A stretch of DNA of 64,000 nucleotides, from the sequence record OL615013; one strand, written 5' to 3'. Below the pieces are notes generated by a model that did not search any database, had not been told where the DNA came from, and was given only the letters and a program-made list of their open reading frames with translations. This document shows, piece by piece, positions 1-64,000 of the stretch. The DNA is from Shigella phage ChubbyThor. Positions within the stretch are counted from its first letter, which is position 1. Each line of letters opens with the position of its first letter. The translations under genes and the position numbers were made by a program.

Positions 1-2133
1 TTACGTTACCGGTACGCCGTTAACCAAGAATTCTTCTGTGCCGTTACTCGTGCCGTTCGCGCCGTTGCTGAAACGGTTGGTAACAGAAGAATAGAAGTTC
101 GGCTGAACCTTAGCCACTGCCGTTCCAGTGCTGCGGGAAATGCGGTGCGCGTTTACCGTACCAAAGAATTCATTTCCTCCCCACGGGAATGTGGAGTCAG
201 TGTTCACGTAGGTTCCGTACCAAATTCCGTAACCAAAACCATAAATCTGGTTTCTTCTGACGTTCACCAGTTCGCCTTGACTTGTAATAAGGATTGATGC
301 GTTGGTGGTTACGTTGTTAGTCGTGCCGCGCATTTCAACATTTTTGATGTTTACCGGAGCAGTGATGCCGTTGGCAATCTGGATGGCATAACCATCGGTG
401 TTGCGTTCCAGTTTACCGCCTTCAATCGTGATCCTACCAAAGTTTGCAGCAGATGCCTGTGGCGTTATGAAAATGTTTGGCTTCGCCGGGTTGATGCTTC
501 GATGCCCTTTGATAAGTACGTCAACAACCTGACCAGTCATCTGGATGCCGTAGCCAAGCGAGTTTATGTCAACGTTATCAGATAGTGTGATTTTCCCTGT
601 GCCCTGCGAATCCTGGATTTTGTAAGCTGCGTTGTTTGTACCACCAAAACCAGAAACCAGGTTGCCAGAAACAATGTCACCGTCAACGATGTCGCCCAGC
701 AAGATGCCAGCGCCGATGTTGTCCTGGTTTATATTCAGACCAACATCATAAATCTGGTTGTTGGTTATCATGCACGGAAGATAGGCAACAGTTCCGTCTG
801 AACCACCTGAACGATAAATACCTGTCCAGCCAGTATCACGAAGGATATTGTTATCAACTTCGATGCCGCCACCGTAATCCTGGTGAGAAACGTAACCAAT
901 CGTGATCGCGTGTCGTTTTTTGATATCTGCCTTGGCCTTCGGCGTGAATTCAGTGTTTGAATACGTCATACAGTGGTTTCCACTGATGATCACGTTTCTG
1001 GAAGCCGAAAGAGAGTTAACAGATATACTCTGGCTTGCATCTGACAAACAGGTGTTGTTTGTAATGCGTCCAGATTTTGAGTTTCCCGGCGTGCCTGTCC
1101 ACTCGACTAAATCAGCACCTGATGAAAACGTGGTTGAACCATCCCAATCATTACGCCAACCAAAGAAATCATCAATTTCGTAACGGATGACATTCATCCA
1201 CATGGCACCGGAGTTCATCCATCCTTGCGCTTCACAGCTTTGAAGTTTCAGGAGTCGCAAGCCGGGGAAGTAGAAACCATTGGAGTTATGTGATAATGTG
1301 CTGATAACGCCATCCGCAGCATGGCTAATCATCTTCTTAATTTTAATGCTTTTCGACATAGACGCAGGACAAGTTACACCGTTTTTATTAGATGTGGTGA
1401 TGATAACTTTCATCCCGTTGCCATTTACGTTGATCGTAGAACCTGTGCCTGATAATGTAACCGTGTCGCTCGAATAATAATCAAGCGGTGAGCCAATACA
1501 GTAGTCCTGTGATGCCCAGCGGTTCAATGCCACACCGTTATCGAACGCTGGATCATTGGGTACACAACCACATTCTTCTGGGATTAGTCGTCCGCGCTTG
1601 ATATTGACCCAACGACCGGAACCCGAAACAGAATTTGGCTTGATAACAGAGAACGCATCATCTGGTGTTGTTGAAGATCCATGCCACTGGAAAACGCCCC
1701 CACCGATGTCGTAACCATCCAGGAAACTGCGCACAACCACACGATCTCCCGTGCTCAGAGACTGGATCCCACTGAAATCCTTTAAGGCAGCAACAGAAGG
1801 GAATGAACCGATCAACGCCATCCCATAATCGTCTGCGAGTTCACTGCGGAAGGTAATGGTTGGTCCTTCTAACATTTTGACCGTAACCGGACCTGTGTAA
1901 GTCAACTCAGAACCAGACACAGAAATGATTTTGGCACCGTTTGGGATGCCAGACGGCTTGCCCCAAATCTTTTGCGCCGTCTCATCATAAATAACGGTCT
2001 TGTTATCCAGATTTACAGTTGTTTCAGAACTGAAGATAACGGCGCTCTCGGCCACGTTCGCCGCGCGAGCAACAGCCTTGTGATTGATGTTCCAAGACGT
2101 CGAGCCTTTCGGCTGATTGAATTGCGGATTCAT
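1..2133 (-). CDS. tailspike protein (right-handed beta-helix / pectate-lyase-like receptor-binding protein)
   Basis: 710-aa ORF, stop codon TAA at positions 1-3; Gly/Asn/Ser/Thr-rich repetitive beta-helix-like composition; N-proximal segment (VNLDNKTVIYDETAQKIWGKPSGIP...) shared with the neighbouring 974-aa protein; RBS AGGAGA upstream of ATG at 2133. Confidence 0.55.
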   Translation of the reverse strand: MNPQFNQPKGSTSWNINHKAVARAANVAESAVIFSSETTVNLDNKTVIYDETAQKIWGKPSGIPNGAKIISVSGSELTYTGPVTVKMLEGPTITFRSELADDYGMALIGSFPSVAALKDFSGIQSLSTGDRVVVRSFLDGYDIGGGVFQWHGSSTTPDDAFSVIKPNSVSGSGRWVNIKRGRLIPEECGCVPNDPAFDNGVALNRWASQDYCIGSPLDYYSSDTVTLSGTGSTINVNGNGMKVIITTSNKNGVTCPASMSKSIKIKKMISHAADGVISTLSHNSNGFYFPGLRLLKLQSCEAQGWMNSGAMWMNVIRYEIDDFFGWRNDWDGSTTFSSGADLVEWTGTPGNSKSGRITNNTCLSDASQSISVNSLSASRNVIISGNHCMTYSNTEFTPKAKADIKKRHAITIGYVSHQDYGGGIEVDNNILRDTGWTGIYRSGGSDGTVAYLPCMITNNQIYDVGLNINQDNIGAGILLGDIVDGDIVSGNLVSGFGGTNNAAYKIQDSQGTGKITLSDNVDINSLGYGIQMTGQVVDVLIKGHRSINPAKPNIFITPQASAANFGRITIEGGKLERNTDGYAIQIANGITAPVNIKNVEMRGTTNNVTTNASILITSQGELVNVRRNQIYGFGYGIWYGTYVNTDSTFPWGGNEFFGTVNAHRISRSTGTAVAKVQPNFYSSVTNRFSNGANGTSNGTEEFLVNGVPVT

Positions 2134-2156
2134 GTGAATCTCCTGTTGTTATCACG

Positions 2157-2174
2157 AAGCCCCTGAAGGGGCTT
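2157..2174 (-). terminator. hairpin between the two tailspike genes (attenuator/terminator-like)
   Basis: AAGCCCC-TGAA-GGGGCTT; no strong T-tract. Confidence 0.3.
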
Positions 2175-2214
2175 TATCGATAGAAGTTGCTAGACATCTC
2201 TAGACAGAATCGGA

Positions 2215-5139
2215 TCAATTTGACATCTGTTTCCAGTCTGAGGAGGTTAAGCCATGTGATTTCCACCAGGAACTCGCACCTGCACTCCAGACTTCCTGTC
2301 CAATAAAACGGGGGGTTACTGTAGCCACAGGCGTAGGACCAGAGACGACAACATACCCATATTTTGCTGGGCCAGTAGCATTGTTCAGTATCGTGTCTTT
2401 GGTAATTCCAGTCGCACCATTAAACCATTCTAGGTCTGTTCCGCTCGCCCCACTAATAAACTCAGGTGAAAACTTAGTGAAACTACAGGCTGCATTTACA
2501 CGTGCGCCGTTGTATGCATTATATCCACTAGCCTGGGTATTAGTCCAACGGCCACCGATCACACTGCCGCCACTACAGCTCAGGAACCAAGCTGCGTATC
2601 TTGCGAACCCTTCCACGTTCACATTAATCAGTTCAAAACCGGAAGCACCATTACACTGAATACCATCGTTGTTTGGGACACCACTCGCGATTTGTGGGTT
2701 AGCAGCATATCCAGTTAAGTTAGCGCCATTAATGTAAATACCAGTACTTGTGTTAGTGCTGAAGAAGATACCGACACCAGAACAGTTCTGAACGCTGAGG
2801 TTGCTAATACGGATACCACGAGCATAATCGAAACTTAAAGCTCGCTCTGCCGCTGAAACAGACCGATAACCAAATCCAATATCACGCAGACGTATATTGC
2901 TCATAGTGATATTGGATGGGTTCATACCCGGTGTCACAACTTCAAAACCTTCAAAGGTGATTCCGTTACCACAGTTGGTGGCTACAACATTATCCACAAC
3001 AATGTCGGCAACGTAGCGTTTGAAACCCATAGCCCCTTGAGCGCAGTCGCGCAACACCAGGTTGGACATTGCGCAGTTACGAGTACCGCCTGCCACACTT
3101 GCAGATAAGTAGATCCCAAGGTCGCGCGTGTTTTCTACATAAAGACCATTCACCCAGCAGTTTTTGGTAGTCGCAAACATCAGACCTGAGTCGGGGGCAT
3201 TCACGAGCTTACAGTTGGTGATAGAGCATCGATTCCCACCGAACGTTAAGATGTCGGCTACAGCATACAATGTGTTGCTTGCTTGGTTTCCGTCTATATA
3301 CAAATCTATTAAATGGGTATCCTGTGCATCAAAGTTCTCGACAAGATAATATGCTTTGGTCGCATCATTACAAACATTATCTGCGAATTTCAACCAGCCG
3401 CCTGCACCCTTAACAATAGTTTTAGAACCAATATGCAGATGCGTGAACACCCAAGGGTCTCCATTTTTGTTTTTGGGTGTGATGCCAATTACGCAATGTC
3501 CGGAAACACTATCCGCATAATCCAATGCTGCCTGTAATGTTTCCTGATCTGTCATTGCGCCGAACATGAAAGCGCGAACATCAATATAGTCTTCAAATTG
3601 AATTTCAAGTTGATTACCGTCCAGGCGGTCAATTAATACCACACCGTCGGCAACTTTACCTGTGTTGGGAACAACTGAATATTTGTTGTAAATACCAGAA
3701 AGAGTTTTGCTGGCCACAATACGCCCGAGCACGGTCTGGTTCGAGTTTAGCGAGTTTCGGTCTCCTAATTCCACAGCAACGCCGCCAATAGACCCAACCC
3801 CCACATTAGACTCTAATAATTCTTGGAAAACGACCAAGCTTTCAGAAGTCGGCAAGAGCAAAGAAACAACAACATTCCCTGGTGCATATGTCAGAGTGCT
3901 CCCACTCACAGATACAACAGAAGAACCTGTCGGGATACCAGAAGGTAAGCTCCAAATCTTTTGCGCCACCACATCATAGATAACAGTCTTTCCGTCCAAT
4001 TTGGTGACAGTATCTGATGACAGAATAACCTGAGAATTTGGAACGTTCATAGAACGCGCCACTTCGTTTGGTGTACGGTCGATCTGGTTGTACAGGGTTG
4101 GGTCGCCATTAATGACGACAACAACTTCATCACCAGCTTCGAGTTCGTCGGCCAGCGTGATGATCTTCGTAACGGAGTCATAAGTGAAGCCCAGACCTTT
4201 TTGCTGGCGGGATCCATCGATAAAGATCTCAGAAACATCTTCGGCATCCACGTCCAACTCGATCTCGGTTTCACCACCCGCAGCTGATCCACTATTGTAG
4301 ATCCAAGTGATAACCGTGCCGCCGCCGGAACCACCGGAGCCATTGCCCAACTGGATCGGGACGTATTGGATGACCTGCAGCTCGGAACCTGATGGGATTG
4401 ATGGACTGAAGTCCACATTGTAACCGTTCAGGGAATACTTTGATTCCAGCAGGCGTTTGCCGTCAACATACACGTCAACGATAGAAGGTTGTGTAGTCAG
4501 CGTTACCTGAGCAGTGTCTGCCGAAACGGTTTCCGTGAAGATGGTACGACTGTAAACGCGCCCCTGACCAAGGCCGACACCAGCAGTAACAATCCAACCA
4601 CGCGCGTCTCCAGACCAGGTAAAGGTCGCAGATACGCTGTCGGTGGAGAGCGTCATAGGCTCTACAGAGCCGTACATTGGGCGACCATTTGGGTCAATGG
4701 TCAGGGGATACAGGGAGAACTTTCCATACAAGTCACAGACTGTAACAGAATCACCCACACGCGTAGGGGAAGGGAACACCACCGTAGAGACGCCTGTGGA
4801 GTTGTCTACCAGATAGCCTCGCCCTTCAGTGAGCGTTGCCGTAGAGGCATGCGGAAGGGCTTCCCAGCGGATACCACCGCCACCCAGCGGCAACCATCCA
4901 CCATTTTCGTAGAAGCCCTCAAATTCGTCGGAGTCGGCATTGTAGCGAACAGAAGACGGGAGACCTGCGTCAGCATTACCCTCAGGTAAAGTCAGGACAG
5001 CATCTGGTCCATGCTCAATCGTACCCGTGTTGAGGATACCAGCCAAAGTAGACTGCTCTTCAGCCACCAGACCGAGAGGGAAAACAGGCTGTGTTGGTTT
5101 ATTAGCCATTTCAAATACCCCTAAATGTGTTCGTTTCAT
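2215..5139 (-). CDS. tailspike / tail fibre protein with N-terminal anchor module, Gly-rich linker and beta-helix domain
   Basis: 974-aa ORF; GSGGSGGG linker; internal segment (TKLDGKTVIYDVVAQKIWSLPSGIP...) homologous to N-terminus of ORF 1..2133; likely true start is the second in-frame ATG at 5109 (SD AGGGG 8 nt upstream, late-promoter-like box at 5141-5153). Confidence 0.55.
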   Translation of the reverse strand: MKRTHLGVFEMANKPTQPVFPLGLVAEEQSTLAGILNTGTIEHGPDAVLTLPEGNADAGLPSSVRYNADSDEFEGFYENGGWLPLGGGGIRWEALPHASTATLTEGRGYLVDNSTGVSTVVFPSPTRVGDSVTVCDLYGKFSLYPLTIDPNGRPMYGSVEPMTLSTDSVSATFTWSGDARGWIVTAGVGLGQGRVYSRTIFTETVSADTAQVTLTTQPSIVDVYVDGKRLLESKYSLNGYNVDFSPSIPSGSELQVIQYVPIQLGNGSGGSGGGTVITWIYNSGSAAGGETEIELDVDAEDVSEIFIDGSRQQKGLGFTYDSVTKIITLADELEAGDEVVVVINGDPTLYNQIDRTPNEVARSMNVPNSQVILSSDTVTKLDGKTVIYDVVAQKIWSLPSGIPTGSSVVSVSGSTLTYAPGNVVVSLLLPTSESLVVFQELLESNVGVGSIGGVAVELGDRNSLNSNQTVLGRIVASKTLSGIYNKYSVVPNTGKVADGVVLIDRLDGNQLEIQFEDYIDVRAFMFGAMTDQETLQAALDYADSVSGHCVIGITPKNKNGDPWVFTHLHIGSKTIVKGAGGWLKFADNVCNDATKAYYLVENFDAQDTHLIDLYIDGNQASNTLYAVADILTFGGNRCSITNCKLVNAPDSGLMFATTKNCWVNGLYVENTRDLGIYLSASVAGGTRNCAMSNLVLRDCAQGAMGFKRYVADIVVDNVVATNCGNGITFEGFEVVTPGMNPSNITMSNIRLRDIGFGYRSVSAAERALSFDYARGIRISNLSVQNCSGVGIFFSTNTSTGIYINGANLTGYAANPQIASGVPNNDGIQCNGASGFELINVNVEGFARYAAWFLSCSGGSVIGGRWTNTQASGYNAYNGARVNAACSFTKFSPEFISGASGTDLEWFNGATGITKDTILNNATGPAKYGYVVVSGPTPVATVTPRFIGQEVWSAGASSWWKSHGLTSSDWKQMSN

Positions 5140-5153
5140 CTAGGGGTATTTAG
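5113..5153 (-). promoter_or_regulatory. late-promoter-like box CTAAATACCCC with SD-sequestering inverted repeat upstream of tailspike gene
   Basis: Minus-strand CTAAATACCCCTA = plus 5141-5153; 11-bp inverted repeat plus 5113-5123 / 5141-5151; 3' arm contains AGGGG SD for ATG 5109. Confidence 0.4.
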
Positions 5154-5161
5154 TTTTCACT

Positions 5162-6373
5162 TTAGAAAGAAGCGACTAGATTGTAGTCAACGGAGCAAGC
5201 AGTCGTCGTGTTCGCATTTGTTATCGTCAAACGAAGTTTTGAAGACACTACAGAACCCGAGAATGTCACCGTACCGGAAGTGGACTTCTGAATCAACAAC
5301 TCCGACTTGATAGTCCCGTCACGGGTGATCGTCACACGATACGTATCCACGACGTTGCCTGTACCCCATTGTGCACTGATCAACACCTGACAAAGGTTCA
5401 CCAAATCGAAGTCGGGCAACGCAGAGTTCCCCGAAGCAGAGACAGTGATGCCGCTTGGGTTGGTCTTCCCGATCTTCACACGGGCAGCAATGTCGGCGTC
5501 CAGGCTTGTCATTTTGGCGTTGTAGGTCGATGTGTTGACCTTTCCAGACAACGTGGTATTGATCGTGCCGATATCACTCTGAATGCCGCTGATGGAACTG
5601 TCCAACGCCGCCATCTTCGTGTTATACGTACTGACGTTCACTTTGTTGTTCGTCAGATCTAGTATACTGGTGTCCAGGCTAGACATCTTGGAGTTGTAAG
5701 TCGACGTGTTGACCTTCGCAGCCAGAGTGGTGTTGACAGTGTTGAACTGAGACTGGATATCCAACATGTCAGCATCGTAATCGACCACTTTCAGATACGC
5801 ATTGAAGCGCGTGTCATTGAAAATGGAAGTCACAAACGCAGATGTGTCGTACTTGACAGTGTCGGTTCCACTCACCAGTAACATGGTAGTTGGCACACCA
5901 GTACCAGAGTAAGTGACCAGATTTGTGCCGTCGAAAGTGAGTTTGTTGTAGCCGCCAGATAACAACTCGATTTTCAGACCAGAGTTAACCCCGGCAGTGT
6001 CTTCACTCACGCCGTGCTTGCGCAGCATAGACAGATTGACGCCATCAGTGGAATCAACTGGCTCATCTGCGATGGTAAGTTTCTTCCCCGTAGGGATACT
6101 GACACCAGCATTGGCTCGGATTTCTGCGGCAAAAGTCTTCCGCCCGTTGATAGTTTGTTCCCCACCGTCGGTGCGAATCACCTTATTATCCAACGTGTCG
6201 TAGATGTCATCCACAGAACGCTTCAGTTCATACGTCAGATGAGCTGAAGGAGGAAACAACGGATCATCAACAGCGAAATCGTTGATAACATCGTTCTTGC
6301 TTACTTTGTCGTCAACAGAACCAAGAATTGCGTCAATCTGCTGACCTGTATATTGACTCAGGAAATCGGCCAT
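5162..6373 (-). CDS. tail fibre protein with internal sequence repeats
   Basis: 403-aa ORF; three copies of motif VN(T/V)STYNxKMxxLD; Ser/Thr/Asn-rich; sits between baseplate genes and tailspikes. Confidence 0.5.
   Translation of the reverse strand: MADFLSQYTGQQIDAILGSVDDKVSKNDVINDFAVDDPLFPPSAHLTYELKRSVDDIYDTLDNKVIRTDGGEQTINGRKTFAAEIRANAGVSIPTGKKLTIADEPVDSTDGVNLSMLRKHGVSEDTAGVNSGLKIELLSGGYNKLTFDGTNLVTYSGTGVPTTMLLVSGTDTVKYDTSAFVTSIFNDTRFNAYLKVVDYDADMLDIQSQFNTVNTTLAAKVNTSTYNSKMSSLDTSILDLTNNKVNVSTYNTKMAALDSSISGIQSDIGTINTTLSGKVNTSTYNAKMTSLDADIAARVKIGKTNPSGITVSASGNSALPDFDLVNLCQVLISAQWGTGNVVDTYRVTITRDGTIKSELLIQKSTSGTVTFSGSVVSSKLRLTITNANTTTACSVDYNLVASF
5500..5760 (-). repeat. three imperfect direct repeats inside tail-fibre gene
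   Basis: Three related DNA segments starting near 5507, 5612 and 5685, encoding VN(T/V)STYNxKMxxLD. Confidence 0.5.
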
Positions 6374-6375
6374 TT

Positions 6376-7230
6376 TTAACTCCTTGAACTTTCCAGGAAT
6401 ACGGTAAACCCAGCAGGATGGAAATGCTGACGGAAGACGCGCTCAAACACACCTTCAAAATCAGATACGTCGCCAGGAACTCTTATCACATACGTGAATT
6501 CATCATAGTAGTAATCGTCACGCATTCCTGTCGCGCCGTCACATTCAAAGTTATCGTCCAAACCACCAATTTCTTCCTTGGGGTAATACACACTCACAGG
6601 GCAACCAAAATAAATCCAGAAGAACAATTCAATCGCTTTCTTCGTCCCGCGAATGCGATAAATGTGTTTAAGCAACTTCAACCAGCGGACATGGTCCAGC
6701 GTTCGGCGTTTGGTTCCCTCGACATACACAGAGAGCGTGTCTCCGTCTGAAGTCACCAAACTGTCCGAACCAACTGGCACAAACTTCCCGAACTCCAGGA
6801 AGGTCTTATCAACCGTTCTCTGGAATCCGAAATCAGCATACCAATCGTCGATGCGTTCGTTCTTGTCTTCCATTGAGATTAATGGCCGACCGTCTACATC
6901 CAGCAAATTTTCGAAGTCTAGCGCCATCATGTTCTCAAACGTGCGCGTCAGGAACTTGTCTTCTAAGAAGTCCTTGGCCTCGGTCCCTGGTGTCTTGCGC
7001 TTCTTGATGTCAATCAGCTGCTCAATAGGAGATTGATCCGTATTTCGGTTCACCCAACCATCAGTGTCTGCCAGATACGCCAAAATCTCCTCTTCGGTGA
7101 ATCCCTGCTGGCGATACAGCCAGTTGAAGAACGTGTCCATGAACTCGATGAACACTGGGAATTCATTCTGGTAGAACAATGGGGTTTCATATTTCACCCC
7201 ATTGTGTCCGTTATTGAGATCTTTGGACAT
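6376..7230 (-). CDS. baseplate protein (wedge component, gpI-like position)
   Basis: 284-aa ORF overlapping upstream baseplate gene by 20 nt and abutting tail fibre gene; assignment by gene order only. Confidence 0.35.
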   Translation of the reverse strand: MSKDLNNGHNGVKYETPLFYQNEFPVFIEFMDTFFNWLYRQQGFTEEEILAYLADTDGWVNRNTDQSPIEQLIDIKKRKTPGTEAKDFLEDKFLTRTFENMMALDFENLLDVDGRPLISMEDKNERIDDWYADFGFQRTVDKTFLEFGKFVPVGSDSLVTSDGDTLSVYVEGTKRRTLDHVRWLKLLKHIYRIRGTKKAIELFFWIYFGCPVSVYYPKEEIGGLDDNFECDGATGMRDDYYYDEFTYVIRVPGDVSDFEGVFERVFRQHFHPAGFTVFLESSRS

Positions 7231-8992
7231 AACGCACCTCCGGCTCCACAGTTACAGCACCGATGCGAAGCACCTGGTTTTGTGTGGCCTGAATGTTCTG
7301 GTCAAGACCGTCTGGAGACACGATGATAGTCACTCCCTCGGTGTTGTAGTTGGATACTATGATGCGCTGGAGTTCAACAACGCCATTCACATAATCAACC
7401 GTTCCAACAGCTTGTACCAGATATTCCTTGGTCGTGTCTGCTGTACTCACCTTGTACATATTCAGGACACCACTGACATCGCGCATGTAGTAAGTGAAGT
7501 CGACCTCGGCCGGAAGCGGCTTAAACCCACTGATACGCACAGAACCAGATGCAATCGAGCGCCCATAATCGAACGTGAAGCTGTCTAGTACCCCATAGTC
7601 TGGCTTGAAGTGGCGCTTGTACTTCACGGAAGCGATGTTTGACGCTATCGATCTGTCCATGTCGGTGATGGCCGACTGCAACTGCTCTTTATCGAACAGT
7701 TCGTCGAATCCTTCCAGGTTCCCCAAGCCCCAGTTGACAACACCGTTCTTTACGACTGTCTTCAACTGCTCTTCGGTGTAGGCCGTGGAAGTCGGATCCC
7801 AGAACACGCGGGTGGTGACATCAACATAAGTCAGTTCAGCGTCGACAATCTTGGGTGTGATCGTACCCACATTGTACTTGTCCAAAGTCGCCACGATATC
7901 TGCCTTCTCAGCGTCGGACAGCGTCTCACCAACAGAAGGTACTACAGCAATGTAAACGTATCCAGAGTCGGGCGGAGATAGCGTGTCTCCACCATATGCT
8001 TTGGCGCGGGAGACGTTGGAGAACAGGCGCTCGGTCAACACAGCATAATCGACTTCGGCTACCGCCGCACCCTCAGCCTGATAAGCCAGCGGAGCAAGGC
8101 GCTTGATGTCTTCAATGCTCTCTGGGTCTGTACCGCCAGAAGAACGTTCTGACACCAGTTCAACATCTACAAGGTTGAAGCCCCCGATGGAAGACGCAGA
8201 GGACAAGGCAGTGATGTCATTGCCGTCTGCACCAGAGGTCTCCAGATACTGAAGGTACACGACGTTCCCGTCTTCTACTCGCTTGCAGATATAACCGTCG
8301 CCGAATTCAAACGTGTACATCCCGTCCAACCCCAGCTCAACGAAGTAGAGTTGTGCATACTGGCTCAAATCGAACGGGCTGACATATCGTGAGAAGGTAG
8401 ACCGCACGTCGGAGGTCTCAGATTCCTGCACCTGCACCACCATGTGGTTGATGTCCACGGAAGAAGACGGGATCACATAGGTAGAGATCGCGCTGCCTTC
8501 CACGTCATAGGACTTGTACAGCCAGTTGCCCTGCACGAGTTTGATGTTCTCGAACTTGTAAGAGCCGTCTACAAGAGAGGCGCTCACAGGTTGGTCAACC
8601 GTGAAGTTGTAGGATTTGCCATCCTTCGCTCCAATGAACATCGCCCGGCGGTCCATTACAATCGTATCTGGAGCCGTGCTGGCGTCATATGGAGTGACTG
8701 TGACGTTTGCGTACAGGAACGCCGCCTGGTAGTTGTGAGGGGTGTAAGACAAGAACCCCGCCGCCAGACCAACATTAGAACGCTGTTGAGCAGAGTGAAG
8801 ATGGCTTTCGCCATTCAGCATGTTCTGCATGAACCCGATAGAGTTGGCATCCGAGGCCAAGATACGCACGATTGCACTGAGACCAGAACCTTCAAAGTCA
8901 TAATCCTTGAAAGTTGGATCAGCTTTCATGCGCTTCTTGATAAGATACTCGAAAGCCCTGACATCGAGTGAAGGAACTGTTTGTGTGGCCAT
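7211..8992 (-). CDS. baseplate wedge protein (Baseplate J / T4 gp6-like)
   Basis: ORF track 7211..9007 (598 aa); most plausible start is ATG at 8992 preceded by GGAGA SD; size and position upstream of tail fibre genes; late-promoter-like box upstream. Confidence 0.4.
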   Translation of the reverse strand: MATQTVPSLDVRAFEYLIKKRMKADPTFKDYDFEGSGLSAIVRILASDANSIGFMQNMLNGESHLHSAQQRSNVGLAAGFLSYTPHNYQAAFLYANVTVTPYDASTAPDTIVMDRRAMFIGAKDGKSYNFTVDQPVSASLVDGSYKFENIKLVQGNWLYKSYDVEGSAISTYVIPSSSVDINHMVVQVQESETSDVRSTFSRYVSPFDLSQYAQLYFVELGLDGMYTFEFGDGYICKRVEDGNVVYLQYLETSGADGNDITALSSASSIGGFNLVDVELVSERSSGGTDPESIEDIKRLAPLAYQAEGAAVAEVDYAVLTERLFSNVSRAKAYGGDTLSPPDSGYVYIAVVPSVGETLSDAEKADIVATLDKYNVGTITPKIVDAELTYVDVTTRVFWDPTSTAYTEEQLKTVVKNGVVNWGLGNLEGFDELFDKEQLQSAITDMDRSIASNIASVKYKRHFKPDYGVLDSFTFDYGRSIASGSVRISGFKPLPAEVDFTYYMRDVSGVLNMYKVSTADTTKEYLVQAVGTVDYVNGVVELQRIIVSNYNTEGVTIIVSPDGLDQNIQATQNQVLRIGAVTVEPEVRYVQRSQ

Positions 8993-8995
8993 GTT

Positions 8996-9039
8996 TATCT
9001 CCATCACCTGAACTTGAATATGGTGTTGGAGATATTTAG
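8996..9039 (-). promoter_or_regulatory. late-promoter-like box CTAAATAtCtcc with SD-sequestering inverted repeat upstream of baseplate gene
   Basis: Minus-strand CTAAATA = plus 9033-9039; 7-bp inverted repeat plus 8996-9002 / 9028-9034; 3' arm is the GGAGATA SD of ATG 8992. Confidence 0.4.
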
Positions 9040-9341
9040 TGGGATGGGATTGAAACTTCCTCGCGCGTTATTTTATTATACTATCACTCGCTTCACTGCG
9101 TTCCGCTCGGATAACACCGCCTTGACAGGCAGTCCCATTCCACAGCCATGGAGGCTGCTTTTCGTTGTTCGTTAACACTCACAACTCAAAGGGCACAGCG
9201 ATACGATACAGTCTCTGAGTGGTGTAGAAAAGTAGTTTTTGCCTATTAATAAACCGCGCTCCTATTCGTTGGCCTTTAATTCAATAACACCTTCACCAAT
9301 ATAATAGTGCGGTCAATTAACCATATATTAAGGAACCTCTC

Positions 9342-9914
9342 ATGCACATCAACACTGCTATCACGAAACACATCATTCCTTTGTTAGAGAAATATGAAGG
9401 GAAGAAATCAAAGGATATTTCGTTTGAAGATATATCCGCCGAAGTGAAGCGCTTGACACGTAAAGAAGTCAATTTCCGCCGTGTCCCCCCATCTGCAGTA
9501 GATCGGGCAAAGTCAGATTTGAACACGGCTTCCACTTTCTCCTTTAATATCGATGCCACGGCGACATTGGTATCCGAATTAACGCAGTCGTCACAAGCCC
9601 GTCGCGATCGCTTCCGCCATTTATGTGTGGCCAACGACTATCCTAGCACCCGTGTCGGCATCAAGCTTGAAGCAATCCGCTCCGAGGTGTGCTTCACAGT
9701 GAACTACATCCTGGAGCCTGAAACCAGCAACATTTATTTCGCAGCCATCATCGGCTTCTATGGTACATCCATTAATGGTTGGGCTGAGCGCGTTGAATTA
9801 AAAGAGACTCTGAACAAACACAGCATCCCGTCCACCCATTATATGTCGCTGGCCGCCGCTCGCGAATATGTGTATCTGCTCGAGCGTGATGTGAAGTTAA
9901 AAGTGGTAAAATAA
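9342..9914 (+). CDS. hypothetical protein
   Basis: 190-aa ORF starting with ATG, first plus-strand gene after divergent intergenic region 9008-9341. Confidence 0.5.
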   Translation: MHINTAITKHIIPLLEKYEGKKSKDISFEDISAEVKRLTRKEVNFRRVPPSAVDRAKSDLNTASTFSFNIDATATLVSELTQSSQARRDRFRHLCVANDYPSTRVGIKLEAIRSEVCFTVNYILEPETSNIYFAAIIGFYGTSINGWAERVELKETLNKHSIPSTHYMSLAAAREYVYLLERDVKLKVVK

Positions 9915-9971
9915 CGCTTTATTCAATAAAGAATTGCAGTAAAGTTAGTTGCATGGAAGGGAGGGAACACT

Positions 9972-10118
9972 ATGTTTTACATGATGTTACTCCTCATCCT
10001 CCTGATCGGGATTACCTTTACTCTCCTGGGTCTACCCGATCAGTCCGGTAAACAGTCGCCCACTTCGGCGCATCCGGTTTTGAGTGAAGGTTCGTCCGCA
10101 CTGCTGTGGGCAGTGTAG
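9972..10118 (+). CDS. small hydrophobic peptide (48 aa)
   Basis: ATG at 9972 preceded by GGAGGGAA SD at correct spacing; N-terminal hydrophobic helix MFYMMLLLILLIGITFTLLGL; below ORF-track length cut-off. Confidence 0.3.
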   Translation: MFYMMLLLILLIGITFTLLGLPDQSGKQSPTSAHPVLSEGSSALLWAV

Positions 10119-10119
10119 C

Positions 10120-12170
10120 TCAAAGAGGAGAGGACTTTTCAAATTAGCTGGTCTGCGGTAAAGTATTAAACACGAGGGAAACAGCGCATTGAGTTAGGCA
10201 TCTAAAGCCGACCTCACTAATCCCAGTCTCAGGGGCATGCGTGAATAGAGGCGTAATATCCACCTCGCTGGTGTCAGTGGACGCACTTGACCGTCGGAGA
10301 ACGAAACTCCCTGTTGTAGCGTGATTAGCTCAGAATCAGAGAGCACCCCGTTGGCAAGTCGACACCAACATATAAGGGGAGGTCGGGGGCGCTAATCTCC
10401 ATCACGCCGACAACATTATGAGTCTTCATAGAGGGTTCATAATGTTGCGTCAAAGGGCAACACAAAGGTTCCTGTTGGTTGAATTAACTTGATTCATAGT
10501 TCCTGCTGATCTTCCCGGATTCGAAGGAGCACCAACAGGCGAGGCCGGATGCGTAAGTTCCGGCAAATCGATGGCGAGGTGGTGCATTGGTGACACGGGG
10601 TAGCGCCCAGAAGTGTGGTTCGATTCCACACCCTCGCCAACAAATTAAAGGTTTTGTCAATAACGGGTTGCAGAGTATAGTTAACCCACTGAACGAAAAG
10701 CTGTTTGGGCACTAGACAAACACTTCGATGTGAACCCAGGACATGGCGTCTTGTGCTCAAACAGGTTTTCGTTCTCGTTGCTTGCGGCTTTGCGGGTTTT
10801 AAGAAACAGACCACAAAGATAAATGCAAATGATAACGCTTATCTGGCAGTAGCTTAACAGCTAAAACACCAGTGAGGTCTTCCGACTCCTCATAACAAAA
10901 TTCGGCGCACTAAAAATAGGCGGGAGGGTGTGATTAATAAGCTCCCGCCGACATCTGAGAGGGCACTTGATCGAGGTCGGTATCCGCTATACGGGATGCT
11001 GTAAAATGAATCCACGGAGTGTCCTCCCAGATGTGTCTCACAGCGCATCAGTTTGCAGTTATGCAAGCTTCAATAAGTTAAAACGCGCCTCAGGCGTTAT
11101 GGGATAAAGCCTTAAACAGTGGAATCCCCAGGGCTGGCAATCCCTGTTAAAGAAGTAGCCGTGTGGGGGTCAGCCCCCACAACGCAAAGTAGAGTCCTCT
11201 GGACGTTGAACTTTAACCCAAGGGTTGATTCACATGGTGAACGTTCCCGGCGGCGATAGTACAAGATGAGGGGTCATTGAAGTTCAGAGAACTCTACTTT
11301 GCGGCAGGTACTGCAAAACAGTGATCATCCTGACAAGCGTGATCACTCTTCGACAAAGCATCGCATCGTGGCTATCAACCACATCCTCGCTCTAGTGATG
11401 AGTGGTGTTATGTTCTGTCGGCCAGCCTCGTTTGGTCTGAACGTTAGAGGACAAGTGCTGAAGTGTGACGAAGACACTGAAGTGCGGGTTGTTTGGTGAA
11501 TCCTGCTAAGCGCAAGGGTTGAGTGGCAAAGAAACACCTGAGGGTAAGTCAACGCCATTATTCGCCATGATAATGGCATCGGGAGGCACCCGACGCTAAA
11601 CCGTTTGGCCTGGCGAAAGCAGGCAAGTATCTGGGGTCGATCACCTTGTCCTCTCCCAGGTGCGGGTTGTAGCATGGCTGCAACTCTGATGGCTCTGGGC
11701 ATCCGAATATCAGTTGTGGATGACTAGTGAAAAGAACGTTCAGAGCCATCAGAGTTGTGACCAACCCGATCTTGCAAGCCCGTATCCCGATCTGGTTAAG
11801 ACTTGCAAGTGGAAAGCCCTGGAAAAATAAACGCCTGTTGTGAGGCTACGGTGCAAGCCAATGACCAGCAGAAGCGCGTTGCCGTGAGGCGCACAAAGAG
11901 GCCTGCATGAACTGATCATGCACAAACGGGATAAAGGGTTGACAGTCCTTGGTTGGTTACACAACAGATTAAGGGGCGATAGTTTAAGGGATAGCTGTCC
12001 GGACAGCGAATCCTCATAGAGAACGGCTGGGAGGCCAAACCCAGCAGGTGAGGTGAAAATCCTCAAACCCCGCCAAACATTGTTGGACTGCCAGCAAGCT
12101 CCGGTCTACGGCAGGCGTGATGGGATCGCGGAATTCAAATACCGCCTTGGGAGCACCTAAATAAACCAGT
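10120..12170 (+). ncRNA. ORF-free, hairpin-dense region: candidate large structured non-coding RNA(s)
   Basis: No ORF with plausible composition or RBS on either strand over about 2 kb; many stable stems (e.g. GGCGGGAG/CTCCCGCC near 10920-10950, GTGGGGG/CCCCCAC near 11163-11183, 12-bp long-range pair GCAAAGTAGAGT/ACTCTACTTTGC); strand and boundaries undetermined. Confidence 0.3.
11680..11756. repeat. 17-bp perfect inverted repeat with 43-nt loop
   Basis: caactctgatggctctg (11680-11696) is the exact reverse complement of cagagccatcagagttg (11740-11756). Confidence 0.85.
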
Positions 12171-12193
12171 TGTTCAATAAACAATTGGTGAGT

Positions 12194-12394
12194 ATGATGA
12201 AAACGTTCGGTGATTTTATTGCTGAGTGGGATGGCCTCGCCACCGACAACAAAGAGATTGTCGAGTTTGTTGAAAAGCGAGGTGACAAGTGGGTTGTCCT
12301 TGACCACACCAAGACGAAGGTTCTTGGTACACATGACACCAAAGCTGACGCTGATGCCCAATTAAGGGCGATTGAAGCGAACAAGCACGGATAA
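12194..12394 (+). CDS. small hypothetical protein (66 aa)
   Basis: ORF track 12170..12394 begins at TTG; internal ATG at 12194 with GGTGAG SD is more plausible; stop lies 1-2 nt before tRNA-Asn. Confidence 0.35.
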   Translation: MMKTFGDFIAEWDGLATDNKEIVEFVEKRGDKWVVLDHTKTKVLGTHDTKADADAQLRAIEANKHG

Positions 12395-12395
12395 A

Positions 12396-12471
12396 GACGA
12401 TGTAGTTCAGTCGGTAGAACGGTGGACTGTTAATCCATATGTCACAGGTTCAAGTCCTGTCATCGTCGCCA
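12396..12471 (+). tRNA. tRNA-Asn (anticodon GTT)
   Basis: Hand-folded cloverleaf: acceptor GACGATG/CATCGTC, D-arm GTTC/GAAC, anticodon stem GTGGA/TCCAT with loop CTGTTAA, T-arm ACAGG-TTCAAGT-CCTGT, discriminator G, CCA encoded. Confidence 0.8.
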
Positions 12472-12727
12472 GACAATGGGTGTGAACGAAAGTGAATAGG
12501 CACGAAGTACGCGACCGACAAGCTCCAAGCCTCTGTCCAATAGCCGAACGGAATCTGAAGACGACGATAGTAACGCCCACCAAATTCAGAGTGTAGAGGC
12601 TACAGTAGTGCGCACCTCACGGGTTGCTACACCGGACACTCTGATACAAATCTGCCGCTGCGTGGATTAGCTGAGGAAGGATGGCCGATGTCCTCGAGTG
12701 TGGCCCAGCACGCAGCGGTAGACCAAA

Positions 12728-12811
12728 TGTGAGTGTGGCAGAGCGGTCGAATGCAGGAGACTGTAAATCTCCCCGTAACAGCGCGGTGGTTCGAATCCAT
12801 CCACTCACACC
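12728..12811 (+). tRNA. tRNA-Tyr (anticodon GTA), type II with long variable arm
   Basis: Acceptor GTGAGTG/CACTCAC, anticodon stem GGAGA/TCTCC loop CTGTAAA, T-arm GGTGG-TTCGAAT-CCATC, discriminator A, CCA encoded. Confidence 0.75.
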
Positions 12812-12952
12812 AAACACAGTAAGCGTTGCAGCCACGCTGTGTATCTGACCAGAAGGCACTGGTCGCCAGTTAACCAATCGGCGCTGAGAAGCGCGGGGAG
12901 TTGGGCTACGGCAGATCAAATGCTCAATCGGGTGTGAAGCCCGTTCAAATTT

Positions 12953-13036
12953 CGCGGGAGCCATAGGGGTTGGACAGTAGCCGACTGATCATCGGCGACG
13001 ATCACTGGACAGGTTCGAATCCTGATCTCCCGCTCC
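12953..13036 (+). tRNA. tRNA-like element, possibly tRNA-Ile (anticodon GAT) with irregular D/T arms
   Basis: Perfect 7-bp acceptor GCGGGAG/CTCCCGC + CCA; stem-loop GCCGA-CTGATCA-TCGGC fits an anticodon arm; TTCGAAT T-loop present but T-stem has a mismatch/extra nt; could not fold a canonical D-arm by hand. Confidence 0.4.
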
Positions 13037-13040
13037 AAAT

Positions 13041-13129
13041 TGGAAGGTTGCCCGAGAGGTTTAAGGGACTCGACTGCTAATCGAGTGGGGCTTTTAGCCC
13101 CCGAAGGTTCGAATCCTTCACCTTCCGCC
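13041..13129 (+). tRNA. tRNA-Ser (anticodon GCT), type II
   Basis: Acceptor GGAAGGT/ACCTTCC, 3-bp D-stem CCC/GGG, anticodon stem CTCGA/TCGAG loop CTGCTAA, variable-arm hairpin GGGGC/GCCCC, T-arm GAAGG-TTCGAAT-CCTTC, discriminator G, CCA encoded. Confidence 0.8.
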
Positions 13130-13540
13130 AAATTTGCGATCATCGCGGAAATCCCAGACGCGAGTGGAGGCCAGGGTGAAGACTGGCACATGGGCACTGA
13201 CGGCAAAGGTGTTCTACCTCCTGGAATTGGGTGGCCTGAATGGTAGGGAAAGCAGCCAAGCGTTGTGGGTTCAACTCCCACTCACCCAGCCCCAGATGGA
13301 ATGGGTCCATCATCGCAAATCATATTTTGGGCGTGACTTCCTGAAGAGTTAGAAGGTGTGCATGCCGACTCTCTCGTAATCGGGTGTTTAGGAAGTTAAG
13401 AAAATCGCGGCGAGGATAGTGAAATGCAAATAGCTTTCTCTACGCCGACGACTTCAGGTTCGATTCCTGACGCGCTCTCCCATAAGGCAGTACCAGTGCG
13501 AAGTGTGTAGTCTTTTCAACCCATCCCCATCGATGTGGTA

Positions 13541-13570
13541 TAGCCAGGTAAGGAAACCTGGCTTTCTTTT
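13541..13570 (+). terminator. intrinsic terminator closing the tRNA cluster
   Basis: Hairpin AGCCAGG-taaggaaa-CCTGGCT followed by TTTCTTTTG. Confidence 0.5.
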
Positions 13571-13694
13571 GCCCCCAGCTTAATGTCTTCTTATCACCCC
13601 AAATATGTAATCCTTCGTCGTAGTTTGTTCAATGATACAAAGGGGTTTAAAATTTAACCGTTAAAACCCCTATCATTGATTTGAGGATACACCA

Positions 13695-14348
13695 ATGCGT
13701 AATGTTTCTATCTGGGAAAATACTGAAGAATGGGAATTGCAGTCCACCCCAACTATAATCCGTATGTTCCAATACAAAGGCAACAAGCGTACTCTGAACG
13801 AGTTCTTGTCGCCGAATTATATCCATCGCGGCTCCCAGCTCGCTCCGCGTGATCTCAACCAGCCTGGCGAATGCACACCCTTTGATCTCGGCGTGAAGGG
13901 GCAGGTTGTCCTTATGGGTTACTCTAGTATTACCGCCGCCGAAGAGGGCAACGGTCAACCGTTCAAAGTATTCCATACACGCGAACAGGCAATCCATTGG
14001 CTGGTCAAAAACTTCTTCTATTTCTATGGCGATGAAAGCGCAACCCGCCGTTGTCGTAAAGCCGTTTCTATGGACTTCGACGCAGAGAATCGGAAGTACC
14101 AGGCCATGGCTCGCGAGTATGAAAAGAATCTCGTCAAGCCTGTCACTGTGGTTGACAACAAATACGTCGCTGAAGCCCCGCGTCATACAGTGAATATCGT
14201 TCCGGCCTGTGAAACGAAAGCGCCGACACCGCCTACTCCTCCGGTCAGTCGTGTTCTGAATGATCAGGGCGCTCCGGTAAAACAAAAGGCCAAGAAATCG
14301 TCATTTGTGGATAACATGATGAAGTTCCTGCGGTTGTTCGGGAAATAA
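13695..14348 (+). CDS. hypothetical protein
   Basis: 217-aa ORF, ATG start with GAGGAT SD upstream. Confidence 0.5.
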   Translation: MRNVSIWENTEEWELQSTPTIIRMFQYKGNKRTLNEFLSPNYIHRGSQLAPRDLNQPGECTPFDLGVKGQVVLMGYSSITAAEEGNGQPFKVFHTREQAIHWLVKNFFYFYGDESATRRCRKAVSMDFDAENRKYQAMAREYEKNLVKPVTVVDNKYVAEAPRHTVNIVPACETKAPTPPTPPVSRVLNDQGAPVKQKAKKSSFVDNMMKFLRLFGK

Positions 14349-14405
14349 TAGAAGGGGGGGTGTCTCTCTGCAGTAAATAATAGACACCCCTTATGGAGAA
14401 TTACC

Positions 14406-14915
14406 ATGAAAGCATTTTCTGATTTTGTTAACAACCGCCTCCAAGAAATAGACCACCCTCTCATGAAGGGTAAGACACCGCTCACCACACAGGAAATGGT
14501 GAAAACAATCAATGATTACTCTGGCATCCAGTTCAAACATGCGTCCAGCAAACAAGGCGGTTTACAACGACTAGACCACCAAATCGAATTAGGATACAGA
14601 ACAACAGTAGGTGGTAAAACTGTTTCTGTAAACACGTCATTCCGCCCTATCGATCAGGCGACTATAAGAAAGTTGGATCTAGACAAGAATATCACTAGTG
14701 GTATGGATAACACTCACTATGAAAATTCTGAGATCATATTCGAAGTAGGCGGTGATGGTTACTACAAGACAATGAAAGGCAAGAACGACGGAAATACCAA
14801 ATCCATTAATGAACTTAAGAACGAATTAAAAACGGCAGGCAGCGCCCTGAAATCTAGTAAAAACTCGGAAGACCTGGTCGAAAAATTGAAGTCTGCTGGA
14901 TACCAGTCCTTCTAG
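14406..14915 (+). CDS. hypothetical protein (Lys/Asn-rich, lower GC than neighbours)
   Basis: 169-aa ORF, GGAGAA SD 7 nt upstream of ATG; visibly AT-richer codon composition. Confidence 0.5.
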   Translation: MKAFSDFVNNRLQEIDHPLMKGKTPLTTQEMVKTINDYSGIQFKHASSKQGGLQRLDHQIELGYRTTVGGKTVSVNTSFRPIDQATIRKLDLDKNITSGMDNTHYENSEIIFEVGGDGYYKTMKGKNDGNTKSINELKNELKTAGSALKSSKNSEDLVEKLKSAGYQSF

Positions 14916-14950
14916 ATTCAGGAAATAATCTGAGATTCTCCTTTTCTATA

Positions 14951-14990
14951 CTCCTGTAGATACGCTATGATAAGCCAATGTCTACAGGAG
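14951..14990 (+). promoter_or_regulatory. SD-sequestering hairpin in 5' UTR of the PLP-enzyme gene
   Basis: 10-bp inverted repeat CTCCTGTAGA (14951-14960) / TCTACAGGAG (14981-14990); 3' arm contains the AGGAG SD, ATG at 14998. Confidence 0.45.
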
Positions 14991-14997
14991 AAATAGA

Positions 14998-16254
14998 ATG
15001 AACAAATTCGCTGCACAACCCCTCGCTCCATATATTCCGTTTCACACGTTAGGGAAAGGTCCATACAAAACGATTTTTGATGTCCTCTCTCTTCATCGTG
15101 AACATATTCACTGGGAAGACTACCTCTACAAACACACTCCGTGTGAACTCGTCCCCAACCCCGAAACTAACCAGCAGGTCTGGTTCAAGCGTGAAGATTA
15201 CTTCGCGCCGCTATCTTGTTATATGAATGGCAAGCAGGGCATCAACGGCAGCAAACTCCGTCAGGCCATCTGGCTCATGGTTGAGCACCTGAAGGCCGGA
15301 GGCTCCCCTGACATCATCCACGGCACTGTCGTTGGTAGTCCGCAGTCCCCTATGGCGACGGCAGTCTCTCGGCACTTCGGCGGCAAGACAACCACTGTAC
15401 TCGGCGCGACCAAACCCACCACTTGTATGAACCATGATATGGTGGAAATGAGTGCCTGGTTCGGTAGTGAGTTCAACTTCGTCGGCTCCGGCTACAACAG
15501 CACCATCCAACCTCGCTGTAAGAAGCTCATCGAGCAGGTGAATCCAAAGGCGTACTACCTGGAATATGGTATTACCCTGGACCACACAGTGCATTCCCCC
15601 GAGCGCATCGCAGGATTCCATATGCTGGGCGGCGAGCAGGTTGCTAACATCCCTGACCATATCACCGATCTGATCATCCCTGCTGGATCATGCAACTCAT
15701 GCACAAGCATCCTGACCGGGCTGGCGATGCACCCTAAGCCTAATCTGAAGCGTGTTTATCTGATTGGGATTGGACCAAACCGCCTGGACTTCATTGAGAG
15801 CCGCCTGCGCATCATCGGCAAACAGGCCAATCTGCCTCACATTGTCGACTTCACCCGTCGTTATCACGACAACCCAGACTATGTGCACGGCAAGAAGGAG
15901 CTTCAGCATGCCTCTAAGAGCGTTTCGCTGGCTGGCCTCCTAAGTGGTATCAGGCAGAAGGGAGAGCCAGAGGTCGTGCTTCCTCGCTTTGAGGTACACC
16001 ATTGGGATCTTCACACCACCAATTGGGTTCGTTACAATGACCTGATGGATTATCAGTGGGGTGATATCGAACTGCATCCTCGCTATGAAGGCAAGGTCAT
16101 GACCTGGATCCAGCAGAACAAGCCCGAGTTGCTCAATGAGAACACTCTGTTCTGGATCGTGGGAAGTAAACCATACATCGAGCCGATGAAGGCTGCATGC
16201 CCTGAGCTGGCTATCCCAGATGAAGTGAACGTCAACACCTTCACTCCTTCCTGA
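14998..16254 (+). CDS. PLP-dependent enzyme, fold type II (ACC deaminase / D-cysteine desulfhydrase / Trp-synthase-beta-like)
   Basis: 418-aa ORF; segment FKREDY...NGSKLRQAIWLM resembles the KREDx...GGNKxRKLE PLP-lysine region of the ACC-deaminase family. Confidence 0.5.
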   Translation: MNKFAAQPLAPYIPFHTLGKGPYKTIFDVLSLHREHIHWEDYLYKHTPCELVPNPETNQQVWFKREDYFAPLSCYMNGKQGINGSKLRQAIWLMVEHLKAGGSPDIIHGTVVGSPQSPMATAVSRHFGGKTTTVLGATKPTTCMNHDMVEMSAWFGSEFNFVGSGYNSTIQPRCKKLIEQVNPKAYYLEYGITLDHTVHSPERIAGFHMLGGEQVANIPDHITDLIIPAGSCNSCTSILTGLAMHPKPNLKRVYLIGIGPNRLDFIESRLRIIGKQANLPHIVDFTRRYHDNPDYVHGKKELQHASKSVSLAGLLSGIRQKGEPEVVLPRFEVHHWDLHTTNWVRYNDLMDYQWGDIELHPRYEGKVMTWIQQNKPELLNENTLFWIVGSKPYIEPMKAACPELAIPDEVNVNTFTPS

Positions 16255-16260
16255 TCCCTT

Positions 16261-16291
16261 CTAAATACCCCATACAACCCGTGTGGGGTAT
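16261..16291 (+). promoter_or_regulatory. late-promoter-like box CTAAATACCCC whose tail forms a hairpin with the SD of a 31-codon uORF
   Basis: CTAAATACCCC at 16261-16271; 8-bp stem ATACCCCA (16265-16272) / TGGGGTAT (16284-16291); small ORF ATG at 16294. Confidence 0.4.
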
Positions 16292-16360
16292 CTATGAAAC
16301 CTTTCTTGAATATTTCCGTGATATCGTCCTGTACAAACCCGGCCTGGCAGTGCGGGAAGC

Positions 16361-16371
16361 CTAAATACCCC
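16361..16371 (+). promoter_or_regulatory. late-promoter-like box CTAAATACCCC upstream of acidic-protein gene
   Basis: Exact second copy of CTAAATACCCCATA, 29 nt upstream of ATG 16400; GAGGA SD between. Confidence 0.45.
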
Positions 16372-16399
16372 ATATGGCTAACCCACTGAGGAACCCAAC

Positions 16400-16858
16400 A
16401 TGCCAACCTCCAAATTGTTTGAATCAGAATACACCAATGATATCCCCGTATGGACTGGTGTTCAAGACGGCATCACGATTGAGCTGTTTGATCGTGAAGA
16501 GACGGGCGCGGAAGAGATCTATGCAGGCGTTGAAGGCACTGATGTTGTTCGCGCCGCTGTAGCCCTTGCCACCTTCCTGGAAGATGCGCCGATTGATGGT
16601 GTGCCGTTCGAGGCGCACGTAGATCCCGAGGATCCAACGTCTATCATCATTACAGTGAATGGGGTGCCATACACTTCATACAGCATTGAGACGGACGAAG
16701 AGGGCAGCGGAGCGCTGTATATTGCTACTGACCTGCAGCTGGAAGACGATGAGATGGATTATCTGATTCAGAATGGGGTACTGCCGCCGTTCACAGATGA
16801 AGACCTGGACACGGAACTGGCCGCCGTCGGTGACGATGACGACTTCTGGGAAGAATAA
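16400..16858 (+). CDS. strongly acidic protein (about 40 Asp/Glu in 152 aa); candidate DNA-mimic / host-takeover protein
   Basis: ORF with GAGGA SD; composition by direct count; poly-Asp C-terminus GDDDDFWEE. Confidence 0.55.
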   Translation: MPTSKLFESEYTNDIPVWTGVQDGITIELFDREETGAEEIYAGVEGTDVVRAAVALATFLEDAPIDGVPFEAHVDPEDPTSIIITVNGVPYTSYSIETDEEGSGALYIATDLQLEDDEMDYLIQNGVLPPFTDEDLDTELAAVGDDDDFWEE

Positions 16859-16861
16859 GAA

Positions 16862-16890
16862 AAGGGGCGTTAAGCCCCTTTCTTTATTTC
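16862..16890 (+). terminator. bidirectional intrinsic terminator between convergent genes
   Basis: Hairpin AAGGGGC-GTTAA-GCCCCTT followed by TTTCTTTATTTC, A-rich on 5' side. Confidence 0.55.
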
Positions 16891-16896
16891 TTCACA

Positions 16897-17423
16897 TTAA
16901 AGGCGGGAATCCAGCCAGGCGTTCTTTTCGTTCTGCCATTCCCAAGCGGCCTGACCGCCTGCCATGATCACTTCCAGGGAAGGAGTATTGTCATCCTCGC
17001 CACCGTGAAGGTCAGGGTCGAAGCCGTCGTCTTCAGGATCGTCTTCACATTCATTCTGGTAAGCGGAATATTCGATATAATGGGCTTCGGCTTCGCAATC
17101 CATGTCACCCAGAGCTTCCTCGAGGGTCATTTTACCTTCGGCAATCAGTTCGGCAGTGGCATCGTCCAGACCTGCGTCTTTCGCTTCAACGAACAGTTCG
17201 TGACGTTTCTGGAAGAGGAAGAAGTTCATGGCATCAACGTAGGAGTCAAATTTCTGTTTCAACTCTTGGCGGACGCCTTTCATGATAAGATGATACACCA
17301 CCATGTAACGACCAGCAGAAAGTTTGTCGCCGTCTGCCGCGCCGAAGAAGTTACCGAAGACGTGACCTTCACCTGCGTCAGACAGAACTGTGTTTTTGTT
17401 TGCGGTTTCTGCTAAAATTTTCA
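16897..17423 (-). CDS. hypothetical acidic protein
   Basis: ORF track 16897..17604; internal ATG at 17423 has strong SD GAAGGA 7 nt upstream, giving 175 aa; acidic C-terminal half. Confidence 0.45.
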
Positions 17424-17519
17424 TGATGTATTTCCTTCTCTTCAGATTGTTGTTTGTTCGTACTACAATTAGAAGTATACGCCAGTTATTGAAGAAGTAA
17501 ACTTTATTCAATAAATATT

Positions 17520-17732
17520 TTAATAAATTTTGAACTCTGCTCCCTTGTACGTTGCCGACCCTCGTTCTATGAGACCGTCTGGGACAATCACCTTTGTCGG
17601 CCAACCACCATCTGGAGCCTTAACAGTCAGGCGTGTCTTGTGATCACCCAGCTGTGTCTGTTCATAGATCCTTCCGCGCACTATCGTCGCCCCGCCTTGG
17701 GTGACGAGCAATCTCTTGTTTACCACTTTCAT
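17520..17732 (-). CDS. hypothetical small protein
   Basis: 70-aa ORF between terminator hairpin and downstream minus-strand gene. Confidence 0.35.
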   Translation of the reverse strand: MKVVNKRLLVTQGGATIVRGRIYEQTQLGDHKTRLTVKAPDGGWPTKVIVPDGLIERGSATYKGAEFKIY

Positions 17733-17739
17733 TCCCTAA

Positions 17740-17770
17740 ACACCAAAAGAAAGGGGAGTTTCCTCCCCTT
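17740..17770 (-). terminator. intrinsic terminator (minus strand)
   Basis: Hairpin AAGGGGAG-TTTC-CTCCCCTT; on minus strand followed by TCTTTTGG. Confidence 0.45.
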
Positions 17771-17774
17771 GAAC

Positions 17775-18365
17775 TTATTTCTTCAGATCAGGCCACGCAC
17801 CAGAGGTCGCAGTAGACCCAGCTGGGGGAGCAGACTCAAGATCGGGAGCACCCGACTGAGTAACAACAGTGGGATCTTTTTGTACGACCCGGACCCCAAA
17901 TTGCTTGAGAGCATCCACAGCCTGGGCTTTTCGCCCGTTGCTTTTGTAGTGGTTGTAGCCTTTGATACCGAATGATGCACTAATTGCTGTCAATAATGAA
18001 TAGGTATACCATTCAGGTGCGGTATCGAGCGCCTGGAGGCCACCGATTACTGCTTTGATGAAATCCCCTTTATGATACTCACCAGGGAACAAAATCAGTT
18101 CCACAACCGGAGCAGTCATGACGAGGATAGCGGGTACGGCCAACACGATAGTCCAGAATTCGTCTTTCCAAGATCCGCCGACTTCGGTGATCTTAGACAG
18201 CTCCCAATCTGAGGAGGACTTGATAGCCTCCAGCTTGACGTCGTGTTTGGCCTGAACAACTTCCCGCTTATATTGAATCAAATCAGTCCCGAGGTTCCAG
18301 AGTTGCTTGAGCGCCCCTGGGATCATACCAACGAGGGGGATTGCCATAATAAACTCCTTGGTCAA
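17775..18365 (-). CDS. membrane protein
   Basis: 196-aa ORF with hydrophobic segments (IMAIPLVGMIPGAL, FWTIVLAVPAILVMTAPVV). Confidence 0.45.
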   Translation of the reverse strand: MTKEFIMAIPLVGMIPGALKQLWNLGTDLIQYKREVVQAKHDVKLEAIKSSSDWELSKITEVGGSWKDEFWTIVLAVPAILVMTAPVVELILFPGEYHKGDFIKAVIGGLQALDTAPEWYTYSLLTAISASFGIKGYNHYKSNGRKAQAVDALKQFGVRVVQKDPTVVTQSGAPDLESAPPAGSTATSGAWPDLKK

Positions 18366-18426
18366 TGAATGGCTCTATGGTTAAATATGCCCACGTGCTA
18401 ACGGCACGGATAACCTGGAGAATTAC

Positions 18427-21426
18427 ATGACCGTTTTCTATACGAACGTTGCCCGCCGGGGCAATGACCTGTTGATTCGAATCGCAGATGACATGGGTAA
18501 TCGCCGTCTGTTGAAAAAGAAATTCGAACCCACTCTCTATTTACCCACGGCTGATTATTCAAATGTTGAAAAGGTCGGCTTGCTCAACGAACCTTTGATC
18601 TCCAAGAAGTTCCCTGACATGCGCACTGCTGACAACTACCTTGAAGAGTACAAGGAAGTCCAGGGTGCAGCCATTTACGGGCAGACCGATTATGCATACC
18701 AGTTCATCGCCCACAGCTTTCCTGGGAAGATCGAGCCGGATTACTCCAATATCCATATCGCCAACCTCGATATCGAAGTGTTCACCGCCGGGTGGAAAGA
18801 TGGGGAGATGACCAAGGGTCCATTCCCTCATCCGACTATTGAGCAGCAGACGTTCAAAGGTAGCGAGGCACGCATCCGCCGCTTCCATCAGCAGGTACTG
18901 GCCAACCATGACTTCATCCGTGAGCACTTTCCCAGTTCCTTTATCAGCAATAATGTAACTGATCAGTTCCCTATCATTGATAGCAATGGCAAGATCACCC
19001 AGGACATGAATGCAGCGTTCCCTATCACGCTCATCCAGCTTCAGGACATGGCGACCAATAAGTTCATGGTGTGGGGTATGCCGTGCGCGAAGGATCGTGC
19101 GAAGTTCAGATACGATCCAGAAGACGCGGAGATCGGTGGACTTGAGGTGGAGTACAAGGAGTTTGTCACCGAGCAGGATCTGCTGCGATCTTTCCTTGAC
19201 TTCTGGTCACAGCGTCAGTTTGATGGCTGGACAGGCTGGAACATTGAAACGTTCGATAGCCCGTATCTTGTTGAGCGCATGAACCAGGTTCTGGGCGAAG
19301 CCGAAACATCGCGCCTCAGTCCTTGGGGTATCATCAAGAAGCGTATCATTCGCGATAAGAAGGGCGATATCACGACGTATCAGTTCGTGGGCTGTCCTAT
19401 GCTCGATTATATGCAGATCTACAAGAAGCACACGTACACCACCCGTGAGCGGTACTCTCTTGATTGGATTGCTTACTGTGAGTTGGGTGAGAAGAAGATG
19501 GACTACAGTGAGAGCAAGTCGCTCTTTGATCTGTACTTCAATGACTATGCCAAGCACACCCGATATGGTATCAAGGACGTCAAGCTGGTATGGCGTCTCG
19601 AACAGAAGCTGCGTCTGCTCCAGCTGATGTTCGTCCTTGCGTACCGCACCAAGTCGAACTATGAAGACGGCCTGGGTACAGTGGCTCCGTGGCTGGCCAT
19701 GTGCTACTATCGTCTGTATGAGAAGGGCATCGTGCCTAAGATCCAGCGTGTATACGATGGTCCGACCGATTTTGAGGGCGCATACGTCATGGAGGTGACA
19801 CCAGGAATCTACTTCTGGGTCTTCTCTGAGGACTTGAACTCCCTCTACCCTCACATCATCCAGCAATACAACCTCGGTCCTGAGACTATCGTTGGCGACA
19901 AACACCAGCGCCGTGAGATCATTGAGGCTATGTGTGAAGAGCTGGCTGCTCAGATGAATAACATGGCAACGCCGATGCACAAACGTCGGTTGATGAAAGC
20001 CCTTCACGACAAACTGTTGCGCGCGATTGACGAACGCCTGCAGGTTGTTGATGAACTGGTTGCTCTGGGTGAGTTCCACTTTGAAACCCTGCGCCGCTAC
20101 AACGTGTCCTTCACGCCGAACGTTCAGTTCTTCAGCAACGAGAAGATGTCGTTCCTGTCTGAAATCATGCGCGGTATCTACAGCGACCGTAAAGTAGAGA
20201 AGGCCAAGGGGCTGAAGTACGAGCAGTGGGCTGGTTGGTGTAAAGAGATGGCGAAGGGTGACTTCCATCTTGAGTCCGCCATGAAGTCCCGCTACTACGA
20301 TCCAGAGTGGTATGAAGAGCACAAGAACATCGATCTTGATGCACTGACCGAAGTGATGAAGAAGTGGGAAGATCTGGGCGTTGCCCAAGATACCCTACAG
20401 CAAGGTCTGAAGATCTTGATGAACGCAGGTTATGGCGCGATCTCAAACGTCTGGTTCAAAGAGTACTTCAACCTCAACATCGCCGAAGCCATCACAACGT
20501 CCGGTCAGCTGATCAACAAGTGGAACAAGCGCTACACCGATGACTATCTGAACAAGCTGTGCGGCACGACAGGCCAGGACTTCGTCATCGCGGGTGATAC
20601 CGACTCCAACTACATCTGCATTGAGCGTCTTGTCAAGCAGTTGTGGCCTGATGTTACTGACCATCATGCTATGGTTGATAATATCGACCAATGGATCAAA
20701 GACAACTACCAGCCGAAGACCAATGAGTGGGCACAGCTTCTGTGTAACACCATGAACGGATTTGAACAGCGCATGGTGTGGGAGCGTGAAGTAATTGCAT
20801 CAGCTGCCGTCTGGCGAGCCAAGAAGATGTATGCCATGGCTGTGTACGACAGTGAGGGTATCAAGTACGAGAAGCCGAAGATCAAGTTCAAAGGTCTGGA
20901 AGCCCGTAAGTCCACCACGCCGGAATGGTGTCGTGAGCGCCTTGTCAAGTGCTATGAGAAGATCCTACTCGGCACCGAAGAGGAAGTACAGACGCTCATC
21001 TCCCAGTACAAAGAGGAGTACATGAAACTCTCTGTAGACGATATCGCCAAGGCGTCAGGCGTGTCCGACATAGAGAAGTGTGTGGCCGCCGACGGCTCGT
21101 TCATCTCTGGTGCTCACTATGCTGCCAAGGCTTGTGTGGGTTACAACCGCATGGTAGAGAAGAACGAAGACCTCGGCCTGCCGATGATTGAGTCGGGTGA
21201 TAAGGTCAACATGGTACTGCTGAAGAATGGCAACCCGTTTGGCCAGAATTACTTCGCATATCCTGAGTTCTTCCCCGAGGAACTGGGTATGGGTAAATGG
21301 GTGGATTACCATACAGCCTTTGAGAAGTCCTTCATCGACCCGATTCAGTCCATCCTTGACGTGGTCGGCTGGTCACACAAGCGTCGTGTGAACCTTCTTG
21401 CCATGATGCAAAAGAAGAAAGGTTGA
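18427..21426 (+). CDS. DNA polymerase, family B (T4 gp43-like) with 3'-5' exonuclease domain
   Basis: 999-aa ORF; Exo I motif ANLDIEVF, polymerase motif A DLNSLYPHII, motif C IAGDTDSNYI. Confidence 0.95.
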   Translation: MTVFYTNVARRGNDLLIRIADDMGNRRLLKKKFEPTLYLPTADYSNVEKVGLLNEPLISKKFPDMRTADNYLEEYKEVQGAAIYGQTDYAYQFIAHSFPGKIEPDYSNIHIANLDIEVFTAGWKDGEMTKGPFPHPTIEQQTFKGSEARIRRFHQQVLANHDFIREHFPSSFISNNVTDQFPIIDSNGKITQDMNAAFPITLIQLQDMATNKFMVWGMPCAKDRAKFRYDPEDAEIGGLEVEYKEFVTEQDLLRSFLDFWSQRQFDGWTGWNIETFDSPYLVERMNQVLGEAETSRLSPWGIIKKRIIRDKKGDITTYQFVGCPMLDYMQIYKKHTYTTRERYSLDWIAYCELGEKKMDYSESKSLFDLYFNDYAKHTRYGIKDVKLVWRLEQKLRLLQLMFVLAYRTKSNYEDGLGTVAPWLAMCYYRLYEKGIVPKIQRVYDGPTDFEGAYVMEVTPGIYFWVFSEDLNSLYPHIIQQYNLGPETIVGDKHQRREIIEAMCEELAAQMNNMATPMHKRRLMKALHDKLLRAIDERLQVVDELVALGEFHFETLRRYNVSFTPNVQFFSNEKMSFLSEIMRGIYSDRKVEKAKGLKYEQWAGWCKEMAKGDFHLESAMKSRYYDPEWYEEHKNIDLDALTEVMKKWEDLGVAQDTLQQGLKILMNAGYGAISNVWFKEYFNLNIAEAITTSGQLINKWNKRYTDDYLNKLCGTTGQDFVIAGDTDSNYICIERLVKQLWPDVTDHHAMVDNIDQWIKDNYQPKTNEWAQLLCNTMNGFEQRMVWEREVIASAAVWRAKKMYAMAVYDSEGIKYEKPKIKFKGLEARKSTTPEWCRERLVKCYEKILLGTEEEVQTLISQYKEEYMKLSVDDIAKASGVSDIEKCVAADGSFISGAHYAAKACVGYNRMVEKNEDLGLPMIESGDKVNMVLLKNGNPFGQNYFAYPEFFPEELGMGKWVDYHTAFEKSFIDPIQSILDVVGWSHKRRVNLLAMMQKKKG

Positions 21427-21479
21427 TTCAATAAACCAAAGGGGGATATAATTCCCCCTGTTAACCCTTTGACAAACAG

Positions 21480-21830
21480 GTGATTGAAATGAAACTCAAT
21501 AAGATTCTTCTGGTGTGTGCTCTGGCTTTCTCTACCACCGCATGCTCTACCCTTCTGGACGTTGCGTCTACTGTAGACCTTGACGCGCCGACGTTCACCA
21601 ATGAACAAGCCGTGGCCAAGATGGAAGATACCATTAAGGCGCATGCGGCGTTGGATAACGCCACCCCAGGTCCGCTCCAAACTGTCTGCAACTATGACGA
21701 TTCCATCCAGGAAGACGAAACCTACCACTGCACCACCTACGTGAAGCAGGCTTCCGTCGTTCTGTATGCGGATTGTACCGAAGAACAGTGCGTTGCTACG
21801 GGCTACGACAAAGTGGAGAAAGATCAATGA
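21480..21830 (+). CDS. putative lipoprotein
   Basis: 116 aa; signal peptide followed by lipobox-like LAFSTTAC. Confidence 0.45.
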   Translation: MIEMKLNKILLVCALAFSTTACSTLLDVASTVDLDAPTFTNEQAVAKMEDTIKAHAALDNATPGPLQTVCNYDDSIQEDETYHCTTYVKQASVVLYADCTEEQCVATGYDKVEKDQ

Positions 21831-22606
21831 ACAACCTGGTCTGTCTCTATGATATGAAATCAAAGGTCGGTGGTCTGTATCGCGTCCTCGTGGATGTTGA
21901 CCTGACGCTGGTCGACAGCCTCTCCCCTTGGGTGCAGTGGTTCAATGAAGAGAACATCGCTGCCGCTGCTATCGCTACGGGGGAACATAAGTCATATCAG
22001 TTCCAGCCGATCACCAAAGAGTGCTATATGGCTCATGCTGGCGACCTGGCTATTCTGATGCGAGAACGTGCACATCCGGCGTGGTTGATACGCCGCGTGT
22101 ACCTCGCTGGGCAATGGATGTATGCTCCTACAGGGCGTGATCCTATGGATTGGTGGCGTCGCCCCGATCTGTATGCCAAGATGAACCCGCTCCCGGGTGC
22201 TTACGAGTTCCTGGTGAATCTGAAGAAGATTCTGCTCGAAGACTTTGACAATGTTGAATTCATCGCAGTGTCCAAGTGTGAGCCGGAACACGAGCGCAGC
22301 AAGCGCCAGTTTGTCTACGACAAGTTCCCTGGCATCTTCAACGGATTTGTCAGTACTGACGAAAAGCATCTGCTGGCAGGCGATGTCCTGATTGATGACA
22401 ATCCGAAGTATGTTGAGCCGTGCGGCCTGAACAACATCTTCGTCATCTTTGTTCCTCAGGGCAATTATGAAAAACTGGATCTTTCGAATTCGGAAGATAT
22501 GCTTTATATTAAACCAGTAGAAGGCCAGAACCACTTCGACTTCCTGAATCACAATATTGTTGAAGTGGTGAACCGCTTGATTGGTCATTATCAATACGTC
22601 CGATAG
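21827..22606 (+). CDS. HAD-superfamily phosphatase (putative 5'-deoxynucleotidase)
   Basis: ORF track 21773..22606; start ATG 21827 overlaps upstream stop (ATGA); N-terminal DVDLTLVD matches HAD motif I DxDxT. Confidence 0.5.
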   Translation: MNNLVCLYDMKSKVGGLYRVLVDVDLTLVDSLSPWVQWFNEENIAAAAIATGEHKSYQFQPITKECYMAHAGDLAILMRERAHPAWLIRRVYLAGQWMYAPTGRDPMDWWRRPDLYAKMNPLPGAYEFLVNLKKILLEDFDNVEFIAVSKCEPEHERSKRQFVYDKFPGIFNGFVSTDEKHLLAGDVLIDDNPKYVEPCGLNNIFVIFVPQGNYEKLDLSNSEDMLYIKPVEGQNHFDFLNHNIVEVVNRLIGHYQYVR

Positions 22607-22615
22607 GAGGACATC

Positions 22616-22921
22616 GTGCAAGAACAATCCAAGTTTGGGGAAACCCCAGACAAGCGTTCCGGTGATAGCGATATGGATGGCGTGATTATCCATGTCAACA
22701 ACTTTATTCGCCAGCAGGAGACTCCGACTCCTATCGGCGCAGCCAAGGCTCTTCATGACGTACTGGTAGAGATCGGTCAGCGCTCTGAAGCGGATGAAAT
22801 CTTCTATAACTTCGACGACCAGTATAAAGTGAAGTTTGAAGAGAATGGCCGTCCACAGGTTGCTGTATTCTGGGCACCATGGATGGGCGGCGTGAGCTGG
22901 CGTATTGAGGATGCTGTGTAA
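22616..22921 (+). CDS. hypothetical protein
   Basis: 101-aa ORF in co-directional array. Confidence 0.45.
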   Translation: MQEQSKFGETPDKRSGDSDMDGVIIHVNNFIRQQETPTPIGAAKALHDVLVEIGQRSEADEIFYNFDDQYKVKFEENGRPQVAVFWAPWMGGVSWRIEDAV

Positions 22922-23607
22922 TGCTGTCGCTCTACCTGATCACGAATCTCGTCAATCATAAATTCTATATCGGTGTCACTTCAGAACCGGATAGGCGGTT
23001 GGCTGAGCATAAGTGTGGTCAGGGGAGCATTGCATTACAACGAGCGTTCAAGAAATATGGTGAAGATCAGTTCAAGTTTGAAGTTCTGTTCCGAGGGAAA
23101 GATTCGGTTATCCTTCAGATAGAGTCTGAACTGGTCTGCCAGGAGATCCTCGATAGCGGGTGGTGTTACAACATGGTCGCCGGGGGTGGGAAGCCTCCAT
23201 TGGCCACGCCAGAGTCATCCGCAAAGAGCGCCGCAACCCGCAAACGTTTGATCGCTGAGGGTAAGATTAAACCTCCACCAAGACTCACCCCTGAAGCACA
23301 AGCCAGAAAGGGTAAGATCATAAGCAAATTGATGTCAGAAGGGAAGATCCCCAAACCACCAAGACCTTCCTCTGAATCTCAAACGCGTGGAGGGGAAACT
23401 AGGAAGAGGCTGCATGCTCTTGGCCTGATAGACATTGGTCCTGGCCGTGATGAAACGATTTACAAATGGCAGCACAAAGATGGTCGCATCGTTGAGTTAA
23501 GGAGGTGTGACATGGAACTTCAATATGGCCTCCCTTCCGGTAATATAACGAATCTCTTGAAAGGTAGGGCTAAAACATGTCTCGGTTGGAGAATATTAAA
23601 TGGCTAA
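22921..23607 (+). CDS. GIY-YIG homing endonuclease (free-standing)
   Basis: N-terminal LYLITNLVNHKFYIGVT...RRLAEHK matches GIY-YIG catalytic module; basic C-terminal DNA-binding region. Confidence 0.7.
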   Translation: MLSLYLITNLVNHKFYIGVTSEPDRRLAEHKCGQGSIALQRAFKKYGEDQFKFEVLFRGKDSVILQIESELVCQEILDSGWCYNMVAGGGKPPLATPESSAKSAATRKRLIAEGKIKPPPRLTPEAQARKGKIISKLMSEGKIPKPPRPSSESQTRGGETRKRLHALGLIDIGPGRDETIYKWQHKDGRIVELRRCDMELQYGLPSGNITNLLKGRAKTCLGWRILNG

Positions 23608-24517
23608 AATAATTGTAGTGAAAGGCACCTCGGCCACGGGCAAGGGTACGAGAGTGGTCCAGTTCATCGAATGGCTCCGTACGAAGCTGGAGCCTACCGA
23701 ACTCACCTACACCATTGGTGGCAAGACGCGCCCGTTTGGCCTGAAATTCGAAGAGCTGAAGTTGATCTTCGTCGGCCAGTACACTGTGTCCAACAAATCC
23801 GGCCTGGCTTCCTGGACTTCCATGGACGCCATTCATGCTGCCACAGGCTCGGGTGATATCGCTCGTGACCTGGTCAAAGGCTGGCTGGCTCAGGGTTACA
23901 CCCTGGTGTGTGAGGGCGAACCCCTCATGCTGTCGGACAAATGGCGTCCTGAGTGGATGTTCAAGAACTATCCGATTGAATCATTGGCGCTGCTGTACTT
24001 TGCGTACCCCGACCGCTATCAGTACGATGCCCGCATCCGTGGTCGCTCTGGTAAAGAAGCAGGGGACTCCGGCTGGTCTCGCAACGAATCTTACTCCAAG
24101 GAGTTTGAGAAGTCGAAGGCCGAAATGCTGGCGCTGGGCTTCACCCCTGTGGTTGACAACTACAGCGGGCAGGATATCCTGTATAAAGCGCCAGAGGCCA
24201 ACACCCAGGAGTTCACGACCAAACAGCAGTCCGAGTTGGCGGTGCTCCCATACGACGCCCCGCTGTGGGTTGTGGGTAATGCGATTTGTCATCAGATACG
24301 GTCCGAACTGCGTGAAGTGAACATGGACACCAAAGACTTCTATGGTTTCTGTGAGACCGACCCAATGACCCGTGAGGTCGGCGGTGATGATCCTTTGGCG
24401 CACAGAGTGCCTGAGAAGCCGCAGAAGGCATCCAAAACTAAAACCAAGGCGAGCGCCCAGCCAGAAGCACCGAAGGCAGCGTCGCGCTCCCTCCTTGACC
24501 TGATGAAGAAGGGGTGA
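23600..24517 (+). CDS. P-loop kinase / NTPase (candidate DNA 5-hydroxymethylpyrimidine kinase)
   Basis: 305 aa; Walker A-like VVKGTSATGKGT at N-terminus; functional assignment inferred. Confidence 0.5.
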   Translation: MAKIIVVKGTSATGKGTRVVQFIEWLRTKLEPTELTYTIGGKTRPFGLKFEELKLIFVGQYTVSNKSGLASWTSMDAIHAATGSGDIARDLVKGWLAQGYTLVCEGEPLMLSDKWRPEWMFKNYPIESLALLYFAYPDRYQYDARIRGRSGKEAGDSGWSRNESYSKEFEKSKAEMLALGFTPVVDNYSGQDILYKAPEANTQEFTTKQQSELAVLPYDAPLWVVGNAICHQIRSELREVNMDTKDFYGFCETDPMTREVGGDDPLAHRVPEKPQKASKTKTKASAQPEAPKAASRSLLDLMKKG

Positions 24518-24717
24518 TCATGAAACGGTTGTCTAATTATCTGTTATTCGTCGGTCTGGTTATGGCAGCCGTTTCAATGTGCGCTGCCCTAGCCTATCAT
24601 TTCACTCCTCTGGACTTAACAACCTCAGAGAAGTTGAACGTGACTGTGATGTACTGTATTGGCGCGGTGATGTCTATCGGCGCTGCTGGTTACAAAATAT
24701 TCAAGGAACCAAAATGA
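24514..24717 (+). CDS. small membrane protein
   Basis: 67 aa with two hydrophobic helices. Confidence 0.4.
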   Translation: MIMKRLSNYLLFVGLVMAAVSMCAALAYHFTPLDLTTSEKLNVTVMYCIGAVMSIGAAGYKIFKEPK

Positions 24718-25070
24718 AAATTCAAATCCCTCGCGATGCTGTGGCTGTCGCAATTGACTACACCGGAAACGCCAAGCACATTACTGCTGTGCGCCTGATT
24801 CCTGAAAAGAACTGCGTGATCCCTCAGTTCCAGCTGAATGCCAACCCGTCGTCTAAAGACTTCGGTCAGTGGCTGCAAGCGGCTCCGTTCCGCACCCAGA
24901 CGAATGCCCAGATGTTCATCTCGGGTAAGACTCACACTGCAGCCCGTCTGTGGTTCGTGACCGCTGACCGTCGCTTTGTCGATATGTGGGAGCGCCCGAT
25001 GGGGTTCGTGAAACCAGAAGACATTCAGCTGGCTCCTGAAGAGGAAGCGAAAGATGACGCATCTATCTAA
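24714..25070 (+). CDS. hypothetical protein
   Basis: ORF track 24579..25070; ATG at 24714 overlaps upstream stop. Confidence 0.45.
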   Translation: MKIQIPRDAVAVAIDYTGNAKHITAVRLIPEKNCVIPQFQLNANPSSKDFGQWLQAAPFRTQTNAQMFISGKTHTAARLWFVTADRRFVDMWERPMGFVKPEDIQLAPEEEAKDDASI

Positions 25071-26280
25071 AATGCCGACGGGATATACACCCCCGGCTGA
25101 ATGGAAGTATCCGATTGACCTGGCTGTTGATTATCGCAAGCCTGAGAATCGCATGTACCTGCTCAAGGCTTGGGTGGAGGCGCTGTCCTACACCGAAGAG
25201 CACAATCAGCAGATGCGTCTGATGGACTATGCTATCGAAGTCACTGAAGGTATCAGCCTCGAACAGAAAGTCGAGCGCAAGATCTGGATGGCATTCCTTT
25301 GGGGTTGTTGCTATAACGCCATCGGTCCATGGACGATCTACAGTGAGTTCCCTGTGCCACCACAGTCCAAAGAAGAGATGCAGCGCTTCTCTGATTGGTA
25401 TAACCTGAACTTTGATCGCATGCGCTTCGATACCGACTGTCGCTACCGCAAGTCGAAGATGATTCCATGTGTTCAGTCCTATATTGACTGGCTGGCTGGC
25501 CGTACTCAATATGACGCTTTCCGTGAGATGCTGGTGTGCATCGATAAAGCAGAACAATTCACTCAGCTGTGGGACACGGCGATGTCCTGGAAATACTTCG
25601 GTCGCCTCAGTGCCTGGAACTTCCTGGAAGCCCTGAACATGGTCTTCGGGGACGAATACACCATTGACGTCCCTGGCTTCATGCTGCGTGACCGTGATGG
25701 TAGCGAGTCCAACCGCAACGGCGCGGCGTTCTTGTCCAACCGTGACGACTGGGTGACCAAGCACGGGAAGAAAAAGATCAACGGTTGTCCTATCACGGAT
25801 GAAGAGTGTGACATCCTTGAGGCCGACCTTGAGCAGGCGTTCCAGGATTGCGTGGCTGAGTTCGGGCATCTGACGTTCATCAATCGCCTGAACTTTGAAA
25901 CCTCCGGCGCATGCTGGCTGAAGAAGTTCTTCCGTGAGAAGAATACCCGTTACATTGGGTGGGATGCCGAGCGTACCTGGGATGAGATCGACTACATGGA
26001 ACGCATCTGGCCGGAGTACTCCTGTGCAGCGCTCTGGGAAGCCCGTTCGCTCTGGCTACCAGATACCCTGTTATGCGAAAAGGCACCTCCAGGGCACGTT
26101 CCAGGCGTTCAGAAGTGGAAGATGCCTGTGTTCTTTGAGACTGGCGTTCCTCTGCACATCTGGCATCTGCAAAAGGGTACGCGCTGGGAGCCTGACCAGG
26201 TGTATCAAGAATTGGGTAAACCGAAGATTGATAAACCGAAGTCCAACAGCGTCAACCTCATGGCACTCTTGAAACGCTGA
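25054..26280 (+). CDS. hypothetical protein (408 aa), candidate base-modifying transferase partner of the kinase
   Basis: Large Trp/Cys-rich ORF immediately downstream of kinase; function inferred from context only. Confidence 0.45.
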   Translation: MTHLSKMPTGYTPPAEWKYPIDLAVDYRKPENRMYLLKAWVEALSYTEEHNQQMRLMDYAIEVTEGISLEQKVERKIWMAFLWGCCYNAIGPWTIYSEFPVPPQSKEEMQRFSDWYNLNFDRMRFDTDCRYRKSKMIPCVQSYIDWLAGRTQYDAFREMLVCIDKAEQFTQLWDTAMSWKYFGRLSAWNFLEALNMVFGDEYTIDVPGFMLRDRDGSESNRNGAAFLSNRDDWVTKHGKKKINGCPITDEECDILEADLEQAFQDCVAEFGHLTFINRLNFETSGACWLKKFFREKNTRYIGWDAERTWDEIDYMERIWPEYSCAALWEARSLWLPDTLLCEKAPPGHVPGVQKWKMPVFFETGVPLHIWHLQKGTRWEPDQVYQELGKPKIDKPKSNSVNLMALLKR

Positions 26281-26312
26281 TATAAATATCCTCGCCTATA
26301 AAGTGAGGATAT
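26281..26312 (+). promoter_or_regulatory. T4-type late-promoter box TATAAATA whose tail forms an SD-sequestering hairpin
   Basis: TATAAATA at 26281-26288; 8-bp stem ATATCCTC (26286-26293) / GAGGATAT (26305-26312); ATG of small ORF at 26317. Confidence 0.4.
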
Positions 26313-26316
26313 TATC

Positions 26317-26484
26317 ATGTTACAAGATCTGTTGGTCTACGCACTTCCGGGTGTGGTTGTTGGATTCATCGCAGGTGCTCTGGTCTTCCGCAAACACGCG
26401 CAAGACGGTGAAGTGATTGTTCAGAAGGGTAAAGACATCCTGGAACAAATCGAAGCCAAACTGGATGAGCTGAAGAAAAAGTAA
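26317..26484 (+). CDS. small protein (55 aa) with N-terminal hydrophobic helix
   Basis: ATG 26317 with GAGGA SD; below ORF-track cut-off. Confidence 0.3.
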   Translation: MLQDLLVYALPGVVVGFIAGALVFRKHAQDGEVIVQKGKDILEQIEAKLDELKKK

Positions 26485-26512
26485 TCTGATTGCGATTGCG
26501 TTCTTCAATAAA

Positions 26513-26550
26513 GGGGAATGGGTTAATATTAGCCCGTTCCCCTTTCTTTT
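26513..26550 (+). terminator. intrinsic terminator
   Basis: 10-bp stem GGGGAATGGG/CCCGTTCCCC followed by TTTCTTTT; preceded by TTCTTCAATAAA motif. Confidence 0.55.
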
Positions 26551-26565
26551 GCAAGGAAATACATC

Positions 26566-26778
26566 ATGGCAATGCAACGAATTGAAGATATGTCCCTACT
26601 GGATATGGAAGCGACTTTTGGTGATTACTTTGAGTCCACTCCGAAACAAAAAGACCCTCTGGTTGGCCGTCTGGTGGTTTCTGAAGCGTTCGCACAGAAA
26701 GTTCGCGAAGGTCTTCCGCCTGAATATGGGTGCTTCCGTAATGGCGCTTCCGTTATCGTCATGGGTGAATCTAAATGA
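26566..26778 (+). CDS. hypothetical protein
   Basis: 70-aa ORF. Confidence 0.4.
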   Translation: MAMQRIEDMSLLDMEATFGDYFESTPKQKDPLVGRLVVSEAFAQKVREGLPPEYGCFRNGASVIVMGESK

Positions 26779-27161
26779 CACAGTCCGAATACAAACAGTA
26801 CCTGTACGATCTGTTCATGAAAGAAACGGATGGTACACTCCATCCTAAGAAAGCCACTATCGTCGTGCTGCATTCACAAGGTGCCCTGTCATTCTCCTAT
26901 CTTTTCAAAGAATTGGATCTGATGGGCATTGAATATAAAAAGCACATTACGCCAGAACGCACTCTGAAGCGCGCAACCGCTCACTGCGTCCATTCAGTGG
27001 CAACTGTTATGTTCCGCCATCACATCACATTTGATGAAGCGCTGGACCCACAGTATCACGAAGAACGCTGGGGACTGTTGTTGCATAACGGTGCCAATCC
27101 TGAGCACAAAGATCAACTCCTTGGGATGACCAAGGCACAACTCGTGGATGGTGTGTTATGA
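26775..27161 (+). CDS. hypothetical protein
   Basis: 128-aa ORF, start overlaps upstream stop. Confidence 0.45.
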   Translation: MTQSEYKQYLYDLFMKETDGTLHPKKATIVVLHSQGALSFSYLFKELDLMGIEYKKHITPERTLKRATAHCVHSVATVMFRHHITFDEALDPQYHEERWGLLLHNGANPEHKDQLLGMTKAQLVDGVL

Positions 27162-28273
27162 TCTATCTCCTGTTTGGTGTGCCATTGATACTGGCCATCC
27201 TGTTTGTGGTCTACCACCGCAAGACCCATGAGCCGAAAGAGACTCTGATTGCGACGGCGATTGTGGTGGTGCTGTCCTGTCTGATTCAGGTCGGGGCTTA
27301 TGCTGCGTTCTCCCTCGGCAGTTCAGGGGACGTTGAGATCCTGAACGGATACGTCACTGGCAAAGAGCGCAATAAGGTGAGCTGCGAGCACTCGTATCAG
27401 TGCAACTGCTACTACACCACATCATGCTCCGGCTCCGGTAGCAGCAAGTCCTGTACCCGTACCCGTCATTGTAGTACCTGCTATGAGCATTCGTATGACG
27501 TGGACTGGGATGTGCTGACGACTGTCGGTAATCTGACAATTGACCGCATTGACCGCCGTGGTCTTGGCCAGCCGCCGCGCTGGGCGCAGGTTCAGATTGG
27601 TGAGCCAGCCGCCCGTGAGCACTCCTACATGAACTATGTGCTGGGCAACAAGGACTCTCTGTTCTCCCGCTCAGACCAGCAGTTTGCTGAGCGCTTCAAA
27701 GACAAGATTCCCAAGTACCCTGAGGTCTATGACTACTATCGTGTCACTCGTGTGCTGAACGTGTCCGGTCTGGCTTTGCCGACCACATACTGGAACGACT
27801 ACCTGAATGATGTTCTGAAGAAGCTGGGCGCGGCCAAGCAGGTGAACATCGTCTGGGTTGTGACATCCGGGCAGCCAGTTGAATATTTCCAGGGCTTGGT
27901 CTATGCATGGGATGGCGGTAAAAAGAACGACGTTATCGTCGTGACCGACATCAGCAAAGACCTGAAGATCAATTGGGGTAAGAGCACTTCGTTCGCTGAT
28001 GGTATGCACAACCGTGAACTTCACTCCCGCAACGGTATGGACCTGACTGGGCATGATATGGGTATCGGCGTCATGACAGACGTTGTCGCCAACATCACCA
28101 AAGGCTACAACCGCGTTGAGATGAAGGAAATGGAGTACCTGAAGTGGCGGGAACTCAAGACCTGGGAAGTTGTGGTTGTTGTTCTGCTGGGCTGCTTGCC
28201 GTTCACCGCAATTTTCATATTGCAGCGAATGGAGTACAATGGTGGCCGTCGTCGTTATCCGTTTAATTTTTAA
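27158..28273 (+). CDS. Cys-rich membrane protein
   Basis: 371 aa; N- and C-terminal hydrophobic helices; cluster CEHSYQCNCYYTTSCSGSGSSKSCTRTRHCSTC. Confidence 0.5.
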   Translation: MIYLLFGVPLILAILFVVYHRKTHEPKETLIATAIVVVLSCLIQVGAYAAFSLGSSGDVEILNGYVTGKERNKVSCEHSYQCNCYYTTSCSGSGSSKSCTRTRHCSTCYEHSYDVDWDVLTTVGNLTIDRIDRRGLGQPPRWAQVQIGEPAAREHSYMNYVLGNKDSLFSRSDQQFAERFKDKIPKYPEVYDYYRVTRVLNVSGLALPTTYWNDYLNDVLKKLGAAKQVNIVWVVTSGQPVEYFQGLVYAWDGGKKNDVIVVTDISKDLKINWGKSTSFADGMHNRELHSRNGMDLTGHDMGIGVMTDVVANITKGYNRVEMKEMEYLKWRELKTWEVVVVVLLGCLPFTAIFILQRMEYNGGRRRYPFNF

Positions 28274-28291
28274 TCAAAAGAGGAAGTAAGA

Positions 28292-28861
28292 ATGTCTCAA
28301 TCTAAGGGTATTGCAACAGGTTGGATCGTTGGTTTGGCTTTGCTGGGTATGGTGATTGTCGGCATCGGCACAGTCATCAGCTACTTCAACGACTTCAACC
28401 GCACCGAACAGCAGGTCAAGAAGTTCAACAAAGACTCAGAGAACTACCTGAGCAACTACACGCTCAAAGTTCAGGAGACGGCGCAGATTCCTGACATGTA
28501 CAAAGACGGCCTGAAGGAAGTGATCAAAGGCACGTTCGAAGGGCGTTATGGCGCTGATGGTTCCAAGGCTGTTATGCAGTGGATCCAGGAGCAGAACATT
28601 CAGTTCGATTCCAGCCTGTACAAAGAGATCCAGGTGGTGATCAGTTCTGGGCGTGATGAATTCCGCATCAGTCAGACCAAGAAGCTGGATATCTGCGCAA
28701 TGTACGAAACCAAGCTGGCTCAGTTCCCTGGTTCGTTGATTGCTGGCATGTTCGGCTACCCACGCATCGATCTTGACAAGACCTGTCAGGTGGTGAGCGA
28801 TACCCGTACCCAGGCTGCGTTTGACGCTGGGGTTCAGAAACCGATCAACTTCAAAGGCTGA
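28292..28861 (+). CDS. membrane-anchored protein
   Basis: 189 aa with N-terminal TM helix. Confidence 0.45.
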   Translation: MSQSKGIATGWIVGLALLGMVIVGIGTVISYFNDFNRTEQQVKKFNKDSENYLSNYTLKVQETAQIPDMYKDGLKEVIKGTFEGRYGADGSKAVMQWIQEQNIQFDSSLYKEIQVVISSGRDEFRISQTKKLDICAMYETKLAQFPGSLIAGMFGYPRIDLDKTCQVVSDTRTQAAFDAGVQKPINFKG

Positions 28862-28865
28862 TATC

Positions 28866-29291
28866 ATGAGCGTGAAACTCACTGAATCACTGACGCTGGA
28901 CCAGCAGCAGGCGCTGTTAGACGAAGTGGTGATCTCTGCTGTCAAACAGGGGATCATCCGTGACGACACACTGATCAACCGCCCGGAGATGATTCATCAT
29001 CTGGCGGTGTGCCTGGGTGAGGCCAGCAACCCTCGCAAGAAGATCCGTATGTTCAAGGGCGGCGTGATCTATCCAAACGGGCGTTTCGGTTTCATTGAAC
29101 CAGTGCTGAAGACCGACGGCACCCCAAACAATAATGGTGGTCATATCAAGACCTCTGTTCCAGTAACGCCGTATACTGAAGGGGTCGATCAGCTGTCTTG
29201 GTTCGAGACAATCAACACCATCTATATCATGGCACCTGACGGAGAGCCTGTTCAGGATTTGCGAGGCGTCAAAGTAGAATCTGAAGACTAA
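28866..29291 (+). CDS. hypothetical protein
   Basis: ORF track 28821..29291; ATG at 28866 follows upstream stop. Confidence 0.45.
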   Translation: MSVKLTESLTLDQQQALLDEVVISAVKQGIIRDDTLINRPEMIHHLAVCLGEASNPRKKIRMFKGGVIYPNGRFGFIEPVLKTDGTPNNNGGHIKTSVPVTPYTEGVDQLSWFETINTIYIMAPDGEPVQDLRGVKVESED

Positions 29292-29307
29292 TCGTTCTTC
29301 AATAAAA

Positions 29308-29341
29308 GGGGATAGGGTATTATTGCTCTATCCCCTTTTTC
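29308..29341 (+). terminator. intrinsic terminator
   Basis: Stem GGGGATAG/CTATCCCC followed by TTTTT; preceded by GTTCTTCAATAAA. Confidence 0.55.
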
Positions 29342-29353
29342 GTGGACAGGAAC

Positions 29354-29722
29354 ATGACAGACAAGCCAAGAAAGATCGCGATTATTGGAGCCGGACTGGG
29401 ATCTCGGTTGATCAAAGTTCTACTGGAAGAGAAGCTGCCAGGAGTTGAGGTTGTGCACATCACTCCCGATGATATCCCGAAGCGTCGAAGTGAATCGGGT
29501 GAACGCATGATCATCTGCGACGAGCTACAGCAGATGCCAGACACCAAGGAATTGATCGCCAAGCTGAAACGACTGGATGAAAGAGAATTACCAGCCGAGG
29601 CCAGCATGCGTGAATTTTACGCCGACCGCCGCTATCAAGAACCCACACGCCTGCGTGGAGCCGCTGCTCACAAACGTCAGGCCGCTAAAATGAAGAATAA
29701 ACGCCGGAGCAAACGCAAATGA
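29354..29722 (+). CDS. hypothetical protein with basic C-terminus
   Basis: ORF track 29342..29722 (GTG); ATG at 29354 likelier. Confidence 0.45.
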   Translation: MTDKPRKIAIIGAGLGSRLIKVLLEEKLPGVEVVHITPDDIPKRRSESGERMIICDELQQMPDTKELIAKLKRLDERELPAEASMREFYADRRYQEPTRLRGAAAHKRQAAKMKNKRRSKRK

Positions 29723-30171
29723 CTACCAAACCAACTTATGAAGAACTGGCGCAGACCGTTCTGACCTTCGACAGCACCCTGAAGAATCTGTACAAGGTGC
29801 TGGGGAATAACCCGACTTCGCAGTCAGGCAACACAGTCAATCTTCTGTTACTGCTGAACCCTCTGTGGGATATTGATGCCACTGTTGCTGCCCTGAAAGA
29901 TCCTGGGGCACAGGAACCGGAGCCGGAGCCAGCCCCTGTATCCACGGGGATTCAGAATTATCTGGAGAACTTTGATGAGTACTCCTTCACCGACCTGCTC
30001 CTGCGTGATATGATCAACGCAGAACGCCGTCGCCAGGAAAAGAACTGTCCTGAAGTTCAGTCTGATGAAGAAATCGAGCAGAGCGTTCGCGAAGGACTGG
30101 AGGCTTCTATAGGCCTGGCTGTGATGATTGTTCAGGCGCTGTCCTATGCTGCCAAGGGGGAAACGAAATGA
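29719..30171 (+). CDS. hypothetical protein
   Basis: 150-aa ORF, start overlaps upstream stop. Confidence 0.45.
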   Translation: MTTKPTYEELAQTVLTFDSTLKNLYKVLGNNPTSQSGNTVNLLLLLNPLWDIDATVAALKDPGAQEPEPEPAPVSTGIQNYLENFDEYSFTDLLLRDMINAERRRQEKNCPEVQSDEEIEQSVREGLEASIGLAVMIVQALSYAAKGETK

Positions 30172-30368
30172 AGAAATCATCTGCGGCTGTTGCTGCTATG
30201 CTAGCGCTGTCAGAAATGGAAATCGTCGCCGCGCATCGTGGTGATGACATGTGGGGGCGTCGTTACACTCAGGGTGGCACACCCGGCGAACCGGGACATG
30301 GTCGTCCATCTGTAACCCGCAAGAAGAAGGCGAAGACCAATGGAAAGAACAAGCGCAAACGTAAGTGA
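30168..30368 (+). CDS. hypothetical small basic protein
   Basis: 66-aa ORF. Confidence 0.35.
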   Translation: MKKSSAAVAAMLALSEMEIVAAHRGDDMWGRRYTQGGTPGEPGHGRPSVTRKKKAKTNGKNKRKRK

Positions 30369-30523
30369 GGAGCGCCTGAAGGATTTGTCCGTTGGCAATC
30401 CCAAGTTAGCCAGATCATGGGTGATGTTTGAAGAAGGTAAGATGATGGCCGACGAGATCATCTTCCTTCGAGCAGAGGTCGCTCGATTAAGTAAAACCGA
30501 ACCCAAAAAGTAGAGGATATGTT

Positions 30524-30871
30524 ATGAGTTCTATTGAACAGCTGATCACCCCACAGTATGTGTACTCCAACATTGTTGAGCATCTGCGCTCACAGTTGAA
30601 CGTGGGAACCCTGAGCAGCACTGACCTGAAAGATCTACAGATCACTGAAGTTGAAGTGGCCGCGTTCGGTAGCCGTTATCACTTCAATGTGGACTACACG
30701 CGTGTAGAAGAGCAGCAGTCCTCTATCATCACACTGGCCACTCCGGTCAACCCTCGCAAAGAGCCTGTGTCAGTCACCCGCACCGTCGTGGGCTATCTTG
30801 AGGAAACCCTTGAGCCTGGGGCAACCCGACCGACATTCAACTTCCAGGCACGATTTGCCACCGAAGATTGA
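30524..30871 (+). CDS. hypothetical protein
   Basis: 115-aa ORF followed by terminator. Confidence 0.45.
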   Translation: MSSIEQLITPQYVYSNIVEHLRSQLNVGTLSSTDLKDLQITEVEVAAFGSRYHFNVDYTRVEEQQSSIITLATPVNPRKEPVSVTRTVVGYLEETLEPGATRPTFNFQARFATED

Positions 30872-30877
30872 TCTGAA

Positions 30878-30903
30878 CAAAGCCCTCAGCCGAGGGCTTT
30901 TTC
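30878..30903 (+). terminator. intrinsic terminator
   Basis: AAAGCCCTC-AGCC-GAGGGCTTT then TTTC. Confidence 0.55.
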
Positions 30904-30977
30904 AATTGAAGCCCACCACAGTATCATACCCACTCAATCAATATGTTTCCCTTTGACATTGATAGGATTTCTATACT

Positions 30978-33734
30978 ATGAAAATGCGCAAGTCCGAGCA
31001 CTTCATCCGCTCGTCGTCTTCCATTCAGGGGCAGGCGTTTAACGTCAAAATGAACGACAAGATGTTTGAGACTCTGTTCTCATCATTGTATCGTTACAAA
31101 GAGGCCGCAGCCCTGCGTGAGACCGTCTGTAACGCCATTGACTCCCATGGCATGCGTGATCGTATGCACCGCATGGTCGCATCCCACTACGCGCCTCTCA
31201 CTCCCCCTCCTGCCCGCCACAGCAAATATCTCGCGCCGAAGGGCACACGAGTTGTTGTGCATTTGCCTGATGACTTTGAGCCATGGCTGGAAATCCGTGA
31301 TTACGGTATCGGTCTGCCGCTTGAGAAGATCATCGGTGAAGCCATCCCAGCGCAGGAAGATGAGGTGCTGCTGGAAGGCAACATGGTCGTGAAGGAAGAC
31401 GAGATCCCCGATTCGGCCGAAGTCATCGGTATTCCAGGGTTCTACAATGGGTCTTTGGTGTTCCGTCGTGAAGACGGCGAGATCATTCGTGCGCCTGGAT
31501 TGTACACCACCCTCTTCCACAGTACGAAGGAAGAAGATGATGATCAGATTGGGGCATTCGGTCTTGGCTCCAAATCACCATTTGCGGTATCGGATTCGTT
31601 CACTGTGGAAAGCCGCATGGATGGTAAACTCCATCGCTTCCTGATGTACCTGAACGCCAAGCGCATCCCGACTGTTGATCTGATCACCAAAGATCTTGAA
31701 ACCCGTGATCCTAAGCCGGAAGACACCGATGAGTTCAACGGCATGACGGTGAAGATCCCGGTGAAGAACGCTCGTTTCTCTGCATTCTCCGATGAACTGG
31801 TCCGTCTTGGTCGTGTTATGCGCCCTGAACAACGCCCGGTTGTTGAGAACGCTTCATACCGCTTCAGCTGGGAAGATATCAGTTATGATTTCAAGGTCAA
31901 CAATACGTACATCCAGCCGAAAGGCCAGGGGAACACCCATTATGCTGTGATGGGCGGCGTGTCATACCCGATTGACCTGGACCAGCTGGACCCGGACACT
32001 GCTTCCATCATGAGCAAGTTCCCGTCGTCCTATACGTTCTTCGAACTCGGCTCGCTGAACGTACCGCCGTCGCGTGAAGACCTGTCGTATGACGAATTCA
32101 CGCGTGAGACGCTCTCTGAGGAGTTTAAGGGCACCGCCAATGCAATCTTGACAGAAAAGATGCGCGACCTGGAGTTGGCGTGTAAGCGTGGTCCTCTTGC
32201 CCTGTATATGGAGAAGGCAAGACTGAGCGAAATGTTCGGCAGCGGGTTCCGTAAGATGGTTGAAAAGGAATACCCGGCGGACAAGCGCTTCCACGATTCA
32301 TATTATCGTTACCCGCTGCCTGTTGAGATTGATCGCGATTATGACCATACCGCTCCGTTCAATGAGCTGTCATCGCCGTTCTCTATGGAGATCTTCTATG
32401 ACTGGGGTGAGTCCAGTACTTTGACCATTTCAGAAATCCAGAAGTGGATTGATCGTGGACAGCATGTTACTGTGGTGATCGAAGATAGTGTTCGTGCACG
32501 TAATCTGAAGATCAAGCAGCTGAAAGATACAGGAACGATGGTCATCGTGGCCAAGCCGAACACATCCTATGTCACCAAGCGCAACCAATCTAAGGACAAC
32601 CCTGCGTTCAATAATTCTCAGGCTCTCTATGATTTCTTTGAAACTTGGATTGGTAAAGAAGAAACGACGGTTGATTATCTGTGCTTCGCTGACAAGTTCG
32701 TCGATTGGCTGAGTGCGGTGCTGGAGCCTGCTGAAGTCAAGTTCATGAACGAACTGACGTATGTCACGCCTCCGGTCACCAAAGACCCTGGCCTGTTTCC
32801 GTTCACGTCCAGCAACTTCGACATAAAACAGTATGAAGAACTGACGGGCGACCAGATCTCAGATATTATCAACAAGGGCGAGCGCATCGTCTACATTGAG
32901 GTGTCTGGCCATGAGTGTATCCATCAGGTGATGGACAGAACGTTGACGGCTGCGGCGGCTCGGGGTATTCGCAAATCTCTGTACGAGCACGCTGTCGGTG
33001 CAGACGATGAAGGCAAGCCAGTGTATATCAGCGACATGCTGAACGTTCACAAGAGGATCTTCTTAGCTCGCCGTAAATCCGTGCCAATGATGAAGAAGTT
33101 TCCAGAGGTCTTCATCCCGATCGATGAAATTCTGAAGATCATGTTGGAAAACGTGAAGCCTATGATGGAGCGCGATAGCGCCAGGCGCATACTGGAATCA
33201 CACCGCCGCATGCGCCTTGGGGCGGACCGATTAAAATACGGGAGCCGTCTGGTTCATCAGGCGTTTGGTGATGTTGAAGATGATCGTTATGGCAAATTGG
33301 TCAGTCGTTACAACAAGTTAATGAAAGTTGTGGACGATATCTTGGATGAGCAGACTATACGTCATTACCAAAGCCTGGCGAAAGCCCCAGTGTCGATCCA
33401 TGATAAACGTCGTTTTAGTCATTTCCAAGACACGATAAGTTCTCTTAACGTGAATTTGTACGCCAACGAGCGTGACGAAAAGATCTTCCGTTCAGAACAT
33501 CAGATGCTACAGATCTTTGGTTACGCTTCGGATGTGTTGCGGTCTCATGGATTTACGCCGTTTGATATATCGAGGACTCCGTCATTGAAAGCAAGGCGGG
33601 AAAACCGATTGACCATTGAGCGTCACCGTGTTATCCGGTTCTTGAAAGAGAATTACAAACCAAGCGCCCTGAACCCGATTGAAAATTCTTCGGATTACTT
33701 GGACGTTATTTCAAATTCCATCATCAGGGCATAA
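30978..33734 (+). CDS. rIIA: rIIA protein (GHKL-type ATPase fold)
   Basis: 918 aa; blocks matching T4 rIIA as recalled: ALRETVCNAIDSH, IRDYGIGLP, GAFGLGSKSPFAVSDSF, LGSLNVPPSREDLSYDEFTRE. Confidence 0.9.
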   Translation: MKMRKSEHFIRSSSSIQGQAFNVKMNDKMFETLFSSLYRYKEAAALRETVCNAIDSHGMRDRMHRMVASHYAPLTPPPARHSKYLAPKGTRVVVHLPDDFEPWLEIRDYGIGLPLEKIIGEAIPAQEDEVLLEGNMVVKEDEIPDSAEVIGIPGFYNGSLVFRREDGEIIRAPGLYTTLFHSTKEEDDDQIGAFGLGSKSPFAVSDSFTVESRMDGKLHRFLMYLNAKRIPTVDLITKDLETRDPKPEDTDEFNGMTVKIPVKNARFSAFSDELVRLGRVMRPEQRPVVENASYRFSWEDISYDFKVNNTYIQPKGQGNTHYAVMGGVSYPIDLDQLDPDTASIMSKFPSSYTFFELGSLNVPPSREDLSYDEFTRETLSEEFKGTANAILTEKMRDLELACKRGPLALYMEKARLSEMFGSGFRKMVEKEYPADKRFHDSYYRYPLPVEIDRDYDHTAPFNELSSPFSMEIFYDWGESSTLTISEIQKWIDRGQHVTVVIEDSVRARNLKIKQLKDTGTMVIVAKPNTSYVTKRNQSKDNPAFNNSQALYDFFETWIGKEETTVDYLCFADKFVDWLSAVLEPAEVKFMNELTYVTPPVTKDPGLFPFTSSNFDIKQYEELTGDQISDIINKGERIVYIEVSGHECIHQVMDRTLTAAAARGIRKSLYEHAVGADDEGKPVYISDMLNVHKRIFLARRKSVPMMKKFPEVFIPIDEILKIMLENVKPMMERDSARRILESHRRMRLGADRLKYGSRLVHQAFGDVEDDRYGKLVSRYNKLMKVVDDILDEQTIRHYQSLAKAPVSIHDKRRFSHFQDTISSLNVNLYANERDEKIFRSEHQMLQIFGYASDVLRSHGFTPFDISRTPSLKARRENRLTIERHRVIRFLKENYKPSALNPIENSSDYLDVISNSIIRA

Positions 33735-33765
33735 TAGTCCTGTTAACCAACGTGGGAACTACAAG

Positions 33766-35328
33766 ATGAACAAGATTGACGAAAAGATCCTCAAGCATTT
33801 GAAGGCAGGCATGAGCCAGAGCGCAATTGCTACTCTGTTGGGCATACCCCGCTCGACTGTACAACGTGTTGCAGACACGGAACTCGGTGTTAACCCGTTA
33901 TCGCTGAAATCTCTGACCACTGAAGAGATTCAGCAGATTCAGGTGAAGAGCAAGGCTGGTGAAAGCAACCGCGCCCTGGCTGAGTTCTTTGCTGTAAGCG
34001 CCAAGACCATTGCTCGCGCTCTGCTGGTCCGGATTACTGAGGAGGAAAACAAGGTAACTGTGATCTCTCCTATCAAGCAGGAAGAGCAGGAAGTGTTCGA
34101 GGTCCAACCGGGCGGCACGGCCAAAGACAAAGATGACTCAGAATGGTATGTTGGGGCATATCTACCGAACCACAACAAGTATCTGTGTCTCACCAAAGAC
34201 GGTAATTTCACAGGGGCTTTCTTTGAAAAGTCTGAATTGACTCCTGTTGAAGGAAACAGCCGCGCTTTCGGCGTTGAAGCTATCGGTAAGATGGCAGAAA
34301 TTTCTGTGGCGCTGTCAGAAGGTGCGGATAAAGTTCCGAGCAACGTTGAAATCAGCGTTGTGGTTGACGGGGAAACTTATCCTGTTCGTGGATCTCTGGA
34401 TGCCCGTCGCCGTGTTGGTTACTTCGATGCCATCCTCGGCCGCACTCTGCGCCTGGCTCTGTCTTCTGTGGAATTCGCTGTCGCTATCAAAGACGTTGAA
34501 GAAGTGGCTGAAGACAAGAAGACCAAGCAGGACTTCGGCGCGAAAGACCTGGACGTGTTCCTGAACGAACACCAGATCCTGATTCTGCCTGACAGCGTTG
34601 TTATCGCGATTGATGGCAAGCCGGAAACGATCACCACTTCACATCCAGCATATGACCGCATCGTACAGGCGATCAAAGACAAAGACGTGAAGCTGGCATA
34701 CTCGCTGATGCGCCCTCGTGATGCCATCGCGAAGTACGCTGAAGGTCTGGTAGACGTGTCTGACAACCGTGTCCGCTGGTCTGGTCATGACATCACAGGC
34801 ACATCCATCGCCAAGCGTGTACTGGCGCTGATGCTGAAGGGTGACTTCCACAACCTGGACCGCATGGCGAAGTTTATGGATAAAATGTTCCAGAACCCGT
34901 CGGCTGCTCTGGTTCAGTCCGGGCGCATCTACGAGTTCATGGCGTACTCCGACATCGAGATTGACGACGATGGTGACATCATCCTCTACAAATCGGTGCG
35001 CGGGAACTACATGGACAAGTACAGCAACACGATCAGCAACGCCCCAGGCACTATCGTGCGCATGGCTCGCTCATTCGTGAACGACAACAACTCTGACCTG
35101 TGTTCATACGGTCTGCATGTGTGCTCCCTGGCCTACCTGAAACAGTGTTTCGGTTCTGTTGGCCAGCGCGTTGTTCGCTGTAAGCTGAACCCGAAAGATA
35201 TCGTGTCTATCACCAACGATTATGGCTCCAGTAAAATCCGCTGCTGCGAATACCTGGTGTTGGATGACTACACTGCTGAGTACAACCGCCAGCACAAGTC
35301 TATTGACGTCACTGGCCTGTACAAGTAA
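33766..35328 (+). CDS. rIIB: rIIB protein
   Basis: ORF track 33679..35328; ATG at 33766; N-terminal HTH-like region and C-terminal block NAPGTIVRMARSFVNDNNSDLCSYGLHVCSLAYLKQCFGS...RVVRCKLNPKDIVSI matching T4 rIIB as recalled. Confidence 0.85.
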   Translation: MNKIDEKILKHLKAGMSQSAIATLLGIPRSTVQRVADTELGVNPLSLKSLTTEEIQQIQVKSKAGESNRALAEFFAVSAKTIARALLVRITEEENKVTVISPIKQEEQEVFEVQPGGTAKDKDDSEWYVGAYLPNHNKYLCLTKDGNFTGAFFEKSELTPVEGNSRAFGVEAIGKMAEISVALSEGADKVPSNVEISVVVDGETYPVRGSLDARRRVGYFDAILGRTLRLALSSVEFAVAIKDVEEVAEDKKTKQDFGAKDLDVFLNEHQILILPDSVVIAIDGKPETITTSHPAYDRIVQAIKDKDVKLAYSLMRPRDAIAKYAEGLVDVSDNRVRWSGHDITGTSIAKRVLALMLKGDFHNLDRMAKFMDKMFQNPSAALVQSGRIYEFMAYSDIEIDDDGDIILYKSVRGNYMDKYSNTISNAPGTIVRMARSFVNDNNSDLCSYGLHVCSLAYLKQCFGSVGQRVVRCKLNPKDIVSITNDYGSSKIRCCEYLVLDDYTAEYNRQHKSIDVTGLYK

Positions 35329-35345
35329 TCTTCAGTAAACCTACA

Positions 35346-35370
35346 AGGGGGCTTCGGCCTCCTTTTCTTT
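35346..35370 (+). terminator. intrinsic terminator
   Basis: AGGGGGC-TTCG-GCCTCCT then TTTCTTT. Confidence 0.5.
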
Positions 35371-35379
35371 GAGGTCGAT

Positions 35380-35685
35380 ATGTTAACCACTGATGTCTAC
35401 TTCAAATATGCCCAGCAAGCATATGGACCACACCGCCGGATAACGAAGTTCCTGATTGACTCTTTCCAATTCGAAGGAGAGACCAGGGAATACTCCCACA
35501 AACAATTCCCTCCCCGTGAAGTGCATGGCGACCAGTTCGTGAAGTTGTTCTGTCGCTGTGGTGGTTGTGACTTCACAGATGATGGGTATGCAATGCACGT
35601 ATACTGCTGCAATTGCTGTGGTAAATACATAACAGTCTATAGGAGAACCAATCATGGCGAAGAAACCCGAAACCAAGAAAGTTGA
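35380..35685 (+). CDS. small Cys-rich (zinc-binding?) protein
   Basis: 101 aa; CRCGGC...CCNCCGKY cysteine cluster. Confidence 0.4.
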   Translation: MLTTDVYFKYAQQAYGPHRRITKFLIDSFQFEGETREYSHKQFPPREVHGDQFVKLFCRCGGCDFTDDGYAMHVYCCNCCGKYITVYRRTNHGEETRNQES

Positions 35686-36079
35686 AACCGCAACTACAGC
35701 CCCCGTTGATGACATCCAGGCGAAGGAGGAAGGTGTGTTACCCACCTACCTGCAACGCGCTGTGGACAACATACCTACAGGCGGGGATGGAGGCGTCGTC
35801 TACGCTGGCGGGTACGGTTGGGTGTGCGAATACCAAGACGGCACCAAAGAACTCCTTCAGGAGCTTCCAGGACTGGCGTCCACGCTGAAGCGTTATGGTC
35901 GCGACAAGTATGGCAAGCCGTTTGAGAAGGGCGCTGTCGTCTCCACCAACATTACTGCAGATACTCTGAACCTTCTGGGCGTGGACGACCTGAAGCTGCT
36001 GGCTGAACCTTTGGGTATCACAGTAGAAGATCGCATTACGTTGATTGCTCAACTGATCGAAAAATTGCAGATTAAATAA
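35654..36079 (+). CDS. hypothetical protein
   Basis: 141-aa ORF. Confidence 0.45.
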   Translation: MAKKPETKKVETATTAPVDDIQAKEEGVLPTYLQRAVDNIPTGGDGGVVYAGGYGWVCEYQDGTKELLQELPGLASTLKRYGRDKYGKPFEKGAVVSTNITADTLNLLGVDDLKLLAEPLGITVEDRITLIAQLIEKLQIK

Positions 36080-36108
36080 AGCAGTGTACAACAGCTGAAT
36101 TAATCTAT

Positions 36109-36501
36109 ATGGTTATCGTTGACGAAAGCAATCTGATAGAGTATGCCCTGAGGCATTACATTGTTGATTCTATCTCACGGGATGAGTTGCTGACAGACAT
36201 ACAGCGAATTTCGCTAATTAACCAATCATTGAAGAGATTTGTGCCTGGCAAGAGTCCAAGGCTCATATTGAATCAGCTGATCACTCTCTTCAATACGTTC
36301 GAAGCAGAAGCAGTCTGTCGTATGCTTGTGTTGAAAACGGATAAGTCTCAGCTTCCGCGCCTCAAGGCTGCTTTGTTGACGTTAGGCGTATGGCGTGATG
36401 ATTTATGTTCCGGTTCATACGAACCAGATAACGAGCTATTAATGGCTCTGAACAACGATTTGGGCGAGTGGAGGAAACCATGCCAACAATCACTGTATTA
36501 G
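36109..36501 (+). CDS. hypothetical protein
   Basis: 130-aa ORF. Confidence 0.45.
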   Translation: MVIVDESNLIEYALRHYIVDSISRDELLTDIQRISLINQSLKRFVPGKSPRLILNQLITLFNTFEAEAVCRMLVLKTDKSQLPRLKAALLTLGVWRDDLCSGSYEPDNELLMALNNDLGEWRKPCQQSLY

Positions 36502-37289
36502 TAGCACCGGAAGTTGTTCGCAACAAACCGGAAACCGAGCGTCTGCACACCGTGACAGGCACTGCCAAGGGTTGGGAAAAGACCAGTCTTAACCAAGACC
36601 CTGACGAGATCCTGACCGAGTGTAAAGGCCTGGATGCACTTCTGACCAAGAGCAATCTTCAGGCTGATGGCGTGACCAAAGTTGATCCAACCAAGCCTAT
36701 CGGCTTCGAGATCTCTTACGAAATTCACGACCCAAGCGCCGTGCTGACCACTGGCCTGACCATCACCCCTGCTACTGCTGGTGGTGAAGTCGGTCAGGTT
36801 GTTGAACTGCTGGCGACCGTCGCTCCGGCGAACGCGACCTACCAGGGTGTCAACTGGTACTCTGGTGACATCACCAAAGCTGTACACATCGGCGGTGGTA
36901 AATTCAAGCTGCTGGCTCCTGGTTCTGTGACTGTGTACGGTGTTACCATCGAAGGTGGCCACACTGACTCCACGGTCATCACAGTGGCGGGTGCGCTGGC
37001 TCTGTCTACCGATCTGGCTGCTTCTCAGGATGTAACAGCAGGTGAAGACGCAACCTTCACCATCGCTGCTACAGGCGGCACCACCCCATACACATATGCT
37101 TGGTACTTCTCTGATGTCCCTGGCGGTGAAGGTGTGGTGATCGATGCTGGCGCTAACGCCACTGCTGCTACAGCAAGCCTGGTTATCACTGCAGTTGATG
37201 CCGCCGACGAGGGTGAGTACTGGTGTGTTGTTGAAGACGCCGACGGCCACTCTGTGACCTCCACCCGTTGTGAAATGGCTGTGGTCTAA
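36480..37289 (+). CDS. Ig-like (Big_2-type) domain protein, possible capsid/virion decoration protein
   Basis: ORF track 36468..37289; ATG 36480 after GGAGGAAA SD; beta-rich segments resembling bacterial Ig-like repeats. Confidence 0.5.
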   Translation: MPTITVLVAPEVVRNKPETERLHTVTGTAKGWEKTSLNQDPDEILTECKGLDALLTKSNLQADGVTKVDPTKPIGFEISYEIHDPSAVLTTGLTITPATAGGEVGQVVELLATVAPANATYQGVNWYSGDITKAVHIGGGKFKLLAPGSVTVYGVTIEGGHTDSTVITVAGALALSTDLAASQDVTAGEDATFTIAATGGTTPYTYAWYFSDVPGGEGVVIDAGANATAATASLVITAVDAADEGEYWCVVEDADGHSVTSTRCEMAVV

Positions 37290-37291
37290 TC

Positions 37292-37522
37292 ATGAAGGGC
37301 TTCCAGGACTTTCTTGAAGACTCGGCAGCCCCTGGCACCACTACCACCGATGTGGGGAAACCCGAAGGTGGTATGGTGAAAGAGCCTGTCAAGAAGCCCA
37401 AGGATCTCGAGGAAGAACAAGAGCAGACCGACTTCCAAAAGATCTTTGGAAACATCTTCAAAGACCTCGACCTGAAGAATGCACGAAAGTGGAACTTCAG
37501 GACAGGCAAATATGAAGACTAA
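37292..37522 (+). CDS. hypothetical small protein
   Basis: 76-aa ORF followed by terminator. Confidence 0.4.
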   Translation: MKGFQDFLEDSAAPGTTTTDVGKPEGGMVKEPVKKPKDLEEEQEQTDFQKIFGNIFKDLDLKNARKWNFRTGKYED

Positions 37523-37524
37523 AA

Positions 37525-37546
37525 GAGGCTCCGGCCTCTTTTTCAT
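37525..37546 (+). terminator. intrinsic terminator
   Basis: AGAGGC-TCCG-GCCTCT then TTTTTC. Confidence 0.55.
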
Positions 37547-37610
37547 TTCCAGCATTCGGTGTATAATGGACCCGTTCCCCATGAGCGGAACCTAACTGAG
37601 GATACACCAA

Positions 37611-38123
37611 ATGCAATCCATGATCAAACGTAAAGTAGAAATCTCCCTGAATGCCCATGTTGAAATGATCCAGCAGCTTGTGTCTGACGCATATGAGATA
37701 CAAAAGGATCGCCAATCGAAGGGAGGCGTGATGGACCCCACCTGTCCCGGAAACATACTACACTATCGCATGCTGCGCTGGACTGGGCATACGGCTGCTC
37801 TGAAGAAACTGCTTTCTAAAAGATTCCAGGCCGAAAACGACGCCTATGTGTTTGGCGTCTTCCATAATTCGCGTGAACGCGATGCGCTCTTCTATCCTTC
37901 CCGCAACCCAAAGACAGGCGAAGAACTGCCTATCCCTGATGTCGACAAGGAAGAGAGCACGGCCACCATCGCCCATTTCATGGGCACGAATATCGATAAA
38001 GCAAACATCATCGTGTTCTCTGATACACTTCATGATCCGAAACGCTTGGCTGCCGCCCATGAAATGTTGCGCAATAGCCGCAGTGCTTTCACAAATTTGA
38101 CTTTAGTAGTGTTTCTGGGCTAG
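37611..38123 (+). CDS. hypothetical protein
   Basis: 170-aa ORF. Confidence 0.45.
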   Translation: MQSMIKRKVEISLNAHVEMIQQLVSDAYEIQKDRQSKGGVMDPTCPGNILHYRMLRWTGHTAALKKLLSKRFQAENDAYVFGVFHNSRERDALFYPSRNPKTGEELPIPDVDKEESTATIAHFMGTNIDKANIIVFSDTLHDPKRLAAAHEMLRNSRSAFTNLTLVVFLG

Positions 38124-38172
38124 ATAGTTACAGGGGAGGAAACTCCCCTATTTCCCTAACAGGAGGCGCACA

Positions 38173-38403
38173 ATGTACAAGTTCAGAATTAACAGAGAAC
38201 GTAATTCGTTCAAGTTCAGAATTAACAGAGAACGTAATTCGTTCAAGTTCGGTGTAGTCGCTGGAGTTTGTTTGTTCCTGGCGCTCGAAAGCGTTGTCAG
38301 CCTGCTTACAACATCACAAATGCAGGTGACTCGTTACCTACTTGCCATTATATTTTCTGCTGTCGGTTTACTCTGCTCCTATTTGGGGTGTGTGAAGAAA
38401 TAA
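38173..38403 (+). CDS. small membrane protein containing an in-frame tandem duplication
   Basis: 76 aa; KFRINRERNSF encoded twice by exact 33-nt tandem repeat; C-terminal TM helix. Confidence 0.4.
   Translation: MYKFRINRERNSFKFRINRERNSFKFGVVAGVCLFLALESVVSLLTTSQMQVTRYLLAIIFSAVGLLCSYLGCVKK
38179..38250 (+). repeat. exact 33-bp tandem direct repeat (2.2 copies)
   Basis: aagttcagaattaacagagaacgtaattcgttc x2 followed by partial aagttc. Confidence 0.85.
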
Positions 38404-38430
38404 ACTGGCTGCACACAGCAATACTTTGAT

Positions 38431-38934
38431 TTGAGAAACTACATCATGATGCTGTTAATGAGCGTTCCACAGAACAAGATGACCCCTGAAACAGAGGGTA
38501 AGAATCACTTCAACATCTACAGCCAGAGCCAAACGGAACTCGGGCGCTTCCTCTCGCATTTTGCCCATCATCCAGTGACTACCTATGAGCACGGCGTGTT
38601 CAACTCCATGGAAGGCTACTGGTATTGGCTAAAGTACAGGGATGACAACCTGCGCTTGCTCGACGGCTACGAAGCCAAGCAATATGGGCAGGGGTTGGCG
38701 GCCACTCGCATCGCTGTCCTTGATCCATCATCCGAAGAATTCAAGCGGGACATTCTGTTTGCCACCAGCATGAAACTCCAGACAATGCCCGACCTGCTGA
38801 AGATCAGATTGGCGTACAGTCGACTCCCTCTGATCCATGCATACGTTCGGAACGGGAAATATAGTTTTCAAAACTCTATGGACTATATCATTGCACACAT
38901 TAATCGTCTCCGCATACAAGGAACTCTGAAATGA
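38431..38934 (+). CDS. NADAR (YbiA/DUF1768)-like domain protein, candidate ADP-ribose N-glycosidase
   Basis: 167 aa; FNIYSQS...ELGRFLSHFAHHP...MEGYWYWLKY resembles NADAR signature (NFYS...G.FSNFA..P...SEHYFQAQKF) as recalled. Confidence 0.4.
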   Translation: MRNYIMMLLMSVPQNKMTPETEGKNHFNIYSQSQTELGRFLSHFAHHPVTTYEHGVFNSMEGYWYWLKYRDDNLRLLDGYEAKQYGQGLAATRIAVLDPSSEEFKRDILFATSMKLQTMPDLLKIRLAYSRLPLIHAYVRNGKYSFQNSMDYIIAHINRLRIQGTLK

Positions 38935-39515
38935 AATTTATACACACCATCGTCGGCACTTCCTATGATTGCACCGCACACGAGCCAAACCGCTCGCCCG
39001 TGTTTGTTCTGAACAAACTGGGTGAAGAGATCTGTGAACTGTCTGATGTGTTTCATGGTATCGGCACAGCGTCCGAACCGTTGAATGGTGAAGTTGCTGA
39101 CGTCATTATCTCTGCCATTGACCTCCTGTATGTTATGGATTTCAATGACCAACAACTGCATGGTTGCATGACCAAAGAAGAGTTGGTCGACTCGGTTCAG
39201 ACACGTTTGGGGTTGTGTGGTGATTGTTCTCCCGAATATCTTGAAGCAGATTGGTTCCGCATTATCGATCGTGAACCCCAGAAGCATCTGAACCTCATTC
39301 ACCATTACCATGGCCGGATCATCCGATTATGCAATCAGCCTTATCGTAGCCAAGACATTCTAGAGAGGCTCGTTGCTAATTTGATCAAACATGTCGCACG
39401 GATGGCTTGCGGTGAAGGTGCCTTGCACAGCGTGAATATGTTGAGTACCCACATCAAAGTAGAGCACGCCATTGAACACAAAGTTGAAAAGTGGCGCATT
39501 AAATTTGGCCTATGA
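38931..39515 (+). CDS. MazG-like nucleoside triphosphate pyrophosphohydrolase
   Basis: 194 aa; LGEEICELSDV ... EVADVIISAIDLL matches all-alpha NTP-PPase EExxE/D motifs. Confidence 0.45.
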   Translation: MKFIHTIVGTSYDCTAHEPNRSPVFVLNKLGEEICELSDVFHGIGTASEPLNGEVADVIISAIDLLYVMDFNDQQLHGCMTKEELVDSVQTRLGLCGDCSPEYLEADWFRIIDREPQKHLNLIHHYHGRIIRLCNQPYRSQDILERLVANLIKHVARMACGEGALHSVNMLSTHIKVEHAIEHKVEKWRIKFGL

Positions 39516-40342
39516 AATACAAAATAATTTTGGATGCTCTTATACAGAGAGCAAAACTTCGAGGTAGAATGGAAGGCGTTTATCAAGAACGCCACCACAT
39601 AATCCCTGTGTGTTTGGGTGGAACCAACCATTTTTCCAACCTTGTGTGGCTCACGCCAGAAGAACATTATGTTGTTCATCACCTGCTTTGGAGGATAACC
39701 CCGCTTAACCCCGGAGTGAGGAAAGCTTGGACTGGGATGAACAACATGTCTAGGAGCAACAAAGAATTTGGGGAATTCAGGAGAAATAATTCCACCAGAA
39801 TGAAAGAAGTGATGTCATCTGATGAACAAAAGGAACGTTGTCGTAAGCAATCCAAGAAAAACTCATTGAACCCAGAAGTGCAGAAGAAACGTGCGGGTAG
39901 CTTGAGAGGTTACACTTGGGATGACGAATCAAGGCGCAGGTTGTCAAAATCCAGGAAAGGGATACCACACTCCGAAGCACACAAAGCCAACCTTACCAAA
40001 TCAGTCACCGAACGGATGAGGCGACCAGAAGAAAGGGAGAGGTATTCTGCTATGTGGCGCCAGAACAATCCCATGAATAACATACAACCTTGGGAACACC
40101 CGACTGTCGTAAAGACGGGTAAATCCCGACAATGGCTCCTGGCTGGTGAATTCTTTGAATGGTGGTGTGGTAACGGTGAAGACAAAGTGAAGAACCGTTA
40201 TTGTTTAATGTTGAAAGAAACCGGGTTAAGCTCTGTGTGTTCTAAGGCCACAGCTCAAACTTGTATATCTAAATTTCAGAAAGGTTGGATACCAAAAGAA
40301 GATCCCGCCTGGTTGAAATTTTACGGAGATAATAATGGTTGA
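39512..40342 (+). CDS. HNH homing endonuclease (free-standing)
   Basis: 276 aa; ERHHIIPVCLGGTNHFSNLVWLTPEEHYVVHH HNH motif; AT-rich; paralogous to ORF 56926..57621; overlaps topo II start by 8 nt. Confidence 0.7.
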   Translation: MKYKIILDALIQRAKLRGRMEGVYQERHHIIPVCLGGTNHFSNLVWLTPEEHYVVHHLLWRITPLNPGVRKAWTGMNNMSRSNKEFGEFRRNNSTRMKEVMSSDEQKERCRKQSKKNSLNPEVQKKRAGSLRGYTWDDESRRRLSKSRKGIPHSEAHKANLTKSVTERMRRPEERERYSAMWRQNNPMNNIQPWEHPTVVKTGKSRQWLLAGEFFEWWCGNGEDKVKNRYCLMLKETGLSSVCSKATAQTCISKFQKGWIPKEDPAWLKFYGDNNG

Positions 40343-42236
40343 TGTAAACAGAAAATACAAAAAGCTCTCACACATCGAGCATATACTCCTTCGCCCAGAG
40401 CGCCATCTGGGGAGTATCCGTTCTTCTGTCGGGTTGGCTTGGGTATATGATCTCAGCAAAGACAAAGTTGTATTTAAAGACAATTTTGAATATAACCCCG
40501 CTCTTATCAAACAGTTTGATGAAATCATCACCAACTGCGTTGACCACAGCAAGACGCCTGAGGGTAAATCCCTGACGGAAATCACTGTCACGGTTTCCCC
40601 GATGAACGGTCAAATCATCGTTGCTGACAACGGGGGCATCCCTGTGGTCAAGCATGAATCTGGTATGTGGTTGCCAGAAATGCTATTTTCGGAATTGTTT
40701 GCGGGATCAAACTTCAACGACGATGACGAAGAGTACAACAACCAGAAGTCTGGTGGCCAGAACGGTGAAGGGGCTTCGCTCGTCAACGTGTTCTCAAAGT
40801 GGTTCCGTGTTGCTACCAGTGACGGCAAGAAGTCTTATGCCCAGCTGTTTGAAGACAACATGAGCAAGAAGTCTAATCCGGTCATCAGCAATACGCCGAA
40901 AGAGTTCGGCACCACCATCGCCTGGATCCCTGACTATGCTCGCCTGGGCGTCAAAGGGCTTGACCAGAACAACCTGCTGATGATCTATCGCCGCGCGTTT
41001 GAAGTGGCTGCGTGTAACCCGCGCCTGAAGGTTGTGTTGAACGGGAAGCAAATCCGGATTGACCGCTTTGGTCACTTCGTTGATTACTTCCATGCTGGTT
41101 CCGCTGTTGATGAATCTGGTGAATGGTCGGTTGCTGTAGCCCCTTCATCCGGTACGTTCATGCACGCATCATACGTGAACTCTATTGCCACCCACATCGG
41201 TGGTCCTCACGTTGATTATGTCGCCGACCAGATCGTGGCTGCGATTCGTCCTCAGCTGGTGAAGAAGTTCAAGACCGAGCTGAAACCTGCCATGATCAAG
41301 AACCACATGTCCTTGTTCATTGCCGCCGACATCAACAACCCGCGCTTTGACAGCCAGACCAAGGAGCGCATGACCACTCCTGTAAGCCAGTTCGGTACGT
41401 CGTACAAGCCGAGTGACAAACTCATCCGCAAGGCGCTTGAGTTCGTTATGGCTGGTCTGAGCAAAGAACTGGCTTCCCTGCGCAATGAGCAGGATGATGC
41501 TGAGTTTGAAAAGGCCAAGAAGGATATCAGCAAGCGGGATTATCGTGAGATTGAGAAGTATTACCCGGCGACCGCCCGTGGTGACCGCAGTGGTTGCTCC
41601 CTGTTGCTGACAGAGGGTGATAGCGCCTCCAACCCTATCCTGAACGCCCGTGACACCAAGAAGATCGGATTGTTCCCGCTTCGTGGTAAGTTCATCAACT
41701 GCCTGAACGCCCCGCGCACAAAGGTGATGAACAATGAAGAGTTCAAGAACCTGTGTACGATTCACGGCGGCGCAGTGCCAGGCCAGCCCCTTGACATCAG
41801 CCGCTACCCACAGACTGTTGTGGCTACCGATGCGGACGATGACGGCATTCACATCCGTGGGTTGTTGATCACCCTGTATTGCACCTACTGGCCGGAGTAC
41901 GTCCGTCAGGGCAGGCTGAAGCTGCTGCGTACCCCTTACATGCGCGTGTGGTGTGGTAAGGTGATGCATGAGTTCATGAACAACGCCGAGTATGAGGAGT
42001 TCCTGAAGACACCTGATGCCAAGAAGATCACGAAGAAGAAATATCTGAAAGGTCTGGGCGGTAACAGCACTGAAGACTTCAAACGTATTCTAAACAACCT
42101 GGATGCGTATACTACGACGGTCACGCTGGACGATGGCTATCAACAGTCACTGAAGAATGGCTTCGGTGATGAGGCCGCCGATTACCGCAAAACCTGGTTT
42201 AGCGATGTTTGCCTGTTTGAAACTGAGGATGAATAA
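40335..42236 (+). CDS. DNA topoisomerase II large subunit (T4 gp39/gp60-like, GyrB-type ATPase + TOPRIM), unsplit
   Basis: 633 aa; RFDSQTKER, TOPRIM LTEGDSAS, DADDDG, YLKGLG blocks matching T4 gp39 as recalled. Confidence 0.9.
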   Translation: MVDVNRKYKKLSHIEHILLRPERHLGSIRSSVGLAWVYDLSKDKVVFKDNFEYNPALIKQFDEIITNCVDHSKTPEGKSLTEITVTVSPMNGQIIVADNGGIPVVKHESGMWLPEMLFSELFAGSNFNDDDEEYNNQKSGGQNGEGASLVNVFSKWFRVATSDGKKSYAQLFEDNMSKKSNPVISNTPKEFGTTIAWIPDYARLGVKGLDQNNLLMIYRRAFEVAACNPRLKVVLNGKQIRIDRFGHFVDYFHAGSAVDESGEWSVAVAPSSGTFMHASYVNSIATHIGGPHVDYVADQIVAAIRPQLVKKFKTELKPAMIKNHMSLFIAADINNPRFDSQTKERMTTPVSQFGTSYKPSDKLIRKALEFVMAGLSKELASLRNEQDDAEFEKAKKDISKRDYREIEKYYPATARGDRSGCSLLLTEGDSASNPILNARDTKKIGLFPLRGKFINCLNAPRTKVMNNEEFKNLCTIHGGAVPGQPLDISRYPQTVVATDADDDGIHIRGLLITLYCTYWPEYVRQGRLKLLRTPYMRVWCGKVMHEFMNNAEYEEFLKTPDAKKITKKKYLKGLGGNSTEDFKRILNNLDAYTTTVTLDDGYQQSLKNGFGDEAADYRKTWFSDVCLFETEDE

Positions 42237-42237
42237 G

Positions 42238-43569
42238 ATGGTTGCCAAGAGCATTACTGTAACGGACTTTGTCAACACTGACCATAAGCAGTTTTCTGTG
42301 GTCAACAGCATCCGTCAAATCCCTCAGCTGATTGACAGCCTCAAGCCGAGCCAGCGCAAGATCCTCTTTGCTGCTCTTGAGTACAACAAGGAGGAGATCG
42401 TTGACCGCCTTGGTATGTTCGCCGCCGCCCGGACCAACTACAAGTCTGGTGGTGAGAACATGAGCGGCACTATCGTGAACATGGCTCAGGGGTTCCCAGG
42501 CACGAACAACATCCCGTACTTTGACCGCGACGGCCAGTTTGGTTCTATCATGGGGCGTGATGCTTCATCTGCCCGATACATATCCGTCGCTGTATCTGAT
42601 GTTATCCGCAAGATCTTCCGCAAGGAGGATGAGGGTATTTTAGAATACAATTACCTTGGTGAAGAAAGACTGGAGCCGAAGTTCTTCCTGCCCATCCTCC
42701 CCATGTTCCTGGTGAATGGGATCAATGGTATCGGCACCGGATATTCCACCGACACCCCGTGTCATTGCGTTAAGTCCGTGCTCAGTGCCCTGAGAGCGCT
42801 TCTCCGTGGCGAAGACCCGAAAGACTTAAAACCGTACTGGAACGGCTACAAAGGGGAGACAGGCTATACTGAGGAAGGAAGAGCATACAGTCGCGGCATC
42901 TTCCGTCGCGTCAATGCCACCACCCTGCATATCACCGAAGTCCCAGTGGGTTGGTTCGCCAAGACCTATGAGACCAAGGTGTTGCTGCCTCTGTACAAGG
43001 CTGGTATCCTGACCGAGTACGCCAACGACACGACCGAAGATGGCTGGGATATCACGGTTGTATTCAAGCGGGGTGAACTGTCCAAGCTGGATGATAATCA
43101 GGTTGAGCAGATGTTCAAGTTGTACTCTGCTAACAAGCCTGTTTGGACAGCATGGGATGAAGACGGGGTAATCCATCGTTATGCGGGTTGGCAGGATATG
43201 TTGCTACCGTTCTTCAATTATCGCCTGTCACGGTATGAAGACCGTCGCCAGTATCTGTTGAAGGACATGGCAGACAGGATCCGCAAGCTGGGTGACCGGG
43301 CGGTGTTCATTGAATGGGCGACGCGTGTTGATCTCCGCCAAAAGATTGACGTACTGAAGTCTCTGTTCATGCAGGACTACCCGGACTTTGGCGGTGATCT
43401 TGACGAGTTGTTCAAGATGCCGCTGTCATCCATCACCCTAGACGCCCGTGAGCGCCTACTCAAGCAGATTGAGAACCTTGAAGCACAGCACAAGGAATTA
43501 AGTAAGAAAGAGGACATCGATCTTTACACTGAAGACCTTGATGACCTTGAAAAGGCTCTTGGCCTATAA
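42238..43569 (+). CDS. DNA topoisomerase II medium subunit (T4 gp52-like, GyrA-type)
   Basis: ORF track 42157..43569; ATG at 42238 after GAGGATGAATAAG; 444 aa similar to gp52 length; adjacent to large subunit. Confidence 0.8.
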   Translation: MVAKSITVTDFVNTDHKQFSVVNSIRQIPQLIDSLKPSQRKILFAALEYNKEEIVDRLGMFAAARTNYKSGGENMSGTIVNMAQGFPGTNNIPYFDRDGQFGSIMGRDASSARYISVAVSDVIRKIFRKEDEGILEYNYLGEERLEPKFFLPILPMFLVNGINGIGTGYSTDTPCHCVKSVLSALRALLRGEDPKDLKPYWNGYKGETGYTEEGRAYSRGIFRRVNATTLHITEVPVGWFAKTYETKVLLPLYKAGILTEYANDTTEDGWDITVVFKRGELSKLDDNQVEQMFKLYSANKPVWTAWDEDGVIHRYAGWQDMLLPFFNYRLSRYEDRRQYLLKDMADRIRKLGDRAVFIEWATRVDLRQKIDVLKSLFMQDYPDFGGDLDELFKMPLSSITLDARERLLKQIENLEAQHKELSKKEDIDLYTEDLDDLEKALGL

Positions 43570-43576
43570 CATCGGA

Positions 43577-43600
43577 GGGGTTAGCCCCTCCTCACCTGCG
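43577..43600 (+). terminator. hairpin (possible terminator)
   Basis: GGAGGGG-TTAG-CCCCTCC after topo gene stop; weak T-tract. Confidence 0.35.
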
Positions 43601-43611
43601 AGGGTTGTGCT

Positions 43612-43899
43612 ATGTTCTATCTCCGTTCTGCGGCACCTGTGGTATTCATCATTTTCCTATTTGATTTCCTGGTTCCTCGCTTTATCAAAGAAGAGGTGGC
43701 GTTTGGTCTCTATGGTGAGACGGAAGACCCAGAGGTCGATGAATATTACCCAATGTGCGCCCTGAAAGATATCGAGGAGGGGGAAGATGTTGCAATGGTC
43801 GGCACCATGCGTTCTTTCAACCTGTTTGGGCTTGCACTCTTTCCGAAACTGATCGGCGAACTTCGCCCCTACGATCCTGATGCTACTGTAGAGGGTTGA
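43612..43899 (+). CDS. small membrane protein
   Basis: 95 aa, N-terminal hydrophobic helix. Confidence 0.4.
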   Translation: MFYLRSAAPVVFIIFLFDFLVPRFIKEEVAFGLYGETEDPEVDEYYPMCALKDIEEGEDVAMVGTMRSFNLFGLALFPKLIGELRPYDPDATVEG

Positions 43900-44213
43900 C
43901 CATGTCACAGCTTCTGAGTCCTAAACTTCTGTCTATGGGTGATTCCCTGTATTTTCACTGCCCTGGATGTGGTATGCTTCACCCATATCGCGTAAAGGGT
44001 GATACCCAAGGTCCGATGTGGTCGTGGAACAACAATGTTGTTGAGCCTACGTTCACGCCGAGCCTGCTGGTGAATGCATCTGATCCAGCATCACGTTGCC
44101 ATCTGTTCCTGACCGACGGCAAAATACAATTCCTCGGCGACTGTTTCCATGATCTGAAGAACCAGACAGTGGATATGGTCGACATCCCTGAACCTGAAAT
44201 TTGGATTGAATAG
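43896..44213 (+). CDS. hypothetical protein (CxxC zinc-ribbon-like)
   Basis: 105 aa; FHCPGCGMLH. Confidence 0.4.
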   Translation: MTMSQLLSPKLLSMGDSLYFHCPGCGMLHPYRVKGDTQGPMWSWNNNVVEPTFTPSLLVNASDPASRCHLFLTDGKIQFLGDCFHDLKNQTVDMVDIPEPEIWIE

Positions 44214-44216
44214 ATT

Positions 44217-44627
44217 ATGAAATTACTCGGTTATTTTCGCGAACTCCCAACGGGTACTGAAGGCAAGTTGTTCTCACAGGTGAAAGGGAATGACATCGGT
44301 GATACGATGGTTCCATTGTACACCCGTGACCTTCCTGCCGAAGGTGCCTGGGAGCGCCGTGTGGTCGCTGCCGCCAACAAATATGGTGATGTGATCGTCG
44401 TTGCCGACCGTCATCACAGCCGATTCATGAACAGTCAGCTCAAGATCCTGAAAGAGGCTGGCGTCATTAAATCCACCCATACCCGCGAACAGGGATTCAT
44501 CGACAACCAGGGCAACTTCCTCACTCGTGAAGAGGCTTGCGTCGTAGCCCGTGAAGCCGGACAAATCAATCAGGTGCGCCTGAAGACAACCCCATTCCGC
44601 GAACTCTTTTCCGAAGACCTCTATTGA
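44217..44627 (+). CDS. hypothetical protein
   Basis: 136-aa ORF. Confidence 0.45.
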   Translation: MKLLGYFRELPTGTEGKLFSQVKGNDIGDTMVPLYTRDLPAEGAWERRVVAAANKYGDVIVVADRHHSRFMNSQLKILKEAGVIKSTHTREQGFIDNQGNFLTREEACVVAREAGQINQVRLKTTPFRELFSEDLY

Positions 44628-44676
44628 AGAAAAAGGCGGTATTATTACCGCCTGATCCCCATACGAGATAACAACT

Positions 44677-44901
44677 ATGGCTAATGAAATTGGTGATGTC
44701 GCTCAGTTCCGCGCTATCTCTCGACGCCTGAAAATGTCAGGATTTGAAAAGGAAGAGATCGACGAAGATGTGCTGGGAGTATTGGAAGGAATGTTCGGTA
44801 CTTCTGTTGGGACGGAATTGTTTGAACTCTTAAAGATGGCGGCAGACAATGAGTTTGTAGAATACGCAACCGAACGAGCCATACATGGTATAAACTCATG
44901 A
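44677..44901 (+). CDS. hypothetical small acidic protein
   Basis: 74-aa ORF. Confidence 0.4.
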   Translation: MANEIGDVAQFRAISRRLKMSGFEKEEIDEDVLGVLEGMFGTSVGTELFELLKMAADNEFVEYATERAIHGINS

Positions 44902-45140
44902 ACCAAGAATTTGAAAACCTGTTTGAGCGTTGCTTTGAGCCTGCGTCTGTTGCGGGTTACATGGACCGCCTCAGTAAAGAGATCATATCCCGTCTGGTGG
45001 CGAAGGGTATCCATGTTGGTACGCTCGTGCGCAACGGTGACAACTTCATCATACAGATGTCCGACTGTCGTCATCGTTCTGGCATCTTCTACGTTAAATG
45101 CATTGACAACAGCATTATTGAATGGAGACAGTACGCATGA
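44898..45140 (+). CDS. hypothetical small protein
   Basis: 80-aa ORF. Confidence 0.4.
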   Translation: MNQEFENLFERCFEPASVAGYMDRLSKEIISRLVAKGIHVGTLVRNGDNFIIQMSDCRHRSGIFYVKCIDNSIIEWRQYA

Positions 45141-45736
45141 CCACATATGTAATCCATGGTGGCGATCTACTGAAAGCCGCCTGCAGCTTTAATCTGATCG
45201 ACATCTTTGCCCATGGTGCCAACTGCTGGTCTACCATGGGCGCGGGTATTGCCCTGCACATCGGCAACAACTTCCCAGCCCTACGCGAAGTCGATGCGAA
45301 CGATCCTCGTGGTCCAGAGCAACGCCTGGGTGGCATGACCTATGCATTCGACCACAGCAAGGGCGTTTGGGGCGCGAACCTCTACACTCAGTTCTACCCA
45401 GGTCCGAATGCCCGCATGCCGTCTGTCATCAGTTCTGTTCAGACCCTGTTTGAGCAGGTTCACGAAATTGTGGAAGCAACGGATGAAGAAACCGTCTATG
45501 TCGGCCTGCCTGCTATCGGCTGTGGTATCGGCGGCCTGAATCTCTACAGCGTAGTACGCCATATTAACCGGATCGCTGAAAGCGTGTATGAAGAGACCCG
45601 CCGTCGTGTCGTCCCAGTCTTCTATATCAGGGAAGGAGACGGGTTCGATGATGATCTGATGGAACTTTCTCATCTGGACGCAGAAGGTATCATGATTGTC
45701 GAAGATGAGCAAGAAATCATCGACGAGGAGGCGTAA
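45137..45736 (+). CDS. macro-domain protein (ADP-ribose binding / hydrolase)
   Basis: ORF track 45122..45736; ATG 45137 overlaps upstream stop; GDLL...IDIFAHGANCWSTMGAGIALHI and VYVGLPAIGCGIGGLNL match the two conserved macro-domain glycine-rich loops. Confidence 0.65.
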   Translation: MTTYVIHGGDLLKAACSFNLIDIFAHGANCWSTMGAGIALHIGNNFPALREVDANDPRGPEQRLGGMTYAFDHSKGVWGANLYTQFYPGPNARMPSVISSVQTLFEQVHEIVEATDEETVYVGLPAIGCGIGGLNLYSVVRHINRIAESVYEETRRRVVPVFYIREGDGFDDDLMELSHLDAEGIMIVEDEQEIIDEEA

Positions 45737-46369
45737 ATGTACAAGTCTAACTTCTTGGCAGTGGCCGACAGCGAGACTCTGGGGCGCTGGGATGATGCAG
45801 TTGTGTTGTCCTGGGCGCATACCATTGCCGACCTGACCAAGCGTTATACTCTTCAGCAGCTGGTTGAGGAGCGCACGACGTTCATTAAGCTGAATGTCAA
45901 AGAGCAGATCGAACTCGGTCGCGTGAAGGACCAGGGGACGGTAGAATGGTGGTTGGGGACGGGTAAACGTAACCCGTGTGATGCGGCTCGCGCCGTCAGT
46001 CTGTACCCGACTGAGCAGGACGTCTCTATCTTCCAGCTGGCCGATGAAATCCGCAAGGGTTGTCATCGTCTTGGGGTAGACCCGCGCTCGGTTGACTGGT
46101 GTGACCGTAACTTGTTCGATCTGCGCAAGGCTCAACACATCATTGAGGTGACGTGCAAGCAGGACTCCAACGAGCCTTGGGACTACCACCACACCTTCGA
46201 CATCGTGAGCTGGCTGAAGGGTGTCGGGCAACAAGATCGCTACGCTGGCATCAAGGCGTGGGAACTGGAAGGCATGGTCTATCATGATCCTCGTTATGAC
46301 GCCGCGCTTGATTGGCTTCGCATTCAAAAGACTATGGAAGACCTGATGGGTCTGGAGGTGGTAGGATGA
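45737..46369 (+). CDS. hypothetical protein, possible DEDD-type 3'-5' exonuclease
   Basis: 210 aa; N-terminal AVADSETLG resembles DxE(T) Exo I motif and YHHTFDIVS a possible Exo III; weak. Confidence 0.3.
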   Translation: MYKSNFLAVADSETLGRWDDAVVLSWAHTIADLTKRYTLQQLVEERTTFIKLNVKEQIELGRVKDQGTVEWWLGTGKRNPCDAARAVSLYPTEQDVSIFQLADEIRKGCHRLGVDPRSVDWCDRNLFDLRKAQHIIEVTCKQDSNEPWDYHHTFDIVSWLKGVGQQDRYAGIKAWELEGMVYHDPRYDAALDWLRIQKTMEDLMGLEVVG

Positions 46370-46671
46370 GCGCATTCTTCGAATTCGTCGGCGTCATAAC
46401 AGTGACGGTATTCCTCGTCGTTGTACTTGGTGTGATCTATTCCCTGTTTGTCCACCCAGTGTTCCAGGCCGTCAGTATCATGCGTTGGATCACAGCTTGC
46501 TCCTTGTCGGTGGGTAACAAGCCGCCGACCCTGAAAGAGAGATGGAGTTTCTTCAAATGGGGATATGAAATCGGTGGTCCCAGAACAACCCGCTACTCTA
46601 ACAACACCGGAGAATGGTGTGGGATAGGCCGATGGCAAGTATTCAAATCTGAAGAAGATGAAGCCCCGTGA
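46366..46671 (+). CDS. small membrane protein
   Basis: ORF track 46312..46671; ATG 46366 overlaps upstream stop; strongly hydrophobic N-terminus. Confidence 0.4.
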   Translation: MSAFFEFVGVITVTVFLVVVLGVIYSLFVHPVFQAVSIMRWITACSLSVGNKPPTLKERWSFFKWGYEIGGPRTTRYSNNTGEWCGIGRWQVFKSEEDEAP

Positions 46672-46682
46672 GGGGCTTTTCT
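46661..46682 (+). terminator. intrinsic terminator
   Basis: AAGCCCC-GTGA-GGGGCTT then TTCTAT; overlaps stop codon. Confidence 0.5.
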
Positions 46683-46713
46683 ATATCCGGGATAGAGTAT
46701 CATTGTTTCACCA

Positions 46714-46947
46714 ATGAATCCTCGGGAAACTGCTATGACTACAGCAAGAAGTTACAGAAAGAACTTCAACATCGAAGGGATTGAGTTCTACCACCATTAC
46801 GCCCAGGACACCCATGGCACTGTATGCAACACATACATGCTTGACGGTCGCCCTGTAGGTTCCGATGAGTTCTATCGTGTTTTGCGCGAGTCTACAGAAG
46901 AATCCCTGTCTTACATTATCAATGCCAACGGATTGATTAAACCATGA
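46714..46947 (+). CDS. hypothetical small protein
   Basis: 77-aa ORF. Confidence 0.4.
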   Translation: MNPRETAMTTARSYRKNFNIEGIEFYHHYAQDTHGTVCNTYMLDGRPVGSDEFYRVLRESTEESLSYIINANGLIKP

Positions 46948-47630
46948 TCAACGTATCAATAAACGACCGAGATTTCGTCCACGCTGTTATGACAAACAAC
47001 AAAGACCCTCTTGCGTACAACGGGGAGAAGGTTACTCTGTTCTGGTCAGGCGGCGTGGACAGCACGTACATGCTATTCTGGCTGTTGGCTCACGGGTACG
47101 AAGTTCACACGATCTACTGCGAACTGGAGAACAACTCCTTCAAGGTGAAGCGTGAGAACTGGTCGCGCAAGAAGATCAGGGAATGGGTGACCACAAATTC
47201 GCCGAGGTTGAACACTCATTGGCATCACAGAGAAACCCCGATCAGCAAAATGAGCATCCAGTCTGGTGAGTTCCGGCCTTGTCTGGCTCAAGCCCCTGTG
47301 TGGTTGGTGAACACCCAATTCGCGGGTGGCCATTTTGATCGAGGACTGCCAAGAACTTATGTGATGGCATACGTCAACGGAGACGACGCTCTACACTGGA
47401 TCCCTGCCTTCAACAAGATCGTGGAGGGTTATAACATGTTGGCCAAAGACGGGCATGAGATCACCGTTCTCTTCCCTCTCGCCAGCATGAAGAAGACATG
47501 GTTCTACGAAGCCTTGTCGCCAATCTACGGGCTGATGACCTGGTGTGAATATCTCGTTCTGAAAAAGAACTGTGAATGCCCCGCTTGTGTCCGCCACCGT
47601 CATGAACTTTCCGTGTTTGAGGGGAAATAA
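46944..47630 (+). CDS. PP-loop ATP pyrophosphatase (QueC/ExsB-like)
   Basis: 228 aa; SGGVDS PP-loop motif near N-terminus; C-terminal Cys cluster WCEY...CECPAC like QueC zinc site. Confidence 0.55.
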   Translation: MINVSINDRDFVHAVMTNNKDPLAYNGEKVTLFWSGGVDSTYMLFWLLAHGYEVHTIYCELENNSFKVKRENWSRKKIREWVTTNSPRLNTHWHHRETPISKMSIQSGEFRPCLAQAPVWLVNTQFAGGHFDRGLPRTYVMAYVNGDDALHWIPAFNKIVEGYNMLAKDGHEITVLFPLASMKKTWFYEALSPIYGLMTWCEYLVLKKNCECPACVRHRHELSVFEGK

Positions 47631-47971
47631 TGAAACCGTCTGTTGTGGTGAACGACATCACCAGATTGATAAACCTTGTCAAAGATGTGTTCCCACAACA
47701 GGTGGATGTCGAGTATGTTGGGAAGAACGGGAAGTGCTATCAGGTTGCTCTGTTGTTGAAGCACGTGTACCCTCAAGCAGAGATCCATTACAGTCAGATT
47801 GAAGGCCACGTGTACACTCTGATTGATGGGAATTATTACGACATCGACGGCATCCACTTCAGTGTGCCACCGGACACGTGTTTGCTCGAACACAACAGAG
47901 GCCACAAACCACATCGCTGGCATAAAGGATTTGTGAACGTACCGATTTTAGAATGGTTGAGGAGACCATAA
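47630..47971 (+). CDS. hypothetical protein
   Basis: 113-aa ORF, start overlaps upstream stop. Confidence 0.4.
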
Positions 47972-48531
47972 TGGCAGGAATTGTGAAGTATCTGGGCGAC
48001 ACCCACCTTGGGCACAAGAAGATCTTCAAGCCCCGTGGGTTCGACACACAGGAAGCCCACGACGCTGCGGTCATTGACAGTATCTATCAGGGACTGAAGT
48101 CCCGAGACGTCCTTGAACTTGCAGGCGACATCTGCTTCATCGGGGCTGAGGGGTTCATTCGCCTGATGCGCGAGGGTGCCAAGCGGAACATTGATGAGTT
48201 CAAGCGCCGCCCAGTTCCCGATGACTGGCGTCCGAACTTTATCATCAGGGTGGCGCAAGGCAACCATGACAGCTTCAAGATGTTGATGCAGCTGTATCAA
48301 GAGGGATGGATTAGCTCCTTCGGTGCGATGTATGAGCGTGACACTCCGGTTGGTCGTGTGCTGACCACTCACGTTCCTTATCAATTAGACCGCTGGGCGT
48401 ATAATATCCATGGTCATCTTCACGGCGAAATGCGTGAAGAACGCGAATACCTGAACTGCAGCTGGGAACAATTCAAGCGCCCTGTGACATTGGCCGAGCT
48501 GCTCTATACCAATCTGGGGATTGAAATATGA
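47971..48531 (+). CDS. calcineurin-like metallophosphoesterase
   Basis: ORF track 47953..48531; motifs GDTHLGH, GDICF, GNHD, HGHLH. Confidence 0.55.
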
Positions 48532-48845
48532 AAATTTATTTTCCTGGTCAGAAAGTGCCTTCTGAAGTGGAGAAGGTGGAGTTCACGGGTTATCGGGGAG
48601 GAGATCCCAACTTGCGTTTCTCCTCTCCTTGTATCGTGAAAAGAACAGAAACGGGCTATTACGTCAGACCAATCGTATTGATGGGCAGCGTGATGACATT
48701 AAGAGCAACCGCCGACCATGTTTCTATACAAGGCAGCCCAGAGATTACATGTGGGATAACCCACATGAACTGCAAGCCGATTATCCCGACATGGTTGATT
48801 ATTGGTGTGCTTTCTGTTTTGGCTCTGAAAGGGGTATTGTTATGA
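48528..48845 (+). CDS. hypothetical protein with C-terminal TM helix
   Basis: 105-aa ORF. Confidence 0.4.
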
Positions 48846-49180
48846 AAAAGCCGCGCATCACAGGACACCAACTCTCGGTTCTCTACGGGATAGAGAACTT
48901 TGAGAAAGGTCATCGCCGTTATGGTGAACGGTACTTGCATCCCAAATCCTGGGCCAATGACAAGGGCAACACCGTCTGGACGTTCCAGGTATGCCCGAAC
49001 GCTGGTGGTTTCACCTCCGTCAAAGGCGATCCATGGGACACCCGCACAGGGGCTTCCCTGCTCGCCAAGGGGTTGATCGAACCAGCTGGCTCAATGGTTC
49101 ATGACGGTTCGTACGTGAACTGGCCGAACACTGAGGTGACGTTCTACCGCCTGACTGAACTCGGTAAGTCTTATCTCTGA
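48842..49180 (+). CDS. hypothetical protein
   Basis: ATG 48842 inside ORF-track entry 48629..49180. Confidence 0.4.
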   Translation: MKKPRITGHQLSVLYGIENFEKGHRRYGERYLHPKSWANDKGNTVWTFQVCPNAGGFTSVKGDPWDTRTGASLLAKGLIEPAGSMVHDGSYVNWPNTEVTFYRLTELGKSYL

Positions 49181-49202
49181 ATAAAGATTCAGCGGTTATT
49201 GA

Positions 49203-49232
49203 AGAAGGGGGAGTATATACTTCCCCTTAGTT
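49203..49232 (+). terminator. long GC-clamped hairpin (terminator-like)
   Basis: AAGGGGGAGTATA/TATACTTCCCCCTT; flanked by TTATTGAAGAAG motif. Confidence 0.4.
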
Positions 49233-49250
49233 TATTAAGAGGAACCGGAA

Positions 49251-49592
49251 ATGACCCCATTAAAAGAAATGTATGAGCGCCTGGCTGAACTGCAGGCGAA
49301 GGAAAAGCGCTTCTCGGAAGAAGAGACAGAGCTGTCCGAGCTGAACACTTTGATCGCCACTCGCGAGAAGTACCTCCAGCGCTACATCAACCATCCTCCC
49401 CACATGGTGGAGCGTGTGTCTGAAGCGATCATGCCGTTTGCTGGGCGTGAGTTTAATGAGCAAACTCGTGAAGAGATACTCAAAGTCATCGTAGCAGAAG
49501 TCCATTCCATGGTCTCCCTCGGCCAGATCTTTGGCCGCGCAGACCAGGAGGACATGATCTTCCTTCTGAACAAGAATGTGGTGGTGAAATAA
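49251..49592 (+). CDS. hypothetical protein
   Basis: 113-aa ORF. Confidence 0.4.
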   Translation: MTPLKEMYERLAELQAKEKRFSEEETELSELNTLIATREKYLQRYINHPPHMVERVSEAIMPFAGREFNEQTREEILKVIVAEVHSMVSLGQIFGRADQEDMIFLLNKNVVVK

Positions 49593-50095
49593 TGTCCATC
49601 AAGCCCCGTATGATGTTTGCGCACATGCGCTCGGCTCATGCATATGCACTGTCCAGCTATGCTCGGCGCCTGAAGGTCGGCTGTGTTATCGTTGACCCAA
49701 ATATTGACCAACCTGTTGCCATCGGCTGGAACGGGACTGCTCCTGGTGCTCCTAACGTCTGTGAGCAAGAAGTGGACGGTCAGTTGGTAAGCCTCGAAAG
49801 TGTTGTCCATGCTGAAGAGAATGCCCTGGACAATATACGAAAGGCTCACACCGGGCTTGTAATGTTCGTAACACACAGCCCCTGTCCGAGATGCACGAAG
49901 AAGATAATCGAAAGCGGTAATATCGACCAGATCTTTTACAATGTGCCATATCGAATCACAGACGGCATCGTTGAGATGATGAACGCTGGCATTGAAGTCT
50001 ATCGCATGGTCGACCAGTACGCCGTCGTCAAACATTGCTTTGATACCGAAGGCAAATTAACATCCACCCCTGTTTTAGTGAACCCTGACAAGTAA
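49592..50095 (+). CDS. cd: dCMP deaminase (cytidine/deoxycytidylate deaminase family)
   Basis: 167 aa; zinc-binding HAEENAL and PCPRC motifs. Confidence 0.75.
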   Translation: MSIKPRMMFAHMRSAHAYALSSYARRLKVGCVIVDPNIDQPVAIGWNGTAPGAPNVCEQEVDGQLVSLESVVHAEENALDNIRKAHTGLVMFVTHSPCPRCTKKIIESGNIDQIFYNVPYRITDGIVEMMNAGIEVYRMVDQYAVVKHCFDTEGKLTSTPVLVNPDK

Positions 50096-50105
50096 GGAAT
50101 TTATC

Positions 50106-50513
50106 ATGCGTTATGTAGATCGTATGCTCGGCAAAGACGAGCACGTTATTGCCTTCACTCGCCCGACCTGGTGGAGCGGCTTCTGGATGTATGTGTTGGT
50201 TGTGCTTCTGTTTGTGCCAACCTTCGGCGTCAGTCTGTTGTTCCTGATCCCGACTGTACTGAACGTCCTGACCACTGAATTCGCTGTGACCAACAAGCGT
50301 GTCATCGTCAAACGTGGTTTCATCCGTCGTGATGCTGATGAGTTGCGCATCGGCAAGGTGGAAACAGTGAAGGTCGACCAGTCTATCACAGGCCGCATCC
50401 TGGGCTTCTCTACCATCAGTGTCATCGGTACGGGCGGCACTCGCCTGCTGGCCACGGGTTGTGCTGGCGGCAATGCGTTCCGTCAGAAGATCTACGACCA
50501 GCTGGACGATTGA
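50106..50513 (+). CDS. membrane protein with bacterial PH-like domain
   Basis: 135 aa; two N-terminal TM helices then NKRVIVKRGFIRRD...VETVKV pattern. Confidence 0.45.
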   Translation: MRYVDRMLGKDEHVIAFTRPTWWSGFWMYVLVVLLFVPTFGVSLLFLIPTVLNVLTTEFAVTNKRVIVKRGFIRRDADELRIGKVETVKVDQSITGRILGFSTISVIGTGGTRLLATGCAGGNAFRQKIYDQLDD

Positions 50514-50515
50514 TT

Positions 50516-50728
50516 GTGATCACTTCAGGCTACACCATCGACCTGTATTGTGAATGCTCCGACTGCAAATCATGTAGTTGGGCTTGGGAAGAACACCACC
50601 CCAAATGCGGATTCAAGCAATACTCTGGTGAGACTTGGGGTGAGTGTGTCAAACAGGCGCGAGCAGACGGCTGGCAAATCGGGCGTGACAGATATACCTG
50701 CTACGCCCCTGGCCACAAAAGAAGTTAA
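50516..50728 (+). CDS. small Cys-rich protein
   Basis: Within ORF-track entry 50459..50728; only non-overlapping start is GTG 50516; weak. Confidence 0.3.
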   Translation: MITSGYTIDLYCECSDCKSCSWAWEEHHPKCGFKQYSGETWGECVKQARADGWQIGRDRYTCYAPGHKRS

Positions 50729-51339
50729 GGCAATAGAAGTCCATCATCCCGCTCCGTTGGGGCGGGTTTAATCTCCTTCCGCATCTGTTCCTTCAGCACC
50801 CTGACGCGTTCGGCATGTCGGCGGTCTTGCATCTCCATATCCCGTTTCTTCTTCGACTTCAGCTCAAACTGTTTGCGGACATCCGGATCTTCACCTGGAA
50901 CAAGATGCTCTTCAGTCCAGATAATGAACTTCCAGTTCTTCTTGGCACACAGTTCACGGGTAGCCTCCCACTTGGCAGAGTTGACCAACCAGGTTCGCAT
51001 CGCATTGTTGAATGTCGACTCCTTCATGTTCGGAGTCTTCTTCGGCTGCTTGATCTGGTCTTTGGGCTTGATCTCAATGAGGGTGACCTGCAGTTCCTCT
51101 TGCCCTTCACGGCGCGTCCAGACCTTGAGGTCCATGAAGTAACGATGGGTGCGCCCGTCGACTGGGGAAATGTAAGGGATTACAGTCTCCTCGCTCGACC
51201 ACTTCACTATCGCGGAGTTCATATCACAGAACTTGAAAGCCACCAACTCCAGCGAAGAGCGGAAGATGATGTTGTTCACATTCCCCTGATACTTCTTGGG
51301 ATTAACCGGGGTGTATTTCCCCTGAAGATAGTTGCTCAT
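50725..51339 (-). CDS. PD-(D/E)xK-fold protein, possibly head-completion (gp4-like) protein
   Basis: 204 aa; FMDLKVW ... LIEIKP D...ExK arrangement; divergent from structural operon. Confidence 0.35.
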   Translation of the reverse strand: MSNYLQGKYTPVNPKKYQGNVNNIIFRSSLELVAFKFCDMNSAIVKWSSEETVIPYISPVDGRTHRYFMDLKVWTRREGQEELQVTLIEIKPKDQIKQPKKTPNMKESTFNNAMRTWLVNSAKWEATRELCAKKNWKFIIWTEEHLVPGEDPDVRKQFELKSKKKRDMEMQDRRHAERVRVLKEQMRKEIKPAPTERDDGLLLP

Positions 51340-51348
51340 AATTTAGTC

Positions 51349-51380
51349 CTAAATAGCCATAACACTCTATCTATTTAAGG
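51349..51380 (+). promoter_or_regulatory. late-promoter-like box CTAAATAG with downstream inverted copy overlapping the SD
   Basis: CTAAATAG 51349-51356; inverted copy CTATTTAAGG 51371-51380; ATG 51390. Confidence 0.35.
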
Positions 51381-51389
51381 GCTGAGACC

Positions 51390-52358
51390 ATGTCCGACTT
51401 CAAAAAGACAATCGATAAGATCAAAGTTCTGAACACGAAGGGATTGTCCCAGGCTCAGAAGCAATTGACTTATCCCCTGGACGTCACTGGGGGTAAGACC
51501 CTGGGCCACTATGTCCTATTCAACATCAACCGCATCTCCGGTTCATCTTACGGTGACACGGCTACCCAGACTGTCGAGAACCCAATACAGAACCCTCTGG
51601 GGAATACTCCTGTGGTCTATGGGTCCAAGTCTGGTTCCATCACCAAATATGCATGGGCGCGTCACGTTCGCTCGAACGAATCCATCGTCCTGTGTATGCC
51701 AGAGTCCATTACAACCAACTATGGCGTTGGCTGGAATGGCAGTGAGCTGGGGCTGGCTGGAATGGGGGCACAGTTCCTTTCCCGCGCCGCCCAAGACATG
51801 ACTCAGTTTAAACTGGGTGATGCATTGAACGTCGGGAAGGAGATGGGGCGATTCGCTGCCACCAAGGCCATTCAGTCGGCCTCTGAGTCTATTCCGTTCC
51901 TACCGACCATTAACGCCCATGACACCCTTGAGTTGTTCACAGGCACCATGACCAACCCGTATGTGGAGATGATCTTCCAGGGCGTCCGCAACCGTGAGAT
52001 TCCATTTACATTCAAATTCACGCCGCGATCTCAGAAGGAAGCCAAGATGGTCCGTGAGATCATCCGTCTGTTCAAGATGCACATGTACCCTGAGTACAAG
52101 TACAACAAGAACTCCAGTGCCTTCTATCTGCATCCATCGACCTTTGATATCACGTTCATGGTCAATGGTGAGCGTAACCAATGGCTCCACCGCATCTCCA
52201 CCTGCGTGCTGTCCAACATGTTCGTCAACGAGACGCCGGACAGTTCATACGCGGTTCACAAAGATGATGGTATCGTGTCCACGCAGGTTGACATGACCTT
52301 CATCGAACTGGAGCCTCTGCATAAAGGGCGCTTTGAAACCGAAGGCGATAGCTTCTAA
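51390..52358 (+). CDS. tail tube / baseplate-tube junction protein (gp48/gp54-like)
   Basis: 322 aa; first gene of plus-strand late operon; assignment by size/order/composition. Confidence 0.35.
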   Translation: MSDFKKTIDKIKVLNTKGLSQAQKQLTYPLDVTGGKTLGHYVLFNINRISGSSYGDTATQTVENPIQNPLGNTPVVYGSKSGSITKYAWARHVRSNESIVLCMPESITTNYGVGWNGSELGLAGMGAQFLSRAAQDMTQFKLGDALNVGKEMGRFAATKAIQSASESIPFLPTINAHDTLELFTGTMTNPYVEMIFQGVRNREIPFTFKFTPRSQKEAKMVREIIRLFKMHMYPEYKYNKNSSAFYLHPSTFDITFMVNGERNQWLHRISTCVLSNMFVNETPDSSYAVHKDDGIVSTQVDMTFIELEPLHKGRFETEGDSF

Positions 52359-52369
52359 GAGAGGATGCC

Positions 52370-52924
52370 ATGAAATATTTTGAGAAGTTTCCCCTTGTTT
52401 GGCATCAATTGCAAGATGTCCAAGAGAATGACCAGGTGCTGTTACAGAACTTAACGCGCCGGGTAATGATCTTACAGAAAATTAAGGACATCGAAGGGCT
52501 TCTCCTGCCGTATACGATCCAAGAGGGGGAAACCCCAAGGTCTTTCGCAGAACGCGTTTACGGATCCTTCGAGTTGTTTTGGATACCTTGTCTGATAAAC
52601 GGCATCATGGACATCAATAAGGACTGGCCGAAACCGGAACGTCGTATTGTTGAAGAACTGACTGCAGACTATGGCATCGATGGTATGTGGGATACAGCCT
52701 ATTATGTCGACCAGTTCAACAATGTGACCGACGCCCGTGCGATCAAATTTGCGTATAACCTGGACCTGGATGAGCCGTCCATAATTGCTAACTATGGTCT
52801 GACGGCAGTTTCATATCATGATGATGCAATCAGTAAGAACGAAGCCAAACGGAACATCCAAGTACTCGACCCAGATTATGTGTCTTCGTTTGTCAATCAG
52901 CTGGAGCAGGAGTTGGCGAAATGA
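52370..52924 (+). CDS. baseplate structural protein
   Basis: 184-aa ORF in structural operon. Confidence 0.35.
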   Translation: MKYFEKFPLVWHQLQDVQENDQVLLQNLTRRVMILQKIKDIEGLLLPYTIQEGETPRSFAERVYGSFELFWIPCLINGIMDINKDWPKPERRIVEELTADYGIDGMWDTAYYVDQFNNVTDARAIKFAYNLDLDEPSIIANYGLTAVSYHDDAISKNEAKRNIQVLDPDYVSSFVNQLEQELAK

Positions 52925-54309
52925 TCGAAAACAGAGAGACCCAAGACGGTATTGTAACACCGTCAACAACATTTGACCTGAAGTATATGGCGATCCTCCC
53001 TCATACACCCCAGGGCGGAACACCAACGCCATACGACCTGACGGCGTTGTTTGAGGAGTTCAACGTCTTCCAGGATCTGGGTCTTGAAGGGAAGTCATCT
53101 CCATCGCTTACAGCCAATGTCTTGATAAAAGAGGGGTGGGACATTCTGGACACAATGCCTATCTTGGGTGGTGAAGAAGTTGTGGTGTCATTCAAGAGTC
53201 CGGCGGCCTCGGATTACACCACTCTCTCCCTGCGCGTGGCGCGGGTAGGGCGCGTGGCTGATGAGTCCAACAGCTCGTCCAAGAAAGCATTCTGGTTGCA
53301 CATGGTGACTACCGATGCCTACAAGGACAGCATGATCCGCTGCTCCCTCGGTCTTGACGGTTCGTACTCTGACATGGCAAAGGTAATCTTCAACCAGCTG
53401 GAGTCGCGCACCAAGTTCGAAGACATCGACCCGTCATATGGCATTCAAGAGCGATTCGCCACCCCGCTCTGGCCTGTGCTGCGATCTATTGATTATATGG
53501 CGAGCCGTTCTTATGACGAATTGTTCATGCCATTCGTCTTCTATGAAGACTTCAATGGCTATCACTTCAAGAGCCTGACGACGTTGTTCAACCAGGGCAG
53601 CCAGTCATTGACGGCAGAAGAGAAGCAGGAACTGGCTCAGCAGAACAAGTTATTCCGTGATCCTCAGGACGCGCCGCTCATGCAGGATAACAACTTCAAC
53701 TCTGAGCGTTTCATGCGCACTATCATTAAGGCAGAGAAGAAGCTGGCGCGTGACCAGTTCATGGCAAACTACCGTGATGTCCTGGCGGTGAATGAGCGTG
53801 TATACGACTTTGAGACCAAGACAGTCACCCCTACACAGCGCATCTACACTGAGTGGTTTGCAGAGACGGCTCACCTTGACCCATTCCCGATGTTCTCAGA
53901 TGAATTCGATCGTCAGAACGTCCGTTATATTGAAGCCCAACCGGATGGAGCGGAGCAGATTGATTATGCTCGTCGTGTTATCAACTTCAGTCTTGCCAGT
54001 ACTGTGATGCGCGTGTTGCTCGTTGGTGATAACCGCCTGAACGTCGGCCAGGTGTTCTACATCGAAGACCAGTCCAACCGTCCTAAGAAGAACGAAAACC
54101 TGGCAGAGTTAAGTAAGCTATCGACAGGCCACTATATCGTGACCAAAGTACGTCACAAGATTTCCCGCCTGACCAAAGATTATCAGTGCATCGCTGAGAT
54201 TGCCAAGGACAGTTTGCTGGAGCAGGTGCTTCCACCTCAGACCAATCAGACAACTGCTTCCACCACTACTCCTCAGGCGATTGAGAAAGGCCAAGCACAG
54301 AAGGTTTAA
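52921..54309 (+). CDS. baseplate hub-like structural protein
   Basis: 462-aa ORF in structural operon. Confidence 0.35.
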   Translation: MIENRETQDGIVTPSTTFDLKYMAILPHTPQGGTPTPYDLTALFEEFNVFQDLGLEGKSSPSLTANVLIKEGWDILDTMPILGGEEVVVSFKSPAASDYTTLSLRVARVGRVADESNSSSKKAFWLHMVTTDAYKDSMIRCSLGLDGSYSDMAKVIFNQLESRTKFEDIDPSYGIQERFATPLWPVLRSIDYMASRSYDELFMPFVFYEDFNGYHFKSLTTLFNQGSQSLTAEEKQELAQQNKLFRDPQDAPLMQDNNFNSERFMRTIIKAEKKLARDQFMANYRDVLAVNERVYDFETKTVTPTQRIYTEWFAETAHLDPFPMFSDEFDRQNVRYIEAQPDGAEQIDYARRVINFSLASTVMRVLLVGDNRLNVGQVFYIEDQSNRPKKNENLAELSKLSTGHYIVTKVRHKISRLTKDYQCIAEIAKDSLLEQVLPPQTNQTTASTTTPQAIEKGQAQKV

Positions 54310-54320
54310 CGAGGTGACCC

Positions 54321-56267
54321 ATGGCACAGGAAGCAACGAACAATGATGTTGTCAAAGTTCTAGACAAGATCAAGGCGGAGATGATGCAGCGCAAACAACT
54401 CCGCGCTCAGAATGAAACCAACAAACAGCTTGACCGGATGAACAAGAATCTGGCCAAGCTGGAATCTGCTGCTAAACAGGACACCAAGGCCGAGTCCAAG
54501 CCATTTGAAATCCGCATCCCGACGGTCAATGAGATCGTCATGGGATTCGCTCGCATGTCTCCGATCTTCACCCGCGATTTCGGCGTATGGATGAAGGATA
54601 CCGTCGATGTGGGCAACGAAGGCAATCGGGAACTGGAGAACATCGCAGGCAAAATTGACCGCCTCGGCGAGATCACCCGCATGCCAACAGATGACACGTC
54701 CCTGGAGTATCTGAACCTCATCTCAGATCAGTTGAAGTCGGCCAATGATGACAGCCTCAAGCGCATGGACGAGCAGAGTGTGTCTCTGGTTCGTGTAGGA
54801 TCATTCCTGAACATGATCGACGGAGTGATGATCGAGGTTCGTGATGATGTTGCTGAACTGAAAAAGAACTCCGATGACAGCCTTACTCGCTTGTCTAGCA
54901 TTGAAGACAAGATTGGGCGCACGGGTGGTCATATCGTTGGAGCGCTGACACGCATCTTTGATGAAGACCAGAAGTGGCGTGAGAAGGACGAGATGCGCCG
55001 TGGGGAAACCGACAAAGAAACGGGTGGTCATCCTCAGGCGAGTTCTGTTATACCCAAAGACGATGACCAGAAAGACGATTCCTCCGGTATCGGGGCGGCG
55101 GTGGCGGCCATGCTTGGCCTGAATGCACTGAAGGGATTCCTGCTCAAGCCATTCAAGATCATCGGTGGCGTTGTCGGGGCTTTCCTCGGTATGTTCTCCA
55201 AGCTGGGAGAAGGTATCACCAAACTTCTGGGTCCATTTGGGAAGGTGTTCAAGTTCCTGAAAGTCGGTCCACTGGCTCTTCTGTCTATGATCTGGGACTT
55301 CGGTAAAGGCTTCATTGATGCGAAGGAGATCCTGGGTAAAGGTGCTGTCACGATAGTTGACCGAGTACGGGCGGGCATATCCGAGTTGGTCGGCGGCTTT
55401 GGTGATCTATTTGACTGGGTGTCCAAGATCTTTGGCTTCGATACAGAGGCGGGAGAAACCCTGCGCAAATATACCCTCATGCTCACTGAGGCTCCCGCTC
55501 GCTGGCTGAATGGTATTGTAGACTGGATTAGTAACGACTTGTTTGCAGGGATCGGGAGAGGGACGTCTCTTACGGATATCCCTGGCAAGCTGGCAGACAA
55601 CCTTCAGTCGGAATTGATGAAGCTGGTCGACTGGATCACAGGTGGCATCAGTGGTGTTATCGACGAGGGCATGGGTGTCGCCAACAAGGTCATTGACGAT
55701 ATCAAGAAGGGTTTTGCCGAAAACGTGAAGAAGCCTTTCTTCAACATGCTGAACGCTATCACCAACGCGATGTTCGATATCGTTGACAAATTCGTCAGCA
55801 TCATCCCAGACGCTCTGGGTGGACAGGCTGCGAAGCAGAAGATGGATGAGGCTCGCCAGTCTATGCTGATTGGCACTGATGAGAATCCGTCTCCTAATAC
55901 GACAGCGGCCTCGCAGCCACAGACGCCACCACAACCGAACATTGATCCACAAACGCTGACTCCGATACCTTCTGGTGTGTCTTCAGATTACAAGAATGTG
56001 ACTGATGACCGCACCTCTCAGCTGAAAGATGCGTATGGTTCTATTGGGGGTGGTACTCTGGGTGGGGCTATGCCATCACAAGGGAGGGCGCTGTCTAATA
56101 TTGAACAAGTGCAAGGCGGCTATTCACCGCCTCCAGCCAGCGTCGTAATGCCAGTGCAGCAGAATGTGGATGCTTCTAAGAAGATCAACACGACCAATAA
56201 CTTCAACAGCTCATCCCTTGAGCCTGAGAACAAAACAGATAATTCCCGCATCCTGTGGGAATGGTAA
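54321..56267 (+). CDS. tape-measure / baseplate hub protein (gp29-like)
   Basis: 648 aa; N-terminal coiled-coil-like region, central Gly-rich hydrophobic stretch GIGAAVAAMLGLNALKGFLL...GGVVGAFLGMF. Confidence 0.4.
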   Translation: MAQEATNNDVVKVLDKIKAEMMQRKQLRAQNETNKQLDRMNKNLAKLESAAKQDTKAESKPFEIRIPTVNEIVMGFARMSPIFTRDFGVWMKDTVDVGNEGNRELENIAGKIDRLGEITRMPTDDTSLEYLNLISDQLKSANDDSLKRMDEQSVSLVRVGSFLNMIDGVMIEVRDDVAELKKNSDDSLTRLSSIEDKIGRTGGHIVGALTRIFDEDQKWREKDEMRRGETDKETGGHPQASSVIPKDDDQKDDSSGIGAAVAAMLGLNALKGFLLKPFKIIGGVVGAFLGMFSKLGEGITKLLGPFGKVFKFLKVGPLALLSMIWDFGKGFIDAKEILGKGAVTIVDRVRAGISELVGGFGDLFDWVSKIFGFDTEAGETLRKYTLMLTEAPARWLNGIVDWISNDLFAGIGRGTSLTDIPGKLADNLQSELMKLVDWITGGISGVIDEGMGVANKVIDDIKKGFAENVKKPFFNMLNAITNAMFDIVDKFVSIIPDALGGQAAKQKMDEARQSMLIGTDENPSPNTTAASQPQTPPQPNIDPQTLTPIPSGVSSDYKNVTDDRTSQLKDAYGSIGGGTLGGAMPSQGRALSNIEQVQGGYSPPPASVVMPVQQNVDASKKINTTNNFNSSSLEPENKTDNSRILWEW

Positions 56268-56933
56268 TCAGATTCCGTGGGCTTGTATTAGCTCACGGAG
56301 TCTCTGTTTTGAATATGTTGTATCCTCATCCGGCACCACAGCATTCGTCTTCCTGAGCAGGAAAGCCTCAGAGTTCCAGTAGATGTCCTCCCGCAGCTGG
56401 GTGTCATACAGGTGGATGAACCCCACTATCTTGTTCAGACCAACCAGGAACCACATCGGGAACCGCTTGGTGATGATGTCTGTCAGCAGCGCCGGGTGCC
56501 CCTGGCCTGTACCCTTCACATAATCAATGAACGATAGGTTGCGCTCTTTGATGGCCGGGATCATCTCCCTCTCGAACTCCTCAAGGAAGTTGTATGTGAA
56601 GTTGTCGTACAGCTTGCGATATTCATCATAATTCGATTGCGCCTGGCGGGTAAGCAATGTTGTCACCCAGGTCTTCGGTGATTTGATGAAGTTGGCGATG
56701 ATGTAGTTCTCTACCACTTCACCCTGGGATGTTTCGAACCGACGAGCCAGGCGAGCAAACTGTTTGCACACGGCTTCCTTCGCCAAGAAGGTTTCGAACT
56801 TGTAGTTCATCGGTCCATACAAACTGTAGTCGAAGTCCTTGGTGGTGAAGTGCAACTTAATCGCCATGAAGACACAATACACGTTGAACGCCCGTTCAAA
56901 CTGCATTTTTTCCCAATCGGTATACTCACGCAT
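56268..56933 (-). CDS. hypothetical protein (possibly helicase-loader gp59-like)
   Basis: 221 aa; size and loose similarity to T4 gp59; low confidence on function. Confidence 0.4.
   Translation of the reverse strand: MREYTDWEKMQFERAFNVYCVFMAIKLHFTTKDFDYSLYGPMNYKFETFLAKEAVCKQFARLARRFETSQGEVVENYIIANFIKSPKTWVTTLLTRQAQSNYDEYRKLYDNFTYNFLEEFEREMIPAIKERNLSFIDYVKGTGQGHPALLTDIITKRFPMWFLVGLNKIVGFIHLYDTQLREDIYWNSEAFLLRKTNAVVPDEDTTYSKQRLRELIQAHGI
56275..56298 (+). terminator. hairpin between convergent genes
   Basis: CCGTGGGC-ttgtatta-GCTCACGG; lies in 3' end of minus-strand ORF. Confidence 0.3.
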
Positions 56934-57621
56934 TTTTCATTTCCTCGAAAAACTTAACCCAATTCTCATCATTGTACGGCACCCATCCTTTTTGAAATCT
57001 TTGTATGCAACTTTTGGCGGTCATTTCGGCGCGATCTACCCCCAATTCCTTGGCCATCGTTACATTTCGACATATGCCCAACCTGGCACCATCGGCTACC
57101 CACCAATCATAGAATACTCCTGCCAAAGCCCAATATTTGCGGGTATGCTTCGCATTTGGACTCTCCCAAGGCTTTGAATGGATTTGTTTTAATTTGGAAC
57201 GTTGTGAATCTGATTTGGGTCTGTCCATCAGCGAATCGGAAATTTTCGATCTGTGTTCGCGGGATAACGCCACCCCCTTGAATCTTTCACTGCATTTTCG
57301 TTTAAACTCTGGAGTGCTGTTGGCTGCCTTCATCCTTTCCCATTTTCTGAGAGCAAACTCTTCATATTGGCGTGAAGTTTGTGATTTTGATCTATTTCTC
57401 ATCAAAGAAAAGATTTTCACGTATGCAGGGGACATACTGAATATCTTGGCCAAAAGTTTGTGAACTATGAAATGCTCCCGAGCAGTTAGAACAGCAATAT
57501 TCTCCGCAGTATCACTCCCTCCCAAGCTCCTGGGTTCTCTATGGTGTCTTTCTGAATACCCAATCAGATTGCGAGAATAAGACCTTTCAAGGATAGAAAA
57601 CAACGCTCGGGTGTAGTTCAT
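56926..57621 (-). CDS. HNH homing endonuclease (paralog of 39512..40342)
   Basis: 231 aa; SERHHREPRSLGGSDTAENIAVLTAREHFIVHKLL; C-terminal CIQRFQKGWVPYNDENWVKF matches CISKFQKGWIPKEDPAWLKF in the other HNH. Confidence 0.7.
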   Translation of the reverse strand: MNYTRALFSILERSYSRNLIGYSERHHREPRSLGGSDTAENIAVLTAREHFIVHKLLAKIFSMSPAYVKIFSLMRNRSKSQTSRQYEEFALRKWERMKAANSTPEFKRKCSERFKGVALSREHRSKISDSLMDRPKSDSQRSKLKQIHSKPWESPNAKHTRKYWALAGVFYDWWVADGARLGICRNVTMAKELGVDRAEMTAKSCIQRFQKGWVPYNDENWVKFFEEMKNA

Positions 57622-57956
57622 TTGCGCTTCCTCTTATTTCGCCCAGCTTCTACATCATTTAGTTTCAGCCAGTTGGTCTCCTTGACGTCAGAAGACCCCC
57701 AGCCCTGGGATTCATGGTGTTTGATGTATTTCATCAACTCTGGCATGAGGTCCAGTTCGTGAATAAACCGCAACACCAGCATGAACCGCTTGAAGGAAAC
57801 AGGAATCTGTCGATACCCCATAGTCCAATGGTTCACCACGTTAGAGCAAGACAGCACCCTTGTCAATGCGCTCTGGTTCATCCCCATCATCTTCAAGAAT
57901 TTCAATAGGAACAGAGAGTCATTATTTTCCTTGACTTCTCGAAGTTTTGAAATCAT
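57618..57956 (-). CDS. hypothetical protein
   Basis: 112-aa ORF. Confidence 0.4.
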   Translation of the reverse strand: MISKLREVKENNDSLFLLKFLKMMGMNQSALTRVLSCSNVVNHWTMGYRQIPVSFKRFMLVLRFIHELDLMPELMKYIKHHESQGWGSSDVKETNWLKLNDVEAGRNKRKRK

Positions 57957-58179
57957 GATATTTGTCCGCTAATGTCTTGTAATGTTTGTCAGGATTATAC
58001 TCCTGTTTGGAATAGTGAAGAGTAAGGGAAGCGCTCAGACCGAGGATCATCACGGCGATGAGAACCCTGTGGTTCTTGATGTCGGGAATAGCTATCCACA
58101 CCAGCACCATTACAAGCGAGCTGACAACCAGGGACAGCAAGAACGTTAATGTAAACACCAATGCGAATAGCTCGTCCAT
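57922..58179 (-). CDS. small membrane protein
   Basis: 85 aa, two hydrophobic helices. Confidence 0.35.
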   Translation of the reverse strand: MDELFALVFTLTFLLSLVVSSLVMVLVWIAIPDIKNHRVLIAVMILGLSASLTLHYSKQEYNPDKHYKTLADKYHDFKTSRSQGK

Positions 58180-58180
58180 A

Positions 58181-58414
58181 TTACACCTCTTTGTGATTCT
58201 TCATCTTGCGAACAGTGCCCACAAATCCAAGATCCTTCCCACAGTGGGTGCAGATAGCATGGCAAGCACGGTTCTCGCGGTAGGTGCTGTGCTTACAGCG
58301 CCATTGCCTGAAAGCCGAACGGATAACCGGAATCATGCCGATACAGAAGAGGACCAGGAACACAATACCGGATATCTGAAGTTCAACCAAGAACTTCGCC
58401 CACCAGAAACTCAT
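58181..58414 (-). CDS. small membrane / Cys4 zinc-finger protein
   Basis: ORF track 58181..58531 overlaps ligase by 113 nt; internal ATG 58414 with GGGTGAG SD gives 77 aa. Confidence 0.35.
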   Translation of the reverse strand: MSFWWAKFLVELQISGIVFLVLFCIGMIPVIRSAFRQWRCKHSTYRENRACHAICTHCGKDLGFVGTVRKMKNHKEV

Positions 58415-58418
58415 ATAC

Positions 58419-59849
58419 TCACCCATTATCCGACTCCAACAGGAACACGATGTTTTCGATGTATGCTTTTTGAATCGCATAGACTTCATCCAGCGTGTTG
58501 GCCACTTTCTTGTCAATACGGATTTCCGCAAGGCGTGGCAGGAACAATGACTTCAGCGCATCATCTGTCTTATCCTGTACGCCATTGGAGAGCACTGCGG
58601 CAATCTTGCCAATGTAGTCGCCCTGGTTCTCCCACATCCGGAGCCTCAGCTCATCTGAGATCCCTGAGACGCCAACAACAAGCAAGCCATCGGAAGTCTT
58701 ACACAGCAGGGAGCCAAAGGTCTTGGCGTGTTTGCCCTTCTTGTCGGCTTCGTTGAAACCAACAATTTCAAGGTCACACTCCACTTCCATCTTCAGCTTC
58801 AGACCTTCGGAAGAAGTCCCATCTTCCCACGGCATGTCGGCGGCCTTACAGATCGTGCCTTCTTCTTTACGAGCCAGCGCGTCTTTGAAGTGGTCGACAG
58901 CTTCGGCAAATGAGTGAACAACACGGGTTTCCTGAACCTGAACCAGCCCATCTTCTCCGTGGAACATTTGCATGATCATGTCGAAGCGGGTTTCATACGG
59001 TAGGTCTATGCGCTCGGCGTTGAACCATTTCTCATAAGGCACGACATCCCACACCCGATAGATCACCTGATAACGATCTTCCAGGGGTTCGCCAGTCTGA
59101 ATCACACTGTTGAGTTTGCCGTTACCGACAGCGCGAGGTAGGATAGAATTCGACTTGAGGTCAACAACGAGTAGTTCGCCATGGAACACGCTCTCACCAA
59201 TCCCCGTATCATAGATAATGTCCTTGAACACCAGTGACAGATTGTCAACCGAACCGCCTGCGATAAGGGAACCGGAGCGAGAGCGTATCTCAGGCTCTTT
59301 GTTGTAACGACAGATGATGTTGGCGAACATACCGTCTGACTTCAGCTGGCTGTAGACGCCGCGCTTGAAGTCCATCTTCTTCAGCAGGTCAATCGTCATG
59401 TTGTCATAACGATGATATGGAAGGATGTTGATCAGGCGGCCTGTACCCCCAGCTGCGTTGAATGCAGCGTTGATGCCCTTTTCAGCAATACCCGCCTTGA
59501 TATCACGGTCCAGGATCATCTGGATGAGTTCGTGGTATTGGGGATCCATCTTCAGGGCAACAGAGGCCAACAGGGCATCAGCCTTTTGACCACCGACAAG
59601 GCGCTGCGCCATCTGGTCGAGGACGTCATAGACTTCGCTGATGTCATCAGTCTTCTCACGGACGAGCATGCGAGGATACGCGCTGAGCTTCAACTCAGTC
59701 CGATAGAACGACGTCATTGGGTCATAGACATACTGCAGGAAGTCTACCAAGTCTGGGTTGTTCTTGAATGCTTCGGTCAGCACAGCTTTCTTCGCATTGC
59801 TGCCTTTGGTTTCGCGAAGTCGGTGAACTGTTTCGAGGATAGGGATCAT
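58419..59849 (-). CDS. ATP-dependent DNA ligase (T4 gp30-like)
   Basis: 476 aa; adenylation motif I LKSDGMFANI (KxDG). Confidence 0.85.
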   Translation of the reverse strand: MIPILETVHRLRETKGSNAKKAVLTEAFKNNPDLVDFLQYVYDPMTSFYRTELKLSAYPRMLVREKTDDISEVYDVLDQMAQRLVGGQKADALLASVALKMDPQYHELIQMILDRDIKAGIAEKGINAAFNAAGGTGRLINILPYHRYDNMTIDLLKKMDFKRGVYSQLKSDGMFANIICRYNKEPEIRSRSGSLIAGGSVDNLSLVFKDIIYDTGIGESVFHGELLVVDLKSNSILPRAVGNGKLNSVIQTGEPLEDRYQVIYRVWDVVPYEKWFNAERIDLPYETRFDMIMQMFHGEDGLVQVQETRVVHSFAEAVDHFKDALARKEEGTICKAADMPWEDGTSSEGLKLKMEVECDLEIVGFNEADKKGKHAKTFGSLLCKTSDGLLVVGVSGISDELRLRMWENQGDYIGKIAAVLSNGVQDKTDDALKSLFLPRLAEIRIDKKVANTLDEVYAIQKAYIENIVFLLESDNG

Positions 59850-59962
59850 GTGGTGTCTCCAGGGTTATATGTGCTGCTATTATAACCCTGGCGACTTCAA
59901 TAGATTATTGGCGGGTGCGGGATCTTGCCTGGCTGACGATGAGGTCAGTATGTAGTCCTCAG

Positions 59963-60304
59963 TTATTTCTTCGGGGGTTTAATGGAGGTGAAAGAATCCT
60001 TCCAACTCTTGAATTGTTCAACCAGAGCATCTTTACCCAGCTCGCCATTTGACACGCTGTGAACGTAGGCGAATGCTCCATAGCCGGATCCTGGCATAGC
60101 CTTGCAGATGCGCAGACTGACCAAAGACTCGCCCACAGAAACAAGGTAATGGTCGCGGCGATTGTTCATGGCATAGTGGTTGTCGTGAAACTTGTCGATA
60201 ACAACACAGTTCTGAGGTTCGACGTCAATCGGTAGCCCGTTGGCTTCGGATCCACCGCGCCCAAGCACGCAGCCTGGGAATAATGTTTCTACGAGTGTGG
60301 TCAT
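59963..60304 (-). CDS. hypothetical protein
   Basis: 113-aa ORF. Confidence 0.4.
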   Translation of the reverse strand: MTTLVETLFPGCVLGRGGSEANGLPIDVEPQNCVVIDKFHDNHYAMNNRRDHYLVSVGESLVSLRICKAMPGSGYGAFAYVHSVSNGELGKDALVEQFKSWKDSFTSIKPPKK

Positions 60305-60358
60305 GGTCTGTTCCTTCTGTAAGTTCCCATGTATTATATGGGTGAATCGTTTAATGAA

Positions 60359-60709
60359 TTATTTGTTATGAAATCCCAGAGCCTTGCGGACTTCTTCACG
60401 GTGTTTCTGCTCTTTCTGAGCCTCTGTGCGATTAATCCGGCGCTTGTGGTGTCGGACAAGGGCTCTGTGCACAGCCTTGGCTTCATGGTGAGGCAGGCAA
60501 TCTGTGTTATAACCAATATCGACCGTGTAGCCCGAACAGCTGTTGACCGTGTAAGCATACACTTTGACGCCGTTATAGATCACAGCATCGATCCCAACCA
60601 GTCGCTCTCCGTTCCATTCAACGTCATCGGCGTCAATGGCATCGATTAGACAACGGATTTCGGCGCTTAGTGGTGGTATACAGAACAACCAGTTGATAAA
60701 CTTGATCAT
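60359..60709 (-). CDS. hypothetical protein
   Basis: 116-aa ORF. Confidence 0.4.
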   Translation of the reverse strand: MIKFINWLFCIPPLSAEIRCLIDAIDADDVEWNGERLVGIDAVIYNGVKVYAYTVNSCSGYTVDIGYNTDCLPHHEAKAVHRALVRHHKRRINRTEAQKEQKHREEVRKALGFHNK

Positions 60710-60710
60710 G

Positions 60711-60926
60711 TCACTTCCTCATCAGTGAGAGCAGGTTGACCACAGCCGGACGCGCATCAGGGGCGTAGAAGACGTCCTGAGAGTGCCTCTTACAGCACGG
60801 GCAATCCTTCGTGGCGATTACACAGGGAGCCTTGTCCACGGCAAATCCGGCGGCTTCGGCTTCCTTCACGGTGGTGAATGGCAGGTAAGCACTTGTGCCC
60901 TGCCCTCCGCATGAACATTCCATCAA
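60711..60926 (-). CDS. small Cys-rich protein
   Basis: 71 aa; CSCGG...CPCCKRH. Confidence 0.35.
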   Translation of the reverse strand: MMECSCGGQGTSAYLPFTTVKEAEAAGFAVDKAPCVIATKDCPCCKRHSQDVFYAPDARPAVVNLLSLMRK

Positions 60927-61039
60927 CGTTTCCTCTTAAAGGGGATGATCAGAGCTATGATGACAAGCATAGCTGTAATCACCCCGCATGCTATCAGACC
61001 AAAGGCGAACGACTTCAGAACAAACTCAATCAAATTCAT
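60925..61039 (-). CDS. small membrane peptide (38 aa)
   Basis: ATG with GAGGAAG SD; stop overlaps next start (TGATG); hydrophobic; below ORF-track cut-off. Confidence 0.3.
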
Positions 61040-62241
61040 AACTTCCTCAATTTGGCTCTGGTGACCTGAGTTTGTTTAACGCCATTATACTCGGTCAGTT
61101 CTTTGACACGACCGCGGATGATCATATCGCCCTGCAGGAACTCGGTATCCATGTACGAGGTCTTCCAGGTAATTGTATTACCTTCTGCTGTTTTGAAAGT
61201 GAACAGGTAGCTGTCGCCGTATTCATTAGAGAAGAGGAAGGTACGCTTGTCAAACGTGACGCGGACTTCCAGCATTTCACCGACTTCTGCTACCCACTTG
61301 TTCTCCGTCTTGCGGTCGGTGCGAGGACGATGGATGTAATCGTAATATTTCTTGGCACCCCAACGGACTGTGTTATTGTCCTTGATGAGGTGGTAGCCCG
61401 GTTCGCACATGCGTTTCAGACGAACGTTGAACTCGTTGGATTCAGACAGCGCGCTGATGAAGAGCATCATGTGGTACATTTCTGACTCGGCATCTTCGCG
61501 ATATTCACGAGCCTTAATCAGAAACATCTCGGCATCAGAACCCGCCTTTGGCTTCTGCCCAGCACGCAGGTAGCCCAGCACCTGGTCAAACAGTTCTGAT
61601 TTGATGTCCACTCCGGCCAGCAGCACCTGGAAGCATGCACGCAAATAACCGTGGGTGTCCACGAAGCGTTCATTCCGGACGCGATAGATCCCCTCTGGGT
61701 CGTCTTCATCCGGCATGAAGAATTCGGTGATACCCAGATAGTAGGACATAATCGCATCAAGCGATTTCTGATGCGGTACGTAGTGATGCATGCAGGTGCT
61801 ACCAATCAGCATCTGGGTGTGGGTCTGCTCATTCTCAATCACATATGTGTTCTTGCGATTGATGAGCAGATTGCAGTGCTGGCACCAAGAAACGTTCTCC
61901 CCCTCGAAGCGGCGGATGAAGTCGGCATTGATGTTGTCAGACAGTTTGTTCAGGATGACCTTTGGGTATTCGTGATTGAACTGACCGATAATCTTCCATC
62001 CGCCGTAAGAAACCGGGCGGTCAATGCCTTCTCCTTCGAGGGTGACGGGTTTCCACCAGTGAGTGAGAATCTCACCAGTGATGTCACGGGTGTGGGTCTT
62101 GAAGGGTTCACCATAAGTCACAGTCGGGAACGGGACACCCAGCCTTTCGGCAGTGCGCTCGAGCTTCTTCAGCCGCTCAACGACCAGTTCTTCATTGTCG
62201 ATCGGAATGTTGAATGTTTTGGCGTTCATTTCCAGCCTCAT
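61036..62241 (-). CDS. hypothetical protein (401 aa)
   Basis: Large ORF in replication module; Cys/His cluster WCQHCN...CMHHY; no Walker A or TOPRIM recognised. Confidence 0.45.
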   Translation of the reverse strand: MRLEMNAKTFNIPIDNEELVVERLKKLERTAERLGVPFPTVTYGEPFKTHTRDITGEILTHWWKPVTLEGEGIDRPVSYGGWKIIGQFNHEYPKVILNKLSDNINADFIRRFEGENVSWCQHCNLLINRKNTYVIENEQTHTQMLIGSTCMHHYVPHQKSLDAIMSYYLGITEFFMPDEDDPEGIYRVRNERFVDTHGYLRACFQVLLAGVDIKSELFDQVLGYLRAGQKPKAGSDAEMFLIKAREYREDAESEMYHMMLFISALSESNEFNVRLKRMCEPGYHLIKDNNTVRWGAKKYYDYIHRPRTDRKTENKWVAEVGEMLEVRVTFDKRTFLFSNEYGDSYLFTFKTAEGNTITWKTSYMDTEFLQGDMIIRGRVKELTEYNGVKQTQVTRAKLRKL

Positions 62242-62312
62242 GATTTAGTAACAACTCTTCAATAGAGATTAAATATTAGGCGCTTTATTCTTGAAAGTAA
62301 AGTTATTGAAAT

Positions 62313-62340
62313 TAAAAAGCCCAGTACTTGACTGGGCTTC
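62313..62340 (-). terminator. intrinsic terminator (minus strand)
   Basis: AGCCCAGT-ACTTG-ACTGGGCT; on minus strand followed by TTTTTAATTTC. Confidence 0.5.
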
Positions 62341-62356
62341 TTGGTATTCGGTCCGT

Positions 62357-62677
62357 TTATTCTTCAGCAGAATCAACGTTCGGGTCGCGATCCGGTTTAG
62401 CGTTCGGGAACAAGGATTCATAAAGATCCTGATACTTCTCGCTCGTTTCGATCGTTTTCTGGTAGGTGCCGTTCGCGCGGTCAGACACAACCTTACGCAG
62501 GTCGCTGGCCTTAATGCCCGTGTCTTTCGCCAGCTCGGCCAGAGTCTCAGTAATGAAAGTCTGTTCCGATTTGATGCGGACCTGGGCGGCGCGGCAGTTT
62601 TCAATCGCGCCCATCAGCTTGCGGCGAGACTCAGGATCAGACGGTAGTGCATAAAAGCCGATTTGTTCTACAGACAT
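62357..62677 (-). CDS. hypothetical protein
   Basis: 106-aa ORF. Confidence 0.4.
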   Translation of the reverse strand: MSVEQIGFYALPSDPESRRKLMGAIENCRAAQVRIKSEQTFITETLAELAKDTGIKASDLRKVVSDRANGTYQKTIETSEKYQDLYESLFPNAKPDRDPNVDSAEE

Positions 62678-62692
62678 TTGTTGTTCCTCTTG

Positions 62693-63049
62693 TTAAGATC
62701 TCATGCCTTGTGGGATCAGATTAGCCCCACGGCGGCGTAAAAAGAAGTTTACGATGGAGTGATATTGGAACTTCGGGATGATCTCTACACCGTCTTCCGT
62801 CGTATACCATTCCACTGTGTTGGTGCGCACTGGAAGGGGGAATGACGGCAGATCCAGCTGTACGAGTTCACCCTCTTGGCAGATCATGCCGATGCCATAT
62901 TCCTCCCAGATTTTACGATTGTCAAAGAACTCCAGAGTCTGCTCCGGACTCAGTTCAATCGCTTGTTTGGTGTGGCACACCTGTTTGGCGGCCTGCACCA
63001 GGCCAGCCATAAAATCATTGTGTAACATGATGTGCTCCTGGTTTAACAT
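62693..63049 (-). CDS. hypothetical protein
   Basis: 118-aa ORF. Confidence 0.4.
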   Translation of the reverse strand: MLNQEHIMLHNDFMAGLVQAAKQVCHTKQAIELSPEQTLEFFDNRKIWEEYGIGMICQEGELVQLDLPSFPLPVRTNTVEWYTTEDGVEIIPKFQYHSIVNFFLRRRGANLIPQGMRS

Positions 63050-63090
63050 TCAGATCATAGAATTATACCCTATGACCCACGGTATTGAAT

Positions 63091-64000
63091 TTAGCCGAAA
63101 TTCCAATTATTGACTGTTTGGGCTTTCTGCTCATCGCTCGCCGCCGAACCTGACTTGTTGAGGTCATGTTTGATGTGTACATTCTCAACATATTTGGCCT
63201 CAGCCTCAGTCAGGTCCTTCTTAACTTCATTCCAGTCCAGGTCAAACAGGATCTGTTTGTCTTGGTCCATACCAAACAGGAATGACTTGAGCTTCTGCTT
63301 GTTGGCATAACGGTTCTTGAGTATTGAGGCTCGGGCTTTCTTGACCGCCGCCAGTTCGTCAGGAGCATAGAATGCCATGATGAAGTCGGCCACCTTCGGG
63401 ATACCGATAGCATCTGCCAGATCACTGATTCCACCATCCGTGCTATTCTGATTCTCACGGTTGAACTGCATACCAGTCCATACAGGGACATCAAACTCAA
63501 ATCCCAGCGCACGAAACTCACGAGCCACAGACGTGTAATAGACGTTCGTGTTCTGCATCAGGTGGGCGGGCAGGCGCGAGGAAGCGGCTTCACCAAGATA
63601 GTCAATAACGATAACATCAGGAGCGCGACCTGTCGCCTGGATATACTCAAGGATGTCGCGGCGGAATAAACCTGTGTGTCCAGCGCCGGACGGATATTCC
63701 TTGATGACGATATCACCCTTGGGCGCACCATCTTGGCGACTGCGGAGCTTCTCTATCGTGGCGATGTACTCGTGCCTTGTGAGTTTCTCTAAAGACTCAA
63801 AGTCGCGACGCATGATACGGGCATCAAGACGGTGTCGCCAGACGTTCTCGGCCACTTCGAGGGTGAAGACAAAGACGTTCAGCCCCTGCTCCGAGTACCC
63901 TGCGGTCAGGTCAATCAGCGTTGTGGTCTTACCTGCGTTGATCGCGCCTGTTACGATGTTCAGTGTCTTCTTACCAACGCCGCCGCGCGTCGCCTTGTTG
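63091..64000 (-). CDS. DnaB-like replicative helicase (T4 gp41-like), partial: N-terminus beyond window
   Basis: Reading frame stays open to position 64000; Walker A VTGAINAGKTTTLIDL and DnaB motif H2-like IVIDYLGEA. Confidence 0.6.
   Translation of the reverse strand, partial: NKATRGGVGKKTLNIVTGAINAGKTTTLIDLTAGYSEQGLNVFVFTLEVAENVWRHRLDARIMRRDFESLEKLTRHEYIATIEKLRSRQDGAPKGDIVIKEYPSGAGHTGLFRRDILEYIQATGRAPDVIVIDYLGEAASSRLPAHLMQNTNVYYTSVAREFRALGFEFDVPVWTGMQFNRENQNSTDGGISDLADAIGIPKVADFIMAFYAPDELAAVKKARASILKNRYANKQKLKSFLFGMDQDKQILFDLDWNEVKKDLTEAEAKYVENVHIKHDLNKSGSAASDEQKAQTVNNWNFG

Follow-up and report, generated by a model that had tools for sequence, protein, structure and literature searches.

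The ribosome-binding site (RBS) of a DNA-hypermodification gene in the window, the 64,000-nucleotide stretch of DNA that was analysed, is buried in a stable and highly conserved RNA hairpin. This hairpin is a real feature and a new case of a known mechanism class. With about even confidence, we interpret it as an insulator of translation like those of the T4 genes e, soc, 49 and I-TevI, which would shield the gene from upstream messages while its own transcripts start inside the cassette. The window belongs to a close relative of Shigella phage Ag3 (Ackermannviridae), and the elements of the locus are arranged as follows.

14406..14915, + strand: upstream co-oriented gene, an open reading frame corresponding to Ag3 orf00225 (169 aa), absent or replaced in most relatives.
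14932..14943, + strand: conserved 5' block GAGATTCTCCTT, at which the invariant cassette begins abruptly; single-copy in the window.
14937-14943, + strand: distal anti-Shine-Dalgarno TTCTCCT within GAGATTCTCCTT, the homolog of the SD-pairing strand in Serratia and Erwinia relatives.
14944..14949, + strand: TTCTAT, 5' strand of the outer stem in the minimum free energy (MFE) fold and candidate upstream promoter box (5/6 to TTCAAT).
14947..14952, + strand: TATACT, alternative -10-like hexamer (5/6 to TATAAT) that overlaps the start of the 5' arm and is part of TATACTCC.
14951..14962, + strand: 5' arm of the main stem, CTCCTGTAGATA, consisting of the anti-SD CTCC and an 8-nt extension.
14963..14978, + strand: 16-nt loop CGCTATGATAAGCCAA, with the -10-like TATGAT (14966-14971) and a non-conserved AUG (14967).
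14979..14990, + strand: 3' arm TGTCTACAGGAG, including the Shine-Dalgarno (SD) sequence AGGAG (14986-14990).
14993-14998, + strand: ATAGAA, 3' strand of the outer stem, running into the start codon ATG (14998-15000).
14993..15000, + strand: outer-stem 3' strand with start codon; the 12-nt core kept before the PLP gene in LIMEstone1 is AAATAGAATGAA.
14998..16254, + strand: PLP-dependent decarboxylase gene (Ag3 orf00226/gp188, 418 aa), ortholog of ViI gp226.
15007..15069, + strand: N-terminal insertion, about 21 codons long and lineage-specific, that immediately follows codon 3 and forms the hypervariable right boundary of the cassette.

The protein encoded behind the hairpin is 99.5% identical to Ag3 orf00226 and matches the Pfam family PALP (E = 1.1e-7). 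Its ortholog gp226 from phage ViI has been characterised biochemically as a PLP-dependent decarboxylase that converts O-serinyl-thymidine to 5-NeOmdU (PMC8989533, PMC5889632). Judged by this orthology, the gene product catalyses the final step in the hypermodification of thymidine to 5-NeOmdU, and the suggestion made from the sequence alone that it encodes a DNA-modification enzyme is confirmed by the characterised ortholog and the PALP match. Most relatives' proteins align only from residue 24 of the decarboxylase; after ATGAAC, their sequences vary in length and content, and identity to CBA120 falls to 14-46% at 15000-15100. On the other side of the cassette, the orf00225 region cannot be aligned to CBA120, at least three classes of upstream 3' end occur among relatives, and a structural (late) gene is found among the genes upstream in LIMEstone1 and CBA120. 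A tblastn alignment that extended upstream across the intergenic region was dismissed as ungapped over-extension. A scan with sigma-70 and terminator consensus models found no terminator-like site between 14473 and 16176. In the Ag3-type arrangement, orf00225 is the likely source of read-through transcripts.

The sequence-only reading had described a 10-bp perfect inverted repeat with a 20-nt gap, and this repeat can be read directly: CTCCTGTAGA at 14951-14960 is the exact reverse complement of TCTACAGGAG at 14981-14990, with 20 nt between them. AGGAG does lie in the 3' arm ahead of the ATG at 14998 as proposed, although the spacing is 7 nt (14991-14997) instead of 8 nt. Folding supports the postulated stable hairpin over the SD and extends it. 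The main stem comprises 12 pairs (14951-14962 with 14979-14990), one U.G included, and an outer stem of 6 pairs (14944-14949 with 14993-14998) reaches the A of the AUG, so that the whole 12+6 bp hairpin spans 14944-14998 with 18 pairs. Its MFE is -24.2 kcal/mol over 59 nt (z = -6.96), and none of 200 shuffled sequences folds as well. It takes up AGGAG on its 3' side and the first base of the start codon in its outer stem, and so contains the kind of stable helix over SD and/or start codon that defines the T4 class. Opening the RBS of the decarboxylase gene costs 20.6 kcal/mol, the third highest value among 90 Ag3 genes (median 5.9, sd 4.3); the CBA120 ortholog ranks 8th of 101. Perfect repeats of at least 10 bp with loops of 3-30 nt occur seven times in the window, compared with 1.6 +/- 1.3 in dinucleotide shuffles. 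The bare inverted repeat is not unique in the window, and any single one could be chance. Chance is excluded in this case because the repeat sits over the SD, ranks 3/90 in opening energy and is conserved in 266 genomes.

This conservation is unusually strict. In GenBank, 266 phage genomes carry the 69-nt cassette with 95% identity or more; their hosts include Salmonella, Escherichia, Klebsiella and Dickeya. The cassette falls within the top 1% of 72-nt windows by conservation against CBA120. It differs at one of 69 nt, against a divergence of 48-52% at four-fold sites in the adjacent gene (P ~1e-18 to 1e-20). Conservation begins at the 14932 block in all relatives, and the 3' ends of the upstream genes differ. 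The loop is identical in Ag3 and CBA120, whereas the loops of other cassettes differ by ~25%; only two loop positions vary among 43 loci. Two of the three stem substitutions of the Ag3 type give wobble pairs on the + strand, the 5' arm variants C14951U and A14958G keeping U.G and G.U pairs in the RNA. The third, U14981C in the CBA120 group, removes one pair near the loop end; 9+2 pairs stay, with an opening cost of 15.9 kcal/mol. No double compensatory change was found within the Ag3-type clade, in which 15 of the 18 pairs never vary, so that covariation is uninformative there. Paired and unpaired positions are equally invariant in this clade, and a hairpin combined with a promoter does not obviously explain the fixation of every nucleotide, GAGATTCTCCTT included.

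More divergent phages have re-invented the occlusion. In Miltonvirus (phiMAM1, 3M, Kevin) and Nezavisimistyvirus (Bue1, Ea2809), the SD is covered by other stem sequences in other registers, with the homologous UCUCCUU as 5' arm in all five phages. Between Kevin and phiMAM1, a G.U pair in one is replaced by G-C in the other. Judged from these different stems in Serratia and Erwinia relatives, selection acts on SD occlusion itself. The RBS hairpin is absent from more distant Vibrio phages and from 74 environmental homologs (median 5.9 kcal/mol), and the feature is therefore restricted to enterobacterial Ackermannviridae. Searches of the window and of the whole Ag3 genome for the cassette, the GAGAtTCTCC palindrome, the 3' arm or the loop gave no second copy. 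The cassette thus belongs to no repeat family and is no regulon motif, and a trans-RNA partner is not evident.

Occlusion depends on where a transcript begins. For 5' ends up to and including 14951, opening the RBS is calculated to cost 19-20 kcal/mol; the value drops to 11.9 kcal/mol at 14955 and to ~5 kcal/mol from 14959 onwards. The RBS of such truncated transcripts is accessible by thermodynamic prediction, with a cost below the genome median. Among the modes of gating that had been proposed for this hairpin, promoter choice fits best, because the window contains similar cassettes (at least six promoter-embedded RBS hairpins) and the RBS opens for 5' ends at or after 14959; gating by temperature is contradicted by the calculations given below.

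The similar cassettes put this locus into context. At least six other genes in the window have a promoter box embedded in the RBS hairpin, in these cases of the canonical TAAATA form. The other genes at the top of the occlusion ranking are built alike: the 5' arm contains or adjoins the promoter box, and the 3' arm holds the SD. The association between a TAAATA late box at -60 to -13 and an RBS-opening cost of at least 14 kcal/mol is significant both in Ag3 (5/8 vs 6/82 others, p = 5e-4) and in CBA120 (6/8 vs 7/93 others, p = 3e-5). By folding, the CCCC tail of the late motif serves as anti-SD in hairpins of these genomes, which suggests that the 'cCcc' of CTAAATAcCcc is an anti-SD. The high-opening-cost genes that lack TAAATA in both Ag3 and CBA120 are the decarboxylase gene and the DNA ligase gene, and the hairpin of the latter carries ATCTAT-N15-TATAAT.

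Two regulatory motifs, CTAAATAcCcc and TTCAAT-N14-TATAAT, have been reported for Ackermannviridae (PMC7283392). The accessible papers that list these motifs do not describe the hairpin architecture. The cassette, which occurs in the same genomes, has no TAAATA and agrees with the second motif at 10 of 12 positions. The late-promoter class is defined by CTAAATAcCcc / TATAAATA with the TAAATA core at -10, and every late-type box in the window and in CBA120 keeps this core; the exact form CTAAATACCCC occurs in the window at 5143(-), 16261 and 16361. The sequence TATACTCC at 14947-14954, previously read as a degenerate late box, lacks the core; the sequence here, TTCTATACTCC, is not enriched (10 matches vs 10.8 expected). 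We rejected a late box at the hairpin on these grounds.

The better candidate is TTCTAT(14944-49)-N16-TATGAT(14966-71), which accounts for the 10/12 match with 5/6 in each hexamer and has a spacer of 16, not 14. The TTCAAT-N14-TATAAT class is enriched in the genome (50 vs 11.6 expected at N14, where the motif peaks), and perfect TTCAAT/TATAAT members also occur at N15 (orf67) and N16. The match at our locus is statistically weak: at N16 with up to two mismatches, the genome has 18 matches vs 11.7 expected. Neither a sigma-70 consensus scan nor a fixed-spacer search for TTCAAT-N14-TATAAT reported a promoter at the locus. The overlapping TATACT (14947-52) has no conserved -35 or TTCAAT partner at N14-N17. 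Two other hypermodification genes, orf67 and orf160, also have their -10 boxes in hairpin loops. In Milton- and Nezavisimistyvirus, the loops hold a conserved TACAAT, which follows a likewise conserved TTGGGT at a distance of 17 nt across a variable spacer. The candidate -10 boxes differ in position between Ag3-type and Milton-type cassettes. From such motif comparisons, it appears plausible that TTCTAT-N16-TATGAT is a relaxed family-type promoter with its -10 box in the loop. A literature search found no usable Ackermannviridae transcriptomes or start-site maps, and a 2024 review of the family mentions neither transcription nor hairpins. The internal promoter is therefore purely inferred.

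We propose the following mechanism. In mRNA entering from upstream, nucleotides 14944-14998 would fold into the 18-pair hairpin and hide the SD together with the A of the AUG, and the decarboxylase would not be translated from this read-through message. Such mRNA would originate from orf224/orf225 in this phage and from late structural genes in relatives. Transcripts beginning inside the cassette would lack the 5' arm, could not form the hairpin and would be translated normally. The likeliest internal promoter, TTCTAT-N16-TATGAT, has a predicted start near 14977-14979. With TATACT (14947-52) as -10 box, a weaker alternative, transcription might start near 14958-14961, and the RBS would also be open. 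We infer that read-through transcripts exist, that the cassette promoter fires, and when it does so. The last hypermodification enzyme would thus depend on its own promoter, whatever module stands upstream.

Previous studies on T4 e, soc, 49 and I-TevI have shown that SD or AUG are sequestered on read-in transcripts, and that the promoter lies in the DNA of the 5' part, so that the genes' own transcripts lack the inhibitory strand (PMC3014915). The decarboxylase cassette would likewise enclose the SD in a stable hairpin on transcripts from upstream, and its internal promoter is a candidate. Ackermannviridae are T4-related and encode homologs of gp55, gp33 and gp45. MotA and AsiA are absent from the family. 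In contrast to the T4 cases, the embedded box is not a late promoter but a candidate early-type promoter whose -10 falls in the loop instead of the 5' arm. The gene serves DNA modification, and the T4 genes lysis, head decoration or endonuclease functions. The cassette is also far more sequence-invariant than structure alone requires. A second parallel is IS10/Tn10, where 'fold-back inhibition' (Davis, Simons and Kleckner 1985) reportedly protects transposase from external promoters. There too, a read-through hairpin hides the RBS and the element's own promoter starts inside, and insulation of this kind fits the mosaic upstream modules of the phage; here, however, the protected gene is a phage metabolic gene instead of a transposase, and has no antisense RNA partner. 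T4-type phages are also said to contain mobile regulatory cassettes termed PeSL (promoter-early stem-loop; Arbiol et al. 2010). Our cassette resembles these as a conserved stem-loop with a candidate promoter at a junction of shuffled modules, but differs from the multi-copy PeSLs in being single-copy and in occluding an RBS.

LIMEstone1 provides a further link to I-TevI. In this phage, the homing endonuclease F-LimX sits at the right edge of the cassette, at the same point as the N-terminal insertion after codon 3. The F-LimX gene has captured exactly the decarboxylase start site, an arrangement that mirrors T4 I-TevI; in phiD3 the arrangement is intact. The PLP gene of LIMEstone1 is separated from the hairpin, a point against the insulator reading, as is the absence of the hairpin from Vibrio phages and environmental homologs. 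The part that LIMEstone1 has kept is the AU-rich AAAUAGAAUGAA around the AUG.

Several other identities of the element were tried and rejected. The only Rfam 15 match at the locus, in a search with E up to 10, is mir-2070 on the opposite strand with 15.6 bits against a gathering score of 95, which is chance-level and gives no support for a known family or riboswitch; at gathering scores, the whole window returned three tRNAs only. Nor does the hairpin look like an intrinsic terminator: in place of a U tract, AAAUAGAAUG (+ strand) and UAUAGAAAAGG (- strand) come after the stem, and the scan for terminators passed over it.

Among the alternatives to insulation, the one that deserves most attention is a constitutive attenuator without internal promoter, in which all mRNA carries the hairpin, translation is low, and the pyrimidine-rich tract at 14932-14943 may be a standby site. 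Ribosome standby sites beside stable RBS hairpins are reportedly well established (de Smit and van Duin; tisB). The stable hairpin in every relative, the conserved unpaired U/C-rich tract directly 5' of the stem, and the failure of the sigma-70 scan and the N14 motif search to detect a canonical promoter would all agree with this scenario. Yet a cost of ~20 kcal/mol, ~15 above the median, is expected to cut initiation by two to three orders of magnitude, a steep price for an enzyme that acts on a large share of thymidines ('up to half' in ViI). Moreover, the same genomes pair such hairpins with recognisable embedded promoters, and an attenuator does not account for the invariance of the loop; we regard it as unlikely. 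That invariance speaks for a phage factor that opens, closes or cleaves the hairpin sequence-specifically and so times decarboxylase synthesis: purifying selection reaches every nucleotide, those of the 16-nt loop and the 12 nt before the stem as well, which exceeds the needs of a simple stem. Candidates are the RegA-like translational repressor orf00162, the RegA homolog that Ag3 encodes, another RNA-binding protein or helicase, an sRNA, or an RNase; retention of AAAUAGAAUGAA around the AUG in LIMEstone1 is also compatible with such a factor. Against it, the window has no second copy of arm or loop that could encode an anti-antisense RNA, no Rfam family was matched, and a promoter combined with a hairpin accounts for other cassettes of similar conservation, which makes a trans factor decidedly unlikely. 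We give equally low credence to the related idea that the cassette is the recognition site of a phage regulator, such as a middle-mode transcription factor or an RNA-binding protein, which couples decarboxylase synthesis to replication and would count the DNA-ligase cassette as a second member of its regulon.

The element could also act at the level of DNA as a recombination linker, a homing-endonuclease target or a protein-binding palindrome, with the RNA hairpin being incidental. Conserved regulatory cassettes (PeSLs) reportedly serve as shuffling junctions in T4-type phages, both flanks of our cassette are mosaic (at least three upstream gene classes, hypervariable sequence after codon 3), and F-LimX has inserted exactly at its right edge in LIMEstone1. 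But the stem substitutions wobble (G.U/U.G) on the + strand only, divergent clades alter the arm sequences yet keep the SD occluded, and the 3' arm is the optimally spaced, functional SD. As a protein site, a 10-bp palindrome interrupted by 20 bp would be unusual, and F-LimX, confined to some limestoneviruses, cannot explain conservation across 266 genomes; a DNA-level role is very improbable. Even less credible is coupling to a 9-codon uORF in the loop (AUG 14967 to UAG 14994-96), whose translation would unfold the 3' arm and allow re-initiation. Its stop does end 1 nt before the main AUG (UAGAAUG), and phiMAM1 and 3M have an AUG at the homologous loop position, but the loop AUG is not preceded by an SD and is missing in Kevin, Bue1 and Ea2809. 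Least credible of all is an RNA thermometer of the ROSE or fourU type, in which higher temperature melts the hairpin and permits translation. It can claim a general resemblance to SD-occluding hairpins only. Known RNA thermometers are weak, mismatch-rich stems, whereas the calculated opening cost of this SD helix declines from 23.7 through 21.3, 19.6 and 18.2 to 15.9 kcal/mol at 20, 30, 37, 42 and 50 °C, and the hairpin stays closed throughout. The identical element is also present in phages of hosts ranging from plant pathogens to enterics.

Insulation by an RBS hairpin is textbook T4 biology, and the hairpin described here is not surprising in kind. It probably keeps the last enzyme of 5-NeOmdU hypermodification off read-through messages, which is relevant for expressing or engineering hypermodification pathways or Ackermannviridae therapeutic phages. 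The genomes of ViI-like phages are not clearly divided into early, middle and late blocks, and hardly any of their promoters have been mapped. For this family without transcript maps, the cassettes yield precise predictions of transcription start sites. Taken together, they suggest that ViI-like phages systematically insulate their interspersed early and late genes by promoter-embedded RBS hairpins.

The stretch from 14940 to 15000 (ccttttctatACTCCTGTAGAtacgctatgataagccaatgTCTACAGGAGaaatagaATG) contains the perfect 10-bp inverted repeat that the sequence-only reading had placed over the Shine-Dalgarno (SD) element of the PLP gene. The SD-to-ATG distance is 7 nt, not the 8 nt given there.

14951-14960 and 14981-14990 (+), perfect 10-bp inverted repeat, read from the sequence
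14986-14990 (+), SD AGGAG, 7 nt before ATG 14998
14998-16254 (+), PLP gene, an ORF of 418 aa that equals Ag3 orf00226 (orf226)
15007-15069, hypervariable N-terminal segment of the decarboxylase, starting directly after codon 2-3

The predicted fold comprises a helix of 12 pairs and an outer stem of 6 pairs (14944-14949 with 14993-14998) that includes the A of AUG, with a minimum free energy of -24.2 kcal/mol over 59 nt (z = -6.96). Bare repeats of comparable size are not rare in the window (7, vs 1.6 +/- 1.3 in shuffles), so the case for the hairpin stands on its position and conservation. No Rfam family matches the hairpin locus, and the genome holds no further copies of the arms, the loop or the upstream block. 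The gene had been called a likely DNA-modification enzyme, and rightly so: the purified ViI ortholog of its product, gp226, is a PLP-dependent decarboxylase that acts on DNA, turning O-serinyl-thymidine into 5-NeOmdU in the last and post-replicative step of this pathway (PMC8989533). It is also one of five products that suffice for making 5-NeOmdU (PMC5889632). The Pfam PALP match to the orf226 product is sub-threshold (E = 1.1e-7, 32 bits vs a cut-off of 35).

The window comes from a close relative of Shigella phage Ag3 (phiSboM-AG3; Ackermannviridae, Agtrevirus), with 99.2% identity over the 2 kb around the hairpin. The window differs from the Ag3 reference record. It carries three tRNAs (Asn, Tyr, Ser-gct) vs four, the annotated tRNA-Ser(tga) being absent, and within the tRNA region the offset between window 9340-13130 and NC_013693 135058-139012 shifts by about +83, -85 and -81 nt, pointing to two deletions of some 80-85 nt each. 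This region of the window also includes about 1.8 kb without annotated genes (about 10150-11950). Here and at 12948-13135, several patches are at least 98.6% identical to phage CBA120, vs 77% on average. ARAGORN and Rfam detected no RNA genes within these two intervals; the patches could represent small ORFs or non-coding RNAs missing from the annotation.

We ranked the calculated free energy required to unfold the ribosome-binding site (RBS), the opening cost, over positions -15 to +3 of the annotated Ag3-reference genes that correspond to the window. At 20.6 kcal/mol, orf226 is third of 90 (median 5.9, sd 4.3). The cost falls from 23.7 kcal/mol at 20 °C to 19.6 at 37 °C and 18.2 at 42 °C, and is still 15.9 at 50 °C. 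Since the hairpin is insensitive to temperature, we can eliminate an RNA thermometer, one of the gating modes that had been proposed. In the same calculation the RBS switches sharply with the transcript 5' end: mRNA beginning no later than 14951 has an opening cost of 19-20 kcal/mol, a start at 14955 lowers this to 11.9, and 5' ends at or beyond 14959 give about 5, under the genome median.

The 69-nt cassette that holds the hairpin, SD and ATG (14932-15000) is present at no less than 95% identity in 266/266 GenBank relatives, and at 99% or more in 85. Their hosts include Salmonella, Escherichia, Klebsiella, Dickeya, Shigella, Enterobacter, Serratia and Yersinia. The window shares a mean identity of 77% with CBA120 over aligned sequence, vs 98.6% for the cassette, which ranks among the top 1% of 72-nt windows. 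The cassette has a single difference between Ag3 and CBA120 or Madison, against 48-52% divergence at four-fold degenerate sites in the neighbouring gene (P about 1e-18 to 1e-20). Nine variants occur among 43 loci, with stem substitutions C14951U (U.G), A14958G (G.U) and U14981C (A.C, breaking a pair close to the loop end) and unpaired ones at 14932, 14937, 14964 and 14973. These loci contain no double compensatory changes in the stem, so covariation within the clade is uninformative.

More divergent clades were more revealing. Miltonvirus (phiMAM1, 3M, Kevin) and Nezavisimistyvirus (Bue1, Ea2809) retain AGATTCTCCTT, a GTATACAAT box and the SD, and hide the SD in stems other than the Ag3 type: phiMAM1 pairs UCUCCUUGGGUAUUGAG with CUCAAUCACUCAAGGAGA, the Erwinia phages use yet another register, and from Kevin to phiMAM1 one G.U pair is replaced by G-C. 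Occlusion has thus been maintained although the pairing partners changed, which we consider the best structural evidence. The more distant Vibrio phages have a terminator and a TATAAT-like box and no strong RBS hairpin, and 74 environmental homologs show RBS structure at background only (median 5.9 kcal/mol). On these comparisons, the RBS hairpin is specific to enterobacterial Ackermannviridae.

The upstream sequence described as a degenerate late box did not hold up, as late boxes here all keep TAAATA and TTCTATACTCC is not enriched (10 vs 10.8 expected). Within the cassette, neither a sigma-70 scan nor the fixed-spacer family motif TTCAAT-N14-TATAAT gave a match. TTCTAT (14944-49) and TATGAT (14966-71), 16 nt apart, each agree at 5/6 positions with TTCAAT and TATAAT. 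In the complete Ag3 genome, members of this class are most frequent at N14 (50 vs 11.6 expected), with perfect ones at N15 (orf67, the 5-hmdU kinase gene) and N16. The DNA ligase cassette reads ATCTAT-N15-TATAAT. In orf67 and orf160, other hypermodification genes, the -10 box likewise lies in a hairpin loop. Milton- and Nezavisimistyvirus keep TTGGGT and TACAAT across a 17-nt spacer of differing sequence, which looks like a promoter footprint. The loop of the PLP hairpin is identical in Ag3 and CBA120, and the loops of other cassettes are about 25% different. TTCTAT-N16-TATGAT is a candidate internal promoter, on evidence that is suggestive, not proof: at N16 with at most two mismatches the genome yields 18 matches vs 11.7 expected. 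A start about 7 nt past TATGAT (around 14977-79) would leave a 20-nt leader in which the SD is free.

In many TTCAAT-N14-TATAAT promoters the spacer is G-rich, and the -10 box occupies the loop of a terminator-like hairpin that has a T run after it. Such sites occur in the window at 21427-21452, 26504-26548 and 29298-29339, and in two pieces of the Ag3 reference (L172, about 6200-6260 (-); L173, about 10230-10290 (-)); they include orf67 (kinase; annotated as small terminase) and orf160. They look like compact terminator-plus-promoter cassettes.

The reported hairpin is confirmed. Of its gating interpretation, SD occlusion is likely, as is promoter choice as the gate, and temperature and the late box are discarded. 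To the model in which read-through mRNA folds and stays silent and mRNA starting inside the hairpin is translated, we assign an even chance. The main point it leaves unexplained is why four genera keep every cassette nucleotide unchanged, even in GAGATTCTCCTT on the 5' side of the stem. A constitutive attenuator with a standby site is possible, as is an operator for a trans factor. According to the CBA120 paper, no translation-level regulators were identified in the family. The Ag3 annotation does include a RegA-like translational repressor, orf00162 (L173 11179-11643 (-), beyond the window), which is a candidate for this factor at AU-rich start regions such as AAAUAGAAUGAA. A uORF in the loop was rejected since it is not conserved.

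It is also possible that the cassette is a DNA-level recombination or homing site. It forms a mosaic junction: at least three classes of upstream gene occur, and in most relatives the gene at this place is non-homologous and the BLAST match stops right after ATG. The codons past ATGAAC are hypervariable in length, Ag3 having about 21 extra codons after codon 3 and other lineages unrelated insertions that vary in length. LIMEstone1 has a homing endonuclease, F-LimX, that begins at the cassette ATG (ATGAACAAGATATGC...), after PLP-gene codon 3, and the PLP gene is re-created downstream behind a duplicated AAATAGAATGAA (junctions at L169 1490-1560 and 3140-3170, compared with L002 1425-1510 of sister phage phiD3, where the arrangement is uninterrupted). 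Judged from these junctions, F-LimX has captured the hairpin-gated start site, a parallel to the hairpin-gated I-TevI of T4, and LIMEstone1 is a natural allele with the PLP gene separated from the hairpin. The 15007-15069 segment coincides with the F-LimX insertion point, and the N-terminal variants may be scars of endonuclease gain and loss.

The other top genes by opening cost in Ag3 follow one common design, with a promoter box in or beside the 5' arm, then an anti-SD, and the SD in the 3' arm.

orf213, tail-fibre-like, promoter box and RBS hairpin, aaCTAAATACCCCTAGATG...CATTTAGGGGTATTTgaaATG
orf248, promoter box and RBS hairpin, TATAAATATCCTCGC...GTGAGGATATT
orf37 (baseplate) and orf217 (gp6), same pattern as orf213 and orf248
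orf45, DNA ligase, TATAAT box within CCAGGGTTATAAT...ATAACCCTGGAGA

Orthologs of the same genes head the CBA120 list, and the ligase stems of the two phages differ by C-to-U changes that retain G.U pairs. A TAAATA box at -60 to -13 accompanies 5/8 strongly occluded RBSs (opening cost of 14 kcal/mol or more) vs 6/82 others in Ag3 (p = 5e-4), and 6/8 vs 7/93 in CBA120 (p = 3e-5). The PLP gene and DNA ligase are strongly occluded without this box in both phages. Cassettes with CTAAATACCCC, TATAAATA or TATAAT in the 5' arm and the next gene's SD as 3' arm form a genome-wide class and occur in the window at 5103-5153 (-), 9000-9045 (-), 12150-12205 (+), 16255-16300 (+), 26275-26325 (+), 51340-51400 (+) and 59855-59895 (-). 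Within 16261-16400, exact CTAAATACCCC is found at 16261 and 16361. The box at 16261 forms a hairpin (CTAAATACCCCATAC / GTGTGGGGTATCT) that ends at an ATG near 16299, from which no ORF of at least 40 aa starts. In CBA120 a genuine gene, orf229, follows the same hairpin, so Ag3 seems to have lost a gene and kept its regulatory cassette.

Accessible family papers give the motifs CTAAATAcCcc and TTCAAT-N14-TATAAT and describe no hairpins at them, and the 2024 Ackermannviridae review is silent on transcription. In the published late motif, the 'cCcc' tail appears to be an anti-SD. The arrangement is the same as in T4 genes e, soc, 49 and I-TevI, where mRNA reading through from upstream folds and stays silent, and mRNA initiated at the embedded promoter has no 5' strand and is translated (PMC3014915). 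By this analogy, the PLP hairpin is probably a T4-type promoter-embedded RBS hairpin of an already known mechanism class, and it belongs to a wider, apparently undescribed pattern in the Ackermannviridae.

Follow-up and report, generated by a model that had tools for sequence, protein, structure and literature searches.

Genes and features of the locus

The window, that is the whole 64,000-nt stretch of DNA analysed here, derives from a phage of the genus Agtrevirus (Ackermannviridae) that is closely related to Shigella phage Ag3, the two nucleotide sequences being 96.7-98.8% identical. The gene under study (Table 1) is an exact ATG-initiated reading frame, with a Shine-Dalgarno sequence, AGGAG (14986-14990), 7 nt upstream of the start codon, which bears out the ORF call of the initial annotation. 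The decarboxylase, kinase and transferase genes stand here in the order that they have in phages ViI, Gloob, Ag3, May and phiEa2809. Two local differences from ViI were found: the ART-PolyVal-like gene located 3′ of gp226 in ViI is missing here and in Ag3, and a GIY-YIG gene is inserted 5′ of the kinase gene. The gene located 3′ of the PLP gene in Gloob, annotated as an ‘N-acetyltransferase’, was considered as an extra tailoring enzyme and rejected, being ART-PolyVal/DUF3990-like according to Pfam and absent both here and in Ag3.

The dCMP deaminase and the nucleotide hydrolases that the initial annotation had listed are present, the latter as an NT5C-like nucleotidase and a MazG-like protein. 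The deaminase may supply dUMP to a dUMP hydroxymethylase encoded outside the window, while the nucleotidase could play a supporting part in the control of nucleotide pools. Searches of the window by tblastn with the second kinase (gp67), the ThyA-like hydroxymethylase, dnk and dUTPase of ViI found no counterpart; the window stops within the gp41 helicase gene, just before the cluster of gp67, ThyA-like, dnk and dUTPase genes. The gp160 protein was not among the tblastn queries and sits, in ViI, in a part of the genome outside this window. No homologue of Vi01_046c, a ViI protein with the N-terminal sequence MSLKNLLKR and a weak PspA-like Pfam match, was found in the window.

Table 1. Positions of the genes, protein segments and RNA element discussed in the text
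Feature	Position	Strand	Remarks
Leader hairpin sequestering the decarboxylase Shine-Dalgarno sequence	14944-14997	+	RNA fold; fully conserved block from 14932
Predicted decarboxylase gene	14998-16254	+	ATG-initiated ORF, 418 aa; fold-type II PLP enzyme, ViI gp226 ortholog
Disordered internal loop of the decarboxylase (aa 301-326)	15898-15975	+	pLDDT <50; motif KSVSLAGLLSGIRQK at about 15919-15966
T4-like family B DNA polymerase (gp43)	18427-21426	+	Pfam DNA_pol_B and exonuclease domain
DNA polymerase C-terminal tail	21382-21423	+	...KRRVNLLAMMQKKKG; reference copy of the motif
NT5C-like 5′-deoxynucleotidase	21773-22606	+	PF06941, E=2e-8; 79% identity to ViI Vi01_194
5-hmdU DNA kinase (HMUD2 type, ViI gp243 ortholog)	23600-24517	+	PF18747, E=9e-159; 84% identity to gp243
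Kinase C-terminal tail	24479-24514	+	...AASRSLLDLMKKG
Amino acid:DNA transferase (ADDT; ViI gp247 ortholog, serine:DNA type)	25054-26280	+	PF18724, E=1.4e-60; 88% identity to gp247
Transferase C-terminal tail	26245-26277	+	...KSNSVNLMALLKR
MazG-like protein	38931-39512		
dCMP deaminase	49592-50092	+	PF00383, E=8e-17; 66% identity to ViI dCMP deaminase
Small Cys-rich protein (Vi01_049c ortholog)	60711-60926	-	71 aa; C-terminus ...AVVNLLSLMRK

A conserved hairpin in the 5′ leader

The leader of the decarboxylase gene folds into a hairpin with a dG of -25.1 kcal/mol (z=-7.5), and none of 200 shuffled sequences folds equally well. ViI, Gloob, May and Ag3 have this hairpin too. Conservation across genera is complete (100% identity) over about 70 nt of the leader, but the codons just after ATG AAC diverge. 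The masking of the ribosome binding site by this hairpin suggests a translational control of decarboxylase expression. Rfam contains no family matching the hairpin, and only three tRNAs were matched in the window. The 5′ block of the leader, GAGATTCTCCTT, was also examined as a repeated regulatory motif and discarded, with 4 loose matches in the window for 5.7 expected.

Identity and fold of the PLP enzyme

The protein aligns with ViI gp226 (YP_004327553) over 414 of its 418 residues with 92% identity and no gap, is 99.5% identical to orf00226 of Shigella phage Ag3 and matches phrog_3650 with an E value of 4.7e-239. It shares with gp226 the position 5′ of the DNA polymerase gene, the partner enzymes, the predicted Schiff-base lysine, the leader hairpin and the loop motif described below. 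At its N-terminus, which is divergent, the protein studied here has 6 aa fewer than gp226, but nothing suggests that these differences affect function.

The assignment to fold-type II PLP enzymes, proposed in the initial annotation, is supported by a homologue profile, by the alignment of a lysine and by structure prediction. The Pfam PALP family (PF00291) matches the protein with an E value of 1.1e-7 and 32 bits, below the gathering cut-off of 35 bits, and many of the homologues carry a precomputed PF00291 match. A phmmer search of the PDB with the single sequence returned chance matches to integrase fragments only, hence a profile of homologues was needed to reach remote structures. The profile, built from 36 homologues, retrieved ACC deaminase and D-cysteine desulfhydrase structures at an E value of 2e-5 over part of the protein. 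Residue K86, within the motif GINGSKLRQ, is invariant in the 36 homologues and corresponds to K92 of ViI. Its counterpart in ACC deaminase is the GGNK lysine that forms the Schiff base with PLP, and K86 is the predicted Schiff-base lysine of the decarboxylase. In the AlphaFold (AF2) model, with a pLDDT of 88.4, the protein adopts a predicted two-domain fold of the tryptophan synthase beta type. Foldseek matched this model with a probability of 1.00 to D-cysteine desulfhydrase, ACC deaminase, SbnA, CysK/M (cysteine synthase), serine dehydratase and TrpB (tryptophan synthase beta), the best E value being 3e-11.

Predicted role in thymidine hypermodification

In phage ViI, 5-hmdU in DNA is phosphorylated by gp243 and labelled serine is transferred by gp247 (PMC8989533, PMC5889632). 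Purified gp226 binds PLP and decarboxylates DNA containing O-serinyl-thymidine (O-SerT) to yield a nucleoside of 301 Da (PMC8989533), identified as 5-(2-aminoethoxy)methyl-dU (5-NeOmdU) (Lee et al. 2018, 2021; PMC8989533), while without gp226 the product is an intermediate heavier by 44 Da (PMC8989533, PMC5889632). The modified base was found in ViI, CBA120, CBA6 and Vibrio phage 1.255.O (Lee 2018, PMC5889632), as well as in the Taipeivirus phiHS2.

The protein studied here is very probably the PLP-dependent O-serinyl-thymidine decarboxylase, the last enzyme of a ViI-like (Ackermannviridae) 5-NeOmdU pathway. By orthology with the ViI pathway of Lee et al., a phage ThyA-like dUMP hydroxymethylase, whose gene lies outside the window, would produce 5-hmdUMP, and the phage polymerase would place 5-hmdU into DNA. 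The 5-hmdU DNA kinase would then phosphorylate the base within DNA, and the transferase would exchange the phosphate for the side-chain oxygen of L-serine, giving O-SerT. [quoted passage not shown] For this phage, both the reaction and substrate of the enzyme and the occurrence of 5-NeOmdU in the DNA are likewise predicted from orthology.

The initial annotation had placed the PLP enzyme in a DNA hypermodification pathway, together with the P-loop kinase and the product of the gene at 25054-26280. That reading stood as far as a PLP step on an amino-acid adduct of 5-hydroxymethyl-uracil is concerned, with the two partners identified as the 5-hmdU DNA kinase and the amino acid:DNA transferase (Table 1), and HMM searches for hypermodification families matched HMUD2, ADDT and phrog_3650. 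The proposed novelty did not hold. The enzyme, described as unusual phage cargo, is a syntenic ortholog of the reconstituted ViI gp226, and at least 343 phage genomes in the databases carry its gene. The suggestion that the chemistry may differ from described cases found no support: both partners are highly identical to characterised ViI enzymes, and much more distant relatives produce the same base. Hence, given the orthology with gp226 and the identity of its partners, the functional guess was right while a new chemistry is unsupported, and the gene itself brings nothing new, being a further instance of an anti-restriction DNA-modification enzyme that is already characterised.

The gene could encode a gp226 ortholog in a lineage whose base differs from 5-NeOmdU, through the use of another amino acid or further tailoring. 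We consider this improbable, although no nucleoside analysis of an Agtrevirus was found in the literature and the locus shows the two local differences from ViI described above. The transferase, which chooses the amino acid, is closely similar to the serine-specific ViI enzyme, and the missing gene is ADP-ribosyltransferase-like and outside the reconstituted pathway. About 20 proteins encoded near the cluster or at other places in the window were scanned, and no radical-SAM (rSAM), FAD-dependent, acetyltransferase or GATase tailoring enzyme was found among them. Furthermore, far more divergent relatives, Vibrio phage 1.255.O and the Taipeivirus phiHS2, still make 5-NeOmdU; for the former, the comparison covered the PLP homologues of its close relatives, which are about 51% identical to the protein studied here.

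A role in small-molecule metabolism with no link to DNA, as for threonine ammonia-lyase, ACC deaminase or D-cysteine desulfhydrase, would agree with the names given in many database records (‘threonine ammonia lyase’, ‘threonine dehydratase’, ‘ACC deaminase-like’) and with the nearest solved structures. It is highly improbable, given an identity to these enzymes of only 12-17%, the lack of an NCBIfam equivalog match, the action of the ViI protein on O-SerT in DNA (PMC8989533) and the constant association of the gene with those of a 5-hmdU DNA kinase and an amino acid:DNA transferase (AADT), with an occasional fusion to the kinase gene that was found in P0107 and is also described in PMC8989533. 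What the gene mainly brings out is that the database names ‘threonine ammonia lyase’ and ‘guanylate kinase’ are wrong for proteins of the 5-NeOmdU pathway. No NCBIfam model matches the decarboxylase, the kinase or the transferase.

ACC deaminase and D-cysteine desulfhydrase (PDB 1rqx, 1f2d, 1j0a, 4d8t) resemble the decarboxylase in their fold, in where the PLP lysine lies (GGNK versus NGSK) and in a conserved YEGK motif. They are small-molecule lyases or deaminases without the 26-aa disordered insertion, whereas the decarboxylase ortholog acts on a residue attached to polymeric DNA. Membership of these families was rejected on the identity, the NCBIfam result and the partial coverage of the profile match. 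A functional parallel is gp52 of Pseudomonas phage M6, a C-alpha-glycinyl-thymidine decarboxylase, which also uses PLP and, as the last step, decarboxylates an amino-acid adduct carried by thymine in DNA (PMC8989533). The M6 protein has 278 aa and lacks both the inserted loop and the polymerase-like motif, requires a radical-SAM isomerase upstream and acts on a Gly-derived substrate, versus the Ser-derived one here. Comparison of the two profiles by hhalign gave a probability of 33% (E=4.5e-4), a weak score that makes them at best distant relatives.

A polymerase-tail-like motif in the modification enzymes

The disordered loop of the decarboxylase and the C-termini of the polymerase, kinase and transferase share the motif [S/N]-L-x-x-[L/M]-[L/M]-basic, the loop sequence KSVSLAGLL lining up with RRVNLLAMM of the polymerase tail. 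The loop is a lineage-variable insertion, and its motif tracks the tail of the cognate polymerase. Since the patterns were set after the tails had been seen, shuffle statistics are illustrative only: [NS]L..[LM][LM] within 12 aa of the C-terminus occurs 4 times in the window for 0.17 expected and 6 times in ViI for 0.35 expected (0/300 shuffles in both cases).

In ViI, the motif or a near variant is present in all five hypermodification proteins, in the polymerase tail and in gp55. Vibrio phage 1.244.A has a different motif, K-x-[KR]-[KR]-L-[WF], carried by the polymerase, the gp33 coactivator, the kinase, the AADT, a gp160-like protein and the PLP loop. A third type occurs in two T4-like metagenomic contigs (L019 and L020), where the TET/JBP and AADT proteins carry SLExFF at their tails and the PLP loop contains [ID]xxFF; the motif is absent from their Ploopntkinase3 proteins. 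Each of the three types is enriched solely in its own genome, and across lineages the motif varies together with the polymerase, gp33 and gp55 tails. The pattern has exceptions: the ViI gp33 tail (…KSKKLI) does not follow the ViI type, the kinase tail of phiEa2809 is degenerate, and C-terminal matches were also obtained for Vi01_066 and Vi01_087c of ViI, which look like structural proteins. The proteins of M6, the polymerase of which is of a different type, have no polymerase-like tail motif, and no gp45-type clamp gene was found in the 39-kb stretch of M6 that was searched. Two loci of the P0035/P0040 lineage (L009 and L012) are uninformative for this co-variation because they carry no polymerase, gp33 or gp55.

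Possible tethering to the sliding clamp

In T4, the sliding clamp gp45 binds the tails of gp43, gp55 and gp33, and also an internal disordered loop through which T4 DNA ligase presents their motif (Shi et al. 2018, PMC6212786). The gp45-binding epitope of gp43 is the tail EKASLDFLFG, with the motif SLDFLF, and it is through the similarity to this tail that the ligase-clamp interaction was discovered (Shi et al. 2018, PMC6212786). Like the decarboxylase, the ligase copies the hydrophobic motif of the cognate polymerase C-terminus in a disordered loop of its catalytic domain (PMC6212786). The motif described here has the same register as SLDFLF and, more generally, as the T4 epitopes of gp43, gp55, gp33 and the ligase, that is [S/N]-L-x-x-hydrophobic-hydrophobic. 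It differs from them in being basic (…LLxxxxK/R), whereas the T4 motif is acidic. Its carriers here are base-modifying enzymes rather than replication or transcription proteins.

The decarboxylase loop and the tails of the kinase and transferase, as copies of the polymerase C-terminal peptide, probably dock on a gp45-type clamp, the gene for which is located outside the window, and modification is proposed to follow the replication fork as a consequence. The candidate clamp-binding peptides are HASKSVSLAGLLSGIRQK, AASRSLLDLMKKG (kinase), KSNSVNLMALLKR (transferase) and KRRVNLLAMMQKKKG (polymerase tail). Their similarity suggests that the modification enzymes are tethered to the clamp and that modification is coupled to replication. 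With moderate confidence, this can be extended to phages with a T4-type replisome in general, where the thymine-hypermodifying enzymes (kinases, AADTs, gp160-like proteins, TET/JBP and PLP decarboxylases) would each copy the clamp-binding peptide, so that the pathway rides gp45 behind the fork.

The shared motif could also be something other than a clamp peptide. It may dock on a different hub (the ssDNA-binding protein, RNA polymerase or an assembly factor, for instance), may signal for protein stability or degradation, or may be the product of common descent of low-complexity tails. The case for clamp binding is indeed drawn from sequence comparison, and the off-pattern gp33 tail of ViI and the matches in Vi01_066 and Vi01_087c favour such explanations, which we nevertheless judge possible but rather unlikely. 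The clamp gp45 is the only known partner common to the tails of T4-like gp43, gp33 and gp55, the register agrees with that of T4, and the T4 ligase provides an exact precedent for a copy in an internal loop. In addition, the motif differs between three lineages, yet within each genome it is shared by unrelated folds and the polymerase, gp33 or gp55, while M6 is devoid of such tails.

The motif shared by the decarboxylase and its partners is the sole new point of this analysis and is apparently unreported, as no description of clamp-peptide copies on hypermodification enzymes was found in the literature searched. The concept has a counterpart: the PIP-box of DNMT1 couples maintenance methylation to replication through PCNA. 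There, a DNA-modifying enzyme is recruited by a DNA-encircling clamp, although the proteins and the clamps are unrelated and the likeness is one of analogy only. The same applies to ParB-dependent phage T-dioxygenases, unrelated proteins which are also recruited via a clamp encircling DNA (PMC13229309). Tethering to gp45, if true, would provide a concrete and testable explanation of how hypermodification enzymes that act after replication reach newly made phage DNA and of why they act on the phage genome, and could possibly account for partial, patterned substitution.

A copy of the polymerase tail would also be a simple signature with which T4-like phages could be searched for more enzymes that act on DNA. 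The signature of the cognate polymerase tail is shared by several ORFs of Vibrio phages and, in the window, by the 71-aa Cys-rich protein, which has no match in Pfam or NCBIfam and is, from its C-terminal sequence, a further candidate clamp partner.

The PLP enzyme and its pathway

The window is collinear with ViI-like phages and 96.7-98.8% identical at the nucleotide level to Shigella phage Ag3 (Agtrevirus, Ackermannviridae), extending from tail-spike and baseplate genes, through rIIA, where the genome conventionally starts, as far as the gp41 helicase gene. The ORF that the initial annotation assigned to a fold type II PLP enzyme stands as placed, with an AGGAG ribosome-binding site 7 nt 5′ of its start. 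Its product matches Pfam PALP slightly below the gathering score (32 bits vs 35; E=1.1e-7), and a profile of 36 homologues matched ACC deaminase and D-cysteine desulfhydrase structures, with whose Schiff-base lysine the invariant K86 is aligned. The AlphaFold model from the same alignment (pLDDT 88.4) was matched by Foldseek, with a probability of 1.00, to D-cysteine desulfhydrase, ACC deaminase, cysteine synthases, serine dehydratase and tryptophan synthase beta, at just 12-17% identity. In agreement across these analyses, the protein is a fold type II PLP enzyme.

The enzyme is 99.5% identical to Ag3 orf00226 and, in a direct protein comparison, 92% identical without gaps to ViI gp226, whose K92 corresponds to K86. 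Given this identity and those of the kinase and the amino acid:DNA transferase (AADT) to gp243 and gp247, the initially proposed role, a PLP step on an amino-acid adduct in DNA, was essentially right, as were the two partners named for it.

Features in the window and in MG592609
Feature	Coordinates	Strand	Remarks
tRNA cluster Asn-GTT, Tyr-GTA, Ser-GCT	12396-13130		Upstream of PLP region, likewise in Ag3
PLP gene 5′ leader	14932-14997		~70 nt before start codon
PLP enzyme ORF	14998-16254	+	ATG start, 418 aa
PLP disordered segment	15898-15975		Residues 301-326
ART-PolyVal/DUF3990-like remnant	16305-16361		19 aa, C-terminal
DNA polymerase C-terminal motif	21382-21423		…KRRVNLLAMMQKKKG
NT5C-like nucleotidase	21773-22606
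GIY-YIG homing-endonuclease ORF	22921-23607		228 aa; inserted between DUF7254 gene and kinase
5-hmdU DNA kinase	23600-24517		Pfam HMUD2, E=9e-159; 84% identical to ViI gp243
Kinase C-terminal motif	24479-24514		…AASRSLLDLMKKG
AADT	25054-26280		Pfam ADDT, E=1.4e-60; 88% identical to ViI gp247
AADT C-terminal motif	26245-26277		…KSNSVNLMALLKR
MazG-like protein	38931-39512
QueC-like PP-loop ATPase homologue	46947-47612		60% identical to ViI Vi01_023
dCMP deaminase	49592-50092
71-aa Cys-rich protein	60711-60926	-	C-terminal motif [S/N]-L-x-x-[L/M]-[L/M]-basic
NVP1244A_078 (MG592609)	60040-60306		Uncharacterised ORF
NVP1244A_096 (MG592609)	72672-73208		Uncharacterised ORF
NVP1244A_191 (MG592609)	136459-136929		Uncharacterised ORF

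Lee et al. listed ViI gp67, gp160, gp226, gp243 and gp247 as enough to convert 5-hmdU DNA into 5-NeOmdU (PMC5889632). With pure proteins, gp243 and gp67 were shown to phosphorylate 5-hmdU in DNA, gp247 to transfer L-serine via its side-chain oxygen, yielding O-serinyl-thymidine, and gp226, a yellow PLP protein with a predicted Trp synthase beta-like fold and Schiff-base lysine K92, to release one carbon as CO2, leaving a 301-Da nucleoside (PMC8989533). 5-NeOmdU was measured in ViI, CBA120, CBA6 and Vibrio phage 1.255.O (PMC5889632) and also in a Taipeivirus, and a 2024 review regards the pathway as conserved throughout the Ackermannviridae. By orthology, a ThyA-like enzyme, whose gene adjoins gp67 in ViI and is located just beyond this window, would convert dUMP to 5-hmdUMP; the phage polymerase would build 5-hmdU into DNA, where the kinase would phosphorylate the base, the AADT would transfer serine and the PLP enzyme would decarboxylate the serine adduct. 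The dCMP deaminase, the NT5C-like nucleotidase and the MazG-like protein plausibly, we infer, shape the nucleotide pool.

Hence the PLP gene is already known: its enzyme, the pathway and the phage group have all been described before. With homologues in at least 343 deposited phage genomes and a characterised ViI ortholog, it is not the unusual phage cargo first supposed, and the proteins scanned in the window, among which no further tailoring enzyme was found, gave no sign of the different chemistry also envisaged. What remains of interest is a clamp-motif signature, apparently unreported so far, and a conserved leader. Wrong names for pathway genes are widespread in database records of phage genomes, where the PLP decarboxylase is listed as "threonine ammonia lyase", "threonine dehydratase" or "DNA repair protein", the kinase as "guanylate kinase" or "homing endonuclease", and ViI gp67 as "terminase small subunit".

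A polymerase-tail motif shared by hypermodification enzymes

The PLP model has a single long disordered segment, which includes KSVSLAGLLSGIRQK; the DNA polymerase, the kinase and the AADT end in the same motif. In ViI, the motif or a close variant occurs in all five hypermodification proteins, namely at the N-terminus of gp67 (MSYSLKGLLKR), in an internal loop of gp226 (KSVSLAGLL) and at the C-termini of gp243 (SVSLLGLMRK), gp247 (SVNLMSLLKR) and gp160 (SVNLLDRLKK), the last outside the strict pattern because of an Arg at one hydrophobic position. In the same phage, the polymerase and a 70-aa Cys-rich protein are also motif-ended, and gp55 carries FSLEDIM close to its end, outside the strict pattern because of an Ile at one hydrophobic position. 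Counted within 12 aa of the C-terminus, with patterns set after the fact, [NS]L..[LM][LM] was observed 4 times in the window (0.17 expected) and 6 times in ViI (0.35 expected), numbers reached in none of 300 shuffles.

The T4 clamp-binding motif has the same register: T4 gp43 ends EKASLDFLFG and T4 gp55 ends SPSLDFLYEAND, and the tails of gp43, gp55 and gp33 are interchangeable epitopes binding the sliding clamp gp45 (PMC2988020). T4 DNA ligase binds gp45 via an internal disordered loop, EPEGLDFLFD, recognised from its likeness to the polymerase tail (PMC6212786). ViI encodes both gp45 and the gp44/62 clamp loader.

Polymerase tail and hypermodification enzyme motifs in five Ackermannviridae lineages
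Phage	Polymerase	PLP loop	Kinase	AADT
Window (Agtrevirus)	RRVNLLAMMQKKKG	KSVSLAGLLSGIRQK	SRSLLDLMKKG	NSVNLMALLKR
ViI (Kuttervirus)	RRVNLLSMMGKKG	KSVSLAGLLMGIREK	SVSLLGLMRKA	SVNLMSLLKR
Klebsiella phage May	RRVNLLAMMGKKG	KSVSLATFLGR	SSNVLAMMLRK	KSVNLMSLMKK
Erwinia phage phiEa2809	RRVNLMAMLKKQQDKG	KAKNLLDIMKAGR	TNSILRHFGASK	SNNLLSLFGR
Vibrio phage 1.244.A	KKARKLW	KTRRLFGGE	KTKRLW	KTRKLW

Across the PLP family, the loop is an insertion that varies between lineages, and the motif of Vibrio phage 1.244.A (MG592609) differs in sequence from that of the other lineages. In this phage, a gp160-like protein ends TKRLW, the gp33 late coactivator ends KTRKLF and a gp55-like protein has ARLF close to its end. 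Genome by genome, only the phage's own motif type was enriched. Because, in other lineages, the motif varies together with the tails of the polymerase, gp33 and gp55, the copies in the PLP loop, the kinase, the AADT and the 71-aa protein are candidate gp45 clamp-binding peptides. Judging from sequence, it appears moderately likely that the shared motifs bind the clamp and that hypermodification is clamp-tethered. However, ViI gp33 ends KSKKLI and certain tails are degenerate. Pseudomonas phage M6, which has its own PLP decarboxylase, has a polymerase of a different kind and no motif tails, and no gp45-type clamp gene was found within the 39-kb stretch searched. Neither the pathway papers nor the wider literature searched yielded a prior report linking the clamp with these enzymes.

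The K-x-[KR]-[KR]-L-[WF] tail of the 1.244.A polymerase, gp33 and hypermodification enzymes also ends NVP1244A_078, _096 and _191, which are further candidate clamp clients.

Two T4-like metagenomic contigs (L019, 8656-12808; L020, 8631-12817) carry a compact cluster in the order TET/JBP dioxygenase, PLP enzyme, AADT and kinase (Ploopntkinase3), ~2 to 4 kb upstream of the gp45 and gp44/62 genes. The TET/JBP tails (LSLESFFE, ASLEDFFS), the AADT tails (NSLEGFFV, ISLERFFE), the PLP loops (DIDRFFDGN, GIGNFFGDN) and the L019 gp55-like tail (IGIENFIGESDE) are all of T4 type, with SLExFF on TET/JBP and AADT. The gene content of the cluster implies a pathway in which post-replicative oxidation of T, rather than a dUMP hydroxymethylase, is the starting point for a hypermodified thymine derived from Ser or Gly.

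A conserved leader hairpin

Between the window, Ag3, ViI and Gloob (Agtrevirus and Kuttervirus), the PLP leader shows 100% identity, and a single mismatch sets Klebsiella phage May (Taipeivirus) apart, whereas the first ~25 PLP codons are unalignable between genera. It is unique within the window, matched no Rfam family and folds into a hairpin (dG -25.1 kcal/mol, z=-7.5) in which the Shine-Dalgarno sequence is paired. The Erwinia phage leader forms another hairpin, alone not significant (z=-2), with the Shine-Dalgarno sequence likewise paired. The conserved pairing suggests translational control of the PLP gene.

Neighbouring genes

Pfam support for the QueC-like protein is a weak match to the QueC N-terminal only. 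The GIY-YIG ORF, which shares 8 nt with the start of the kinase gene, is not at the corresponding position in ViI, Gloob and May. The gene after gp226 in ViI (Vi01_183) and Gloob (gp182) is ART-PolyVal/DUF3990-like, i.e., ADP-ribosyltransferase-like, and the deposited name of gp182, N-acetyltransferase, was rejected. At 16255-16399 of the window, as in Ag3, this gene is missing save for the 19-aa remnant, which has an exact copy of CTAAATACCCC on either side, at 16261 and 16361. We take this sequence to resemble the consensus described for late promoters of ViI-like phages.

Follow-up and report, generated by a model that had tools for sequence, protein, structure and literature searches.

[quoted passage not shown] The frame appears to be the decaying stump of a deleted ADP-ribosyltransferase gene, an outcome of ordinary gene loss and no regulatory device, and the hairpin in front of it would be an ancestral one that contains the lost gene's own late promoter. 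We give this explanation as a whole, the deletion scar together with the ancestral promoter-in-hairpin, a probability of about 85%. Its value is corrective: what looks like an elaborate leader, with tandem promoters, a uORF and a stop codon in the next ribosome-binding site, would be a deletion scar.

The two boxes and the genes around them

The window, by which we mean the whole 64-kb stretch of ChubbyThor DNA that was analysed, comes from an Agtrevirus (Ackermannviridae, ViI-like) and is 97.9% identical to Ag3 and 96.1% to SKML-39. The features at the leader are the following.

14998 to 16254, plus strand: gene of a PLP-dependent enzyme, homologue of ViI gp226 (open reading frame; PALP; PHROG 3650)
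16261 to 16274, plus strand: box copy 1, putative late promoter P1 of the deleted ART gene (core CTAAATA at 16261-16267)
16265 to 16291, plus strand: predicted hairpin with 5' arm ATACCCCATAC inside P1, loop AACCC and 3' arm GTGTGGGGTAT, which holds the ribosome-binding site GGGGT
16281 to 16364, plus strand: frame with the ancestral residues (..TFLEYFR followed by DIVLYKPGLAVREA and the stop codon), a 27-aa open reading frame starting with GTG, from comparison with intact genes
16294 to 16389, plus strand: the 31-codon 'uORF', probably the frameshifted stump of the ART-PolyVal gene, with the ancestral ATG and out of frame to TGA 16387-16389
16361 to 16374, plus strand: box copy 2, putative late promoter P2 of the acidic-protein gene, with annotated equivalents in relatives
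16388 to 16392, plus strand: GAGGA, ribosome-binding site of the acidic-protein gene, invariant among the deletion alleles
16400 to 16858, plus strand: acidic-protein gene (152 aa, pI about 4.05, 40 D+E against 3 K+R)
16861 to 16881, no strand assigned: intrinsic terminator, bidirectional, at the end of the rightward unit (terminator scan; annotated in Ag3)

The box CTAAATACCCCATA is exact at 16261-16274 and at 16361-16374, and the initial annotation was right that it occurs twice, 100 bp apart. At up to two mismatches these are its sole matches in the 64 kb; 0.14 were expected, and two were reached in one of 100 shuffles. Adriaenssens et al. reportedly published CTAAATAcCcc as the 'Viunalikevirus' consensus in 2012. 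In the window the core CTAAATA also stands 27-40 nt before the starts of the gp6 wedge, tailspike and gp48 genes, and five of its six sites there are upstream of a gene start. Across the window, Ag3 and Vi01 it is further found upstream of gp14, the endolysin and other genes. The GenBank record of LIMEstone1 labels both box sites 'putative late promoter', and that of SPTD1 labels them 'Kuttervirus late gene promoter'. Ag3 encodes gp55 (orf122), gp33 (orf076) and gp45 (orf165), all of which are annotated in Vi01 too; the genes fall outside the 64-kb window, and the evidence is taken from Ag3, which is 98% identical. Both boxes appear from their sequence to be T4-type late promoters, each ahead of a virion gene. 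The late promoter was still called unidentified in the CBA120 paper of 2011, and in the literature searched nothing usable was found on RNA 5' ends or transcript maps of Ackermannviridae phages or on the motif itself.

From the spacing in T4, about 6 nt past the box, the predicted transcription starts are near 16272-16274 for P1 and near 16372-16374 for P2, which would give P2 a leader of about 27 nt. The P2 leader (16373-16420) is without significant structure (-3.8 kcal/mol, z +0.9), and only 2 of 43 columns of the P2 region vary among ten deletion alleles. Box copy 2 had been described as a plain promoter 29 nt upstream of ATG 16400; the promoter motif and the unstructured leader were found, and the distance is approximate, being 25 nt from the end of the box and 32 nt from the CTAAATA core. 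With a late-promoter motif in each box, it is plausible that two late transcripts extend into the acidic-protein gene, as the initial annotation suggested; the different translational outputs that it attached to them via a uORF found no support.

GAGGA lies 7 nt ahead of ATG 16400 and is overlapped by the stump's TGA at 16387-16389. The acidic protein belongs to PHROG 3852 (unknown function). A Pfam search gave no match, a comparison with PDB sequences gave one chance match only (E = 0.39), and an AlphaFold model from the single sequence reached a pLDDT of 47. Two overlapping reading frames, 16374-16562 on the plus strand and 16083-16406 on the minus strand, were taken as chance; the annotators of ten related records did not call them.

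The gene upstream of box 1, named orf00226 in Ag3 and annotated as Vi01_182 with the note orf00226, matches PHROG 3650 and Pfam PALP, the latter with 32 bits and thus under the cut-off of 35. ViI gp226 functions in the thymidine hypermodification (5-NeOmdU) pathway (PMC5889632). Read-through transcripts into the box 1 region would probably come from the PLP-enzyme gene, judging from the absence of a predicted terminator: on the plus strand between about 13700 and 16860 the terminator scan gave no terminator-like site, and the one sigma-70-like site, at 13647-13676, is weak. Rfam had nothing at the leader and two sub-threshold matches, both at the terminator.

A 393-bp deletion and its decaying remnant

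By tblastn the intact ART-PolyVal gene is found in 226 records, in 225 of them at a coverage of at least 80%, and not in Ag3 or MK-13. It has 149-154 codons, begins at the same ATG as the stump and ends with a TAA inside box 2. In Gloob, CAU_YEP3, LIMEstone1, Vi01, SPTD1 and Trex_ER12 it lies between the same boxes, and every intact genome examined has both of them, about 490 bp apart. Residues 19-144 of Gloob gp182 match Pfam ART-PolyVal (PF18760) with 46.6 bits (cut-off 31.2), and the intact gene product appears to be a small ADP-ribosyltransferase-family protein. LIMEstone1 ORF173 and ORF174, the latter the orthologue of the acidic protein, are virion proteins by mass spectrometry. The ancestral order would have been the PLP-enzyme gene, the ART-PolyVal gene and the acidic-protein gene, the last two being small virion-protein genes, each with its own T4-type late promoter (CTAAATAcCcc).

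Aligned to an intact gene of 152 codons, the window has a single 393-nt gap with both flanks matching. The junction is at CGTGA 16317-16321, and the ancestral stop TAA at 16362-16364 is retained inside box 2. All ten deletion alleles compared have the same junction, and at least 13 related phages share this one 393-bp internal deletion with the window. The in-frame deletion, in the Ag3 lineage, took out the body of the transferase gene. Its ends were probably two repeats of CGTGA, one in the codons ..FRE.. and one in ..VRE..; the microhomology is inferred from relatives, none of which was found to be an intact ancestor whose N-terminus is exactly ..YFRE. The deletion left the promoter, hairpin, ribosome-binding site and ATG with the first 10 and last 13 codons, set the two promoters 100 bp apart and released the 23-codon stump to decay.

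The initial annotation had called the box duplicated, and identical 14-mers 100 bp apart might indeed come from a local tandem duplication that copied the promoter and boosted expression of the acidic protein. However, the sequence between the boxes aligns to both ends of the intact gene that relatives have in this position, the intact genomes have the two boxes as well, and nothing is repeated beyond the 14-mer. On this synteny we rejected a tandem-duplication origin, to which we assign next to no probability; the boxes would be two separate promoters drawn together by the deletion.

After the ATG one A is missing from an AAAA run in the window, Ag3, SKML-39 and MK-13. Through this loss ATG 16294 is now out of frame, its reading frame stopping by chance inside the next GAGGA. 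Among the ten alleles the stump ORFs have 8, 23, 28 or 31 codons and end with TAG, TAA or TGA; besides a premature stop there are two reading frames, and the stops fall at three positions. The same TGA ends seven of the ten stumps, and the ancestral TAA ends two, 35-36 nt before the ATG of the acidic-protein gene. Divergence is 0.114 in the stump interior (26 of 65 columns variable, 12 gapped) versus 0.008 in the P2 region, about 14-fold, and the interior appears to evolve like neutral DNA. Box 1 reads CTGAATA or CTGAACA in three of the ten deletion alleles (PC3, ZQ1 and YX22) and is intact in all 17 distinct intact-gene sequences (Fisher P = 0.04, ignoring shared ancestry).

The initial annotation had proposed that the tandem boxes give rise to two late transcripts, in the longer of which the uORF, by its stop in GAGGA, couples or modulates translation of the acidic protein. 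The 31-codon ORF from ATG 16294 and its TGA within GAGGA are all there, so the geometry is real; in addition, the P1 box is still consensus in the window, and the initiation region is that of the intact gene, whose protein occurs in LIMEstone1 virions. The frequent use of the same TGA also seems to speak for a design, but the loss of any single nucleotide leads to the TGA frame, which can thus recur without selection. A regulatory uORF is further contradicted by the differences in length, frame and stop among the sisters, two of which stop at the ancestral TAA, by the neutral-like divergence and the indels of the interior, and by the mutated box 1 of three alleles. [quoted passage not shown] We consider such a design very unlikely. 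If the frame is a frameshifted deletion remnant, both the uORF and its 'coupling' are accidental. The scar may still yield RNA and a junk peptide immediately ahead of a working gene.

The hairpin at box 1 and similar modules

The initial annotation reported an 8-bp hairpin between box 1 and the Shine-Dalgarno sequence. The pairing is real and stronger than described: positions 16265-16275 pair with 16281-16291 in 11 pairs (10 Watson-Crick and one G-U) around the loop 16276-16280. The energy of -18.5 to -19 kcal/mol (z = -5.0) was equalled by none of 200 shuffles. GGGGT (16285-16289) in the 3' arm is 4 nt ahead of ATG 16294, and the AUG lies 2 nt beyond the stem. The stems at the ART site are identical in Agtrevirus, Limestonevirus, Kuttervirus and Taipeivirus, with six different loops between them, and the hairpin seems to predate the deletion. 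With invariant stems this site alone yields no covariation evidence, and conservation of the 5' arm could simply reflect its promoter role. In IMG/VR a protein-seeded search for the ART gene gave 2 loci only, and a DNA-pattern search for the hairpin gave 16 loci in which the stems are present by construction and which are therefore uninformative on stem variation.

The box at 16261-16274 overlaps the hairpin arm at 16265-16275, the promoter thus being in the 5' strand as in masking of the gene e type. In this arrangement the 5' arm is the late-promoter motif itself and the 3' arm the ribosome-binding site, from which we infer the effect on translation. Read-through RNA would carry both arms, so that its ribosome-binding site would be masked; RNA from the late promoter would start within the 5' arm and leave the ribosome-binding site free. 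The predicted late RNA from 16273 onward is unstructured and folds no better than shuffles.

Similar modules recur in the window.

5107 to 5153, minus strand: predicted tailspike module, 16-bp hairpin with CTAAATA (5153-5147) in its 5' arm, 3' arm ..TAGGGGTATTTG, ATG 5109-5107
8990 to 9039, minus strand: predicted gp6 baseplate wedge module, box CTAAATATCTCCA pairing with TGGAGATA, ATG 8992-8990
26282 to 26319, plus strand: predicted module of a 55-aa gene (PHROG 3879), ATAAATATCCTCGC pairing with GTGAGGATATT, ATG 26317

The tailspike module (-22.6 kcal/mol, z -7.5) is kept in Vi01_173c with another loop, and that of gp6 (-16.1 kcal/mol, z -4.3) is kept in the Kuttervirus orthologue, where a C-to-T change gives a G-U pair. 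For the 55-aa gene the duplex has -12.5 and the minimum free energy structure -14.0 kcal/mol. The Ag3 endolysin (Pfam Muramidase, 198 bits) in the nrd/phoH cluster also bears such a module.

With gene starts from a crude in-house caller of ORFs and ribosome-binding sites, a duplex of the box with the initiation region of -9 kcal/mol or lower was found in 6 of 21 box-bearing genes of the window plus Ag3 and in 8 of 23 of Vi01, as compared with 20 of 185 and 12 of 180 controls, i.e., about 7-11% (Fisher P = 0.03 and 0.0004; pooled 7e-5). When boxes and initiation regions were re-paired at random, P was 0.0008 by count for the window plus Ag3, and by mean none of 5000 shuffles was as strong; for Vi01 none of 5000 was as strong by either measure. 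All box-bearing initiation regions of the window plus Ag3 taken together had no excess of structure over controls (Mann-Whitney P = 0.37). The signal comes from a distinct subset of the box-bearing genes. The arms covary between sites (ATACCCC/GGGGTAT, ATATCTCC/GGAGATA, ATATCCTC/GAGGATAT, ACCTTCGCA/TGCGGAGGT) and show compatible changes between orthologues (CAT..ATG versus CAA..TTG; ACCTTCGCA versus ACCTCTGCA). Modules are present at about one third of the late promoters in Ag3 and Vi01, including those of tailspike, neck and baseplate genes, and in all eight strong ones the 3' arm covers a ribosome-binding site that precedes the start codon by 4-9 nt.

It is a tentative proposal, to which we give somewhat less than even odds, that these modules form a genome-wide insulation system of the Ackermannviridae in which the late box and its C-rich extension mask the gene's own ribosome-binding site. 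If so, about one third of the late genes (tailspikes, neck, baseplate, endolysin and the packaged transferase) would be masked and each expressed solely from its own late start, the box strand would sometimes double as a terminator stem, and part of the 'cCcc' extension of the consensus would serve RNA pairing and not polymerase recognition.

The hairpin could also be chiefly a terminator or 3'-end stabiliser of the PLP-enzyme unit, inside which the late promoter restarts transcription, with masking incidental. Tails of TATTTTCT come after two sister modules, those of the endolysin and of Ag3 orf174, the Taipeivirus orthologues of the hairpin end in GGGGTATTT(T)ATG, and the stem bases AAATA/TATTT look like the A- and T-tracts that bidirectional terminators have. 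The tail of the box 1 hairpin, however, is CTATGAAA, with 2 T in 8 (4 in 8 when counted from GGGG), and was not flagged by the terminator scan. Six of the eight strong modules have no T-tract, and some loops have 9-17 nt; the other two have T-rich tails and could serve as terminators instead. Termination alone would not require the 3' arm to cover the ribosome-binding site, as it does in every strong module. We regard a chiefly terminating hairpin as rather unlikely; with masking or termination the outcome would be the same, a gene insulated from upstream transcription.

A role at the level of DNA, with a cruciform or a structure of the non-template strand helping the gp55 polymerase to open the late promoter, would agree with the finding that part of the TAAATA box is always within the 5' arm. 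We judge it extremely improbable: two thirds of the late boxes, among them those of the gp23-cluster genes and P2, have no repeat, and the 3' arm stays with the ribosome-binding site and start codon although loops vary from 4 to 17 nt, which agrees with an action in RNA, at the initiation region, better than with promoter geometry.

Comparison with known systems

Like gene remnants in phage genomes, the scar keeps both gene ends in place and has a broken frame, indels and raised divergence. Unlike gene remnants generally, it retains a complete, probably active promoter with ribosome-binding site and ATG. Such scars are to be expected wherever the genes of a phage operon each carry their own promoter.

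With the T4 late promoter TATAAATA (gp55/gp33/gp45) the box core agrees at 7 of 8 positions. Neither has a -35 element, the box is 25-45 nt ahead of virion-gene starts, and homologues of gp55, gp33 and gp45 are present in Ag3 and Vi01; the first position, a C, and the C-rich 3' extension (CTAAATAcCcc) differ.

In the T4 genes e, soc, 49 and I-TevI the hairpin that hides the ribosome-binding site contains a late promoter (Uzan and Miller, 2010; PMC3014915). As in gene e, the late promoter here is in the 5' strand of the hairpin and the Shine-Dalgarno sequence under the 3' strand; long upstream RNAs would fold, and late RNAs would lack the 5' arm. The endolysin of Ag3 and Vi01, which lies among the early nrd/phoH genes, has the module just as T4 e does. 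Differences are that the phages are Ackermannviridae with the consensus CTAAATAcCcc, that the promoter box itself, beyond flanking sequence, forms the arm, that the predicted module is used at about one third of the late promoters, and that in the window the regulated gene is now gone. Biocontrol of Salmonella, E. coli O157, Shigella and Dickeya makes use of ViI-like phages. These seem to have put the gene e scheme to wide use, and their gene e-type modules, that of the endolysin included, give testable predictions on late-gene timing.

The CBA120 paper reported in 2011 no homologues of Alt or ModA in the phage family. ViI-like phages would nevertheless package a small protein of the ART-PolyVal ADP-ribosyltransferase family. 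Like T4 Alt, an ADP-ribosyltransferase that is packaged and injected, the orthologues of the deleted gene are of an ADP-ribosyltransferase family, found in virions and apparently driven by a late promoter; unlike Alt (about 680 aa), ART-PolyVal is a different family of about 150 aa. At least 13 phages are without the ART gene, and since the Ag3 clade has lost it, the transferase appears to be dispensable in nature.

Late-promoter boxes and the hairpin at box 1

Between the PLP-enzyme gene and the acidic-protein gene lies the scar of a deletion, flanked by two promoters of known type; as such it is ordinary. Its parts are the following.

14998-16254 (+), upstream PLP-enzyme gene
16261-16274, box 1 (promoter P1), exact copy of the 14-mer CTAAATACCCCATA
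16265-16275 and 16281-16291, 5' arm ATACCCCATAC and 3' arm GTGTGGGGTAT of an 11-pair hairpin with loop AACCC
16294-16364, stump of an ART-PolyVal gene; its ATG 16294 starts a 31-codon ORF ending at TGA 16387-16389
16361-16374, box 2 (promoter P2), second exact copy of CTAAATACCCCATA
16388-16392, GAGGA, ribosome-binding site for ATG 16400
16400-16858 (+), acidic-protein gene (152 aa)

Box 1 overlaps the 5' arm of the hairpin, whose 3' arm contains GGGGT 4 bases 5' of ATG 16294, and the TGA of the stump overlaps GAGGA. The boxes, the hairpin with its ribosome-binding site, the 31-codon ORF and the TGA within GAGGA had all been correctly described in the initial annotation, and the hairpin, given there as 8 bp, is stronger than stated (−18.5 to −19 kcal/mol; z = −5.0; 0 of 200 shuffles as stable). 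Elsewhere in the 64 kb of the window the 14-mer has no match with up to two mismatches, against a chance expectation of 0.14.

In megablast the region matched Shigella phage Ag3 at 97.9% identity and Salmonella phage SKML-39 at 96.1%; the two phages belong to the genus Agtrevirus (subfamily Aglimvirinae, Ackermannviridae). The Ackermannviridae of this group are ViI-like relatives of T4, and Ag3 and Vi01 have genes homologous to those for gp55, gp33 and gp45, the proteins of T4 late transcription. Both boxes are annotated as putative late promoters in LIMEstone1 and SPTD1, and the box core agrees with the T4 late promoter TATAAATA at 7 of 8 positions. Five of the six CTAAATA sites in the window lie upstream of a gene start, the genes other than those after the two boxes being those for the gp6 baseplate wedge, a tailspike and the gp48 tail-tube cap. 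The 'Viunalikevirus' paper reportedly published CTAAATAcCcc as the late-promoter consensus; in the CBA120 paper (2011) the late promoter was called unidentified.

At 51349-51378 a palindrome, CCTAAATAG...CTATTTAAGG, supplies a TAAATA box on both strands, one toward gp48 (ATG 51390, +) and the other toward a 204-aa gene starting at 51339 (−); these look like back-to-back late promoters with one common inverted repeat. In the ~2.3 kb upstream of the gp6 late promoter (9040-11340) the only long ORF on a crude gene map is 9342-9914 (+); the Vi01 equivalent is an unannotated gap of ~4 kb (134830-138943).

Loss of the ART-PolyVal gene and decay of its remnant

Shigella phage Gloob and Yersinia phage CAU_YEP3 have the same two boxes ~490 bp apart, the space between them being filled by an annotated gene of 152-154 codons that starts at the very ATG after the box 1 hairpin and ends GCC-TAA-ATACCCC, with its stop codon within box 2. 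The layout is the same in LIMEstone1, Vi01, SPTD1 and a Klebsiella Taipeivirus; intact copies lie at 2920-3378, 665-1123 and 643-1092 in the relatives L003, L004 and L005. The product matches Pfam ART-PolyVal, an ADP-ribosyltransferase family, with 46.6 bits (cut-off 31.2). By tblastn the gene matches 226 phage records, 225 of them with at least 80% coverage, and has no match in Ag3 and MK-13. Ackermannviridae carry, in ~225 records, this small late-expressed ADP-ribosyltransferase of 149-154 aa; homologues of Alt and ModA were said to be absent from the family (CBA120 paper, 2011). Mass spectrometry of LIMEstone1 virions found ORF173 (ART-PolyVal) and ORF174 (the acidic protein), each by one unique peptide.

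Aligned with the intact genes, the window shows one 393-nt gap with matching flanks on both sides, the first 10 and last 13 codons being kept. The junction is CGTGA at 16317-16321. Relatives have this sequence at both ends, close to the N-terminus in ..(F/Y)(L/Y)RE.. (CGTGA[A/G]) and close to the C-terminus in ..VRE|IVLYKPGL.. (CGTGAG), so the deletion looks to have arisen between short direct repeats. The junction is identical in all ten deletion alleles examined (window, Ag3, SKML-39, MK-13, P46FS4, PC3, ZQ1, CECAV_050, LHE287 and YX22), and the deletion was therefore a single event; search matches from SW16-7, SP-9-14, PH4 and A221, outside this set, have the same single-piece form. One deletion thus cost the Ag3 clade (13 phages or more) its ART-PolyVal gene, which is therefore dispensable.

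P46FS4 retains the 23-codon in-frame fusion MKTFLEYFREIVLYKPGLAVREA, which stops at the ancestral TAA. In the window, Ag3, SKML-39 and MK-13 the ancestral AAAA run behind the ATG is one A short, which yields the 31-codon out-of-frame ORF reaching TGA; the remaining alleles have other 1-nt indels, a 10-nt deletion or a premature TAG. Any one-base deletion shifts the ATG into the TGA-ending frame, and the stop within the Shine-Dalgarno sequence is therefore explicable without selection. Averaged over allele pairs, divergence is 0.114 in the interior of the stump, where 26 of 65 columns vary and 12 have gaps, against 0.051 in box 1 plus hairpin and 0.008 from box 2 to the acidic-gene ATG. The proposed uORF and its translational coupling to the acidic-protein gene are therefore no regulatory device, the stump being a decaying remnant of 8, 23, 28 or 31 codons with a diverging interior; the proposal holds in part, its late promoters and hairpin being real.

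Two seemingly intact late promoters now apparently supply the acidic-protein gene. P2 RNA is predicted to have a short, unstructured leader of ~27 nt, and the predicted P1 RNA includes the stump. [quoted passage not shown] This 13-bp helix (16279-16291 with 16365-16377, within 16279-16294 and 16362-16377) encloses the stump ORF in the minimum-energy and centroid folds and would lower stump translation further; the z-score of the whole P1 transcript is just −0.5. Nothing in the sequence data points to co-option of the arrangement for regulation. Three deletion alleles have CTGAATA or CTGAACA as box 1, against CTAAATA in 17 of 17 distinct intact-gene sequences (Fisher P = 0.04); the three mutations may go back to just one or two events. 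In ZQ1, LHE287 and YX22 box 2 is longer by one C (CTAAATACCCCC); a change of length in the C-run 3' of the late-promoter core is therefore tolerated.

The acidic protein (152 residues, 40 D+E against 3 K+R, pI ~4.05) matches PHROG 3852, of unknown function, and has no Pfam match and no sequence relative in the PDB; the pLDDT of a single-sequence structure model (47) was too low for use. The protein is thus extremely acidic, and its orthologue is a virion protein. Phage DNA-mimic anti-restriction proteins have charges in the same range.

Recurrence of the promoter-in-hairpin module

The hairpin stems are identical across Agtrevirus, Limestonevirus, Kuttervirus and Taipeivirus, with six variants of the 5-base loop; judged from the sequences, the hairpin is older than the deletion. 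Nor is the layout, a TAAATA box in the 5' arm and a ribosome-binding site in the 3' arm, unique to the ART site.

Further sites with the module
Tailspike, window: box 5153 (−), −22.6 kcal/mol, z −7.5
gp6, window: box 9039 (−), −16.1 kcal/mol, z −4.3
55-aa gene: box 26282, window
Rest of Ag3: a second tailspike gene, the gp14 neck-protein gene, orf174 and orf097
The orf097 just named, the endolysin gene: Ag3 (L016) 26442-27273; Vi01 counterpart Vi01_086c

Strong duplexes (−9 kcal/mol or stronger) between a 13-nt box segment and its own initiation region were found for 6 of 21 box-bearing genes in the window plus Ag3 against 20 of 185 controls (Fisher P = 0.03), and for 8 of 23 against 12 of 180 in 150 kb of Vi01 (P = 0.0004; pooled P = 7e-5). 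The controls, of which ~7-11% reach the threshold, were genes sampled at the same offsets. Gene starts came from a simple in-house caller. The full energy distributions of box-bearing and control genes in the window plus Ag3 showed no difference (Mann-Whitney P = 0.37). When the pairing of boxes with initiation regions was permuted, P was 0.0008 by count in the window plus Ag3, where 0 of 5000 shuffles equalled the observed mean; in Vi01 0 of 5000 equalled the observed count or mean.

From site to site the arms covary (ATACCCC/GGGGTAT, ATATCTCC/GGAGATA, ATATCCTC/GAGGATAT, ACCTTCGCA/TGCGGAGGT), and orthologous hairpins of Ag3 and Vi01 are distinguished by their loops and by stem changes compatible with pairing: CAT..ATG versus CAA..TTG at orf174, and ACCTTCGCA versus ACCTCTGCA at the endolysin, each pairing with TGCGGAGGT through G-U.

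In the window at 5107-5139 (−) the longest-ORF start of the tailspike, ATG 5139, is inside the hairpin. ATG 5109 is the likelier true start, given the PHROG alignment, which begins at residue 11, and the position of the ribosome-binding site. Upstream of Ag3 orf104 (L016 ~30851, −) the layout is reversed: CTAAATA is within the loop, and the hairpin around it is terminator-like (CCCCTAAATACAGGGGG then ATTTCTTTTT). The same is seen in Vi01 upstream of Vi01_092c.

Proposed masking of the ribosome-binding site and the parallel in T4

T4 late transcripts begin ~6 bases past the box. With this spacing P1 RNA would have its 5' end near 16272-16274, too late to include the 5' arm; RNA folded from 16273 has no more structure than shuffles. 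In read-through RNA from upstream, both arms would be present and the ribosome-binding site would be buried. The gene upstream is a homologue of ViI gp226, a PLP enzyme of the thymidine hypermodification pathway (PMC5889632), and a scan of the + strand from ~13700 to the bidirectional terminator at 16861-16881 found no terminator-like sites. We consider masking in upstream-derived RNA the most likely mechanism. Its main rival is that the hairpin is a terminator, as the TATTTTCT tails at two of eight modules would suggest; the box 1 hairpin, however, has no such tail and was left unflagged by the scan. Both readings amount to insulation of a late gene from upstream transcription.

Masking by the same scheme is documented for the T4 genes e, soc, 49 and I-TevI (PMC3014915). 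On sequence statistics and conservation, the recurrent module of the Ackermannviridae appears to be a new instance of this known T4 mechanism. A close parallel to T4 gene e is the endolysin of Ag3 (orf097; Pfam Muramidase, 198 bits, plus PG_binding_1) and Vi01 (Vi01_086c), which lies among the early nrd/phoH genes and has its TTAAATA box in a hairpin (AAATACCTTCGCA/TGCGGAGGTATTT, then TCTT) covering the GGAGG ribosome-binding site.
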